This document shows positions 1 through 64,000 of a stretch of DNA of 64,000 nucleotides, one piece after another. The stretch is from assembly GCF_988243305.1 (NCBI RefSeq), contig NZ_OZ547136.1, one strand, 5' to 3'. Position numbers and translations under genes: made by a program. Within the stretch, counting starts at the first letter, position 1. Each line of letters begins with the position of its first letter. Below the pieces are notes generated by a model that made no database searches, was not told where the DNA came from, and saw nothing but the letters and a program-made list of their open reading frames with translations.

Positions 1-48
1 TATTTCTGTCACACTCTTTAGTGATTGATAACAAAAGAGGTGCCAGGA

Positions 49-1290
49 ATGAACAAAACGCTAATCGCCGCAACTGTGGCAGGGATAGTTTTACTCGCTT
101 CAAATGCTCAGGCACAAACCGTACCGGAAGGCTATCAGCTGCAGCAAGTGCTCATGATGAGCCGCCATAACTTACGTGCGCCGCTGGCGAACAATGGCAG
201 TGTGCTGGAGCAGTCGACGCCGAATAAATGGCCAGAATGGGACGTCCCCGGTGGGCAACTCACCACCAAAGGTGGCGTGCTCGAAGTGTATATGGGCCAT
301 TACATGCGTGAATGGCTGGCAGAGCAGGGGATGGTAAAATCGGGGGAATGCCCGCCGCCGGACACCGTATATGCCTATGCCAATAGTCTGCAACGTACCG
401 TTGCGACTGCACAGTTCTTTATTACCGGCGCATTCCCCGGGTGTGATATTCCTGTGCATCACCAGGAAAAAATGGGCACTATGGACCCAACCTTTAACCC
501 AGTGATCACCGATGATTCCGCCGCATTCAGTGAACAGGCGGTGGCGGCAATGGAGAAAGAGCTCAGCAAACTCCAGCTTACCGACAGCTACCAGCTACTG
601 GAAAAAATCGTTAACTATAAAGATTCCCCTGCCTGTAAAGAGAAACAACAATGTTCGCTGGTGGATGGCAAAAATACCTTTAGCGCGAAGTATCAACAAG
701 AACCAGGTGTTTCCGGGCCGCTGAAAGTCGGCAACTCGCTGGTAGATGCGTTTACTTTGCAATATTACGAAGGTTTTCCGATGGATCAGGTGGCCTGGGG
801 AGAAATCAAATCTGACCAGCAGTGGAAGGTGTTGTCGAAGCTGAAAAACGGTTACCAGGACAGCCTGTTTACCTCACCGGAAGTGGCGCGCAATGTTGCG
901 AAACCGCTGGTCAGTTATATCGACAAAGCCCTGGTCACCGATCGCACCAGCGCACCGAAAATCACGGTGTTAGTTGGGCACGACTCCAACATTGCCTCTC
1001 TATTAACGGCGCTGGATTTCAAACCGTATCAGTTGCATGACCAGAACGAACGCACGCCGATTGGCGGCAAAATCGTTTTCCAGCGTTGGCATGACAGCAA
1101 AGCCAATCGCGATTTGATGAAAATTGAATATGTGTACCAGAGTGCGGAACAGTTACGTAATGCCGATGCGTTAACCCTTCAGGCACCTGCGCAGCGCGTG
1201 ACGCTGGAATTAAGCGGTTGTCCGATAGATGCCAACGGTTTCTGCCCAATGGATAAGTTTGATAGCGTGTTGAATGAAGCGGTGAAATAA
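49..1290 (+). CDS. agp: Glucose-1-phosphatase (periplasmic histidine acid phosphatase)
   Basis: ORF 25..1290; signal peptide [22 protein letters not shown] and RHNLRAP histidine-phosphatase motif; near-identical to recalled E. coli Agp; start placed at the MNKT Met. Confidence 0.9.
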
Positions 1291-1297
1291 CAGAAAA

Positions 1298-1320
1298 CTC
1301 CCCCGCGAGAAGCGGGGGAG
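1298..1320. terminator. GC-rich hairpin between convergent agp and yccJ
   Basis: Inverted repeat ctcccccgc-gaga-gcgggggag directly after the agp stop codon. Confidence 0.4.
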
Positions 1321-1327
1321 TCGCGTA

Positions 1328-1555
1328 TTAAACGTTTTTACGTTCGATGGTCTGTTCGCCCCAAAAAAGCGAATCTTTATCGGTCTTAGCAAAGGCTTTG
1401 ACTAACACTTCATCGCTACCTTCTTCCCAAATCTTTTCCGCCATTTTTTCGTCGTACCCGGCGACTTCGAAAATGGCCTCGGCTATTTCCGGCGACGTAT
1501 TGCGCAGAGATGCCCATTCACCGACGTGATGAGCTTTCGCTTCTTGAGTTGGCAT
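1328..1555 (-). CDS. yccJ: YccJ family small protein
   Basis: 75-aa ORF in the conserved position between agp and wrbA; matches recalled YccJ. Confidence 0.8.
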
Positions 1556-1575
1556 GCGTATCCTCCTGTTGAAGA

Positions 1576-2172
1576 TTAGCCGTTAAGTTTAACTGCCAGA
1601 CCTGCGACATATTCCCCTTGATAACGAGCAATAGACAGTTCTTCCTGGCTGGGCTGGCGTGAACCGTCACCGCCTGCGATGGTGGTTGCGCCGTACGGCG
1701 TACCGCCGCGAACCTGTGAAACGTCAAATAATTCCTGCGCTGCGTAGCCAATGGGGACAATCACCATGCCGTGATGCGCAAGGGTCGTCCAGGTGGATGT
1801 GATGGTTTGTTCCTGACCGCCGCCAGTACCGGTGGAACTAAAGACGCTCGCCAGTTTTCCGTATAGTGCGCCGGAAGCCCACAGGCCGCCCGTCTGGTCG
1901 AGGAAGGTACGCATTTGACCGGACATGTTGCCAAAGCGGGTAGGTGTACCAAAAATAATGGCGTCGTAATCGGCCAGTTCTTGCGGGGTTGCAACCGGTG
2001 CAGTTTGCGTTTTACCACCTGCTTTTTCAAATAATTGCGGCGGCATGGTTTCCGGTACACGCTTAACGACAACTTCTGCGCCATCCACTTCGCTTGCACC
2101 CTCAGCGACTGCGCGTGCCATCGTTTCAATATGTCCGTACATGGAATAATAAAGCACCAGAACTTTAGCCAT
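1576..2172 (-). CDS. wrbA: NAD(P)H:quinone oxidoreductase WrbA (flavodoxin-like)
   Basis: 198-aa ORF starting [19 protein letters not shown], a flavodoxin-like signature. Confidence 0.9.
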
Positions 2173-2544
2173 TTCTAACCACTCCTCGTGTTATCTCTAT
2201 TCCGTAGCGATTCGCTACCACTTATTTAAAGATAAGACGTCCTTTTCAGAGTGCAAATTTCACAACCACTTATTTGATTTATAACAACTTTCACAAGCAC
2301 GTAATTTTGTCGCAAAATGACACATTTTTATCTCATCGCGTTTTTTTAATCATAAGAGCGGCTTATGGATAATTATTGGAGATGATATCTATTCTCGCTA
2401 AGAAGCTGTTGCAGGATATTACTAAACGCGGGTCTGCCCGCGTCAGTTCACTAAGCTTAGTCCCACGTAGCGAAAATATGGCAGCCGCCATACGCCGCGT
2501 TAATTCTATGCAATATGATGTCTATACCCAGACGGAGGTCAGTA

Positions 2545-2718
2545 ATGGCAAACCATCGAGGCGGTTCCGGCAATTTTGCAGAAGACCGCGAAAGAGCATC
2601 AGAAGCAGGTAAAAAAGGTGGACAGCACAGCGGGGGTAATTTCAAAAATGACCCGCAGCGCGCATCAGAAGCAGGTAAAAAAGGTGGCAAGAGCAGTCAC
2701 GGCAAAAGTGACAACTAG
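2545..2718 (+). CDS. ymdF: KGG-repeat stress-induced small protein
   Basis: Repeated SEAGKKGG motifs; start placed at the internal Met (MANHRGG) of ORF 2515..2718. Confidence 0.65.
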   Translation: MANHRGGSGNFAEDRERASEAGKKGGQHSGGNFKNDPQRASEAGKKGGKSSHGKSDN

Positions 2719-2800
2719 CCGGACTAATCAGTGACGAATGCATTTTTGTCTGAAGCTCGTCAAAAAGTCATCACCGCCGGTTACCCCGGCGGTTTTCTGT

Positions 2801-4129
2801 TTATGGCTCCTGATGAACAACTTCTGGCGGTGGAACGTCAACCAACCTTCTACTTAACAACGCATTGAGTAAAATCGCGCCAAAGGTTGCTGTACCGATC
2901 CCTCCCAACGTAAAACCGCCCAGCGTGAGAGCAAAATCACCCGCGCCCAGCACTAAGGTTACTGCGACCATAATCAAATTACCGTTCTGGCTTAAATCGA
3001 CACGGTTTTGTACCCAGATCCGTGCGCCTGCGACGGCAATCAGCCCAAACACAACAATTGAAGCACCACCAATCACCGGTGCAGGAATGGTATGGATCAG
3101 CGCGCCAAATTTCGGCGAAAAGCCCAACAGCATGGCGATGACGGCAGCAGCAACAAATACCAGCGTCGAGTAGACTTTGGTCACGGCCATCACACCGATA
3201 TTTTCAGCATAGGTGGTCACGCCGCTACCGCCGACAGAGCCGGAAAGCATCGTTGCCAGACCATCGCCTACGAATGCCCGCCCCATATACGGGTCCATAT
3301 AGCGTCCGGTCATCCCGGCGACCGCCTTGAGATGGCCTAAGTTTTCCGCCACCAGAATCACCGCCACGGGCGCAATCAGCATCATTGCCTGACCATTAAA
3401 AGCCGGAGTGGAAAAATGCGGCAGACCGAACCAGGCAGCATGGCTGACGAGAGTAAAATCGACGGCTTTTCCCAGCCCTAAAACGTTGGTCATCACGCCA
3501 TACAGCAGACAGGCGACAATTAATCCTACGAGAATCAATAATCGCTGGATCATGCCACGTGTAAACACCGCCACCAGCCCAATACACAGCACCGTCATTA
3601 CCGCCATCCAGCTATCAAAGGCCGAAGCCGATACACTTTTCACTGCGATAGGCGCTAAGTTCAGGCCAATCGCCATCACCACCGCACCCGTCACCACCGG
3701 CGGCATCAGCCGTTCAATCCAGCGCGTACCGATTTTCATCACCACCAGGCCAATGACGGTATAAACCAGCCCACAGGTGATAATCCCGCCCAGCGCAATG
3801 CTGATATTCGGGTTAATGCCCTGACCGTTAAAGCCCGTCGCGGCAATCACCACGCCGACAAAAGCCGCGCTGGAACCGAGATAACTGGGGACGCACCCGC
3901 CGGTAATAAAGAAAAACAGTAACGTGCCGATCCCCGACATTAAAATGGAAAGGTTGGGATCCAGCCCCATCAGAATCGGCATTAACACCGTCGCGCCAAA
4001 CATCGCCACCGCGTGTTGAACGCCCATTATTGCCGTCTGAGCAAACGGCAATCGTTCATCCGGCGCGACCACGCCGCTCTCTGTAGAGGTCGATTTTAAC
4101 TGCCAGTGAGGAAAACCGAACATTGCCAT
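2801..4129 (-). CDS. rutG: Pyrimidine permease RutG (NCS2 family)
   Basis: Polytopic membrane ORF 2801..4156 first in the rut cluster; start trimmed to MAMFGF. Confidence 0.85.
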   Translation of the reverse strand: MAMFGFPHWQLKSTSTESGVVAPDERLPFAQTAIMGVQHAVAMFGATVLMPILMGLDPNLSILMSGIGTLLFFFITGGCVPSYLGSSAAFVGVVIAATGFNGQGINPNISIALGGIITCGLVYTVIGLVVMKIGTRWIERLMPPVVTGAVVMAIGLNLAPIAVKSVSASAFDSWMAVMTVLCIGLVAVFTRGMIQRLLILVGLIVACLLYGVMTNVLGLGKAVDFTLVSHAAWFGLPHFSTPAFNGQAMMLIAPVAVILVAENLGHLKAVAGMTGRYMDPYMGRAFVGDGLATMLSGSVGGSGVTTYAENIGVMAVTKVYSTLVFVAAAVIAMLLGFSPKFGALIHTIPAPVIGGASIVVFGLIAVAGARIWVQNRVDLSQNGNLIMVAVTLVLGAGDFALTLGGFTLGGIGTATFGAILLNALLSRRLVDVPPPEVVHQEP

Positions 4130-4149
4130 CAGCTGTCTCCTTAAGGAGG

Positions 4150-4644
4150 TTAACAAGCAGGGCGCATCAACGCGTGATAACTGCGATCAAACCACACCAG
4201 CCCGTAGGGGGTGGCGTGACGATGAATCGCTTCGATGGCGCAAAACAGAATGTCGTGGGTGCCGACGCTCACCACCTGGCTGATACGGCAGTCAAACGAA
4301 ACCAGAGCCTCCTCCAGTTGCGGGCATCCGGTCACACCAGTCTGCCAGCGGGCGGCGGCAAAGCGGTGTTCCATGGGCGTTTTGCCGCCAAAAAGGTTTG
4401 AAAGCGGCTCCTGCCCGGCGCTAAGTGTATTTACACACAGCGTTCGATTTTCATTGAATACCGGCCAGACGGACGCCCCACGATTCAGGCACACCAGTAA
4501 TGTGGGCGGCGTATCGGTCACGCTGCAGACGGCGCTGGCGGTGAACCCGGCGCGCCCGGCTGGACCGTCCGTGGTGATAATATTGACCGCCGCGCCCATG
4601 CAGGACATCGCATCGCGAAAAGTTTGTTGATCGACAATGTTCAT
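4150..4644 (-). CDS. rutF: FMN reductase RutF
   Basis: 164-aa flavin-reductase-like ORF in rut operon order. Confidence 0.85.
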
Positions 4645-4654
4645 AGTTTGCTCC

Positions 4655-5245
4655 TTACATCAGCCCGCAGGCTTCTTCAAAGGACAGACGTGGCAGGCGC
4701 GCATAAAGCTTGCTGCTATCGCCATAGCCGATATTAATCAGCAGATTGCTCTTCAGCGTGCTGCCCGTAAAAAAGGCGTCGTCCACGTGTTGACGATCAA
4801 AGCCGGACATCGGGCCGGTATCCAGCCCCAGCGCCCGGCAGGCGACGATCAGATAGGCCGCCTGCATGGAACTGTTGCGAAACGCTGTTTCTTCGGCAAG
4901 TTGTGGGCTGGAGGTAAACCAACTGCGGGCATCGCCGTGAGGAAACAGCTGTGGTAACCGTTCATAAAATTCACTGTCCCAGGCGACGATCGCGGTGACG
5001 GGCGCGGTCAGGGTTTTTTGCAGATTGCCGCTGGAAAGCGCCGGGCGCAGACGTTCTTTTCCTTCTGCAGTGCGGATAAACACGATCCGTGCCGGAGAAC
5101 AGTTAGCTGATGTCGGCCCCCATTTCATCAGGGCATAAATCTCCCGTAACGTCTCATCGCTGACGGGTGTCTCCCGCCAGCCGTTGTGAGTGCGGGCATC
5201 GGTGAATAGGGTGCTAAGCGCACCAGGGCTAACGGCTTCGTTCAT
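4655..5245 (-). CDS. rutE: Nitroreductase-family protein RutE
   Basis: 196-aa ORF in rut operon order. Confidence 0.85.
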
Positions 5246-6054
5246 AGCAATTCCTTACAGGCGGCTTCACGGTGATGTAACAGGCTGGCAAGCCCGTTGA
5301 GTAACAGAGCATTAAACGTTTCGGGATCGGTCACGTTGCAGGCGTGTCCGCCATAGCGCATCACCATTTTCTGGCTATCGGGCAGGGCGGCATGAAGTTC
5401 ACTGGAACATGCTGATGGCACCAGCAGATCATCACTGGCGCAGATGATTTGCACCTGGCAGCGGATGCGATCCGCATGGTGACTAAAGTCAGCGCGTTTG
5501 AGGGCGTTAAGTCGACGCAGTAAATTATTTTTGCCCTGAAAATGCGCCAGTGCCAGCGCGTCTTCTGCCTCCAGGCGAGGTGCGCGGGCCGCTATCCAGT
5601 CGGCGGGATAGAGGAACAACGGCTGCGCTTCCACCCATGCCTGCGCGCCGCCGCTATGTAGTAACTGCTCGCGAACCTGAAAACAGCGGCGCGTATGGGC
5701 GTTTATTCGTAGCCAGCCGTTAACGCTGACCAGCACAGTTACCGACGCGGGATAATCCAGCGCCAGCTGCATTCCCACCAGCGCACCGAGCGCATGGCCG
5801 ACCACCGCGTAACGCTCAATCCCTACGGTTACCAGCGCCTGATGCAGTTCCGCTGCCATCTGGGTGATACTGTAATCTTCTGCCAGCGTGTCGGGATTAT
5901 TGCCGGTGCCGCGCTGGTCGTAACAGACTATCTGATACTCCTGCTCCAGCACCGCCAGTTGCGGTAACCAGTAACTGCCGCTACCGCCAAGACCCGAAAT
6001 CAACACCACTACGGGCGCATCAGCATAAGGGGGAGGTGAGAGTGAAAGTTTCAT
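5242..6054 (-). CDS. rutD: Alpha/beta hydrolase RutD (aminoacrylate hydrolase)
   Basis: Alpha/beta-hydrolase signature GHALGA in ORF 5242..6081; start trimmed to MKLSLSPP. Confidence 0.85.
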
Positions 6055-6061
6055 CGCGGCC

Positions 6062-6448
6062 TCACTTGGCGATATGCGCAATTGTGGCGATTTCCACCAG
6101 CGCGTCAGGTTTTACCAGTCCGCACTGAATGCAGAATCGCGCCGGTTTATCACCCGGAAAAAACTCGGCGTAGATTTCGTTAATCGCGGCGTAATTTTTC
6201 CAGTCGGTAATAAAGATGCTGTTGAAGGTCACGTCCGCCATCGTGCCACCCGCCGTCTCGATCACCTTGCGGATGGTTTCCAGAACGTGGCGGGTTTGCG
6301 CCTTTGGGTCATCGGCAAACAGCACGTTATTATGTTGATCAAAAGCCAGCGTACCGGAGACATACACCACGCCATCCGCCAGCGTGCCGGGAACGAAGGG
6401 AGCCAGCGGTGCGCTGCTGCCAGCGGGAATAATTACGGATTTTGGCAT
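6062..6448 (-). CDS. rutC: RidA-family aminoacrylate deaminase RutC
   Basis: 128-aa YjgF/RidA-like ORF in rut operon order. Confidence 0.85.
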
Positions 6449-6459
6449 CGTTAAACTCC

Positions 6460-8300
<1,841 letters not shown>

Positions 8301-8530
8301 ATCCTTTTCAGCCGCGTAATGGTTTGTTTGCAAAGCGGATGCCAGTTTTTAAAAAGTGAATGTTATTAATATGTTAATGTTAAGTTGTCTAAAATATCTG
8401 GAAAAAAGTGGACTAAACGGTCAAAACAGTTGCACATAAAACATGCATCCGTGCGCGATGAAAGTGCAGAAGGTCGAGGCCGGGCAGGGGTTTTGCTATC
8501 CTGTTGCCAATCTACAAGAGGGGAGAGCGC

Positions 8531-9169
8531 ATGACGCAAGGCGCAGTGAAAACAACGGGTAAACGTTCGCGCGCAGTGAGCGCGAAGAAAAAAGCGATTC
8601 TTAGCGCAGCACTGGACACTTTTTCACAATTCGGTTTTCACGGCACAAGGCTGGAGCAGATCGCAGAGTTGGCAGGCGTTTCAAAAACCAATTTGCTGTA
8701 TTACTTCCCGTCAAAAGAGGCGCTGTATATAGCCGTACTGCGGCAGATTCTCGATATCTGGCTGGCACCGTTAAAAGCGTTTCGTGAAGATTTCGCCCCG
8801 CTGGCGGCGATCAAAGAGTACATCCGTCTGAAGCTGGAAGTCTCACGCGATTATCCGCAGGCTTCACGTCTGTTTTGTATGGAGATGCTGGCAGGCGCAC
8901 CGCTGTTAATGGATGAACTGACGGGTGATTTGAAAGCATTAATTGATGAGAAATCGGCGCTGATTGCCGGTTGGGTCAAAAGCGGCAAACTCGCGCCGAT
9001 TGATCCGCAGCATTTGATTTTTATGATTTGGGCTTCCACTCAACATTACGCCGATTTCGCCCCTCAGGTGGAGGCGGTGACAGGCGCGACGTTGCGCGAT
9101 GAGGTATTTTTCAATCAAACGGTTGAAAACGTGCAGCGGATTATTATTGAGGGGATTCGACCACGTTAA
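8531..9169 (+). CDS. rutR: TetR-family repressor RutR
   Basis: ORF 8504..9169 with TetR-type N-terminal HTH, divergent from the rut operon; start trimmed to MTQGAVK. Confidence 0.85.
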   Translation: MTQGAVKTTGKRSRAVSAKKKAILSAALDTFSQFGFHGTRLEQIAELAGVSKTNLLYYFPSKEALYIAVLRQILDIWLAPLKAFREDFAPLAAIKEYIRLKLEVSRDYPQASRLFCMEMLAGAPLLMDELTGDLKALIDEKSALIAGWVKSGKLAPIDPQHLIFMIWASTQHYADFAPQVEAVTGATLRDEVFFNQTVENVQRIIIEGIRPR

Positions 9170-9208
9170 AGATGCCGGAGGAGGTTGTAACATCCTCCGG
9201 CTTCCTGC

Positions 9209-12200
9209 TTAACCGATCGTCATTAAACTGGCGTTACCGCCAGCGGCAGCGGTATTCACACTCAGCGAACGCTCGATATACAGCCGTTCCAGCAGGATAT
9301 TGCTTTCGCCACGGGCAAAACCCTGCACCGAAACAATTGCGCCATCCCGCGCGGCAACTGCTTCACACAATGCGCGAAGCTGATCCGAATCACCGTGGAA
9401 GATCACCGCATCAAACGGTTGAGCGGTTATATTTTCCGCTTTCGCCAGTTGAATACGTTCGCTGACTGCCGATGGCAATGCCTTCACTAACTGACGATGC
9501 AGCGCGTCATCCGGCCACAGCACCTGGCTGCCCACCGCCAGCACGGCGGCGAGCTGAGTCAGCGCATCCTGCTCATCATCCGCAATACACAACACGCGCT
9601 CGCGCGGCAGCAGCGTCCAGGTGTTGCGTTCACCCGTCGGCCCTGGCAGCAATCGTTGTGTTCCTGCCTGCGCCAGCTCGCCATATTGCGTACATAACGC
9701 CTGCAATTCTGGACGGTTTGCCGCCCATTCCCGCAGTGCATTTAGCGGCTGAGTCAATGCGGCTTTCAACTGCGCATCGACCGGATACTCTGCATCCTGA
9801 CGCGCGAGCGTCACTGCCAGTGCACTTTCCGGGCGATTCGCCAGCAGACGGTAGAGATAGAGCGGACCGCCTGCTTTCGGCCCGGTGCCGGACAACCCTT
9901 CGCCGCCGAATGGCTGCACCCCGACCACTGCGCCCACCATATTACGGTTAACGTACAGGTTACCGACATGGGCCGAGCCAGTGACCTGGGCGATGGTTTC
10001 ATCAATGCGCGTATGGACGCCAAGCGTCAGACCATAACCGGAAGCGTTAATTTGCTCGATCAGCTCCGGCAGCTGGTTACGGTTATAACGCACCACATGC
10101 AGCACCGGACCAAAGACCTCTTTTTGCAATTCGGCAAAGTCATCCAGTTCAATCAGCGTCGGGGCGACAAAGGTGCCGCTTTGCCATTCACGGGCATCTT
10201 CACTGTTTTCCCGCACTGCCTGGAACACCGGACGGCCTTTACTACGCATAGTCTGAATATGACGCTCAATATTGGCTTTCGCTTCGCTATCAATCACCGG
10301 ACCGATATCGGTGGTCAGGCGACCAGGATTACCCATCCGGCATTCGGCCATTGCGCCGCGCAGCATTTTCAACGTGTGGTCGGCAATCTCATCTTGCAGG
10401 CACAGCACGCGCAGTGCCGAACAACGCTGGCCCGCACTGTCGAACGCTGAGGCCAGCACATCTATTACGACTTGTTCGGTCAGGGCGGAGGAGTCGACAA
10501 TCATCGCGTTCATGCCGCCGGTTTCCGCGATGAGCGGAATAGGGCGACCCTGAGCGTCCAGGCGGCTGGCGATATTGCGTTGCAGTAACGTAGCGACTTC
10601 GGTTGAACCGGTAAACATCACCCCGCGCACGCGATCATCACCCGTCAGTTGCGCGCCCACGGTTTCCCCCTGACCTGGCAGCAATTGCACCACGCCTGGT
10701 GGTACACCCGCTTCCAGCAAAATTGCGATCCCTTGCGCGGCAATCAGCGGCGTTTGTTCTGCCGGTTTTGCCAGCACGCTGTTACCTGCCGCCAGTGCGG
10801 CGGCGATCTGCCCGGTGAAAATAGCCAGCGGGAAGTTCCACGGACTGATACACACCACAGGCCCTAATGGACGGTGGGTTTCGTTAGCGAAATCATCCCG
10901 CACCTGTCCGGCGTAGTAGTGGAGAAAATCGACCGCTTCGCGCACTTCGGCAATGGCGTTACTGAAGGTTTTTCCGGCCTCACGCACCAGAATACCAATC
11001 AGTTGCTGCATCTGGCTTTCCATCAGCACGGCAGCGCGATGCAAAATCGCCGCGCGTTCAGCCGGAGGCGTGGCAAACCAGATTGGCGCGTTATTAACCG
11101 CACTTTCCAGCGCCAGTTCTACTTCACGCGGCGTGGCTTCACGCACATAGCCCACAATATCTTTCGGTTCCGCAGGGTTAATAACGGGCGACATCTCACC
11201 AGCCGTGACCGGTTGTTCCAGCATTGGCAAGGCCTGCCATTTTTGCAGTGCACTATTGAGCAGGGCAGAAGAGAGCGAGGCCAGACGGTGTTCGTTAGCG
11301 AGATCCAGCCCTGCCGAGTTGTCGCGCCCGTGACCGTAAAGATCGCGCGGCAGGGGAATTTTCGGATGCGGTAATCCAGTTTGCCCTTCCTGTTGCGCCA
11401 GTTTTTCTACAGCAGTGACCGGATCGGCGACCAGTTCATCCAGTGGCAAAGAGGTGTCGGCAATACGGTTAACAAACGAGGTGTTAGCACCGTTTTCCAG
11501 CAGGCGGCGCACCAGATACGCCAGCAGCGTTTCATGTGTGCCAACCGGGGCATAAATACGACACGGACGGTTAAGTTTGCCGTCGGCAACTTTCCCGGTG
11601 ACCTGCTCATACAGTGGCTCGCCCATACCATGCAGGCACTGGAACTCGTACTGACCCGGATAGTAGTTTTGACCCGCCAGTTGATAAATTGCCGCCAGCG
11701 TATGGGCGTTGTGCGTCGCGAACTGCGGGTAGATTAAATTCGGCACCGCCAGCAGCTTTTTCGCACAGGCGAGATATGAAACGTCGGTATACACCTTGCG
11801 GGTATAAACCGGATAACCTTCAAGGCCGTCCATCTGTGCACGCTTGATTTCACTATCCCAGTACGCGCCTTTCACCAGGCGAATCATCAGACGGCGACGG
11901 CTGCGGGTGGCGAGATCAATCAGGTAATCAATCACCAACGGACAGCGTTTTTGATAAGCCTGAATAACAAAACCGATGCCGTTCCAGCCTGCCAGTTCCG
12001 GCTCGAAACAGAGTTTTTCCAGCAGATCGAGGGAGATCTCCAGACGATCGGCCTCTTCGGCATCGATGTTAATACCAATATCGTACTGACGCGCCAGCAG
12101 GGTGAGTGATTTCAGACGCGGGTAAAGCTCTTCCATTACCCGATCATACTGGGCGCGGCTGTAACGCGGATGCAGCGCCGACAGCTTGATTGAAATGCCC

Positions 12201-13171
12201 GGACCTTCATAGATGCCACGACCATTGGACGCTTTACCAATGGCGTGAATCGCCTGCTGATAGGAAACCATATACGCCTGTGCATCTGCGGCAGTCAGCG
12301 CGGCTTCGCCCAGCATGTCGTAAGAGTAACGGAAACCTTTCTCTTCCAGCTTGCGGGCATTGGCTAACGCTTCCGCGATGGTTTCGCCAGTGACGAACTG
12401 CTCGCCCATCAGGCGCATCGCCATATCCACACCTTTGCGGATCAGCGGTTCACCGCTCTTACCGATAATGCGGTTCAGCGAGCGGGAGAGGCTGGCTTCG
12501 TTATGGGTGGAAACCAGTTTGCCGGTAAACAGCAGCCCCCAGGTGGCGGCATTAACAAACAGGGACGGGCTACGACCAATGTGTGACTGCCAGTTACCGT
12601 TGCTGATTTTGTCGCGAATTAACGCATCACGGGTGGCTTTGTCGGGAATACGCAACAACGCTTCTGCCAGACACATCAGCGCCACGCCTTCCTGCGATGA
12701 CAGCGAAAACTCCTGCAATAACCCCTGGACCATACCTGCGCGACCACTGGCATTTTTTTGATTACGCAGTTTATCGGCCAGTTGATATGCCAGTTTATGC
12801 GCCTGTTCAGCAACTGGCTGCGGCAGGCGGGCTTGTTCCAGCAGCATCGAAACCGCTTCGGTTTCCGGGCGGCGATAGGCCGCGGTGATCGCGGCGCGGG
12901 AAACCGACTGGGGCAAAATTTGCTCGGCAAAGTCGAGGAATGGCTGGTGTGGTTCCTCTGCCGGAGTCGGTGCTTCATCGCTCTCATTGGCAGCGCCAGA
13001 AAGCAGCGCAGGTAGCTCCGGCAGAGTATCGCTGTTTTCCAGTTGTTCGAGATAAGAAAAAATCGCCTGCTTAATTAACCAGTGTGGTGTGCGATCGATA
13101 CGTGTCGCGGCAGACTTAATACGCTCACGCGTCGCGTCGTCCAGCTTAACCCCCATGGTGGTGGTTCCCAT
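9209..13171 (-). CDS. putA: Bifunctional proline dehydrogenase / P5C dehydrogenase and repressor PutA
   Basis: ORF 9209..13237 with ribbon-helix-helix N-terminus, proline dehydrogenase and aldehyde dehydrogenase regions; start trimmed to MGTTTMGVKLDD. Confidence 0.9.
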   Translation of the reverse strand: MGTTTMGVKLDDATRERIKSAATRIDRTPHWLIKQAIFSYLEQLENSDTLPELPALLSGAANESDEAPTPAEEPHQPFLDFAEQILPQSVSRAAITAAYRRPETEAVSMLLEQARLPQPVAEQAHKLAYQLADKLRNQKNASGRAGMVQGLLQEFSLSSQEGVALMCLAEALLRIPDKATRDALIRDKISNGNWQSHIGRSPSLFVNAATWGLLFTGKLVSTHNEASLSRSLNRIIGKSGEPLIRKGVDMAMRLMGEQFVTGETIAEALANARKLEEKGFRYSYDMLGEAALTAADAQAYMVSYQQAIHAIGKASNGRGIYEGPGISIKLSALHPRYSRAQYDRVMEELYPRLKSLTLLARQYDIGINIDAEEADRLEISLDLLEKLCFEPELAGWNGIGFVIQAYQKRCPLVIDYLIDLATRSRRRLMIRLVKGAYWDSEIKRAQMDGLEGYPVYTRKVYTDVSYLACAKKLLAVPNLIYPQFATHNAHTLAAIYQLAGQNYYPGQYEFQCLHGMGEPLYEQVTGKVADGKLNRPCRIYAPVGTHETLLAYLVRRLLENGANTSFVNRIADTSLPLDELVADPVTAVEKLAQQEGQTGLPHPKIPLPRDLYGHGRDNSAGLDLANEHRLASLSSALLNSALQKWQALPMLEQPVTAGEMSPVINPAEPKDIVGYVREATPREVELALESAVNNAPIWFATPPAERAAILHRAAVLMESQMQQLIGILVREAGKTFSNAIAEVREAVDFLHYYAGQVRDDFANETHRPLGPVVCISPWNFPLAIFTGQIAAALAAGNSVLAKPAEQTPLIAAQGIAILLEAGVPPGVVQLLPGQGETVGAQLTGDDRVRGVMFTGSTEVATLLQRNIASRLDAQGRPIPLIAETGGMNAMIVDSSALTEQVVIDVLASAFDSAGQRCSALRVLCLQDEIADHTLKMLRGAMAECRMGNPGRLTTDIGPVIDSEAKANIERHIQTMRSKGRPVFQAVRENSEDAREWQSGTFVAPTLIELDDFAELQKEVFGPVLHVVRYNRNQLPELIEQINASGYGLTLGVHTRIDETIAQVTGSAHVGNLYVNRNMVGAVVGVQPFGGEGLSGTGPKAGGPLYLYRLLANRPESALAVTLARQDAEYPVDAQLKAALTQPLNALREWAANRPELQALCTQYGELAQAGTQRLLPGPTGERNTWTLLPRERVLCIADDEQDALTQLAAVLAVGSQVLWPDDALHRQLVKALPSAVSERIQLAKAENITAQPFDAVIFHGDSDQLRALCEAVAARDGAIVSVQGFARGESNILLERLYIERSLSVNTAAAGGNASLMTIG

Positions 13172-13593
13172 GCCATTACTCCTGTTGTTCTGAAAGGTGC
13201 AACTTAACGTTATCGTGAAATATCCATTATGTTGCAACTTTGTGCAACCATGTTAAATGTGACCTACGTAGCAAGCTTAAAAATGAATGAAATGTTAATA
13301 AAAGAAATCGATATGACAGGGATTAAAAAAATAACTCAGACTTTTTCTCTGCGGCAGTTAACATTTTTGAAAGGTGCAACCGCAAAAAATGTGAGAGAGT
13401 GCAACCTGATGAAAAATAGTGTCGCTGAGCACTAAAATTTAATGTAAATGGTGTGTTAAATCGATTGTGAATAACCAGCGCTTCCGGCAGGATACGGTCG
13501 CCCTGGTAAAACATAAACTCTGCTACCCCGTTCCGGTGGCAGATATAACGGCAAGTTTCGACATTGCCGATAATAATTTTTTGGAGACTTTAG

Positions 13594-15102
<1,509 letters not shown>

Positions 15103-15182
15103 GGGACTTAGCCTGCGGCGGTTTTGTTTGGCTTCAGCAGCGGGTTGCGCTCCCTTAATGTGCCTCGCCATATAAATTGAAT

Positions 15183-15220
15183 GGTGCAGGGGGCGGCCAA
15201 TCGCCGCCACCCCCTGCACC
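15183..15220. repeat. Long GC-rich palindrome in the putP–efeU intergenic region
   Basis: ggtgcagggggcgg...ccgccaccccctgcacc inverted repeat. Confidence 0.4.
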
Positions 15221-15755
15221 CCGGGCTCTGGCGAACAAAATCGCCGCTGCGCGGTACCTTCAGCTTATCCCCTTCGGCTACCGGGTCGGGCGCGAGGTAA
15301 TGTCCTATAAGACGCGCCCTCAGCCCACATCCATGTGGGCTGCCCTGGCCTTCGGGGAACGCTTCAGCGACTTTGACGCCACCAACACCCGAGCTGTTAT
15401 TATGTTCCGGGCAAAAAGTTAGATTTGATAATCGCGGATGGACGAAATTGCTTGATACACCCGCTTATCAGTTTTACATGGAAGCTCTGATGCATTGAGT
15501 CTGGACAGTTTTGTCGGCTGGATAAGGCGTTTACGCGGCATCTGGCAAGAACACATGGCTCGTTGTAAACAATCCCATCTTTGTACCTGGAATAATCGTT
15601 TATATCCCTTGCCATTACCTCTCTTTGTTTACATTCCAACATCATTTTATAAACATTCCGCTTGTATTTTTCTTTGCCGTAATGATAATCGCTATCACTG
15701 CGATTTACTTTTCTTTGCATAGATTGACTCAGAAAAACGTTTAAGGGTGGGTGGC

Positions 15756-16586
15756 ATGTTTGTTCCATTTCTCATTATGTTGCGCGAAGGACTTGAAGCC
15801 GCGCTGATTGTCAGTTTGATTGCCAGCTATCTTAAGCGTACCCAGCGAGGCCGATGGATTGGTGTGATGTGGATTGGCGTGTTGCTTGCCGCTGCGTTGT
15901 GCCTGGGCTTGGGTATCTTCATTAACGAAACCACCGGCGAATTTCCGCAAAAAGAACAGGAACTGTTTGAAGGTATCGTGGCGGTGATCGCCGTGGTGAT
16001 CCTTACCTGGATGGTTTTCTGGATGCGCAAAGTGTCGCGCAACGTCAAAGTACAACTGGAGCAGGCAGTCGATAGCGCATTGCAGCGTGGGAATCATCAT
16101 GGCTGGGCGCTGGTGATGATGGTCTTTTTTGCCGTTGCAAGGGAGGGGCTGGAGTCGGTCTTTTTCCTGCTGGCGGCGTTTCAACAAGATGTCGGGATCT
16201 GGCCGCCGCTGGGTGCAATGCTCGGTCTTGCTACAGCCGTGGTGCTCGGCTTCCTGCTCTACTGGGGCGGTATTCGCCTCAATCTTGGTGCATTTTTTAA
16301 ATGGACCAGCCTGTTTATTCTCTTCGTCGCCGCAGGGCTGGCGGCTGGTGCCATTCGCGCATTTCATGAAGCCGGATTGTGGAACCACTTTCAGGAAATC
16401 GCCTTCGATATGAGCGCGGTGCTCTCAACTCACTCGCTGTTTGGCACGCTGATGGAAGGGATTTTTGGCTATCAGGAAGCGCCGAGCGTCAGCGAAGTCG
16501 CCGTCTGGTTTATTTATCTCATCCCGGCGCTGGTGGCATTTGCTCTGCCACCACGCGCAGGGGCGACAGCGTCTCGCTCCGCGTAA
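15756..16586 (+). CDS. efeU: Ferrous iron permease EfeU (FTR1 family), apparently intact
   Basis: Uninterrupted ORF 15747..16586 with REGLE motifs; start placed at MFVPFLIM. Confidence 0.8.
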   Translation: MFVPFLIMLREGLEAALIVSLIASYLKRTQRGRWIGVMWIGVLLAAALCLGLGIFINETTGEFPQKEQELFEGIVAVIAVVILTWMVFWMRKVSRNVKVQLEQAVDSALQRGNHHGWALVMMVFFAVAREGLESVFFLLAAFQQDVGIWPPLGAMLGLATAVVLGFLLYWGGIRLNLGAFFKWTSLFILFVAAGLAAGAIRAFHEAGLWNHFQEIAFDMSAVLSTHSLFGTLMEGIFGYQEAPSVSEVAVWFIYLIPALVAFALPPRAGATASRSA

Positions 16587-16643
16587 CAAATACGACGCAA
16601 ACTCTTGCTTAGTTACAACATACTTTAAAGGGATAGTCTCGTC

Positions 16644-17771
16644 ATGACCATTAACTTCCGCCGTAACGCATTGCAGTTTAGCGTGGCTGCGCTGTTCTCT
16701 TCTGCTTTTATGGCTAACGCCGCTGATATTCCGCAGGTCAAAGTCACTGTGACAGATAAACAGTGCGAACCGATGACCATTACGGTTAACGCCGGGAAAA
16801 CACAGTTCATTATTCAGAACCACAGCCAGAAGGCGCTGGAGTGGGAGATCCTCAAAGGCGTGATGGTGGTGGAAGAGCGGGAAAATATCGCCCCTGGTTT
16901 TAGCCAGAAAATGACGGCGAATTTACAGCCTGGCGAATACGATATGACCTGCGGTCTGCTGACTAACCCGAAAGGGAAGTTGATCGTCAAAGGTGAGGCA
17001 ACGGCGGATGCGGCGCAAAGTGATGCGCTGTTAAGTCTTGGTGGTGCAATTACTGCATATAAAGCGTATGTCATGGCGGAAACCACACAGCTGGTGACCG
17101 ACACCAAAGCCTTTACCGACGCGATTAAAGCAGGCGATATCGAAAAAGCGAAAGCACTGTATGCACCGACGCGCCAGCACTATGAGCGCATTGAACCGAT
17201 TGCTGAATTGTTCTCCGATCTGGATGGCAGCATTGACGCCCGTGAAGATGATTACGAGCAAAAAGCCGCCGATCCGAAATTCACCGGTTTCCACCGTCTG
17301 GAAAAAGCATTGTTTGGCGACAACACCACCAAAGGGATGGATAAGTACGCTGACCAGCTTTATACCGATGTGGTCGATTTGCAAAAACGCATCAGTGAAC
17401 TGGCTTTCCCACCTTCAAAAGTGGTCGGCGGTGCAGCCGGACTGATTGAGGAAGTGGCAGCCAGCAAAATCAGCGGTGAAGAAGATCGCTACAGCCACAC
17501 CGATCTGTGGGATTTCCAGGCTAACGTTGAAGGCTCGCAGAAAATTGTCGATCTACTGCGTCCACAACTGCAAAAAGCCAACCCGGAACTGTTGGCAAAA
17601 GTCGATGCCAACTTTAAAAAGGTCGATACCATTCTGGCGAAATACCGTACTAAAGACGGTTTTGAAACCTACGACAAATTGACCGATGCCGACCGGAATG
17701 CACTGAAAGGACCGATTACTGCGCTGGCGGAAGATCTGGCGCAACTTCGCGGTGTGCTGGGACTGGATTAA
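16644..17771 (+). CDS. efeO: Periplasmic iron uptake protein EfeO
   Basis: 375-aa ORF with signal peptide, in efeUOB order. Confidence 0.85.
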
Positions 17772-17776
17772 ACGTT

Positions 17777-19048
17777 ATGCAGTATAAAGATGAAAACGGC
17801 GTGAATGAACCGTCACGCCGACGTTTACTGAAAGGGATTGGTGCACTGGCGCTGGCGGGAAGTTGTCCGGTCGCTCATGCACAAAAAACGCAAAGTGCGC
17901 CGGGTACGCTTTCACCGTATGCACGCAATGAGAAACAGCCGTTTTATGGTGAGCATCAGGCAGGGATCCTGACACCACAACAGGCTGCAATGATGCTGGT
18001 GGCGTTTGATGTGCTTGCCAGCGATAAAGCCGATCTTGAACGGTTGTTTCGCTTGTTGACTCAGCGTTTTGCTTTTCTGACTCAGGGCGGAGCGGCACCA
18101 GAAACGCCAAATCCGCGCCTGCCACCACTCGATTCCGGCATTCTTGGCGGCTACATTGCGCCCGATAATCTCACCATCACGTTATCGGTGGGTCACTCAT
18201 TGTTTGATGAGCGCTTTGGCCTTGCGCCACAGATGCCAAAAAAGTTGCAGAAGATGACGCGTTTCCCTAATGACTCGCTGGATGCGGCGTTATGTCATGG
18301 TGATGTGTTGCTACAAATTTGCGCCAACACCCAGGATACGGTGATCCATGCGCTGCGCGATATCATCAAACACACGCCGGATTTGCTCAGTGTGCGCTGG
18401 AAGCGGGAAGGGTTTATTTCCGATCACGCGGCGCGTAGTAAAGGCAAAGAGACGCCGATAAATTTGCTGGGTTTCAAAGACGGCACTGCCAATCCCGATA
18501 GCCAGAATGATAAGTTGATGCAACAAGTGGTGTGGGTGACGGCAGATCAGCAGGAGCCTGCGTGGACAATCGGCGGCAGCTACCAGGCGGTGCGGTTGAT
18601 TCAGTTTCGGGTGGAGTTTTGGGACAGAACGCCACTGAAAGAACAGCAGACGATTTTTGGTCGCGACAAACAAACCGGTGCGCCGCTGGGAATGCAGCAT
18701 GAGCATGATGTTCCCGATTACGCCAGCGATCCGGAGGGGAAGGTGATTGCGCTGGACAGCCATATCCGGCTGGCGAATCCCCGCACGCCAGAGAGTGAGT
18801 CCAGCCTGATGCTGCGTCGTGGCTACAGTTATTCGTTGGGCGTCACCAACTCCGGACAACTGGATATGGGGCTACTGTTTGTCTGTTACCAACACGATCT
18901 GGAAAAAGGCTTCCTGACAGTACAAAAAAGGCTCAATGGCGAAGCGCTGGAGGAATACGTTAAACCTATCGGCGGCGGTTATTTTTTTGCGCTGCCGGGG
19001 GTGAAGGACACGAACGATTATCTGGGAAGGGCGCTATTACAGGTTTGA
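17777..19048 (+). CDS. efeB: Dyp-type peroxidase EfeB (Tat-secreted)
   Basis: 423-aa ORF with twin-arginine signal (SRRRLLKG). Confidence 0.85.
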
Positions 19049-19058
19049 ACGACGCAAA

Positions 19059-19153
19059 TATGCCCGATGCGCAGGTTTATCGGGCATGAGTTTGGTGCAC
19101 AAATTATTAATCACTTGTAGGTCGGGTAAGGCGTTCACGCCGCATCCGGCAAG
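19059..19153. repeat. REP-like palindromic units downstream of efeB
   Basis: Hairpin atgcccgat...atcgggcat, then a REP-like gtaggtcgggtaaggcgttcacgccgcatccggcaag. Confidence 0.5.
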
Positions 19154-19370
19154 CTTTTACCAGTACTGCGAATCCTGCTGAAAGCACACAGCTTTTTTCA
19201 TCTCTGTCATCACTCTGTCATCTTTCCAGTAGAAACTAATGTCACCGAAATGGGTGTTTATCGTTAAATATAAGTGAATATATTGTTGCAATGAATGCGA
19301 GATCTGTTGTACTTATTAAGTAGCAGCGGAAGTTCCCGGCAGTGATAGTCAGTCACTATGGAGATCGCGG

Positions 19371-20435
19371 ATGGTAACGTCCTGTACTGGACATGTTTTA
19401 GATAATCAGCGCGCCACCACTCGCGGAGATTTCTCCTCCGGTAGTCATCTCGTCACTTTGTATTTTCAACCTCATCCTTTCTTTTCATGTGTTACCGACG
19501 CCGTAAACGGTGCGCGTAGCCGTTTTTCGGCATTTTATCCAAAAGCAAACTATGGCTTACAAGGAAGCCAACCCTCTGATGTTCGTGCGCATAATCGCGC
19601 TGCCAACGGCGCGTGTGATGAATACAAACAACTCAAGGTGCTCTCCATGGGAAGACAAAAAGCAGTGATCAAAGCTCGTCGCGAGGCAAAACGTGTGCTG
19701 AGACGGGATTCGCGCAGCCATAAGCAGCGTGAAGAAGAATCGGTCACCTCGCTTGTGCAGATGAGCGGCGTAGAAGCCATTGGTATGGCCCGCGACAGTC
19801 GCGATACCTCGCCCATCCTCGCGCGAAATGAAGCGCAATTGCACTATCTGAAGGCTATTGAGAGTAAGCAGCTGATATTCGCCACGGGCGAAGCCGGGTG
19901 CGGAAAAACCTGGATCAGCGCAGCAAAAGCGGCAGAGGCCCTGATACATAAGGATGTCGACAGGATTATCGTCACCCGTCCAGTTCTGCAAGCCGATGAA
20001 GATCTTGGCTTCTTACCTGGAGATATCGCAGAAAAGTTTGCTCCCTATTTTCGTCCGGTCTACGACGTGCTGGTCCGGCGCTTAGGGGCTTCCTTTATGC
20101 AGTACTGCCTGCGACCGGAAATAGGGAAGGTGGAAATTGCGCCGTTCGCCTATATGCGTGGACGTACCTTTGAAAATGCAGTCGTCATTCTTGACGAGGC
20201 GCAGAATGTGACTGCCGCGCAAATGAAAATGTTTTTAACCCGCCTCGGGGAGAACGTGACGGTTATCGTCAACGGTGATATCACGCAATGCGATTTGCCT
20301 CGCGGCGTGCGCTCCGGATTAAGTGACGCGCTGGAACGTTTCGAAGAAGATGAAATGGTCGGGATCGTCCGATTCGGTAAAGAGGATTGCGTACGTTCGG
20401 CACTTTGCCAACGTACGCTACATGCATACAGTTAA
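19371..20435 (+). CDS. phoH: PhoH, phosphate-starvation-inducible ATPase
   Basis: 354-aa ORF with Walker A GEAGCGKT. Confidence 0.85.
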   Translation: MVTSCTGHVLDNQRATTRGDFSSGSHLVTLYFQPHPFFSCVTDAVNGARSRFSAFYPKANYGLQGSQPSDVRAHNRAANGACDEYKQLKVLSMGRQKAVIKARREAKRVLRRDSRSHKQREEESVTSLVQMSGVEAIGMARDSRDTSPILARNEAQLHYLKAIESKQLIFATGEAGCGKTWISAAKAAEALIHKDVDRIIVTRPVLQADEDLGFLPGDIAEKFAPYFRPVYDVLVRRLGASFMQYCLRPEIGKVEIAPFAYMRGRTFENAVVILDEAQNVTAAQMKMFLTRLGENVTVIVNGDITQCDLPRGVRSGLSDALERFEEDEMVGIVRFGKEDCVRSALCQRTLHAYS

Positions 20436-20453
20436 GTGTATTATCGGCGCAGA

Positions 20454-20482
20454 GCCCGGGCGAACCGGGCTTTGTTTTATTT
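20454..20482 (+). terminator. Putative rho-independent terminator of phoH
   Basis: gcccggg-cgaa-cccgggc hairpin followed by tttgttttattt. Confidence 0.55.
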
Positions 20483-20997
20483 CATTAACAGCAAAGACTT
20501 TCACTTCAGGTTAACGTTCTGGGGGGCGACTTTGAGCGTGTTGATAAGCTGAAATGAATTCTGGTTTAGATACTTTTACCAGGCATTTTTCGTCATAGCA
20601 CGCGACCAATGTAATGCCGCCAGCGCGGAGAGTTTTTTGCCTATCTTTTTCCAGCCATTCAACCTGTACAGGAGGTCTGGTGCCAATTTTGCGTATGAGG
20701 TTTAATCAACAATGGGCCAAAATTTGACTGACTGATTAACACCGAATATATTCTCCTGATTTTATTTTTTAGGGATAATATTAAAAATATAAGGTTAATC
20801 TTAATTAAATTTTTGGCTAATATTGTGTGTTGTTATTTTTTGTGGACGGCAAGCCGCAATGGCAAAATAGGTATGGTTGTAATAATCAAAACATGATACT
20901 AACTATATATAGATCGTTGAATTGTTGGCATGTAACTCGCTACAGCGAGTAGCGTTAGTAATGAAATATAATCAACATGGATAGGTGAAGATTAATT

Positions 20998-21684
20998 ATG
21001 AGCTTTATGGTTTTTGTAACTTGTTTGACAATTGCATTTGTCGCCGGTTTTGCTGTTGCCAGAAAATTGACACTCCGAAAAGTTGCCTCATCGGTAATCA
21101 TCACTAGATCGCAACCAGTCCCTTCCTCTGCAACTTCCCCTGCTGCTAAGGCGTCGACAAGGAGCTATACACCGCAGAAAACCTATCGTGACTCTCGTTG
21201 GCAAGAACGAGATGAGTTGTTCCAGGGAATGGTTGCCGAAGGTATTTTATTGGAAGGAAAAGAGTGGTTAATTACGCGTTGTGAAAAAATTTATTTTGAT
21301 AATCTGGAGAAATGGTTTGGACATTCTTGTCATATCCATTGCCAGGTCTCTCTGGGGCGCTTGATCAACTTTCCAGAACAACCCGAGTTTAGCGAAGAAG
21401 AAAGAAAGCGTTTCTTTGCAATTTATAATGGAATGGCAATGGATTATGTTCTGGTTTCAAAGAAGAACAATAAAATAGTCTGTGTTATTGAGCTGGATGA
21501 GCCGAGTCATGAAAGGGCAGATCGCATTATTCGTGACCGTTGGTTGAATACGATTATGACTATTGCACGGGTGCCTTTTGTACGAGCTTCTGTCACTAAA
21601 TTGGATGAAATCCCTCCGGTCTGGGATACCCGTGACAAAATTCGCCCATTAGCCGCGGCGACAAAGGGTGAACCGTTGCATTAA
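20998..21684 (+). CDS. Membrane-anchored DUF2726-like protein
   Basis: 228-aa ORF with N-terminal TM helix and a C-terminal region that I read as DUF2726-like (NFPEQPEF ... VIELDEPSHE); AT-rich promoter region upstream. Confidence 0.55.
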   Translation: MSFMVFVTCLTIAFVAGFAVARKLTLRKVASSVIITRSQPVPSSATSPAAKASTRSYTPQKTYRDSRWQERDELFQGMVAEGILLEGKEWLITRCEKIYFDNLEKWFGHSCHIHCQVSLGRLINFPEQPEFSEEERKRFFAIYNGMAMDYVLVSKKNNKIVCVIELDEPSHERADRIIRDRWLNTIMTIARVPFVRASVTKLDEIPPVWDTRDKIRPLAAATKGEPLH

Positions 21685-21691
21685 CTAAGTA

Positions 21692-21969
21692 CCCCGGTCA
21701 GGGCTTCTCATCTCCCCCGGTGTGTGCAATATACGAAAAAAAAGCCCGTACCTTCGTACGAGCTCTTCTTTAAAGATGGCGGTGAGGGGGGATTGACTCG
21801 CTTCGCTCGCCCTGCGGGCAGCCCGCTCACTGCGTTCACGGTCTGTCCAACTGGCTGTCGCCAGTTGTCGAACCCCGGTCGGGGCTTCTCATCCCCCTGT
21901 GTGTGCAATATACGAAAAAAAAGCCCGTACCTTCGTACGAGCTCTTCTTTAAAGATGGCGGTGAGGGGG
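21692..21969. repeat. Two ~99-bp near-identical direct repeats separated by ~81 bp
   Basis: Copies at ~21692–21790 and ~21872–21969; on the minus strand each carries a stem-loop followed by T8. Confidence 0.6.
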
Positions 21970-22129
21970 ACCGCCTGAAATAAATCTGACTTAATCCAGG
22001 GGTGTTATATAATTTCATTATAAACAATGTATTACACTTTTTGTTGTCCGATATTATCTAATGTATTCTTAGTGAAGCGAGAGACTAATGGCATACTGGA
22101 TGGCATACCAGAGTGACGGGAATTAGCGT

Positions 22130-23332
22130 ATGGCAGTATTGACGGATACGAAAGCAAGACATATCAAACCTGATGACAAACCATTGCCCCATGGGGGAAT
22201 TACCGGACTGACCCTTCATCCTTCTTCAGTAAAGGGGCGGGGGAAATGGGTTTTTCGTTATGTAAGTCCGGTGACACAAAAAAGACGTAATGCTGGATTG
22301 GGAACTTACCCAGAGGTCAGTATTGCTGAAGCTGCACGTACTGCCCGGATAATGCGAGAGCAACTTGCTGCAGGTGATGATCCTCTGGAGATTAAAAAGG
22401 CTGAATCTGAGAAAGTCGCTATCCCAACATTTGCCGATGCAGCCAGGCGTGTACATGCAGAACTGTCTCCTGGATGGGAAAATCCAAAGCATGTAAGGCA
22501 GTGGTTATCGACGCTTGAGAATTACGCGTTTCCTCAACTGGGAGCAAAAACGCTGGATTCGATTACGGCTGCGGACGTGGCAGAAACACTGCGTCCAGTC
22601 TGGTTAACCTTATCAGAAACGGCAAGCCGGGTTAAACAGCGCATTCATGTTGTTATGCAGTGGGGATGGGCGCACGGTTTTTGTGTAGCAAATCCTGTTG
22701 ATGTGGTTGACCATTTGCTTCCTCAGCAGACAAGAGGACGTGATGAACACCAACCCGCAATGCCCTGGAGGCAGTTACCGCTTTTTGTGGCGACCAGTGT
22801 GTATACCGATGAACCTTATAATGTTACCCGCGCACTGTTATTAATGGTGATACTTACAGCAACTCGCTCGGGCGAAGCCAGGGGAATGCGCTGGGCTGAA
22901 ATTGATTTTCATAAGCGGGTATGGACTATACCTGCAGAAAGAATGAAAGCTAGGCTACAGCATCGTGTTCCTTTATCCCGGCAGGCTATTTACATTCTGG
23001 AAAATATACGTGGCCTGCATGATGAACTGGTGTTCCCTTCACCCAGAAAGCAGCAGATCCTTTCCGATATGGTGTTGACAAGTTTTCTGCGTAAAAAGAA
23101 AGCCGTCAGTGACATTCCGGGGCGAGTTGCCACGGCACATGGTTTTCGCTCAACATTCAGGGACTGGTGTAGCGAACAGGGGTATTCGCGGGATCTGGCG
23201 GAAAGGGCGCTCGCTCATACGCTGAAAAATAAGGTTGAGGCGGCATATCATCGTACTGATCTACTGGAGCAGCGTGTACCGATGATGCAGGCATGGGCGG
23301 ATTATGTGATGTCTCAAATTGTGAATAAATAA
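22130..23332 (+). CDS. P4-type tyrosine integrase
   Basis: 400-aa ORF with arm-binding-type N-terminus and C-terminal catalytic region (HGFRSTF ... LAH ... Y) as in P4/CP4-57-type integrases. Confidence 0.85.
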   Translation: MAVLTDTKARHIKPDDKPLPHGGITGLTLHPSSVKGRGKWVFRYVSPVTQKRRNAGLGTYPEVSIAEAARTARIMREQLAAGDDPLEIKKAESEKVAIPTFADAARRVHAELSPGWENPKHVRQWLSTLENYAFPQLGAKTLDSITAADVAETLRPVWLTLSETASRVKQRIHVVMQWGWAHGFCVANPVDVVDHLLPQQTRGRDEHQPAMPWRQLPLFVATSVYTDEPYNVTRALLLMVILTATRSGEARGMRWAEIDFHKRVWTIPAERMKARLQHRVPLSRQAIYILENIRGLHDELVFPSPRKQQILSDMVLTSFLRKKKAVSDIPGRVATAHGFRSTFRDWCSEQGYSRDLAERALAHTLKNKVEAAYHRTDLLEQRVPMMQAWADYVMSQIVNK

Positions 23333-23518
23333 TAGTGAAAATGTATATTGTACGATCATGATTTGATATGTGATCGTAGCAGTAGTAATTAAGAAACCGC
23401 TTTTATGTCAAATGTATTGAGCTGATAATTATCAGATCGTCAGGAAAGCGTATTTTGATTAACAGGGGATTACTTAACAATCCCCTTTTTATAAAAAATA
23501 ATTTGCCTGTTTAACTCT

Positions 23519-25336
23519 TCACTCCTGCTGAGACTGAATTATTCCTAGTGCGTCATAAATCAGTCTTCTGCGTAGTTTATTGTTTTTATCTGCACCATAT
23601 AACATAAATATATTTTCAACTTTTTCTTCAGGTGTTCTGAGATAATGGATAAGAAAGGTTATCATTCCAACACAATGGAATAAAGTGAATCCATCAAACA
23701 GGCTTATCAGGTTTCCTTTTTTTTCCCGTGTTGTAAGTATTTTTTCGCGGGTAAGAATATTTGCCAGTTCATGGGGGGCTGATATGTTTCTGCTGTCTAT
23801 AATGTCATTTATTTTACCAAGGGCTATATCAACTTCCTGTAATAGGTTATTTATCATAGCTGAGTGAATGTTATTGGTTTCATGTTCCTGACAGTTTATG
23901 AACTTATAAATCATTGAGTTATACAGAAATATTACTCTTCCTAATAAATATGTGTTTGTGTCATTTTGAAGACAGGACTCTGGGTATTCGTGATCCAGTG
24001 AAATAAGGTTAATGGACTCGCCCTGATAAGTCATAAAATAATTGATGTCATTTAATAATGCTCGGATATTTACATGATTTTTACTGAATTTTATTTTAAA
24101 TGCTATCTTTAGTATAGCAAACGCGGCAATGATAAATCCAAAAGGTAATTTCTCATAGTTCAGTTTATTGATGGTGCGATGAACACTTTCAGTCTTTCCT
24201 GAAGTAAGTTGTCTCAAACAGTTAACAAATTCTGTATAGCCATTTAAGACATAATGGCATGAAGAATCTTTTAAAGAGTTTTCTATGTTTTGTAATGTGA
24301 CGCCGTTGTTCAATGTATAAATGTAACCGCCAAAGACAATGTTTTCAATCTCAACGACACAATTTATTGTTTTTTGTTCAGGATAAAGATAAATATCAGA
24401 AATACTATAGTCTCGTATTGCGTCAATGGCATCCCACGATAATGCACTGTCAATTTTCAGTGTATAAAATGGTGAGTTCTCATTAGGAAAGTAATATATG
24501 TATTTGTTCAGTATATTCATTACATCTATTGGGTTGGTTAAATATAATAACTGGCATTCATATTCTGAAACTTCTCTTTCGCTTATCAGCATTTTATATA
24601 AAGTTGCCAGGGTGCTTGTTAATGAAGTTCGTCTTTCGAAAGCCAGTAATATAGTGAGATAATAACATGCAACCTGAACTTTATCTAAGTCAGAAATTAT
24701 TTTTTCCTTGTCTTCATTACTTAAATAAAGCAGATGTTTACAGGTTTCTTTGCATGTGTTGATAGTTGCGATAAGTTTTGTTTTTCCTGGTGTACTGTTT
24801 TTGCGAATATTACGAATGAATTCATATACGCCATCAAAGATATCTTTGAAATGCGCATTCGCTGGCGTGTATCCGGATAAACATAACTTAACGTAATTTC
24901 GCAGATATGTCCTTGCAGCATGATATATATCATCCTCATTATCCGGTATCTGAGTGAGAAAAGAATGAATATGATAGTAAAATGCCATCTCATTATCCGG
25001 GCGATATGTGTTCCTGATGTCGAGTGCGAGAATCATTGGTACAATGTCATTAAAATATTTTTGTTTTATTATTTGATGTGTTTTGTCTGTAAAAACAGAA
25101 TAGTGCATTAGCTTAACATAGAGATCTTCATATCTCCTAAATATAACTTTTCGTTGTTCTTTACTCAATACTTGTTCTTTATCAATAATGTTTATTAATT
25201 CATCAAACATGTCGCCCAGTGAATGTTGATGTGAGGAAAAATTTTTAATATTTCGGATGTCACGGCTATTCTGGTTTTTAGCCAGAACACCAAAACATGA
25301 AAAGACATCATACATTATAGTGATAAAATTATACAT
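23519..25336 (-). CDS. Hypothetical 605-aa orphan protein, strongly AT-rich
   Basis: Long uninterrupted ORF with no motif I recognise, directly downstream of the integrase. Confidence 0.6.
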   Translation of the reverse strand: MYNFITIMYDVFSCFGVLAKNQNSRDIRNIKNFSSHQHSLGDMFDELINIIDKEQVLSKEQRKVIFRRYEDLYVKLMHYSVFTDKTHQIIKQKYFNDIVPMILALDIRNTYRPDNEMAFYYHIHSFLTQIPDNEDDIYHAARTYLRNYVKLCLSGYTPANAHFKDIFDGVYEFIRNIRKNSTPGKTKLIATINTCKETCKHLLYLSNEDKEKIISDLDKVQVACYYLTILLAFERRTSLTSTLATLYKMLISEREVSEYECQLLYLTNPIDVMNILNKYIYYFPNENSPFYTLKIDSALSWDAIDAIRDYSISDIYLYPEQKTINCVVEIENIVFGGYIYTLNNGVTLQNIENSLKDSSCHYVLNGYTEFVNCLRQLTSGKTESVHRTINKLNYEKLPFGFIIAAFAILKIAFKIKFSKNHVNIRALLNDINYFMTYQGESINLISLDHEYPESCLQNDTNTYLLGRVIFLYNSMIYKFINCQEHETNNIHSAMINNLLQEVDIALGKINDIIDSRNISAPHELANILTREKILTTREKKGNLISLFDGFTLFHCVGMITFLIHYLRTPEEKVENIFMLYGADKNNKLRRRLIYDALGIIQSQQE

Positions 25337-25476
25337 AACATTCTCCTTTTATTGCACTATATAAAATTTTAACATTATATCATTTTGCTTTTCTGTTAAC
25401 TGGTTTTCATTTTTGAATCAATATTTTCTGAACAGGGTAATAGTACACGTATTAACAGATTATGTCAGAAGGCCCC

Positions 25477-26239
25477 GGTGATGCCTTCTGACGATAGATT
25501 AATGTTGTATTCTATTGGTATCTGGAGACCATATGGCAACAGTTACAGTATATTCTCCCCGCTGTAATTCCTATAAAGTGTACCGTTATGATCACAGCAC
25601 CTCAGATCATGAGCGTTTCCAGTGCTAATCCTGCAAACGTGTATTTCAACTGAATTACATCTACGAAACCCGAAAACCAGGCATTAAAGAGCAAATTGTT
25701 GAAATGGTTCATAACGGAGCCGGGGGTCGCGATAGCTCCAGAACGCTGAAGGTGGATATCAACACCGTCATTCTCACTTTAAAAAACGCTCACCACGTAA
25801 AGTAACCATATCTCCAGCCGCCAGTGTCGATGTGGCACTTATCTGTGAACTTGATGAACAATGGAGTTTTGTCGAAAACAAAGCTCGTCAGCAGTGGCAC
25901 TGGTACGCGTATAAGACCAAAGCTGACGGTGTGCTGGCTTACACTTTTGGTCCTCGCACTGATGAAACATGCCGTGAGTTGCCGGAATTCCTGAAGCCAT
26001 TCTCCGCAGGCATGATAACCAGAGACAACCGGAGCAGTTATACCAGAGAAATGCCACAGGATAAGCATCTTGTCGGCAAGATATTTACCCGGCGCATTGA
26101 GCGCAACAATCTGACACTTCGTACTCACATCAAACGACCTGCCCGGAAAACGATTTGCTTTTTACGCTCCCTGGAAATTCACGAAAAGCCATTGGTTCAT
26201 TTATCGAAAACACATGTACTACTGACAGGAGTCATTACC
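25477..26239 (+). mobile_element. IS1-family element, divergent and degenerate
   Basis: IS1-like terminal inverted repeats (ggtgatgcc ... ggagtcattacc); InsA-like and InsB-like reading frames (ICELDEQW ... RIERNNL) broken by stop codons. Confidence 0.6.
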
Positions 26240-26435
26240 AGGGCCTCTTTTGCTGTTTTTTTGCCATGAATGATAATGAGAATCGACAGCGATAAGGGAA
26301 AAGTAAAATAACACTAATGCTGTCGTTTTCTATCATATTGATTTTTAATTATTTATTGTCTTTTTTCTCAACCCATTTTTTTACGCAGACAAATTTACCC
26401 GGGGAATACAAACTGTAACGACAGTTCACCACACT

Positions 26436-26744
26436 ATGGGGGATAAAATGCCAGATCAATCCGGACACTGCAGGACTCCTTCACGCATCTTACGGATGCC
26501 TGAACTGAGCCAATTGTTAGGTATATCTCGTTCGACAATTTACGAAAAAATGAATCCGTTATCGAAATACTACGATGCAACCTTCCCCAGGCCGGTACGT
26601 CTTGGTAGTGGTTCTGTGGGCTGGCGTTCATCAGCTATTGACGAATGGCTTACTTTACATACTGTACCTGCCAGATCAGCAGTCAAAGGTGTTAATGACG
26701 AAGTGAGACATACGCTTTCTTCAGATATGACCATGAGCAGATAA
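26436..26744 (+). CDS. AlpA-family phage/island transcriptional regulator
   Basis: MPELSQLLGISRSTIYEKMNP HTH typical of AlpA-like proteins; true start may be internal. Confidence 0.7.
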   Translation: MGDKMPDQSGHCRTPSRILRMPELSQLLGISRSTIYEKMNPLSKYYDATFPRPVRLGSGSVGWRSSAIDEWLTLHTVPARSAVKGVNDEVRHTLSSDMTMSR

Positions 26745-26852
26745 GTTTTTGTCATCACGTGATCACCTCAGGAGGAAAAAGAAGCATAAGAACAATTTAG
26801 CCAGAAGTTTAATTGATAAACAAAATTTCCAGCATTCATTGTTGAAAGAGCA

Positions 26853-26906
26853 GCTATTGTCGCTATTGTCGCTATTGTCGCTATTGTCGCTATTGTCGCT
26901 ATTGTA
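26853..26906. repeat. Tandem 9-bp repeat array (gctattgtc, six units, last degenerate)
   Basis: Directly visible; a related degenerate copy lies at ~27351–27394. Confidence 0.85.
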
Positions 26907-26937
26907 GCGGTAATTGCTGCTATAACCGAAACGTATT

Positions 26938-27204
26938 ATGAAAAAGGAAGCATTTATGCCTTACATCAAACCGGATATGCCGTATTCAGTATATGCATGA
27001 CCATCAATGATAGGGAAGGCAATAATTAAAGCTCAATACAATAAACAAGTACCTCTGACTCTGGTTGCAATGTCAGTATTAACAGCGATGTCAATTGCCT
27101 GTCAGAATCAGGTTGACGTATGCAGTCCCGGAAATTTACGTGGGGCCGTTAATATTTACACTATGGTTCTGGAGAAAGGGAAAAGACCGGGGGAAAGGTA
27201 TTAG
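26938..27204 (+). pseudogene. Degenerate partial duplicate of the YfjI-like gene N-terminus
   Basis: MKKEAFMPYIKP ... then ORF 27007..27204 (AIIKAQYNKQVPLTLVAMSVLTAMSIACQNQVDVCSPGNL) parallels residues 1–70 of the downstream gene, with a frame break. Confidence 0.55.
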
Positions 27205-27404
27205 TGAAATAATTTCCGGAGGTATTAAGAATGAGAAATATGAATGATATTTCGTGGTGAATAATACAGTCTTCACTGAATTAACCTTATCGGTTTATTA
27301 AACATCAGATCTACAAATGCTCTGTATTTCTCAGAGCATCAGGTCTGAATAGCAGCTATTTTCGCTATTGTAGCGGGATTTGCTGCTATTTTACTAACCC
27401 ATTA

Positions 27405-28856
27405 ATGAAAAGAGAGGCTTTTATGTGCTTACTTGCACCAGAAAATCCTTATCCGATATATGCACTACCACCGCTGGTGAGAAATGCAATAATTGAAACT
27501 CAAAAAAATACACAGGCACCTTTGGCTATGGTGGCAACATCCGCATTAACAGCGATCTCAATTGCCTGTCAGAATCAGATTGACGTGTGCAGACCTGGAA
27601 ATTTACATGGGCCTGTTAATCTTTACTCTCTGATTCTGGCTGATTCCGGTGAAAGGAAAACGACCGTGGATAAAGTGTTTATGAAAGCATTTTATCTCAG
27701 GGATGAAGCCCTGGCGGATGAATACGCGAAACTGGTTGAGAATTACAGTACAGAAAAGGAAATATGGGAGCAAAAACAAAAAGCGCTGGAATCAAAATTT
27801 CATAAAGAGATTCGTGCCGGTAAAGATTACAAGGCAACAGAATCAGAGCTTGAAACGCATCTGAATAAACCTCCTGTTCCGCCGCAGATACGTCGAACAA
27901 TTTTTAATGAGACAACGATAGAGGGAATGTTAAAATATTACTCCGATAGCAATCGCTCTTTTGCTCTTGTATCCAGTGAAGGGGGGGTAATTTTTGACAG
28001 CCGGGCCATGAGTAAACTGGGAATTATTAACACTTTGTGGGATGGAGGTTCTCTTTTCATCGACAGGAAATCATCTCCCGGAATTAATTTGAAGGAGCCA
28101 AGACTGACGATATCGGTGATGATTCAGCCTGATGTTTACCACAAAGGTTTTTGTACGCGAAAAAAAGAAATTGTGAAAACGTCAGGACATCATGCAAGGT
28201 TTTTGATGTGTCAACCAACATCAACGCAGGGGACAAGGATAATAACCGGAGATAATTATTCATCACAGTATCAGGATTTGTTTGAAGAGAGGATCAATGA
28301 GCTTATTGATGAAAGTCTGGCGATGAGTGGTGAACGACGTTGCCTTCACTTTTCTCCTCAGGCTGCCAGAATCTGGACGGATTATTACAATGATGTGGAA
28401 TCGAAGCTGGGGGGATTGGGGCCTTTAAGACATTGCCGGGAATATGCTGCTAAAAATGCAGAGTATATGGCAAGACTGGCAGGACTTATTTACCATTCGA
28501 GCGGTGAAGAGGGGGAGATTTCCCCTTACACTGCAGAAATGGCGAGAGAATTAGCAATATGGTACGGTAATGAGTATGTGCGGTTGTCTAATCCGTTAAC
28601 TTTTGACAACTCTGCCCTGACCGTACCTGTGCGACTCATTCCAGAGGAGCTTGAACTTTTCAACTGGATAAAAAGCTATTGTATTGAGAAGGGGATCCTC
28701 TGTATGAAAAAAAATGACATTTTACAGCGTGGTCCGAACCGTTTCCGGAAAAAGGATAAAATCAACTGGTTACTGGATTTACTGTATGAACAAAACAGAG
28801 TTGTACCGGTTATTGAGGGAAAAACGTTGTGTGTCGCACCTAACTTTGACCTCTGA
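27405..28856 (+). CDS. YfjI-like island protein (DUF3987-like)
   Basis: 483-aa ORF matching the YfjI family of CP4-57-type elements by recalled similarity and position after alpA. Confidence 0.7.
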   Translation: MKREAFMCLLAPENPYPIYALPPLVRNAIIETQKNTQAPLAMVATSALTAISIACQNQIDVCRPGNLHGPVNLYSLILADSGERKTTVDKVFMKAFYLRDEALADEYAKLVENYSTEKEIWEQKQKALESKFHKEIRAGKDYKATESELETHLNKPPVPPQIRRTIFNETTIEGMLKYYSDSNRSFALVSSEGGVIFDSRAMSKLGIINTLWDGGSLFIDRKSSPGINLKEPRLTISVMIQPDVYHKGFCTRKKEIVKTSGHHARFLMCQPTSTQGTRIITGDNYSSQYQDLFEERINELIDESLAMSGERRCLHFSPQAARIWTDYYNDVESKLGGLGPLRHCREYAAKNAEYMARLAGLIYHSSGEEGEISPYTAEMARELAIWYGNEYVRLSNPLTFDNSALTVPVRLIPEELELFNWIKSYCIEKGILCMKKNDILQRGPNRFRKKDKINWLLDLLYEQNRVVPVIEGKTLCVAPNFDL

Positions 28857-29676
28857 ACGACTTAATCGTTGAGTACATATAGTCTCCTCTGCTACTTGCG
28901 GAGGAGACTAATGTCTTTACCATGTCAGCGTTGTATTAGAAAACTCTGGTACAGGTCAGTCAGTAAATATAACTGGTGTAACCACTATTTACTATTGGAT
29001 AGAGTGTTGCTCAGGATATTGTCGGCTTTAGTCTGAGGTGAGGTGGGGCCTTCATTGTTTTCGTGTTCAATAAATAATTTAGGTTAATTAGTATTATTAG
29101 TGGAAGTTATGTGATCTGTTATGTTGTCTTGTACGCACTTAACACTGGTTACGTACCGGAACACTATTAGAGTATGTTATGGCTCTGTTACAGTTTATAG
29201 GTATGAAAAAATATAATCTTTCCTGTATGAAATAATATTCTTATGGTGTGTGGGGTATGGTCTGTATACCATCATTTTTATGGTGAAGTTAAATATCTGT
29301 AGAGGCCTTAAGCTGGGTCGCTGTTTTTACTTAATGGTACAGAAGTATTAATAGCGGTGTTGCCTGTGGCTACCCGATACTGGCTTTTGTGAATGTCAGA
29401 TTACTTCCTGTAAGTGATTGAATGGTACTTCCTTAAACTCAATTCTATGAGGTGTGTTTTTACCATTGTAATTCGTACTGGTCCTCAGTTTAAGTGAGTC
29501 TTACTGTACTCTGAAATATTACCTCTTTGGAGTAATGAGGTAATACGAAACAGTTTTATCAGGTTGTCTGTGCTGCTGGTTACCTCGTTTATTAATGCCG
29601 CGGTACGGCGTTTCTGTACTCTCAGTATTTATGTAATTCCACCTTCCTGTAACTTTTATAAAGTAAGGACTATAAA

Positions 29677-30240
29677 ATGTATAATGCTAATCCCAATTAC
29701 GAAATGGACTTCATGATTCTGAAAGACGTGAATGAACACATGGAAGGTCTGTTTCAACGTTTTTCTAAACTGTTACCTTTCAGAATTGATTTTGCCTACA
29801 GGAAAGACACGCCCAGTTTTGGTCATTCCTGTAGGCACAGTATGTGTATTGAAATGCACCGCTTACTTAGTGAAACCCAAACGATGCTGGCGGGATATTA
29901 CTGGGTAATGGAATATACGTCAAACAAGGGACTTCATATTCATTTTATCGGCTACTTGGATGGGCAACGTCACAAGAAATTTTATCGGATATCCAGGCAA
30001 CTGGGAGATATCTGGAGTCGGATCACGGAAGGGGAGGGTTATTTTCACCTGTGCAGTACTAAAGACAAATACTCGGTGCGTATCGATCACGTGATTCACT
30101 ATAGTGATAAGTCTGCGGTAGACGGTTTACGTTACGCCCTTAGCTACCTGGCTAAACAGGATCAGAAAGAACACGGTATTATTCTGGGCCGTAGCAGGCT
30201 TCCCGAAAAAAGCAACCGGGGCCGACCACGACATAACTGA
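29677..30240 (+). CDS. YfjJ/YagK-like protein (inovirus Gp2-type putative replication initiator)
   Basis: 187-aa ORF; family assignment from recalled similarity and position after the YfjI-like gene. Confidence 0.6.
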   Translation: MYNANPNYEMDFMILKDVNEHMEGLFQRFSKLLPFRIDFAYRKDTPSFGHSCRHSMCIEMHRLLSETQTMLAGYYWVMEYTSNKGLHIHFIGYLDGQRHKKFYRISRQLGDIWSRITEGEGYFHLCSTKDKYSVRIDHVIHYSDKSAVDGLRYALSYLAKQDQKEHGIILGRSRLPEKSNRGRPRHN

Positions 30241-30902
30241 ATTACAGTTGTATTAGGTATTAAAATTAAGTTTCTGTAAGTTGTTGGGAGGTGCTTGAGT
30301 TAATAGGCAGAAGAGGGCGGGGCGCTTTGTCATCAGTGTAGGGGACCCGAATTTCTGCCGTGGTACCTCAGTGGATCGGATACAGGTAACGAATATGGTT
30401 CATAAATCTGACAGTGATGAATTAGCTGCACTGAGGGCAAACATAACTTGAAGCTTATGGGATTGAATGGCGACGTAAACCGCAGAGTCCTGTGCAGTGC
30501 GTTTCCGTATTATCCACGGATGAGAAAGTTGCGTTATTTTGTCGACTGTTTCGCGGGCGTGATGATGTATGGGCCCTTCGATGGGAAAGCAAAACCAGCG
30601 GCAAATCAGGGTACTTGCGGGCCTGTGCTAACGAATGGCAGCCGGGAATAGCGGTAAACTCCGGATAAAATGTGGGGACTGCGCTCACCGTCAGTTGATC
30701 CCTGTATCTGATCTCATCATCTACCACTACACGGTTTAACGGGGCCGCGTCATCTCGGCGTTGCCCGATAAATTCTTTTCTACGTATAATAACCAGAATG
30801 AACGTGTAAAACACCATAGTATTCAGAACTATAAACATCGAAACCTGCCATATTGACCAGAATAAATGACCTTATTTTTACTGAAATTTAAGGAGAACAC
30901 CG

Positions 30903-33900
30903 TTGGAAGTAGAAATGTGGGATGGTGGCTTACAAGAACAGGAAGTATTGGCTATCGAGAAAATAAAAGCTGCTTTTTCAGTCAACGTATCTAAGCCTGA
31001 CAAGCCTTTCCGTAGCGGTTCAATTAGTGAGCAGCTAAAAAGCTATGGTTTTATCGGCAATGAAATGTTCCCTTGGAAAGGTTATGCAGGTTTTCGATTT
31101 GTTGAGGCAAAAAAAGAGGGGGAATTCGATTTAGTTATTGTAACACACTGCAACGTGATCATTGTTGAACTGAAAGACTGGAACCATCAGCCTGTAACCG
31201 CACGCGGAGATACTTGGTTTAAAGGCGATAAGAACATGGGGCGCTCGCCAGTAAGCGTGACTCGTAGCAAAAAATTCATGCTGGACAAAAAACTCAAGCG
31301 TCTGGTAGACCGTTTTACGAACAAAGGCTATATCCCGATTGTTCATTTTTTTGTTGTGATGACCGGCAATGCAGATTTCAGCGCGCTGCCGGAGGAACAA
31401 CGGCGCCATACGATCTCGTTAAAAGATTTCCTGAAGTTTGCCGATCGCGGGAGCTTCAATAACTATTTCAAACCGCACCCAGCTACCAAGGTTCTTAACA
31501 AGGATTTCCATCTTTTCGATGATTTGTTCCTAGGGCCTCAGACGGCACCAAAAGCCTTGAGAGTTAATGGCTATGAAGCTAATGATATGATTTTCGAACA
31601 TCCTAAAAAGGTGTATCGAGAATATCTGGCAAAATCTGAGATATCAACGAACAGCGAAGCGCTACTCAGAGTATGGAATTTTAGAAATATAACGGGAACG
31701 AAAGCGAATACCCCGGAAGGACGAGCTCAGATTGTTTCACGTGAGCGCGAAGTGTTACAGCACATCAATCACCAGAATCGTGACCTGTATAACCACTGTC
31801 TCAGGTCTTTGACGAGTTTTCAGAAAGACGAGGTGACGGCCGAGTATAGCGAAGTCTACGAAGTTCCGCCGGGTCATGTCCGGTTTAATGAGTTTATCGG
31901 AAAATATGGTAAGAACTTTTCTGATATGGACCGCTTGAATGTGGTGAAACTGCTCATTGCAAAGTTTAGTGATCTCCATGAGATGAAAATTGCGCACAGG
32001 GATGTCGCCGATCACAGTCTGTGGATTTCACCTTCAAAAGAAGTTGCTCTTTCGAACTTTATTTCGGCTTACCACCAGCCAGCCGGAACGGTTGGCGATT
32101 ACCGTAAGCTTTTATCCGTAGGTGCAGTCCACGTAAAAGACATGCTTGATAAGGGCGAGCTTACGCCTTTTCAGCAAGATGTTCATACTCTGGGCCTTGT
32201 CGCCTGGCACTTATTTAGCGGTATGCGCATGTCGCCAAAGAGTCTGGAGAAAGTACAGGACAACATGCTAAACAGCCAGCACTGGTATTCATCTGTATTA
32301 CGGGATGCCGTTGCCGCAAAATTCACTTCTGCAACAGAATTCTTTGATGCCCTGAAACAAGCCGAACCTGCTGGCAAGGATATTCCAACATTTGATGATA
32401 CTGAGCTTGACCCTTACCGACATGCTATCAATCACGCTCGTCAATACCCGGAAGACGATGGCTTTCAGTTTCAGGTCGAAACAGTCGACAAAGAAGTCTA
32501 TATCTCGAAAGGAAGGCTCGTGAAGGCTTGGCTGAATGTTGGGGGACAGGGATACGATCCGTCAATTAATTTCCAGGTTCTGAAGTTTTTAAAGCAGGTT
32601 GAGCGGCTTTCTTCAGTTAAAACAACGTATCTACCTCAAATTCGTGAATTCGGTATCGCATCAAAATCATCAAGCCTATATATGGTCACGGATCAGGTAC
32701 AGGGAGAAACCTGGGATAAAATAGCGGTCCCCGATGATGAAAAAATCGACCTCATTGGTAAGTTTGTCGCCGCCGTTGAGCACTTACATGGTCTGGGTGT
32801 TTCTCACGGGGACATCCACCCTGGCAATGTGATATTTGAGACACAGAGCCGTTTGCTTTTTCTCATCGATATCCCCGATTTTTCACCGTCCGGTGACGAA
32901 CCTAAAAATCACAGTTACAGCCCTGAATACATTGATAATTGTACTTCTTTTGAACGTGACAACTATGCAGTGATGAAGATGTCCTGCGAGTTGCTAGGCA
33001 TGTCATGGGGGCTGGAATCAGACATTTATCCGACAATCGCGAATGCTATCCGAGCAGAGCTGGAAGATCCGGTTTTTGGGTTTAAGGATTTAGGCCGCTT
33101 TAAAAAAGCGATAGATAGTAATGACCTGGTGCCAGAACAAGACCTGATAGAGATTACTGCAGGAAATGCCGATGAAATAATCTCTATTCTGCCTGATAAC
33201 GGGCATCTGTATGTCAAAGTTAAGTCAAATCCTAAAGCGCCAGCTGAAGTAAATGTGACTTTCTCTGGGATTGGTGGCAGTTTTACTGCGGTGTTCAACA
33301 AAGATCAGAAGACGCTGGTTCATGGCTTCAGGCCACGGGCTCGCGTCACAATTCGTAAGCAAGATATTGATGAAAGCCAGTTCGAAATTGATACTGGCAT
33401 CAAGATTATTCCCGGCAGTCCGCAGGATCTGTCGGCGTTGACAGTATTGCTTAATGAAGAAGAATCTTTTGCGCGGGCAATCGAGTTGATTGCCGCAACT
33501 GAAGATGTTCAGGTACAAGAGCCACTTACGCTTCAGCTAAAAGATACCTTTGCAAGGCTTGATAAGCAGACGCTTGAACCTTCTTTAAGAGAAGTGCTGG
33601 AAATCCCAACAGTGAAACTGTGGCGCGCCATTCTGGATACTGAAACAGAATCTTATCCAAACATTGAAATCAGCGGTGAAGTGGTCCCGGTTGCAGATGC
33701 TCATGGAGAGCTTCTTCTCCCTTACTCTGCTGATGTTGATCCACTCGGTGCTTTCAGAAGTAGTGATGAAGTCGAAGCCTTACAGGTCGATCAGGAAGGT
33801 GTTGAGCGATTTATTGGTGAAGTGTCACTTAAGAAGTCAGAGCTCAAAGAGATTCGTCTTGTCAAAGTTAGTTCAGCAGCCTTCAAGCTGAAGGATTCTG

Positions 33901-35873
33901 ATATTGTCTTCTTCCGTACAAGGCCGACTCGTGCATCTTATCAGAAACGTAAACGCGCACTGGAACGTCTCCTAGATCGAGAAAGTGTGCTGCCTGACTT
34001 AATTGACTTGTTCGATCCATCCTGCAAACAGGCGGCTCAAAATTATGGTATCACTCTCAGCGATACCGATTTTGCCAGATACGACCGTGAAGATCAGCAC
34101 GGAAACAAGATCAGTCTGAATGAACAGCAAAGAAAGGCGTTTAACAAACTGGTCAATAATGGCCCTCTCTCCCTGCTTCAGGGGCCACCGGGGACCGGTA
34201 AAACCGAGTTCATCGCGGCCTTTGTTCACTACCTGATCGAGAAACAGAATACCAAACGCATTTTACTGGTCAGCCAGTCACACGAGGCTGTGAATACAGC
34301 GGCCGAGCGTATCAGAAAGCATTGTTCCCGGCTTGGTACAGAGTTGGACGTTGTCAGGTTCAGCAACCGAGAGGGAGCCGTTTCCCCTGGCTTAAAAGAT
34401 GTGTACTCACACGCAATCACAACAGAGAAGCGCGAACTCTTCAATGCTGAAATTAAGTACCGTGTTGAAGCATTGAGTGAAGCTATTGGTCTGGAGCCGG
34501 GATTTATTTCGGGTGTTGTTCTTGCAGAGCTCAATTTGTTCAGACAAATCGATCACCTTGAGAAATTGCTCTATCAGGTTAACAATTTAACGGATTCAAA
34601 TGAGAGCAATGAACTGAAAGATATTGCAGTCGAACTCGATTTTTCCATCCGCTCTAAGCTGAGTCAGGAGTATGGGATTAACTTGGACAATGGCGTGAAG
34701 GTCTCAGCAGCAAAAGACATTCTGATTTCCAAGCTATGTACAGAGTATGGTGTCAGACCTGATGAGGCAAGACGAGTAAAAGCATTAGCTAAAATATCCC
34801 GTGATATGCAGGATGCTATGTCGGGAGAGCGAGTGAACCTGGACGAGTTTTATTCGCGCTCCAGGCAGTTAGTGGCTGGCACATGCGTTGGTATTGGACA
34901 AGGGCACATTGGCATTCAGGAGAATATCTATGACTGGGTGATTATTGATGAGGCGGCGCGCTCGATTTCAAGTGAGCTGGCCATTGCAATGCAGTCAGCC
35001 CGGCGTGTCCTGTTGGTGGGTGACCACATGCAGCTTCCTCCATTGTACTCAGATGCCCACAAGGCGGCATTAGCGAGGAAGCTGGGTATCAATAACTCCC
35101 GCACTGAAATTGACGAGGTATTACGAAGTGACTTTGCCCGAGCCTTCAACTCTGCTTATGGTGCGCAGACGAGTGCAGCTTTGATGACCCAGTATCGTAT
35201 GGCTCCACCGATTGGTAATCTCGTATCGAAGACGTTTTATGACGGGAAGCTTCTGAATGGAGTACGGGCAATTCCGGATGTCTATCAGCAAGCTCCGGAA
35301 GCGTTACGTAGCGTTGTAACCTGGCTTGATACTGCTAATCAGGGCCACCGAGCACATCATCTTGAAGATCGCGGAACAAGCATTTACAACCGATGTGAAG
35401 CTGACGAGATTATTTCTGTTCTTAAACAGGTGTCAGAGAATGAAGAATTTGTCGCTAAGCTTTCAAAACTTGTTAGCAAAGATGAAGCCGCTATCGGCGT
35501 GATATGTATGTATGCCGAACAAAAGCGGTTACTCCGTCAGAAATTCAATCAGGAAATCTGGAGCGAGGGATTTAAGGACATTGTTAAAATTGACACTGTT
35601 GACAGTTATCAGGGAAAGGAAAATCGGATCATTATCCTGTCACTGACGCGTTCGGATAAGCAGCATAGCCCAGGTTTCTTACGCGTTCCAAACCGTATAA
35701 ATGTCGCGATGTCACGCGCAATGGATCGACTGTTGATTGTGGGTAATGCCGATATCTGGAAGGGAAACAATAAAGAATTGCCATTAGGCTACGTTGTAAG
35801 TTATATGGCTGAGCGAGGTCAGGAAGCTGGATACAGGTTCCTCTCTGCTCAGCAGGGAGGCAAAAAGAAATGA
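30903..35873 (+). CDS. Giant multidomain protein: NERD-like nuclease region, two protein-kinase-like regions, UPF1-like SF1 helicase (candidate defence effector)
   Basis: 1656-aa ORF; aggaga SD 6 nt before the TTG start (alternative ATG at 30915); FDLVIVTHCNVIIVELKDW; IAHRDVADHSLWI and VSHGDIHPGNVIF...LIDIPDF; helicase motifs GPPGTGKT, VIIDEAARS, LLVGDHMQLPP, VDSYQGKE, RINVAMSRA. Confidence 0.8.
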   Translation: MEVEMWDGGLQEQEVLAIEKIKAAFSVNVSKPDKPFRSGSISEQLKSYGFIGNEMFPWKGYAGFRFVEAKKEGEFDLVIVTHCNVIIVELKDWNHQPVTARGDTWFKGDKNMGRSPVSVTRSKKFMLDKKLKRLVDRFTNKGYIPIVHFFVVMTGNADFSALPEEQRRHTISLKDFLKFADRGSFNNYFKPHPATKVLNKDFHLFDDLFLGPQTAPKALRVNGYEANDMIFEHPKKVYREYLAKSEISTNSEALLRVWNFRNITGTKANTPEGRAQIVSREREVLQHINHQNRDLYNHCLRSLTSFQKDEVTAEYSEVYEVPPGHVRFNEFIGKYGKNFSDMDRLNVVKLLIAKFSDLHEMKIAHRDVADHSLWISPSKEVALSNFISAYHQPAGTVGDYRKLLSVGAVHVKDMLDKGELTPFQQDVHTLGLVAWHLFSGMRMSPKSLEKVQDNMLNSQHWYSSVLRDAVAAKFTSATEFFDALKQAEPAGKDIPTFDDTELDPYRHAINHARQYPEDDGFQFQVETVDKEVYISKGRLVKAWLNVGGQGYDPSINFQVLKFLKQVERLSSVKTTYLPQIREFGIASKSSSLYMVTDQVQGETWDKIAVPDDEKIDLIGKFVAAVEHLHGLGVSHGDIHPGNVIFETQSRLLFLIDIPDFSPSGDEPKNHSYSPEYIDNCTSFERDNYAVMKMSCELLGMSWGLESDIYPTIANAIRAELEDPVFGFKDLGRFKKAIDSNDLVPEQDLIEITAGNADEIISILPDNGHLYVKVKSNPKAPAEVNVTFSGIGGSFTAVFNKDQKTLVHGFRPRARVTIRKQDIDESQFEIDTGIKIIPGSPQDLSALTVLLNEEESFARAIELIAATEDVQVQEPLTLQLKDTFARLDKQTLEPSLREVLEIPTVKLWRAILDTETESYPNIEISGEVVPVADAHGELLLPYSADVDPLGAFRSSDEVEALQVDQEGVERFIGEVSLKKSELKEIRLVKVSSAAFKLKDSDIVFFRTRPTRASYQKRKRALERLLDRESVLPDLIDLFDPSCKQAAQNYGITLSDTDFARYDREDQHGNKISLNEQQRKAFNKLVNNGPLSLLQGPPGTGKTEFIAAFVHYLIEKQNTKRILLVSQSHEAVNTAAERIRKHCSRLGTELDVVRFSNREGAVSPGLKDVYSHAITTEKRELFNAEIKYRVEALSEAIGLEPGFISGVVLAELNLFRQIDHLEKLLYQVNNLTDSNESNELKDIAVELDFSIRSKLSQEYGINLDNGVKVSAAKDILISKLCTEYGVRPDEARRVKALAKISRDMQDAMSGERVNLDEFYSRSRQLVAGTCVGIGQGHIGIQENIYDWVIIDEAARSISSELAIAMQSARRVLLVGDHMQLPPLYSDAHKAALARKLGINNSRTEIDEVLRSDFARAFNSAYGAQTSAALMTQYRMAPPIGNLVSKTFYDGKLLNGVRAIPDVYQQAPEALRSVVTWLDTANQGHRAHHLEDRGTSIYNRCEADEIISVLKQVSENEEFVAKLSKLVSKDEAAIGVICMYAEQKRLLRQKFNQEIWSEGFKDIVKIDTVDSYQGKENRIIILSLTRSDKQHSPGFLRVPNRINVAMSRAMDRLLIVGNADIWKGNNKELPLGYVVSYMAERGQEAGYRFLSAQQGGKKK

Positions 35874-37306
35874 TATCTGATAACAAAGTTACCTATCATG
35901 AGGTTGACTTCCTGCTGCCAGCACAGAGGTTTAACATTCAGTTTTCCTATGTTTCCCAGAAGGGGCTGCCATTTATCCGGGAGTTTGTGCTGAGACTTGT
36001 TCATGTAGCTTCGATGAGCAAAGCACAAATAGCAACCTATTTCGGCCTGACCCACCGTGAGACAGAGGAGGCGATTTCCGATCTTGTGCAGCGTGGCGAA
36101 TTGACGCTCTCCTCAGACGGCAGACTGGCCTTAACAGACAAATCAAATGGCTATTTTTCAGAGGTTGGCGAGATACCGCATCTTTCAACTATTCAGGACA
36201 GTGGCTGTACCTTATCCTTTGATTTAGCCACATTTAGTTGCTTCAGCAACCAGGCTTTTCAGGACCACTGGAGGGGAGGGGTAACATTAAAGGTTGATGA
36301 CAACAACATTTCTCAAAGTGAGAAACTGGTTGAGAAGCACTTTCAATACCAGTTTAATCAAATCCTGGATAAAGGTTACCTGTCTCACCTGCAGGTTCAG
36401 GTCGGAAAAGAACAACCTTCTATCTATACCGTTAATTCTGTTAATAAGCTGCGGCAAATACCACTCCGTTTAACAACGGAATTTAAAATGGATAGCGATG
36501 GTAAGGCTGTCGAGCGTGAAGACTATGAACAGTTAAATAGTTCGGAATGTGTTCATGAGTTAATGGCTGTTGAGATAGCCAGGTTATCACGGCATAACAA
36601 TACCATGAGTATTTTTAAGGCCATGCAATCCATTAACGATGACCTTACGCTTAAGCTGTTTGACTCTAAAACGAATCGACTTAATCCGTTGTTTATCAAA
36701 GATATGCAAGCACTGGAAGAATACTCGTCCTCAGGCAGAACGACTTTTTTAGGTCCGGTTTATTCTAAAAACAACTGGGAAAAGCTGCAGAAAGCTCTGG
36801 CACCAGCGCTCAATCAGCGTATCAGAGATAAAACTGATTATGGAGGTAGCCCGTTCATCTGGGTGGCACCATCAGATCCCTACTGGTCAAAAAGCATTCG
36901 ATTTATCTCAAGCCTGAGCAATTTTCTTAGCAAGTCGGCTACGAAGGATAAGCAGCTGTATAAACCGGTGCTGTACGTACCTGTCCGGGATGCAGCTGAT
37001 GCTCGGGTTGCCAGACAGTGGAAGTATGAACTTGGGCAATTCCATGAGTACGCTAAAGGACTAGTTGAGGGGCTGTTAGATGGTAATGTTGAGATCCTTC
37101 ATCTTGAGGATGAGTTATCTGCCGTTATCTATCATATTTCTCAACCCGAAATATTGCCTGTAACGATGCCACTGGGCTTTATCACAACGAACAAAGAAAC
37201 GGTTAAGATTATTGGTACTCTGGTTACTGAATATATCAAAGGCACCACTGGTTTTGATAAGTTTCATGACTGTGGCGCAATTTCGGCAATGATTAAGAAA
37301 GGTTGA
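35870..37306 (+). CDS. Hypothetical 478-aa partner protein with possible N-terminal winged-helix region
   Basis: Start overlaps the upstream stop (ATGA); no PLD HxK(x)4D motif seen. Confidence 0.7.
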
Positions 37307-37461
37307 GCTGTTGGAACAGGAGGTATGGGGCATGTTTGCGTATTTTTATGGAAAGAAATAACCCAATGACGGCGTTACTCTCCAACTGGGTTGACGCGTG
37401 CTGCCTGTTAATGGCTCCGCTGAATGATGCCCTATACCGTTATGTGATGAACACCCGCCTG

Positions 37462-37720
37462 GGAACCATCCACGGCACGTCGGTCGGCGAACTGCTGGCG
37501 TGGATCAAAGAAGATGAAAACCCTCGCAAAGGCGAGATGGTGCTGATTATTGAAGGCCATAAAGCCCAGGATGACGAACTGCCCGCCGATGCGCTGCGTA
37601 CGCTGGCGCTGTTGTAGGCTGAGCTGCCGTTGAAGCAAGCGGCGGCGTTGGCGGCAGAAATCCACGGAGTGAAGAAGAATGCGTTGTATAAGTATGCGCT
37701 GGAACAGCAGGGGGAATAAG
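37462..37720 (+). pseudogene. 3'-terminal fragment of an rsmI-like gene with an in-frame stop
   Basis: ...[77 protein letters not shown] resembles the recalled RsmI C-terminus; upstream part of ORF 37303..37617 is unrelated. Confidence 0.55.
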
Positions 37721-38218
37721 CCCCTGCTGCCGGTTTTGCCGGGTGGCGCTTGCGCCTTACCCGGTCTGCTCATTGGGACAAGCGTTTAGTTAACGGGCAC
37801 CGCCTCAAACACCAGCGTTTCCAGCGGCTGCAACGTAATCACCGTCGCGTTTTTATACTCAACGGGCACGGTTTTATTGCTGCCGTATACCGCTTTCAGA
37901 CTAAACTGCGCCACGTCTCCTGTCGGTATTTCGAAATCCTTAGCCAAATCCAGATAGTAGGCCTGTGGCTTATCCGATGGGTTGCGCAAACCGAGAATGG
38001 CTTTGTCTTTGCTCCAGGATGCCCAGCCGTACACGGCAAGCGCCGTTGGGTCGCCGCCAATCCAGTGGGTATCAACCAGCACGCTGGCATTTTCCTTCGA
38101 CCATTTTGCAGCCTTCGCCAGCGTATCCCACTTCACCTTGTTCAGCATGGACGGGGTAATATACTGAACCGCCCCGGGAATCCTGGAGACTAAACTTCCT
38201 GAGAAAGAGGTAAACAGG

Positions 38219-38545
38219 ATGACTAAAAATACTCGTTTTTCCCCCGAAGTCCGTCAACGGGCAGTCCGTATGGTTCTGGAAAGTCAGAGCGAATATGACT
38301 CACAATGGGCGACAATTTGTTCCATTGCTCCAAAGATTGGCTGTACGCCGGAGACTCTGCGTGTCTGGGTTCGCCAGCATGAGCGGGATACCGGGGGCGG
38401 TGATGGAGGGCTCACCACCGCTGAACGTCAGCGTCTGAAAGAGCTGGAACGTGAAAATCGTGAACTGCGCCGCAGTAACGATATCCTTCGCCAGGCTTCC
38501 GCTTATTTTGCGAAGGCGGAGTTCGACCGCCTCTGGAAAAAATGA
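38219..38545 (+). CDS. IS3-family transposase OrfA (copy 1)
   Basis: 108-aa HTH/leucine-zipper OrfA ([19 protein letters not shown]...). Confidence 0.85.
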
Positions 38546-39432
38546 TGCCACTGCTGGATAAGCTGCGTGAGCAGTACGGGGTCGGACCGCTATGCAGCGA
38601 ACTGCATATTGCCCCGTCAACGTATTACCACTGTCAGCAACAGCGACATCATCCGGATAAACGCAGTGCCCGTGCGCAGCGCGATGACTGGCTGAAGAAA
38701 GAGATACAGCGCGTATACGATGAAAATCACAAGGTATACGGTGTGCGTAAAGTCTGGCGTCAGTTGTTACGGGAAGGTATCAGAGTGGCCAGATGCACTG
38801 TGGCACGTCTCATGGCGGTTATGGGACTTGCCGGTGTTCTCCGGGGTAAAAAGGTCCGTACGACCATCAGCCGGAAAGCCGTTGCCGCAGGCGACCGCGT
38901 AAACCGTCAGTTCGTGGCAGAACGACCTGACCAGCTGTGGGTGGCTGATTTTACTTACGTCAGCACATGGCGGGGCTTCGTCTATGTGGCGTTCATCATT
39001 GATGTGTTTGCCGGATACATCGTGGGGTGGCGGGTCTCATCGTCCATGGAAACGACATTCGTGCTGGATGCACTGGAGCAGGCGTTATGGGCCCGTCGAC
39101 CGTCCGGCACGGTCCATCACAGTGATAAAGGTTCTCAGTATGTATCGCTGGCCTACACACAGCGGCTTAAGGAAGCCGGATTACTGGCATCAACAGGAAG
39201 TACAGGCGACTCGTATGACAACGCGATGGCGGAGAGCATCAATGGTCTTTACAAAGCGGAGGTAATACACCGTAAGAGCTGGAAAAACCGTGCAGAAGTG
39301 GAACTGGCCACACTCACGTGGGTGGACTGGTATAACAATCGACGATTGCTGGAAAGGCTGGGCCATACTCCTCCGGCAGAAGCAGAAAAAGCTTATTATG
39401 CTTCCATCGGAAACGATGATCTGGCAGCCTGA
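38542..39432 (+). CDS. IS3-family transposase OrfB, DDE integrase core (copy 1)
   Basis: 296-aa ORF overlapping orfA, typical programmed-frameshift arrangement. Confidence 0.85.
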
Positions 39433-41001
39433 GTTCACAGATAAAACACTCTCCAGGAAACCCGGGGCGGTTCATACAGCTCCTGCAGCTGGGTGCCGGT
39501 CGCGAAGTAGCTCCAGACCTGATCGGCAAAGTCGCTGTCCGTTTGCACCTTCTCTAACCCGTAATAGGCATTCTCGGCGCTGACTATCCCGTGGTACATC
39601 AGCGAGTTCAGCGGGAACAGAGGGCCTTTACGGACAATGGAGCGGTACGTCTCGGCATCGCGGTAGGTCATCCACTGCTGCACCGGCGTACCGGAACCAT
39701 ACAGGTTGATGTCATCTCCCTGACGCCAGATAGAATCAGCGTAGAACAGCCAGGACGGGCTGGCGTCGGTGCCGGTGGTCAGGTTGATAAACAGATTCGG
39801 GGTTGCGCTGCGCATATTGTGCAGCAGGGCGATTGATGCATCGAAATCTGAGGCGAACGAGCTGCCTTTGATATGCGAACTGGCGTTACCCATCCCGTCG
39901 AGTTTAAACGAGGTGATGTGCTCGTTTTTGATAAGCTTGATGATCCGCTCATTGAAGTTTTTAAAGTAGTTCGCTCCCGACAGCGCCAGTTTGCCGTCCA
40001 CGGTTTCGAACCCATACTCTTTTGCATGCGAAACGCGAACGTCGCGCGGTTTGTTGTAGCCACCCCACGGTGAAAGCCATAGCCCAACGGAGCTGTGCAG
40101 GCTGTCGGCTTTCTCCCGTACTTTGCTAAAACCGTTTCTGAATGCCGTGCCAAATAGCCAGCGTCCGGTCAGATCGTCCCAGCCATCATCCAGCAGGAAG
40201 GCGTCCAGCGCCACGCCGCGGCCCGTAATGAACTCCTTGTTCCATTCGTCCATACGCCCCAGCACATCCTGTTCAGTGTAGGGAGTGAAAAAGCCGATAT
40301 CCATCCAGCTGTTGTAGTGCAGATAAGGCTTGTATGGGCGTGGACGTACGTCATTAATAAACTGGTTCACGCTGCGGCGCAGCTGGCTGGTTTCCGGGAA
40401 AGTGCCGAACCAGGTAGTAAAGCTGACCGGCGCCTCTGGCTGAATCGGCGTTTTCAGCTCTACGTTGAGATTGGTGGTGGCTTCATAGGCGTAGGTATTC
40501 ACGATCGGTTTATCCGGCAGGATAAAGAACGAGTCCGCAACGATCGGAGAGCTATTGATTGCGCCGTCTACGTAAGGGGCCTGAGACTGTTTTTGGGTCG
40601 GGAAGAAGGTGATTTTAGCGACGTCGCGCGGCTGCCCCACGGCGGCAATGGTGTAGCCGATGTTGGCGTATTTTCCCTTCACCAGGTTCAGCTTCACCGT
40701 GACGTTAAAATCCGGGTGCGTAAAGTCGATGACAATCGCGTTATCCTGCTTTTCGACGTGCTTGATTTTGAAATCCGCGGTGTGGATTTTACTCTCATCC
40801 GGCAGCGTCAGAAAGAACAACTCCTGCGGCGTGAGCGGATGGTTAGCCTTGTTGTCCTTCACCACGACCGTTGAGTTTGTATCATCAAACAAGAGGGCAA
40901 TATTGTCGTTATTGAGCGCGTAGTTTGCTGCCGCTGCACCATGAGAAACGCAGAGAGCCAGCAGTGAGAGAGTGAGCACTTTCTTCATCGGGGTAAGATC
41001 C

Positions 41002-42180
41002 TTATTTGTCATTTTTCAGCATTCGGTTAATGGACTGCTCCAGCCAGTAGCGCTGGGTGCCAAAATTAATCCGCAGGTAGTTTTCGCCGTTTTGTACATA
41101 GTGGCTGCCGTCTTCTATGACCACGCCTGCCTGCCGTGCGAAATGTTGGGTTAGCTGCGTTGCGCTACGCTCATCCGCGCTTACGTCTATCCACGCCAGA
41201 TACGACGATTCCGGGTTCATCATCTTCCACGCCGGGAAGTGGGTCTGGAGGGCATCCGCCAGATACCGGGCGTTGCCTTGCAGATAACCGTTCAGCGCGT
41301 CGAGCCAGGGCAGACCGTGTTGATAGGCCAGAATGATTCCCCATACCCCGAACAAATTGGGCGAGGTAATGGAGTTCTTCTCGAGCTGCTGGCGGAAGCG
41401 CTGGCGCAGCGAGTCGTCTGGAATCATGGAGTAGGAGGTTTTCAGCCCGCCCAAATTGAACGCTTTGTTGGGCGATGTGAGCACGATCAGGTTGTCCTGG
41501 GCGGCACAGCCAGAGGTGAGACAACTGGCGAATTTGCCATCCAGAATGTGTTCAGCGTGAACCTCATCGACCACCAGAATCGTGCCGTAGCGTTGACAGA
41601 GATCGGACACCTGGCGTATTTCTTTCTCGCGCCAGATCCTGCCGGACGGGTTATGTGGCGAGCAGAAGAACCACAGCGTTGGACGGTGGGTTTTGAGCTG
41701 TTCTTCTATCAGATTAAAATCAAGCTGATAGCGGTTTTCCTCCACGCGCAGCGGGTTAGCCAGTACCTGCACGCCCTGGCGCTGTGCCGCCATCGCAAAA
41801 GGATCGTAGACCGGCGTGTTCATCATCACGCTGTCACCCGGTTTGCAGAATGCCTGAACCGTGTAGTGCAGCGTGGATACGGTGCCGTAGGTCAACGTGA
41901 TCCACGACTTTTCCACCTCAACCTGATGACGTTTGCGCTGGAAGGCAATGACCGCGTCGTAGAATTCGTCAAAGCACCAGGTATAACCAAAGGTGCCGTG
42001 CTCCACGATGCGCCGGAAACCGTCAATCACCGCAGGTGGTGAGGTGAAATCCATATCGGCTATCCATAGGGGGATAAAGGACTCCGGGACGTCACCGAAA
42101 CGCGAGCAAACAAAGGTATGGTCCCATTTACGGCACTTATCATTTTGACGCTCAATGATTTTGTCGAAATCAAACATCAC
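41002..42180 (-). CDS. MalY/PatB-like PLP-dependent C-S lyase
   Basis: 392-aa ORF with aminotransferase class I/II signature (SPHNPSG ... SPNKAFN). Confidence 0.7.
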   Translation of the reverse strand: MMFDFDKIIERQNDKCRKWDHTFVCSRFGDVPESFIPLWIADMDFTSPPAVIDGFRRIVEHGTFGYTWCFDEFYDAVIAFQRKRHQVEVEKSWITLTYGTVSTLHYTVQAFCKPGDSVMMNTPVYDPFAMAAQRQGVQVLANPLRVEENRYQLDFNLIEEQLKTHRPTLWFFCSPHNPSGRIWREKEIRQVSDLCQRYGTILVVDEVHAEHILDGKFASCLTSGCAAQDNLIVLTSPNKAFNLGGLKTSYSMIPDDSLRQRFRQQLEKNSITSPNLFGVWGIILAYQHGLPWLDALNGYLQGNARYLADALQTHFPAWKMMNPESSYLAWIDVSADERSATQLTQHFARQAGVVIEDGSHYVQNGENYLRINFGTQRYWLEQSINRMLKNDK

Positions 42181-42188
42181 TCCTCCTG

Positions 42189-43796
42189 TTAAATTAAGGC
42201 TTCAATGCCGGTTTTGACGCTCTGTACCTGCGGTCCGATGATCACCTGCACGCTATGCGCATCAAGCATCACCACTGACAACGCGCCTGCCGCTTTCAGC
42301 GCCTGCTGATCGATAAGGCCCATATCTTTCACCACCAGACGCAAGCGGGTAATACAGTTATCAAGCGACTCAATGTTCTCTTTACCTCCGAGCGCACGTA
42401 GGATAAGCTCGTGATCGTATTTTGATTTTCCGCGCGCGCGGGTGTTCGCCTCGACGGCTTGCTGTGCCCCCTGAACATCCACCTCGCGGCCCGGCGTTTT
42501 GATGTTGTGTTTGAGGATGTACCAGCGGAAGACAAAGAAGTAGATGGCAAACCAGGCAATACCAACCGGGAACAGCAGATACCATTTGGTCGACATTCCC
42601 TGCATCACGCCGAAAATCAGCAGATCCAGAATGCCGCCGTCGGTATTGCCGATGGTCACTCCCAGCAGGGCCATTACCATCAGCGCCAGGCCAGACATGA
42701 CGATATGGAAGGCGTAAAGCGCGGGGGCGATAAACAGGAACAGGAACTCAATCGGCTCTGAAATACCGGTGACGACGGAAACCAGCACGCCGGAAAGCAG
42801 CAACCCCTTAATGACCGGCCGATTTTCCGGACGCGCGGTGCGGTAGATGGCGTAAGCCACGGCGGGTAAACCGAAGATAAAGGTCGGCATAAACCCTTGT
42901 GACAGAAACGCGGTAACGTGCGGGCTAAACGGCAGGCCGGCTTTGAGCTCGGCGTAGAAGATATTCAGCGCCCCGGCGACCTCATGGCCATTTACCATTT
43001 CAATGCCGCCTGCTGGGGTAAAACGCACCATCGCCAGCAGGATGTGGTGCAGACCAAAAGGTTTAAGCAGCAGCACGCCTACGCCGTAGAGGAAGGGGCC
43101 GAAAACGCTGGTGCTCTGGATAATATGCCCAATGCCCGCGATGCCCAGCGCGACGTATTCCCACAGCATGGGAATGAACAGACCCACCAGCGACAGGGTG
43201 AGCGCGGTAATAATCGGCACGAAACGAATGCCGCTAAAGAAGGCGAAGGCGTCATGCAGAACCGTGTCCTGAAAACGGTCATGCAGAAAATAGGTGATAA
43301 CCCCAACCACAATGCCACCTAATACCCCCATCTCCAGGGTTTGAATGCCCAGCACGATCGATTGTCCTACCTGTTTCATGGTGGCGGGGTCGGCAAGCTG
43401 GTGGGTAGCCGTCAGGTAATAATTAATGCTCATGTTCATCAGCATGTAGCCAACGAACCCGGCAAAGGCAGCGACCGCTTTGTTGCGCTTGGCAAGCCCC
43501 ATGGGGATCGCCATGGCAAACATCAGCGGCAGATAGGTAAAAGCAAAGCCACCGACCATAGCGATAAAGCCAAAGGTCAACTGGGTAAATTCGCCGCCCA
43601 GAAAGGGAAAACTAGTAATGGTGGAAGGGCTGGTGACTGAACTACCGATACCCAGCAGCAATCCCATAAAGGCAAGAAGCGAAACCGGGAACATAAAGGT
43701 TTTCCCCAGACTTTGTAAAAACTCCCATAATTTTGATTTAAAAGATTTTTTTTGTGTCATATAGGGCTCCTCGAATTTTAGGATAATGGAAGGCAC
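42189..43796 (-). CDS. PTS glucose/maltose-family EIICB component
   Basis: 535-aa polytopic ORF with C-terminal EIIB motif NCITRLR. Confidence 0.8.
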   Translation of the reverse strand: MPSIILKFEEPYMTQKKSFKSKLWEFLQSLGKTFMFPVSLLAFMGLLLGIGSSVTSPSTITSFPFLGGEFTQLTFGFIAMVGGFAFTYLPLMFAMAIPMGLAKRNKAVAAFAGFVGYMLMNMSINYYLTATHQLADPATMKQVGQSIVLGIQTLEMGVLGGIVVGVITYFLHDRFQDTVLHDAFAFFSGIRFVPIITALTLSLVGLFIPMLWEYVALGIAGIGHIIQSTSVFGPFLYGVGVLLLKPFGLHHILLAMVRFTPAGGIEMVNGHEVAGALNIFYAELKAGLPFSPHVTAFLSQGFMPTFIFGLPAVAYAIYRTARPENRPVIKGLLLSGVLVSVVTGISEPIEFLFLFIAPALYAFHIVMSGLALMVMALLGVTIGNTDGGILDLLIFGVMQGMSTKWYLLFPVGIAWFAIYFFVFRWYILKHNIKTPGREVDVQGAQQAVEANTRARGKSKYDHELILRALGGKENIESLDNCITRLRLVVKDMGLIDQQALKAAGALSVVMLDAHSVQVIIGPQVQSVKTGIEALI

Positions 43797-43873
43797 TACC
43801 CGGTTTAAGGACGCGCCTTCATATTTGTGGGACTTATAATTATTTTGAAATATTGAGGTAATACGCTGTTGGA

Positions 43874-44278
43874 TCAGGCCTCCGCCGGTAGCCGTAATCG
43901 ATTTGCCGAGCCGCAGACGGCGATTTTGCTTCTGACCACCTCTTTCATGGCGTCCATGCCAACCCGCATGTAAAAGCGCGGATCGTTGCTCTGCTGATTT
44001 TCAGCAAACCAAGCTTTGATAGCGTCAGAGAAGGCGATCTTCAACTCGGTTGCAACGTTGACTTTGCAGACGCCTGGCCCAATGGTGCGACGAACATACT
44101 CATCCGGCACATCGCTCGCCCCATGCAGCACAAAGCGGGCAAAACAAACGGCATAAATTCCATTTGTTTTGCCCGCTTTGTGCTGCCTCACCATTTCTGT
44201 CAGATGTTTCACTTTCCTCTCCAGTTCAGATTGCTGCGATATTAATCTTTCGTTTTGTTTCAGTTGATACTGCGTCAT
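43874..44278 (-). pseudogene. Fragment resembling the C-terminus of a class II tagatose/fructose-bisphosphate aldolase
   Basis: C-terminal portion ([11 protein letters not shown] ... [13 protein letters not shown] ...) is aldolase-like; N-terminal portion unrelated. Confidence 0.45.
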
Positions 44279-44460
44279 GGTGAGATAAAAATAAAACGAA
44301 AGATAATAGTTTTCTGATCTGATTCACAAAAGAAACATAATGAAAGTCAGTGAAACGAGAGTAGCTTGCGCCAATGGGCAAGGTGGGCTTGCATTTGCTT
44401 AATAGAAAGGCGTTAATAGGCAAAACGAAATGAAACGAAAGTTTTACGAAAGGACTTACT

Positions 44461-45285
44461 ATGAGTAATACCGACGCTTCAGGTGAGAAGCGAGTGACAG
44501 GCACCAGCGAGCGACGAGAACAGATCATTCAGCGTCTGCGACAGCAAGGGAGTGTGCAGGTTAACGATCTGTCGGCATTGTATGGCGTATCTACTGTGAC
44601 GATCCGCAACGATCTGGCGTTTCTGGAAAAGCAGGGAATCGCTGTGCGTGCCTATGGTGGCGCGTTGATCTGCGATAGCACGACGCCGTCAGTCGAGCCA
44701 TCAGTGGAAGACAAAAGCGCACTGAACACCGCGATGAAACGCAGCGTTGCGAAAGCTGCCGTTGAGTTGATTCAGCCAGGTCATCGGGTGCTCCTCGATT
44801 CCGGGACCACCACTTTTGAGATTGCTCGTCTGATGCGCAAGCACACTGACGTAATTGCGATGACCAACGGTATGAACGTGGCTAATGCGTTGCTGGAAGC
44901 GGAAGGCGTTGAGCTGCTGATGACCGGCGGGCATTTGCGCCGTCAGTCGCAATCTTTTTACGGCGATCAGGCTGAGCAATCGCTGCAAAATTACCACTTC
45001 GATATGCTGTTTCTTGGTGTAGATGCGATCGATCTGGAGCGCGGCGTCAGCACGCATAATGAAGATGAAGCCCGTTTAAACCGCCGGATGTGCGAAGTTG
45101 CGGAACGGATCATCGTGGTCACCGATTCCAGTAAGTTCAATCGTTCCAGTTTACATAAGATCATTGATACTCAACGTATCGACATGATCATTGTTGATGA
45201 AGGCATTCCTGCGGATAGTCTGGAAGGCTTGCGAAAGGCTGGGGTTGAAGTGATTCTGGTCGGGGAGCTCGCGTCTTCGCTGTGA
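44461..45285 (+). CDS. agaR: DeoR-family transcriptional repressor, AgaR-like
   Basis: 274-aa ORF with N-terminal DeoR HTH and sugar-phosphate-binding C-terminal domain; identity to AgaR is from memory. Confidence 0.7.
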
Positions 45286-45291
45286 TTCACT

Positions 45292-45320
45292 ATGCCCGAT
45301 AAACAAGCGTTATCGGGCAT
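45292..45320 (+). terminator. Hairpin downstream of the agaR-like gene
   Basis: atgcccgataa-caagcg-ttatcgggcat palindrome. Confidence 0.4.
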
Positions 45321-45347
45321 AATACAACTTAATGTATGAAGAGAATA

Positions 45348-46598
45348 TCAGGCCACCGGTGCCGGGTTAAACACTGCCAGTTGGTTATGCAATCCCCATT
45401 GATCCGAGAGGGTTTTCTTCTTCCCGCTGGCGACGTCGAGAATAAAGTGGAACAACTTCCAGCCCACCTCTTCAATGGTTTCTTCGCCGGTAGCGATAGT
45501 GCCTGCGTTAATATCCATTAAATCAAACCAGTGGTTCGCCAGCCCGGTGCGGGTCGCCATTTTAATGACGGGTACCTCCATCAGGCCGTACGGCGTACCA
45601 CGGCCGGTCGTAAACACTTGCACGGTGATACCCGAAGCCACCTGTTGCGTGCCACAGACAAAATCTCTGGCTGGCGTCGCGGCGTAAATTAATTCGCGTT
45701 TAGTCGGGTGTTGACCGGGCGACAGCACTTCAACAATTGCGGTTTTACCCGATTTAGCAATGGAGCCGAGTGCTTTCTTTACCACGTTGGCGAGGCCGCC
45801 CTTTTAGTTGCCCGGCGAAGGGTTGGCGCTGCGGTCGGTTTTGCCCATATCGGGATAGTTATCGTATCAGGCCATCTCTTCGAGCAGACGCCTGCCCACT
45901 TCTTCATTGATGGCGCGTGGCGTTAACAGATGAATGGCGTCGCGTACTTCAGTGACTTCGGAGAACATCACCGTTGCGCCGCAGCGCACCAGCAGGTCAG
46001 AGTCGTAGCCGACAGCGGGGTTAGTGGTAACGCCGGAGAACGCGTCGCTGCCACCGCACTGCATGCCCACCACCATCACTTCGCCACCGAAGTTTGGGTT
46101 CAGCGCAATATTATGGATGGTGCGAATTGGCACCACGGCGGCCGGTACATTAATCGCTACGCCACAGCCGTAGAGGTGGTTCAAGTCGACCACGCCGTCG
46201 ATGCTCAGGTATTTCGGCAGCAGGTCGCGTTCGATAATTTTAACCACGTAGTCCTCAACGTCTGCCATGCAGTGCACGCTGGTGGTAATACCCAACAGGT
46301 TTTTGGTGCCCACGCTGCCGTCGGCGTTGCGGTAACCTTCAAAGGTGTAATCTTCCTGCGGCTGCTGCGGCTCCGGCACTTTGGTCGCCCGAGGCAGGGT
46401 GTTAAGCGGCGGCGCTTTCGGTAGCGTGACCGTGGATTCGTCGATCCAGCTGCCTTTGGCGACATCGCGTACCGTGTAACCGATAGCGAATGATTTCACC
46501 ATTATGAGGAAGGTTGTTATCCCTTTTCTGGCGTATTCGTCATTCCATTCGTATCCCCGGTACCGGATGTTTATATCGTACAGTGCCGGTGCTGGCAT
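45348..46598 (-). pseudogene. garD-like galactarate/altronate dehydratase, decayed
   Basis: Two ORFs (45867..46598 and 45348..45785) match successive parts of a GarD/UxaA-family protein, with a frame break and apparent N-terminal and internal losses. Confidence 0.65.

Positions 46599-64000: not shown

Follow-up and report, generated by a model that had tools for sequence, protein, structure and literature searches.

Mokosh type I was named and tested as an anti-phage system in 2022. The system of Escherichia coli SEC470 (construct SG199) was cloned with its native promoter, and its phage defence is marked 'v' or 'Verified' in Tables S2 and S8 of Millman et al. (2022). Mutations in the helicase and in the 'PLD active site' of Mokosh are presented in Fig. 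4 of that paper, the accessible text of which leaves the constructs bearing them unnamed. Mokosh type I is listed in the literature among the systems with a NERD domain, together with Nhi-like systems (PMC10952713), and the arrangement of NERD, pseudokinase and kinase had earlier been described for BREX type 2 PglW and for DndF (PMC12839542; PMC4365076). Our literature search found neither a paper on a mechanism for Mokosh type I nor an experiment on the allele described here or on single domains of its subtype, and the system resisted purification in a recent survey (10.1101/2025.07.10.664194). In the HIDEN-SEQ study, T4 Alt and glucosyltransferases counter 'Mokosh type I' ('Type_I_A') of UPEC strain CFE331. 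Neither in the stretch of 64,000 nucleotides analysed here (hereafter the window) nor in the loci L001-L004 was a match found to prDP0298 and prDP0299, the primers used to clone the CFE331 system, which may be of another subtype than the operon described below. If the subtypes were the same, this evasion would suggest a mechanism directed at DNA and sensitive to protein ADP-ribosylation.

Identification of the operon as Mokosh type I

The operon consists of two intact, overlapping genes on the + strand of the window; mkoA (30915..35873), encoding a helicase-kinase-NERD protein of 1652 aa from the ATG at 30915, and mkoB (35870..37306), encoding a partner protein of 478 aa. An in-frame TTG at 30903 would give MkoA 4 aa more. 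In PADLOC, MkoA matched the Mokosh type I profile PDLC03921 with E=0 and 2212 bits (residues 1-1652 against profile positions 1-1603 of 1607), and MkoB matched PDLC03923 with E=1.9e-151 (residues 3-472 against positions 4-452 of 454). The upstream DNA, MkoA (1652 aa) and MkoB (478 aa) of SEC470, as far as printed, all match the window, and over the 399 printed residues of SEC470 the identity is 92.5% for MkoA and 98.2% for MkoB. The allele of E. coli TUM1886 equals every printed SEC470 residue, including the first 399 aa of MkoA, and the full-length identities to it were 1611/1652 for MkoA (97.5%), 471/478 for MkoB (98.5%) and 98.3% for the DNA. The operons of the window and SEC470 agree in gene lengths, upstream region, gene order and overlap. 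Against the TUM1886 allele, MkoA has 41 substitutions, of which 27 fall around the NERD domain (aa 1-200), and MkoB has 7. The insertion site in the chromosome and the flanking IS elements of SEC470-type operons vary between strains.

MkoA carries a COG1112/Upf1-like SF1 helicase domain together with a Ser/Thr kinase domain, the latter as given for the helicase protein of Mokosh type I by Millman et al. (2022), and a separate mkoB lies adjacent in the operon, covered by its profile over the full length and joined to mkoA by an ATGA overlap. The HxK(x)4D active site of a PLD-family MkoB is absent from the window protein; it is also absent from the verified SEC470 MkoB as printed, which is labelled 'HTH' only in Table S2 of Millman et al. 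(2022). Hence, an HxK(x)4D site is not a feature of the SEC470-type subtype, and membership in Mokosh is here based on near-identity to a verified member. We are virtually certain that the operon is Mokosh type I mkoA-mkoB and a natural allele of the SEC470 system, and an anti-phage function is predicted from the same near-identity. Taken together with the mechanism proposed below, we consider this explanation as a whole highly probable.

A sequence-only reading of this DNA had instead proposed an undescribed anti-phage system with a new single-polypeptide architecture, related to but distinct from Mokosh and Nhi. The generic RefSeq names, the lack of an NCBIfam family for MkoB and the divergence of the verified type I system of E. 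coli H10407, which is similar in the helicase core only (23-34% identity) and whose MkoB has no BLASTP match to that of the window, could be read in its favour. Against this stand the full-length PADLOC matches of both proteins, the near-identity to the SEC470 construct listed as verified in Table S8 of Millman et al. (2022), and the NERD domain already listed for Mokosh type I, while the NERD-pseudokinase-kinase order was described in PglW and DndF. That reading had itself named a clear match to a named system as a ground for giving it up; such a match exists, and its claim therefore fails, leaving an undescribed system extremely improbable. It counted Mokosh among the related systems without seeing that the operon is itself Mokosh, and its account of a two-gene operon with a coupled 478-aa gene, carried as cargo on an island with a P4-type integrase, agrees with the intact genes, with the ATGA read in the sequence and with the setting described below. 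The operon is thus a known system and not a new one.

Domain organisation of MkoA

Residues 1-750 of MkoA comprise a predicted NERD nuclease, an atypical kinase and an active kinase, fused to an Upf1-like helicase. The NERD PD-(D/E)xK nuclease domain (31071..31319, + strand) was detected by Pfam PF08378 with E=1e-6, and its putative catalytic residues are D72, E85 and K87. In 42 homologues, with identities down to ~24%, D72 and K87 were found in 42/42, and position 85 was Glu in 37 and Asp in 5. The first kinase-like domain (31542..32369, ~aa 210-485) is an atypical or pseudokinase domain of the PglW/MAD6 type; together with the NERD domain it is covered by the NCBIfam models for MAD6 kinase (E=2.3e-31) and PglW (E=5.7e-24), and PADLOC PglW matched MkoA with E=4.1e-27. 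H361, R362 and D363 of this domain are conserved, the D+5 position has no Asn and S380 takes the place of the DFG Asp, while R252, E277 and D422 are invariant in the homologue alignment.

The second kinase domain (32412..33119, ~aa 500-735) is Hanks/Bud32-like and predicted to be active, with K537, D633, N638 and D652 conserved across the MkoA family. This bears on an alternative in which Mokosh type I acts via phosphorylation, the helicase sensing phage nucleic acid and the kinase phosphorylating host or phage proteins to cause abortive infection, with the nuclease dispensable. The complete and conserved catalytic set in a Hanks-type fold is consistent with this, as are the matches of the domain to PD-T4-6 defence kinase profiles and the finding that the kinase activity of PglW is essential for Pgl defence (PMC4365076). 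However, no phosphorylation target is known, and the NERD catalytic triad is as conserved as the catalytic set of the second kinase, which argues for selection on the nuclease activity. We therefore regard a mechanism by phosphorylation with a dispensable nuclease as unlikely.

The middle region of MkoA (33120..34115, ~aa 736-1067) has no assigned domain; Pfam gave no match there, and the region lies within the alignment of MkoA to its profile PDLC03921 and, starting at residue 882, also within that to PDLC03920. It is followed by the Upf1-like SF1 helicase core (34116..35750), which was matched by Pfam AAA_11 (E=3.5e-38) and AAA_12 (E=2.7e-42) and by the IGHMBP2-family helicase model TIGR00376 (E=6.2e-50). 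The Walker A motif GPPGTGKT occupies aa 1090-1097 with Lys 1096, and the helicase motifs are nearly invariant in the homologue alignment. The earlier description of an N-terminal NERD-like nuclease, two kinase-like regions and a UPF1-like SF1 helicase at the C-terminus was thus borne out, every motif it quoted being present, and its view of the nuclease as a NERD rather than a PLD domain is a fair description of the SEC470-type subtype.

MkoB retains a PLD fold without the HKD motif

MkoB has a winged helix-turn-helix (35957..36154, ~aa 30-95) and a C-terminal PLD-fold domain (36587..37303), the active-site motif of which is degenerate (H422-I-S424 ... G436). The whole protein lacks an H.K tripeptide, and of the active-site motif only H422 and G436 are kept, both of them invariant, so that MkoB may have some catalytic activity left, perhaps in altered form. 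The fold is PLD-like, with F13 and FAM83B among the best structural matches; both are PLD-fold proteins that are not known to have the full HKD motif. A sequence search of PDB chains with the MkoB profile gave nothing meaningful (best E=0.064). When the window-type and PLD-type MkoB families were compared by hhalign, only the N-terminal aa 4-126 aligned (E=0.0059, probability 6%), and the tentative assignment of H422 as the catalytic His is therefore based on fold and motif spacing.

These features have to be weighed against a second alternative, in which MkoB is still the main nuclease of Mokosh type I, using its PLD fold and the invariant His422, possibly in dimeric form or with MkoA contributing a residue, and in which the NERD domain would serve as a back-up or suicidal nuclease, a role that has been proposed for it in PglW. 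However, MkoB lacks both Lys and Asp of the HKD motif, no Pfam PLD family matched MkoB whereas PF13091 was found in every H10407-type homologue, the best structural matches include F13 and FAM83B, and the 'HTH' label of the SEC470 MkoB in the table of Millman et al. (2022) carries no reference to PLD. A main nuclease role of MkoB thus appears fairly unlikely, and the absence of the HKD motif suggests that NERD may be the working nuclease in the SEC470-type subtype.

Genomic setting and expression signals

The operon is present in 352/5426 complete E. coli genomes (~6.5%) and is cargo on an island with a P4-type integrase. Its neighbours on the island include frameshifted or partial genes (a TOTE primase fragment, IS1 and an rRNA methyltransferase fragment), and IS3 lies just downstream of the operon. 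Such surroundings could suggest that the window allele is a decayed, non-functional copy; however, both reading frames are intact with the lengths of the verified allele, all conserved catalytic residues are present, and, across the operon, 336/353 matching records reach an identity of 99% or more, making decay very improbable. ARAGORN found no attachment-site tRNA beside the integrase in the window, the sole tRNA match of Rfam in the window being at 54195. No significant PADLOC match to BREX, MADS or other defence partners was found among the 15 neighbouring ORFs checked, the matches being marginal and confined to phoH (E 3.6e-4 to 8.1e-4). In RefSeq the two products are named 'AAA domain-containing protein' and 'hypothetical protein', and these generic names hide a published and verified defence system.

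A consensus scan identified a promoter-like site upstream of mkoA, TTGCCC-18-TATAAT (30761..30790, + strand, 10/12 matches), which is only suggestive since the region has no excess of such sites over shuffled sequence. The site falls within the native-promoter fragment cloned by Millman et al. (2022), which corresponds to 30631-37306 of the window; where the beginning of that fragment is printed, its identity to the window is 94.9%. Between the genes, a GGGAGG ribosome-binding site and the ATGA stop/start overlap were read from the sequence (35856..35873, + strand).

A possible mechanism of SEC470-type Mokosh

We propose, tentatively, that MkoA is sensor and effector in one. The Upf1-like SF1 helicase at the C-terminus would load either on RNA of the phage or on intermediates of replication or transcription, and by using ATP it would signal that it is engaged, which in turn would release the N-terminal effector module, a triad of NERD, pseudokinase and active Ser/Thr kinase as in PglW and some DndF. 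The NERD PD-(D/E)xK nuclease would cut nucleic acid, and the targets of the active second kinase would be the kinase itself or proteins of the phage or the host. MkoB, keeping the winged helix and the PLD fold but having lost the Lys and Asp of HKD, would serve MkoA mainly as a regulator or as a partner that binds nucleic acid, and would not be the main nuclease, and the ATGA translational coupling may keep the two proteins in proportion. Taken as a whole, this mechanism is plausible, if somewhat short of probable.

It is also possible, though rather doubtful, that the SEC470-type subfamily has changed its effector, the PLD partner having become a degenerate nucleic-acid-binding pseudo-nuclease while the PglW/DndF-type triad cuts and signals. 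We did not find this stated for SEC470-type Mokosh in the literature searched. If true, SEC470-type Mokosh would be closer to a helicase-triggered PglW module than to a pair of helicase and PLD of the piRNA-like kind.

Comparison with known systems

Assignments to BREX type 2 and to MADS were considered and rejected. The BREX type 2 (PglW) model matched residues 57-441 only and scored 84 bits, where the cut-off is 990, and no PglX, PglZ or BrxD/BrxHI partners were found in the 15 neighbouring ORFs. For MADS, the MAD6 kinase model NF047741 matched residues 68-460 only, with 109 bits against a cut-off of 460, and no mad genes were found in the neighbourhood; a mad8 profile matched weakly in the helicase region of MkoA (E=2.2e-11). 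PglW profiles match MkoA over residues 57-446, and PglW has the same N-terminal order at approximate positions 12-130, 195-490 and 537-704 (PMC12839542; PMC4365076). The C-terminal half of PglW has other, sensor-like domains, where MkoA instead has an SF1 helicase, and of the PglW partners PglX, PglY and PglZ none was found near the operon.

Nhi and Nhi-like proteins combine a NERD-type nuclease and an SF1 helicase in one polypeptide, as MkoA does. Nhi is, however, a single gene without kinase domains or an MkoB partner, and the 25 best PADLOC matches of MkoA include no Nhi profile. Mokosh type II was rejected since the operon has two genes and the MkoC profile matches the helicase part only (residues 1341-1639); MkoC is a single polypeptide with helicase and intact PLD, without NERD or kinase domains. 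In the piRNA pathway of animals, which pairs MOV10L1 with PLD6/Zucchini, the HKD motif of Zucchini is intact, in contrast to the window MkoB without HKD.

The type I system of E. coli H10407 (ETEC; PADLOC PDLC03920 for MkoA and PDLC03922 for MkoB) resembles that of the window in having a kinase and an Upf1-like helicase followed by an overlapping HTH partner gene beside a P4-type integrase, and the helicase cores and MkoB N-termini are homologous. However, the H10407 MkoA has 1215 aa and is entered as 'Kinase-Helicase' in Table S2 of Millman et al. (2022), and the alignment of PDLC03920 with the window MkoA does not begin until residue 882, so that no NERD region is matched by the H10407-type profile. 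The H10407 MkoB, of 602 aa, has two intact HKD motifs (HAKIIVCD and HAKILSWD) and matches Pfam PLDc_2, whereas the window MkoB has one PLD-fold domain. In conclusion, the verified Mokosh type I systems of SEC470 and H10407 are far less alike than their common name suggests, the SEC470-type subtype having an intact NERD domain and a PglW-like kinase pair next to a 'PLD' partner without the HKD motif, and the two subtypes should be treated separately in studies of Mokosh mechanism and in parallels with the piRNA pathway.

The operon is an allele of Mokosh type I

Two intact ORFs were found on the plus strand where the sequence-only reading had placed them, the first (mkoA) at 30903..35873, encoding 1656 aa from a TTG, and the second (mkoB) at 35870..37306. 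The ATGA overlap that it described is present at 35870-35873, common to the mkoA stop and the mkoB start and preceded 8 nt upstream by GGGAGG, and every peptide motif that it quoted was recovered in the translated ORFs. RefSeq and IMG start mkoA at the ATG at 30915, 12 nt after the TTG, giving 1652 aa with the N-terminus MWDGG. The products, named 'AAA domain-containing protein' and 'hypothetical protein' in RefSeq, were identified as MkoA and MkoB of Mokosh type I because PADLOC profiles match both proteins over their whole length (MkoA: PDLC03921, E=0, 2212 bits, with residues 1-1652 aligned to positions 1-1603 of the 1607 in the profile; MkoB: PDLC03923, E=1.9e-151, full length). Among 5426 complete E. 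coli genomes, 352 carry the operon.

The name Mokosh was introduced by Millman et al. (2022; bioRxiv 10.1101/2022.05.11.491447); type I systems encode the helicase and the second protein in separate genes, and their helicase protein has a Ser/Thr kinase domain as well. The text of that preprint describes protection of E. coli by three Mokosh systems and loss of defence upon mutation of the helicase ATP site, and does not name the mutated constructs. Table S2 lists construct SG199, from E. coli SEC470, as 'Mokosh type I' and verified, with a 1652 aa MkoA ('Kinase-Helicase') and a 478 aa MkoB ('HTH'), and expression of this allele under its native promoter protected E. coli (10.1101/2022.05.11.491447). 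Window positions 30631-31025 are 94.9% identical to the printed start of the SG199 cloned DNA, and over the 399 initial residues printed for SEC470 the window proteins are 92.5% (MkoA) and 98.2% (MkoB) identical. E. coli TUM1886 carries an allele equal to the printed SEC470 residues over the first 399 aa of both proteins; against this allele, MkoA is identical at 1611/1652 and MkoB at 471/478 positions, and the 6404-nt operon aligns gap-free at 98.3% identity. The operon in the window is thus one allele of a system, Mokosh type I, that had already been published and verified by experiment. Hence, the reading of the locus as a defence operon was right, this being a Mokosh type I system near-identical to a verified member, while the claim of an undescribed system fails on the clear match to a named one, the outcome that the sequence-only reading had itself set against its claim.

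The differences from the SEC470/TUM1886-type MkoA are clustered, with 27 of the 41 within aa 1-200 (30915-31514), in and around the NERD domain, including 20 within aa 101-200, and only 14 in the remaining 1450 residues; recombination or diversifying selection at the nuclease end could account for this. Two different assemblies seem to go by the name 'SEC470': two IMG taxon ids exist for it, and the RefSeq entry NZ_CP007594.1 has a length (5,153,435 bp) and hit coordinates exactly as those of ETEC H10407 (NC_017633.1). The SG199 fragment was matched at 100% by TUM1886 only, and NZ_CP007594.1 gave no such match.

Domain architecture of MkoA

Profile searches bore out the proposed NERD, kinase and SF1 helicase modules, with NERD (PF08378) at E=1e-6, Pkinase at E=1e-5 in the second kinase region and weakly (0.03) in the first, and AAA_11 and AAA_12 at E=3.5e-38 and E=2.7e-42, respectively. 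In an alignment of 42 homologues, the most distant at about 24% identity, the PD-(D/E)xK signature of the NERD domain is complete (D72 in 42/42; E85 in 37 and replaced by Asp in 5; K87 in 42/42). The first kinase-like region (about aa 210-485) keeps H361-R362-D363 and a subdomain-IX-like D422, lacks the Asn at D+5 and has Ser380 in place of the DFG Asp, and judged by these residues it is atypical and probably inactive. In the second (about aa 500-735) the catalytic set is complete (K537 40/42, D633 39/42, N638 39/42, D652 42/42).

The stretch comprising NERD and the first kinase is also covered by the NCBIfam and PADLOC profiles of PglW (BREX type 2) and MAD6 (the MADS kinase). PglW has NERD, an atypical/inactive kinase and an active kinase at residues 12-130, 195-490 and 537-704 (PMC4365076), an order described both in PglW and in a subset of DndF (PMC12839542), and the table of a 2023 review gives NERD as a Mokosh type I domain (PMC10952713). 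The architecture of MkoA is therefore not new, contrary to what had been proposed.

A probable degenerate motif in MkoB

No Pfam match and no NCBIfam family were found for MkoB. The tripeptide H.K is absent throughout its sequence, which therefore cannot carry the PLD motif HxK(x)4D. An AlphaFold2 model built from 35 homologues is confident over aa 240-478 (pLDDT 80-95). Two residues, H422 and G436, do not vary across the family, and they lie 14 residues apart, as do the His and the Gly/Thr position of the second HKD motif in PLD-type MkoB. We infer from these residues a degenerate motif, in which the His would be kept and the Lys and Asp lost. MkoB could still be the nuclease via the invariant H422, an explanation to be weighed against the missing H.K tripeptide. 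The anatomy of MkoB is the one place where our analysis adds to the known picture.

The island and its neighbourhood

As the sequence-only reading had supposed, the operon is island cargo: it lies in a low-GC stretch (35-47%) with a P4-type integrase upstream (22130..23332), and the upstream genes are YfjI-family and YfjJ/YagK-type in the RefSeq annotation of identical loci. The core gene adjoining the integrase-mkoAB island is phoH in the window (19371-23332 compared), clpA in E. coli MS 200-1 and ycdU in E. coli 3090; ARAGORN found no tRNA gene, a candidate attachment site, in the whole window. Directly after the integrase, where the GC content of the island is lowest (about 35%), a 605-aa ORF on the minus strand (23519-25336) is uncharacterised cargo without a match in Pfam, NCBIfam, PADLOC or PHROGs; MS 200-1 and 3090 have it at the same position as a RefSeq 'hypothetical protein', and the TUM1886 island has a hypothetical protein of similar size. 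Directly upstream of mkoA (about 30395-30730), identical loci carry in RefSeq an N-terminal piece, broken by a frameshift, of a 'TOTE conflict system archaeo-eukaryotic primase domain' protein, and the SG199 clone takes in part of this piece.

About 0.9 kb downstream of mkoB lies an IS3-family element (38219-39432) with an ALIL frameshift pseudoknot (Rfam RF01497, 120 bits); MS 200-1 and 3090 lack the element at this site, and a second ALIL match of identical score lies at 58468-58584. Downstream of the island, a malX-type PTS gene, a MalY/PatB-type gene and a 525-aa ORF occupy 39435-43796 on the minus strand. Longer versions of this last ORF are annotated 'enterotoxin' or 'alpha-galactosidase' in RefSeq in other strains, and it appears to be shortened here, beside the IS3 element.

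Proposed mechanism

The Upf1-like helicase may sense phage RNA or replication intermediates, as hypothesised by Millman et al. (10.1101/2022.05.11.491447), and its engagement would release the N-terminal effector triad of MkoA. NERD would then cut nucleic acid and the active kinase would phosphorylate itself or targets in a PglW-like manner, while MkoB may bind nucleic acid through a winged helix and a PLD-fold domain and regulate or target MkoA. In PglW the kinase Lys is required for defence (PMC4365076). There are two rivals to this scheme: phosphorylation alone could be the effector step, or MkoB could act as the nuclease via H422. We regard the scheme of helicase sensing, triad release, two effectors and a regulatory MkoB as tentative, its chances falling somewhat short of even.

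A literature search found no mechanistic paper on Mokosh type I, and its purification failed in a 2025 survey (10.1101/2025.07.10.664194). A 2025 preprint reports that phage Alt and glucosyltransferases counter the type I Mokosh of strain CFE331; the primers used to clone that system match none of the compared loci, and it is thus not assignable to the SEC470-type subtype.

Comparison with known systems

Membership of BREX type 2 or MADS was excluded, as scores fell far short of the cut-offs set for these families and 15 neighbouring ORFs included no partner genes, and Mokosh type II was excluded because the operon has two genes. No Nhi profile was among the 25 best PADLOC matches of MkoA. The other verified Mokosh type I system, that of H10407, differs from the one in the window. 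Its MkoB has 602 aa, two intact HKD motifs and a Pfam PLDc_2 domain, unlike the window MkoB, and Table S2 labels it 'HTH-PLD' as against 'HTH' for SEC470 (Millman, 10.1101/2022.05.11.491447). The alignment of the PADLOC profile for H10407-type MkoA to the window MkoA begins only at residue 882 of the latter, and the two proteins share 23-34% identity, confined to the helicase core. It is conceivable, although we lean against it, that in the SEC470-type subtype the nuclease role has passed from a PLD partner, now degenerate, to the NERD domain of a PglW-like triad.

Follow-up and report, generated by a model that had tools for sequence, protein, structure and literature searches.

The locus analysed here raises the question of what is encoded by the 478-aa gene that directly follows a large helicase gene in the window, the 64,000-nucleotide stretch of contig NZ_OZ547136.1 under study. 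If the large protein were a Mokosh-type helicase, its neighbour would be expected to be a PLD nuclease, and the preliminary description, having found no HxK(x)4D motif and an N-terminus resembling a winged helix, suggested a sensor, a regulator or a new effector. The absence of the motif was borne out, as no HxK tripeptide occurs anywhere in the protein. We found, however, that the gene is mkoB and encodes the partner subunit of Mokosh type I, an anti-phage system of E. coli that has already been validated. It represents a known system in a little-described variant rather than a new one, since the PLD motif is absent but a degenerate form of the PLD fold is predicted to be retained C-terminally. 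The earlier interpretation was thus borne out in part. The best explanation overall, to which we assign a probability of about 80%, is a long-form Mokosh MkoB whose PLD domain is degenerate and which acts as the nucleic-acid-binding partner of MkoA.

The gene pair is arranged as follows.

30915..35873, + strand: mkoA, long form of 1652 aa, start codon ATG at 30915 (PADLOC, RefSeq)
35853..35873, + strand: translational coupling signal, read directly from the sequence
35870..37306, + strand: mkoB, short form, 478 aa (PADLOC match)

MkoA (RefSeq WP_001333439.1; its mechanical open reading frame begins earlier, at a TTG at 30903) matched PADLOC PDLC03921 over residues 1-1652 (E=0, 2212 bits), and MkoB matched PDLC03923 over residues 3-472 of 478 (E 1.9e-151). 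A GGGAGG Shine-Dalgarno sequence lies within the 3' end of mkoA, whose stop codon shares ATGA with the mkoB start (4 nt overlap); at distant loci the two genes likewise overlap by 1-4 nt or lie no more than 16 nt apart. Co-occurrence of the two genes, proposed earlier as a check, was confirmed, the pair being co-inherited in constant order down to about 18% identity. An open reading frame at 37303-37617 was considered as a third gene and rejected, as it had no PADLOC match and RefSeq annotates only pseudogene fragments there. Of 5,426 complete E. coli genomes, about 300 carry the system, and short MkoB relatives form about 380 clusters at 50% identity; these proteins, including the MkoB studied here (WP_000622487.1), are currently named 'hypothetical protein' or 'Uncharacterized protein'.

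The locus has the features of Mokosh type I in that the MkoA profile match comes with an Upf1-like COG1112 SF1 helicase and a Ser/Thr-kinase-like region, and the gene with the MkoB profile match is adjacent to mkoA. The HxK(x)4D PLD nuclease that the main text of Millman et al. 2022 (10.1101/2022.05.11.491447) ascribes generically to type I MkoB was not found. In contrast to that main text, Table S2 of the same work labels the MkoB of E. coli SEC470 'HTH' only and nevertheless lists the SEC470 type I system (SG199; Tables S2 and S8) as 'verified' for phage defence, so that HxK(x)4D is in practice not a membership criterion. SG199 agrees with the window in its two genes, their order and their lengths (MkoA 1652 aa, MkoB 478 aa); it comes from another strain and differs by a few amino-acid substitutions. 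Compared over residues 1-399, MkoB is 98.2% and MkoA 92.5% identical. Phage protection has been reported for this 98% (MkoB) and 92% (MkoA) identical system, and the window allele may share it. HIDEN-SEQ has described how DNA glucosylation and ADP-ribosylation by Alt allow evasion of a UPEC Mokosh type I system (10.1101/2025.11.20.689424). The primers used to clone that system do not occur in the window, which makes it a different locus, possibly of a different subtype, and its results were not transferred here.

The MkoB polypeptide divides into three regions, the last of which carries a remnant of the HKD motif.

35891..36169, + strand: beta-hairpin and winged helix-turn-helix (residues 8-100)
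36185..36586, + strand: middle region (residues 106-239), conserved in sequence, pLDDT below 50
36587..37303, + strand: single domain of predicted PLD-superfamily fold (residues 240-478)
37091..37186, + strand: degenerate HKD segment, from column counts over 98 diverse members

We are very confident of the mkoB identity and of this architecture. The winged helix proper spans residues 33-100, in line with the fold named in the preliminary description; the peptide quoted there as the N-terminus corresponds instead to residues 49-78, which cover helix 2, recognition helix 3 and the beginning of the wing. The middle region was modelled with pLDDT below 50 in the first full-length AlphaFold model. 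The canonical type I MkoB ('HTH-PLD', E. coli ETEC H10407 type, about 600 aa) shares with the short form the N-terminal beta-hairpin, the winged helix and the middle region, as well as a C-terminal PLD fold and a position directly downstream of a kinase-helicase MkoA. Its profile, PDLC03922, reaches residues 12-248 of the short MkoB, including the middle region (PADLOC E 1.2e-13), while hhalign of the two families (E 3e-4) aligns only the N-terminal 120 residues. Judged by these alignments, the beta-hairpin and winged helix share homology with the canonical N-terminus.

The C-terminal half behaved differently. Searches of Pfam, NCBIfam and the PDB with MkoB, by sequence and by profile, gave nothing beyond weak winged-helix matches; Pfam PLDc matched none of 93 family members; the C-terminal domain found no match in a profile search of PDB sequences, and its hhalign probability against either HKD domain of canonical MkoB was below 3%. 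Faint W-to-W and 'GxxE...H' resemblances to the canonical HKD domains were therefore not taken as evidence. Foldseek against AFDB50 returned only the short-MkoB family itself, all uncharacterised. The predicted structure of the domain, in contrast, was very confident (pLDDT 96, pTM 0.92, with none of the five models below 93), and the top 27 consecutive matches in a structure comparison all belonged to the PLD superfamily before other folds appeared. Thus, the lack of a PLD signature noted at the outset holds at the sequence level, whereas the modelled domain does match the PLD superfamily. The assignment rests on predicted structure, as there is no detectable sequence-level homology to canonical PLD domains, and one could argue that it is an artefact of prediction and that the C-terminal half is a new fold or another class of nuclease, in which case the 'new effector' would stand. 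We consider this very improbable, given the confidence of the model, the agreement of an independent full-length model that yielded the same structural matches, the unbroken run of matches within one superfamily, and the order strand-loop-strand-helix together with the His/Gly/[ST] spacing, both of which reproduce the HKD layout. We conclude that the domain has, as modelled, the alpha/beta PLD sandwich fold in degenerate form.

What is left of the active site was assessed by conservation counts over 98 diverse short-MkoB members. E408 is kept in all 98; position 422, preceded by Y421, is His in 83 and Tyr in 10; P434 is kept in 96, G436 in 97 and [TS]439 in 97. The offsets of H422, G436 and [TS]439 (+0, +14 and +17) equal the spacing of H-x-K-x4-D-x6-G-[ST]-x-N, and this spacing together with the topology suggests that H422 is equivalent to the catalytic His. 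Conservation does not extend to Lys, Asp and Asn: Lys stands at +2 in 11 of the 98, and [ST] takes the place of Asn at +17. The two distant members with a full HxK(x)4D at the H422 column, P0145 and P0160, lie in one small clade that has 'GF.T' instead of 'GSxN', too weak a basis for an ancestral HKD motif, and that argument was dropped. Canonical MkoB, on the other hand, matches Pfam PLDc_2 and carries two complete motifs, H368-x-K370...D375...G386-S-x-N389 and H554-x-K556...D561...S569-x-N571, while the short form has a single PLD-like domain per chain, with neither profile-level similarity nor the Lys, Asp and Asn; a catalytic HKD site (H-x-K-x4-D-x6-G-[ST]-x-N, in two copies per active site) is thus not present. 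The single-domain HKD nucleases Nuc, NucT and Zucchini/PLD6 (PDB 1bys, 6ehi, 4gel, 4ggj) also have the full HxK(x)4D...GSxN, of which MkoB retains just the His and Gly positions. The HKD motif has been termed invariant (10.1101/2025.07.10.664194). It is highly probable that the MkoB module is not a canonical HKD nuclease.

Whether the module has lost catalysis altogether is an even call. E408 is strictly conserved and H422 nearly so, which suggests a working site. In characterised HKD enzymes the scissile phosphate is bound by Lys and Asn. Short MkoB could still be the nuclease effector, as an active divergent phosphodiesterase that forms a homodimer like Nuc or Zucchini, with H422 as the nucleophile and with E408 and the conserved W331, W339 and [RK]341 standing in for the HKD Lys, Asn and Asp. 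The conservation just described speaks for such an enzyme, but the phosphate-binding Lys and Asn are absent, Tyr replaces the His in about 10% of members, no member is detected by any PLD profile, and proteins that are not enzymes (TrmBL2, TrmB and FAM83A/B) are among the highest-scoring structural matches; we regard it as unlikely, though a serious contender.

The same structural neighbours bring in another possibility, namely that MkoB is a TrmB-like transcription factor that regulates the operon or host genes from outside the defence machinery. TrmB and TrmBL2 (PDB 3qph, 2f5t, 5bpd), regulators from archaea, combine a winged helix with a C-terminal domain that is PLD-like, but they are 11-18% identical to MkoB, a profile search of PDB sequences found no sequence homology between them, and neither the query nor 93 members matched the TrmB-type winged helix (PF01978) or the TrmB C-terminal domain (PF11495) in Pfam. 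Unlike MkoB, TrmB proteins act alone, as regulators or as chromatin proteins, with no helicase partner, whereas mkoB is translationally coupled downstream of mkoA, neither divergent nor upstream, and is co-inherited with it in fixed order as described above. Moreover, one short-MkoB family member is fused to a dsRNA-binding domain, and the N-terminal half of MkoB shares homology with the canonical protein, whose PLD active site is reportedly needed for defence in a Mokosh system (Millman et al. 2022, 10.1101/2022.05.11.491447). A regulator of this kind is very improbable. The FAM83 DUF1669 pseudo-PLD domains (PDB 5lzk, 4urj) are 5-8% identical to MkoB and belong to eukaryotic signalling proteins without a nucleic-acid or helicase connection.

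For MkoB as partner of MkoA, the domains of the latter come into view, in the order NERD, two kinase-like regions and helicase.

31071..31319, + strand: NERD (nuclease-related, PD-(D/E)xK-like), MkoA residues 53-135 (Pfam PF08378, E 8.4e-7)
31722..32885, + strand: two kinase-like regions, MkoA residues 270-447 and 577-657 (Pfam Pkinase, E 0.024 and 8.5e-6)
34059..35819, + strand: Upf1/IGHMBP2-like SF1 helicase core (TIGR00376 IGHMBP2 family, E 6e-50)

The helicase core, also matched by PADLOC MkoA and MkoC, has Walker A GPPGTGKT at 34182-34205, DEAA at 34947 (motif II) and GDHMQLPP at 35019 (motif III). The kinase-like regions, with HRD at 361 in the first and HGDxxxxN at 631 in the second, also match NCBIfam MAD6 and PglW kinase and PADLOC PglW and PD-T4-6. 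NERD combines its Pfam match with a conserved D...ExK, in the form E70-F-D72...E85-L-K87 (nt 31122-31175), and ExD...ELK is invariant across five long MkoAs of 28-47% identity. Short MkoB always lies downstream of a long, NERD-bearing MkoA, and canonical double-HKD MkoB downstream of a short MkoA (about 1150-1230 aa) without NERD. Replacement of PLD by NERD is, however, no clean rule, since one canonical locus has a separate NERD and zinc-ribbon gene just upstream of its short MkoA while its MkoB retains PLDc_2, so that NERD and an active PLD can co-occur.

We propose that MkoB binds MkoA and that its winged helix and PLD-like groove would contribute nucleic-acid recognition. The PLD module may serve in binding or regulation without catalysis, like those of TrmB, TrmBL2 and FAM83, or it may be a phosphodiesterase of altered chemistry that needs dimerisation. 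The hydrolytic step, carried out by the two HKD motifs in canonical MkoB, would here most plausibly fall to the NERD of long MkoA. This would amount to an effector swap within one defence family, in which the HKD site decays to a His/Glu-containing binding or regulatory module and MkoA acquires a NERD effector. That NERD is the compensating nuclease is a tentative proposal; still more speculative is that short MkoB is a natural pseudo-PLD with its effector role swapped to NERD or, alternatively, that the E408/H422 pair is an undescribed catalytic PLD variant.

The common description of Mokosh is 'RNA helicase plus PLD nuclease', a bacterial analogue of the MOV10L1/Zucchini piRNA pair (10.1101/2022.05.11.491447, 10.1101/2025.07.10.664194). 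Purification of the type I complex did not succeed in one study (10.1101/2025.07.10.664194). The system is already known, and its PLD-degenerate MkoB branch is under-described; as the HKD motif is missing from one of the two type I systems verified by experiment, the common description fails for a whole branch, and mechanistic work on type I Mokosh should not presume that MkoB is a nuclease. WP_000622487.1 and its relatives in about 380 clusters can be renamed MkoB (wHTH plus PLD-like domain), and the long-form branch offers a clean genetic test of whether the effector is NERD, one of the kinase-like regions or a PLD site that has been re-wired.

The gene under study is a real open reading frame:

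35870-37306, + strand, mkoB, 478 aa (RefSeq WP_000622487.1, 'hypothetical protein')

Its ATG overlaps the stop codon of the 1652-aa upstream gene, mkoA (ATGA), and is preceded by a GGGAGG Shine-Dalgarno sequence, an arrangement typical of translational coupling; the two genes are translationally coupled. Against PADLOC profiles, the large protein matched MkoA (PDLC03921, E=0) end to end, and it carries a NERD domain (residues 53-135, E 8.4e-7), two kinase-like regions and Upf1-like helicase motifs; the preliminary description had reasoned from the supposition of a Mokosh-type helicase. The 478-aa protein matched the MkoB profile PDLC03923 over residues 3-472 (E 1.9e-151), while the second MkoB profile, PDLC03922 (610 positions), matched only its residues 12-248. 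In Table S2 of Millman et al. 2022 (10.1101/2022.05.11.491447) two E. coli systems of type I Mokosh are entered as verified: SG202 of ETEC H10407, with an MkoA of 1215 aa and an MkoB of 602 aa labelled 'HTH-PLD', and SG199 of SEC470, with an MkoA of 1652 aa and an MkoB of 478 aa labelled 'HTH'. Over the 399 residues printed in that table, the MkoB and MkoA of the window are 98.2% and 92.5% identical to SG199; thus the locus is almost a copy of a system validated by experiment. A nearly identical pair defends against phage. We conclude that the pair is type I Mokosh by every criterion in actual use, namely profiles, adjacency and a validated near-identical homologue; this MkoB nevertheless does not fit the textbook line 'MkoB is an HKD nuclease'. 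Since the system and the 'HTH-only' label have both been published, the finding is already known, and an MkoB without a recognisable PLD is implicit in the 'HTH' label, although the text of the same paper (10.1101/2022.05.11.491447) and later papers term type I MkoB a PLD nuclease.

The window contains an E. coli genomic island, bordered by an integrase on one side and the malX region on the other, with a G+C of 35-47% against ~52-57% in the flanks. The fall from ~52-57% to 35-47% over 20000-38000 agrees with the entire integrase-to-Mokosh block having been acquired horizontally. Many chromosomes of human-associated E. coli match 30000-38500 at 99.8-100% identity, and 298 of 5,426 complete genomes contain at least 80% of this interval. 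Upstream of mkoA lie:

27405-28856, YfjI-family gene
29677-30240, inovirus-type Gp2 gene
30396-30731, just upstream of mkoA, frameshifted fragment annotated in RefSeq as 'TOTE conflict system archaeo-eukaryotic primase domain-containing protein'

Together they resemble what is left of a mobile element, P4-like or satellite-type, that carries the defence genes. Downstream of mkoB, 37303-38200 holds only pseudogene scraps, which RefSeq gives as one hypothetical fragment and one of a 16S rRNA methyltransferase, and a mechanical ORF at 37303-37617, overlapping the mkoB stop, had no PADLOC match. Identity to most genomes stops at ~38165, beyond which the window appears to diverge, with ORFs at 38219-39432 that are probably IS3-type. 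In E. coli E686 (NZ_CP049198.1) an IS3 element has inserted into the same mkoA, whose two parts are annotated as pseudogenes, a 'NERD domain-containing protein' and a 'DEAD/DEAH box helicase'; mkoB itself is intact. The strain is a natural case of a Mokosh system being inactivated.

The preliminary description had found no HxK(x)4D in the 478-aa product, and indeed the protein has no H-x-K tripeptide, hence no HxK(x)4D, and no G[ST]xN. A missing HxK in one protein is weak evidence alone, as only ~0.9 is expected by chance; absence of the motif is, however, a property of the family. A chance HxK(x)4D occurred in one of 120 close homologues, at a non-conserved site, and the motif sat at the conserved His column in 2 of 98 diverse full-length relatives. 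None of 93 relatives matched a Pfam PLD family, whereas PF13091 PLDc_2 was found in every relative of canonical MkoB listed; the canonical form has two complete HKD motifs, the MkoB of the window one degenerate PLD domain. It is highly probable that this module is not a canonical HKD nuclease.

In the structure model the C-terminal half of the partner still has a PLD fold, degenerate but with a conserved His and Glu. Proteins listed for the C-terminal half include FAM83A, phosphatidylserine synthase, BfiI, polyphosphate kinase, SauUSI, NgoAVII, PLD4, Tdp1 and MITD1, among others, and TrmB, TrmBL2 and FAM83 are among the best structural matches of the predicted module. Its predicted secondary-structure order is beta-alpha-beta-alpha-beta-alpha-beta-beta-beta-beta-alpha-beta-alpha, in which H422 would end one strand and P434-x-G436-F-x-T439 would form the next, followed by a helix; in the model this is the HKD motif layout. 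Conservation among 98 diverse members was as follows:

W331, 97/98
W339, 95/98
E408, 98/98
H422, 83/98 (Tyr in 10)
P434, 96/98
G436, 97/98
[TS]439, 97/98

The H, G and [TS] at +0, +14 and +17 fall exactly on the His, Gly and Asn positions of H-x-K-x4-D-x6-G-[ST]-x-N, and spacing and predicted topology together suggest that H422 occupies the catalytic His position. Every sequence method tried failed to detect the PLD relationship. We consider a prediction artefact very improbable, and would call the domain a single, degenerate PLD domain that has diverged strongly. Lys at +2 occurs in only 11 of 98 members, and the Asp position is not conserved. An active divergent PLD, which would make use of the retained His, we regard as doubtful.

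MkoB combines a PLD fold devoid of HKD chemistry with a winged helix. The preliminary description was right about the winged helix, but the peptide it quoted as the N-terminus spans residues 49-78; residues 1-48 are conserved and predicted to form a beta-hairpin. The middle region (residues 106-239, window 36185-36586) is well conserved, e.g. F158, Q159, Q161, F162, Y186 and R200, and by profile is common to canonical MkoB; it has an AlphaFold pLDDT <50 and no family match, and may be the MkoA-binding part.

The short-MkoB family comprises ~380 clusters at 50% identity (E <1e-3), its AlphaFold-DB relatives all being named 'Uncharacterized protein'. Co-occurrence across genomes, a check named in the preliminary description, revealed a co-inherited pair: each distant homologue with enough context (P0145, 26% identity; P0187, 21%; P0264 and P0196, ~18-19%) directly follows a NERD/kinase/AAA_11/AAA_12 protein of 1622-1675 aa, and two of these loci lie in a defence island or adjoin a type I restriction gene. 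The ExD...ELK motif of the MkoA NERD is invariant across five orthologues at 28-47% identity. Canonical PLDc_2 MkoBs at three loci are preceded by MkoAs of 1153-1231 aa without NERD, and the N-terminus of H10407 MkoA has no NERD either, which divides the systems into long NERD-bearing MkoA with short degenerate-PLD MkoB (5/5 loci) and short MkoA with double-HKD MkoB (4/4 loci). As a caveat to this split, a canonical P. aeruginosa type I locus (L010, short MkoA and PLDc_2 MkoB) has, 95 nt upstream of its mkoA, a separate 256-aa NERD + Zn_ribbon_Top1 gene (L010:1415-2185), so that NERD may recur as a Mokosh accessory, fused or separate. P0196 (997 aa, L008:7001-9994) carries, in a C-terminal extension of ~540 residues after the PLD-like domain, two dsRNA-binding motifs (Pfam dsrm, E 7e-11 and 4e-9); UniProt A0A7C9G4N5 is a further case, and a UniProt relative is named 'DRBM domain-containing protein'. 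This fusion suggests double-stranded RNA or a hybrid as ligand of at least part of the family. The helical stretch before each motif has the faint look of a decayed RNase III domain, which Pfam did not detect.

We put the identity and architecture proposed here at about 0.9. As partner subunit of MkoA, MkoB would bind nucleic acid. Its PLD module would be either non-catalytic, serving in binding or regulation, a role for which TrmB, TrmBL2 and FAM83 would be precedents and to which we give an even chance, or a re-wired phosphodiesterase that would need to dimerise as Nuc and Zucchini do. That MkoB is a mere TrmB-like regulator we think very improbable, given its coupling to and co-inheritance with mkoA. 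The hydrolytic step may have been handed to the NERD domain, found only in this MkoA branch, a compensation we propose tentatively.

To the published picture these results make two modest additions: the PLD that seemed to be 'missing' survives as a degenerate fold in which a His and a Glu are conserved, and this degenerate PLD covaries with NERD in MkoA. An effector swap or a new catalytic variant in short-form MkoB seems to us rather unlikely; if either were true, the finding would gain in interest.

Follow-up and report, generated by a model that had tools for sequence, protein, structure and literature searches.

Pairs of the MalX/MalY type were first described in 1991. The K-12 representative, the malX-malY operon of the MalI regulon, lies between the divergent regulator gene malI and add, and encodes a glucose-family phosphotransferase (PTS) EIICB that lacks an EIIA domain, followed within about 10 nt by a PLP-dependent C-S lyase of the PatB/MalY family. 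Enzymes of the PatB type act on alpha-amino acids. The E. coli aga/gam cluster closes with a different arrangement: agaBCDI, transcribed with agaS and kbaY from promoter P_S, lies directly after kbaY and before rsmI and specifies a mannose-family galactosamine PTS (AgaBCD) together with AgaI. Two further systems are relevant here. The genes c3405-c3410 on PAI-metV of strain CFT073 have been described as a 'PTS system, maltose/glucose specific' (PMC2831201), and the 'cytotonic enterotoxins' Ast of Aeromonas and YacT of Yersinia are 54% identical to one another, with a yacT mutant of Y. frederiksenii being attenuated in Galleria (PMC6246891). In the present study we analyzed an EIICB-lyase gene pair in a window of 64,000 nucleotides (the whole stretch of DNA examined; contig NZ_OZ547136.1 of RefSeq assembly GCF_988243305.1).

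The gene pair resembles malX-malY but is distinct from it

An initial sequence-only reading had placed a glucose/maltose-family EIICB and a MalY/PatB-like PLP enzyme at positions 41002-43796. Two open reading frames on the same (minus) strand do fill this span; however, the EIICB gene most likely begins at the ATG at 43760, which is preceded by a GAGGAG ribosome-binding site and yields a protein of 523 aa as in RefSeq, rather than at the GTG at 43796, and the lyase gene begins at 42177, 11 nt past the EIICB stop codon. The EIICB gene (42189-43760, minus strand) is intact, and its DNA is 100% identical to the copy in strain 190693 (RefSeq WP_000192271). Its product contains PTS_EIIC (residues 31-369, E 1.9e-65) and PTS_EIIB (residues 465-496, E 1.6e-15) domains, with no EIIA domain in the Pfam search, and scores above the curated cut-offs of both NCBIfam TIGR02004 'PTS-IIBC-malX' (722.7 bits against 632.2) and PRK10110 (711.9 against 665), in agreement with the family originally proposed. 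When aligned with K-12 MalX (53% identity), it displays the phospho-cysteine motif NCITRLR and the GxSEPxEF motif. Because NCBIfam scores the protein as MalX-like, glucose or maltose is a possible substrate.

The adjacent gene (41002-42177, minus strand) is also intact and encodes a 391-aa protein that matches Aminotran_1_2 in Pfam (E 1.9e-38) and exceeds the cut-off of TIGR04350 'PatB family C-S lyase' (363.8 bits against 340); the closest solved structure is that of B. subtilis PatB (6qp3, E 1.3e-79). The assignment to the PLP-dependent C-S beta-lyases thus holds. The lysine that forms the Schiff base with PLP falls in the MalY K233 column and is kept in 14 of 14 aligned sequences, and catalytic columns near it are likewise conserved. 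Identity to K-12 MalY is just 30%. Eight MalY residues have been placed at the interface with MalT: A84, C181, D182, E185, S218, N219, A221 and R222 (PMC10427625). The corresponding residues of the window lyase are E, E, K, R, G, C, A and Q, so that A221 is the only one retained, and two of the changes, D182 to K and E185 to R, reverse the charge. The D182 and E185 columns vary freely across lyase orthologues. By this alignment the protein does not share the MalT-contact surface of MalY, and is unlikely to be a MalY in the strict sense of a MalT-sequestering repressor.

The identities of the two proteins and their location both exclude the canonical malXY. Instead of the order malI-malX-malY-add, the window pair is found after phoH, with agaR and kbaZ'/'kbaY remnants on one side and an Ast/YacT-family gene on the other; there is no malI-like regulator beside it, its place being taken by agaR. 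The view that these genes form a paralogous, malX-malY-like accessory sugar module is therefore supported, with the difference that the native context of the pair is an aga operon and its present locus an island.

The pair heads an operon with a secreted, glycosidase-like third gene

The EIICB and lyase genes open an operon of three cistrons: 13 nt past the lyase gene there is a third gene, which K-12 malX-malY lacks. The interrupted secreted protein noted next to the pair in the sequence-only reading is the product of this gene. In strain 190693, which lacks an insertion sequence at the corresponding site, the gene is whole and encodes 629 aa with a signal peptide, indicating secretion. In the window it is split into a 5′ part of about 504 codons (39475-40988, minus strand) and a 3′ part of about 125 codons (37786-38164, minus strand), both collinear with the intact gene; the 3′ part is 100% collinear with positions 9087-9465 of comparison locus L001. 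Between them lies an IS3-family element of 1310 bp (38165-39474, plus strand; orfA 38219-38545 and orfB 38542-39432) with rve/HTH_21 domains, 25-nt inverted repeats that are 92% complementary and a TAC target duplication on both sides.

Homologues of the third protein carry the names enterotoxin, YacT or alpha-galactosidase, and one source labels a homologue 'predicted exported alpha-N-acetylgalactosaminidase'. Over its full length it is 75-77% identical to proteins named enterotoxin YacT (77% for Yersinia) and about 50% identical to the Aeromonas homologues; the intact gene is therefore a full-length member of the Ast/YacT family, from which the window copy differs by its IS disruption. Searches with the single sequence gave no Pfam, NCBIfam or PDB match. 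An AF2 model (pLDDT 87.5, pTM 0.87) predicts an N-terminal beta-sandwich, a (beta/alpha)8 barrel and a C-terminal beta-sandwich, and Foldseek matches this model best to a GH36 galactosaminidase and alpha-galactosidases (probability 1.0, E 1e-24 to 1e-22, TM up to 0.65), as well as to GH97 and GH31. A profile of the family gave marginal alpha-galactosidase matches (E 0.15-0.8), in which the invariant LLDDGWD aligns to the alpha-galactosidase DDGW; by eye, the invariant FKLDG and WRQGDD resemble the nucleophile and acid/base motifs of GH27/36. On the basis of the model, the third protein is predicted to adopt a clan GH-D / GH36-like alpha-galactos(amin)idase fold.

Related loci place the operon at the tail of aga operons

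The native setting of the three genes, as judged from related loci, is the tail of the aga (GalNAc/GalN) operon. In E. ludwigii the order is kbaZ-agaVWEF-agaA-agaS-kbaY-EIICB-lyase-GH-|rsmI, and in Enterobacter rsmI lies directly past the three genes. The aga operons of Enterobacter, Kluyvera, Yokenella, Citrobacter, Morganella and Aeromonas have the pair at their end, immediately behind kbaY; of the 23 informative gamma-proteobacterial loci, which represent three families, 21 show kbaY in this position. GalNAc catabolic operons of Klebsiella, Yersinia, Enterobacter and Aeromonas likewise end with the third gene. The Hafnia pair is located away from aga genes; each such locus has one AgaR core match with two mismatches upstream of the pair, and similar matches occur elsewhere in the same loci. 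The module thus occupies the position that agaBCDI has in E. coli, directly after kbaY, before rsmI and in one direction, but it encodes other proteins: an EIICB of the glucose family, a PLP lyase and a glycosidase-like protein of the periplasm.

All three genes are under purifying selection (dN/dS 0.03-0.07 against Enterobacter and Yokenella). Among 5426 complete E. coli genomes 312 have the full pair, and the exact EIICB and lyase proteins are found on at least 1000 and 387 contigs, respectively. About 188 B2 genomes, CFT073 among them, have kept the lyase and glycosidase genes and lost the EIICB gene, which argues against strict interdependence. Lyase orthologues from two phyla (at least 50% identity) have a PTS gene alongside in 36 of 37 loci. 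The clostridial orthologues (50-56% identity; 50-54% for those of C. difficile, Romboutsia and Paraclostridium) are far nearer to the window lyase than MalY is, and 12 of 13 clostridial loci have the lyase gene within a PTS operon, 10 of these with an M24 Xaa-Pro peptidase gene. In contrast to the window, these operons contain other PTS components (PRD regulator, EIIA-2 and a 420-aa EIIC) and no aga genes. The three-gene operon, its aga-operon origin and the missing MalT-contact residues were all absent from the sequence-only reading.

The island copy of the operon adjoins a putative AgaR control region

In the window the three genes are carried on an integrase-bearing island after phoH, between kbaZ/kbaY remnants and an rsmI remnant (37458-37716, plus strand; 85% identity to K-12 rsmI). 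The captured stretch of chromosome extends as far as this rsmI remnant, for which the annotations of strains 190693 and E686 give a truncated 16S rRNA methyltransferase. The module cannot be told from the flanking core genes by GC content, which is 54% for each. Upstream of the EIICB gene, an in-frame kbaZ'-'kbaY fusion of 112 aa (43874-44212, minus strand) has a KbaZ-like N-terminus and a C-terminus corresponding to positions 201-277 of the F_bP_aldolase profile; it was left behind when agaVWEF-agaA-agaS were deleted. Its junction falls within 44131-44143; upstream of this point the sequence is 98.6% K-12-like, whereas downstream of it the sequence is 86% Enterobacter-like and only 77% K-12-like. 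The flanking remnants fit the native gene order, with this mosaic junction interposed. The aga catabolic genes of the island have been deleted, and its garD and rsmI are pseudogenes.

The agaR-kbaZ' control region (44244-44444) is 98.6% identical to that of K-12, as is the DNA of agaR itself, an intact gene (44461-45285, plus strand; agaR in RefSeq) that is divergent from the module and encodes a DeoR-type repressor with HTH_DeoR and DeoRC domains. Operators were sought with WRMMTTTCRTTTYRTTTYNYTTKK, the AgaR consensus reportedly described by Ray and Larson 2004. This consensus predicts operators at 44244-44267, 44326-44349 and 44421-44444; these are the only three matches in the 64-kb window, where 0.13 would be expected, and all lie directly upstream of the module. 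In the native loci, AgaR-type sites are found only at P_R/P_Z and P_S, with none before the EIICB gene, suggesting that the module is expressed by read-through from agaS-kbaY, as is agaBCDI, which like the module has no AgaR operator of its own.

One structural feature of the spacer between 'kbaY and the EIICB gene counts against expression in this manner. A stem-loop (43789-43820, minus strand), which has no U-tail and, in the window, an imperfectly paired stem, could limit read-through. RNAalifold analysis of 13 distinct enterobacterial 'kbaY-EIICB spacers returned 10 base pairs, 9 of them with compensatory changes. A similar GC-rich hairpin lies 3′ of kbaY in K-12, K. aerogenes and Yersinia, independent of the next gene. 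The stem-loop had no match in Rfam, and the leader and spacer region gave chance-level matches only. Promoter and terminator scans returned counts close to the shuffled expectation.

Discussion

These observations provide the basis for a model in which the pair is an AgaR-controlled accessory module of the distal aga-operon type, acting on an amino-sugar-related substrate and partly decayed in the window, a reading that we hold with slightly better than even confidence. We propose that a three-gene operon came to occupy, in Enterobacter-like bacteria, the slot that holds agaBCDI in E. coli, that a copy was captured by an E. coli integrative island along with scraps of kbaY and rsmI, and that the in-frame deletion scar joins this copy to an E. 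coli-type agaR/P_Z region. P_Z would be repressed by AgaR until a GalNAc/GalN-derived signal lifts the repression. The EIICB, presumably charged by the general EIIA-Glc (Crr) like MalX, would import and phosphorylate the substrate; the PLP lyase would serve as an enzyme on the amino-acid part of the substrate or product, and not as a MalT repressor; the periplasmic glycosidase would free sugar from host glycans; and the products would feed an Aga pathway whose genes are located at another site of the genome. With the glycosidase gene disrupted and the aga catabolic genes of the island deleted, the part of the module still able to function in the window is the EIICB-lyase pair alone. Besides the spacer stem-loop, several points count against the model: the MalX-like score of the EIICB, which is compatible with glucose or maltose, the Hafnia pair away from aga genes, the B2 genomes without the EIICB gene, the clostridial orthologues that are not linked to aga genes, and the known Aga pathway, which includes no intermediate bearing an amino acid on which a PatB-type enzyme could act.

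If the EIICB were instead an alternative transporter for galactosamine or free hexosamines that replaces AgaBCD, the lyase could be uncoupled from it, with a housekeeping role in sulfur or amino-acid metabolism or a moonlighting regulatory one. Lying between kbaY and rsmI, the pair takes the very place of agaBCDI, and most pair-bearing aga loci lack agaBCD within 10 kb. However, Escherichia sp. MOD1-EC7003 and Enterobacteriaceae bacterium 89 have the pair beside agaBCD-like genes, and the association of the lyase with PTS genes across two phyla is hard to explain without coupling; we consider replacement unlikely, although it deserves to be kept in view. A decaying, functionless relic of the captured segment strikes us as similarly improbable for the window strain. 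The loss of the island aga catabolic genes, the garD and rsmI pseudogenes, the IS in the third gene and the deletion of the EIICB gene in a sister lineage would all suit such a relic. Against it, neither reading frame is shortened and many genomes have copies of 100% identity, the exact proteins recur on the contigs counted above, and the promoter and operator region is intact. In addition, Lloyd et al. 2009 reportedly observed lower bladder fitness upon deletion of c3405-10 in CFT073.

A more specific extension of the AgaR-controlled module is speculative, and we give it rather little weight. PTS-linked lyases of the PatB type, including this pair and perhaps MalXY, might define a previously undescribed catabolism of glyco-amino acids, in which the EIICB would import and 6-phosphorylate a Ser/Thr/Cys-linked sugar such as GalNAc-alpha-O-Ser/Thr (the Tn antigen, a mucin leftover) and beta-elimination by the lyase would then yield GalNAc-6-phosphate for the Aga pathway together with pyruvate and ammonia. 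The clostridial Xaa-Pro peptidase would first trim glycosylated Ser/Thr-Pro dipeptides, and Ast/YacT proteins would be periplasmic alpha-GalNAc/GalN-ases.

It is very unlikely that the pair is a functional duplicate of malXY, with a glucose/maltose EIICB and a MalT-repressing MalY-like protein whose cystathionase activity is incidental: the curated MalX scores, the gene order and the PatB/MalY family of the lyase are what such a duplicate would display, but they are set against the low identities to MalX and MalY, the altered and freely varying MalT-interface columns, agaR in place of a malI-like regulator and the linkage to aga operons. Least probable of all is a locus that is primarily a toxin determinant, with an Ast/YacT cytotonic enterotoxin and two incidental upstream genes, since the names of the homologues and the attenuated yacT mutant are outweighed by the predicted three-domain glycosidase fold with its TIM-barrel motifs, the place of the third gene at the close of GalNAc catabolic operons and its inactivation in the window.

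The predicted fold and the operon context of the third gene point to a glycosidase and away from a classical toxin, which suggests that the proteins annotated 'enterotoxin' in thousands of enterobacterial genomes are aga-operon glycosidases. The position of these genes at the tail of aga operons elsewhere offers a testable clue to the role of MalX/MalY-type pairs, and the tie to the GalNAc/GalN pathway and to a periplasmic enzyme resembling alpha-galactosaminidases leaves a small set of commercially available compounds to be tried as substrates.

The genes of the module have already been catalogued under generic annotation, and they correspond to c3405-c3410 of CFT073 PAI-metV. That segment is the same captured one (garD', agaR', kbaZ', lyase, 'enterotoxin', rsmI'; 93-97% DNA identity), located on an island at another site, and represents a decayed copy of the same module in which only the final 81 nt of the EIICB gene are left and other aga fragments survive (agaS' and the kbaY 5′ end). 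The 'malX' pathogenicity-island marker of ExPEC, amplified in the RPAi PCR, was considered as a candidate for the window EIICB and rejected: CFT073 carries the marker island according to the literature, yet retains only that remnant of the EIICB gene. The RPAi primer sequences used here had no match in the window, and no location for the marker was found in the literature. The two share an annotation name and an island-associated PTS nature but are different genes, and for E. coli epidemiology the island-borne 'malX' of the window should be set apart from the ExPEC marker.

Identity of the EIICB and lyase genes

Two neighbouring minus-strand ORFs occupy 41002-43796, and their domains and curated-family scores bear out the sequence-only reading of this interval as a PTS EIICB paired with a C-S lyase. 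The upstream ORF (42189-43760) carries PTS_EIIC and PTS_EIIB domains without an EIIA domain (Pfam) and passes the curated cut-off of NCBIfam TIGR02004, the MalX-type EIICB family (722.7 bits; cut-off 632.2); the downstream ORF (41002-42177) has a class I/II aminotransferase fold and passes that of TIGR04350, the PatB C-S lyase family (363.8 bits; cut-off 340). The ATG codons at 43760, preceded by GAGGAG, and at 42177 are likely the true starts, and the resulting products of 523 and 391 aa are those of the RefSeq annotation on identical DNA.

The same reading had likened the two genes to a paralogous malX-malY pair, which is correct within its limits: the EIICB is 53% identical to K-12 MalX and the lyase 30% to K-12 MalY. 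These identities and the locus rule out the canonical malXY, which lies between malI and add in K-12; the window pair lies on an integrase-bearing island downstream of rut-putAP-efeUOB-phoH. A plain MalXY duplicate is an unlikely alternative. Among solved structures, the lyase is closest to B. subtilis PatB and further cysteine-S-conjugate beta-lyases, with E. coli MalY at rank 12. The Schiff-base lysine and adjoining catalytic columns of the lyase are conserved. Eight MalY residues form the interface with MalT (PMC10427625); one of the eight is kept in the window lyase, and lysine and arginine stand in place of MalY D182 and E185, at positions that vary among orthologues, so that a role as MalT repressor is not supported by the alignment.

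Relation to the aga operon

The pair and the third gene are flanked on one side by a garD pseudogene, an intact agaR and a 112-codon kbaZ'-'kbaY fusion ORF, and on the other by an rsmI pseudogene. The intact order in Enterobacter ludwigii is kbaZ-agaVWEF-agaA-agaS-kbaY-EIICB-lyase-glycosidase-like gene, followed by convergent rsmI and then lpoA. One genome per species was scanned with the lyase protein, giving 39 loci whose neighbours were mapped by tblastn. The EIICB-lyase pair was found in 24 gamma-proteobacterial loci, and kbaY lies directly upstream in 21 of the 23 with sufficient upstream sequence (Enterobacter, Citrobacter, Kluyvera, Yokenella, two Enterobacteriaceae, an Escherichia sp., Morganella and Aeromonas); the other two loci belong to Hafnia and have the pair in isolation. 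The glycosidase-like gene comes next after the pair in 10/24 loci, and in Klebsiella aerogenes and Yersinia it stands directly 3' of kbaY without the pair. This recurrent linkage places the pair in the slot that agaBCDI holds in the aga operon of E. coli, and gene order thus identifies the tail of an aga operon as the probable origin of the module. The window copy itself is a mosaic: 44143-45267, which spans agaR, its control region and the first kbaZ codons, is 98.6% identical to K-12, whereas 39474-44131, from 'kbaY to the glycosidase gene, shares 86% identity with Enterobacter soli and, on its 'kbaY side, only 77% with K-12 kbaY.

Lyase relatives in PTS operons

Outside the gamma-proteobacteria, the closest relatives of the lyase are clostridial proteins (50-56% identity), whose genes lie inside a PTS operon in 12 of 13 loci. 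This operon comprises a PRD regulator, EIIA, EIIC and the lyase, with an M24 Xaa-Pro peptidase in most cases and a MalX-like EIICB in some. In Clostridioides, Romboutsia and Paraclostridium (comparison loci L033-L045 and L049; for example, L037 4762-11179), the order is a PRD regulator with EIIA, a second EIIA, a 420-aa EIIC, the peptidase and a PatB-type lyase. The presence of a peptidase and a beta-lyase within a sugar PTS operon suggests that the clostridial substrate may be a sugar-peptide. A galactosamine transporter beside an uncoupled lyase would suit the aga setting, but the repeated association of this lyase subfamily with PTS genes, seen in two phyla, makes the strongest case for a substrate common to lyase and transporter.

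Regulation

The AgaR operator consensus, reportedly from Ray and Larson in 2004, has three matches in the 64-kb window against 0.13 expected, all within 44244-44444, in the interval that separates agaR from the start of kbaZ'. In native loci, matches are confined to the agaR-kbaZ control region and the stretch upstream of agaS, and none was found in the kbaY-EIICB spacer, which fits transcription of the pair by read-through from P_S, the promoter upstream of agaS. In the window, P_Z, the promoter upstream of kbaZ, would drive the module by way of the short fusion ORF. The spacer also contains a GC-rich stem-loop without a U-tail (window 43789-43820; L007 7150-7195; L056 14030-14060), with compensatory changes in 9/10 pairs and an imperfect stem in the window copy. 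All aga operons examined have a comparable hairpin after kbaY, regardless of the next gene; no Rfam family for it was found. It may stabilise mRNA or limit read-through.

The third gene and decay in E. coli

The secreted-protein gene described as IS-disrupted beside the pair is indeed so. It begins 13 nt past the lyase stop codon, forms a three-gene operon with the pair and encodes a protein of 629 aa with a signal peptide; strain 190693 has an intact copy (L001 9087-10976). In the window an IS3-family element (1310 bp, inverted repeats of 25 nt, duplicated TAC) splits the gene at 38164/39475 into 39475-40988 and 37786-38164 and inactivates it.

Single-sequence searches of Pfam, NCBIfam and the PDB gave no match for this protein. 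Homologues (L009, L011 and L031 among the comparison loci) are plentiful in Enterobacterales, Vibrionaceae and Aeromonas under the names 'enterotoxin', 'enterotoxin YacT' and 'alpha-galactosidase', with one source giving 'predicted exported alpha-N-acetylgalactosaminidase'. An AlphaFold model built from 31 homologues (pLDDT 87.5, pTM 0.87) has two beta-sandwiches with a TIM barrel between them; its top PDB matches by Foldseek are the Flavonifractor plautii GH36 blood-group-A alpha-galactosaminidase and GH36 alpha-galactosidases, followed by GH97 and GH31. An invariant LLDDGWD aligns with the alpha-galactosidase DDGW motif in profile searches with marginal E-values. The model points to a glycosidase with a predicted GH36-like alpha-galactos(amin)idase fold, and genes of this family stand last in the GalNAc (aga) operons of Klebsiella, Yersinia, Enterobacter and Aeromonas.

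By megablast, the complete pair is present at ≥99% identity in 312 of 5426 complete E. coli genomes, and a further ~188, CFT073 and UM146 among them, match over the lyase part only. CFT073 (L004 8046-9082) carries the same segment in PAI-metV with another deletion pattern: kbaZ', agaS' and kbaY' are followed by the final 81 nt of the EIICB gene and by intact lyase and 'enterotoxin' genes. The ~188 genomes likewise keep these two genes intact and have the EIICB gene cut down to 81 nt. Lloyd and colleagues reportedly observed in 2009 that deletion of c3405-10 causes a bladder-fitness defect. The differing aga remnants imply that CFT073-type and window copies probably decayed independently from a complete aga-plus-module ancestor. 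An earlier comparative study listed this CFT073 region, c3405-c3410, as 'PTS system, maltose/glucose specific' (PMC2831201). A relic without function is a less likely alternative. For all three window genes, dN/dS between genera is 0.03-0.07, indicative of strong purifying selection. A toxin locus agrees with the homology of Yersinia YacT to Ast, a cytotonic enterotoxin of Aeromonas, and with the attenuation of a yacT mutant in Galleria (PMC6246891), but in view of the predicted fold the 'enterotoxin' label may be a misnomer, or toxicity may come about through glycosidase action.

Proposed function

From the directly observed family identities, operon structure, aga link, operator matches, selective constraint and third-gene inactivation, we propose a model in which the module would be under AgaR/GalNAc control. 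The EIICB would carry out Crr (EIIA-Glc)-dependent phosphorylative uptake by analogy with MalX, likewise without EIIA; the lyase would act on an amino-acid group associated with the compound taken up, and the third protein would release alpha-linked GalNAc or GalN in the periplasm. A glyco-amino acid is an attractive candidate for the imported substrate, though a long shot. Databases already list the genes by generic names, and the segment is known from an ExPEC island; the aga-operon origin, the case against MalT repression, the wider link of these lyases to PTS operons and the re-reading of the 'enterotoxin' as a glycosidase are new here.

Other features of the island and window

Directly upstream of the module, 30903-37306 encodes a 1656-aa MkoA and a 478-aa MkoB (PADLOC scores 2212 and 503 bits), a Mokosh-type anti-phage defence pair on the same island. 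The island also has a separate small sugar cluster (49046-53423); this cluster, annotated from the identical region of strain 190693, comprises a DeoR regulator, a ribokinase, a FucP-type permease and an aldose 1-epimerase. Relative to that strain, pgaABCD and dgcT are missing from the window in the interval from phoH to the island integrase, which holds ~1.4 kb with a DUF2726 gene in their place (20478-21855). The window also has a second ~1.3-kb insertion (58132-59443), not present in strain 190693, whose 296-aa transposase ORF is identical in length and Pfam scores to that of the element disrupting the glycosidase gene. A further IS3-family element adjoins the garD pseudogene (47060-48333), and the host strain appears IS-rich.
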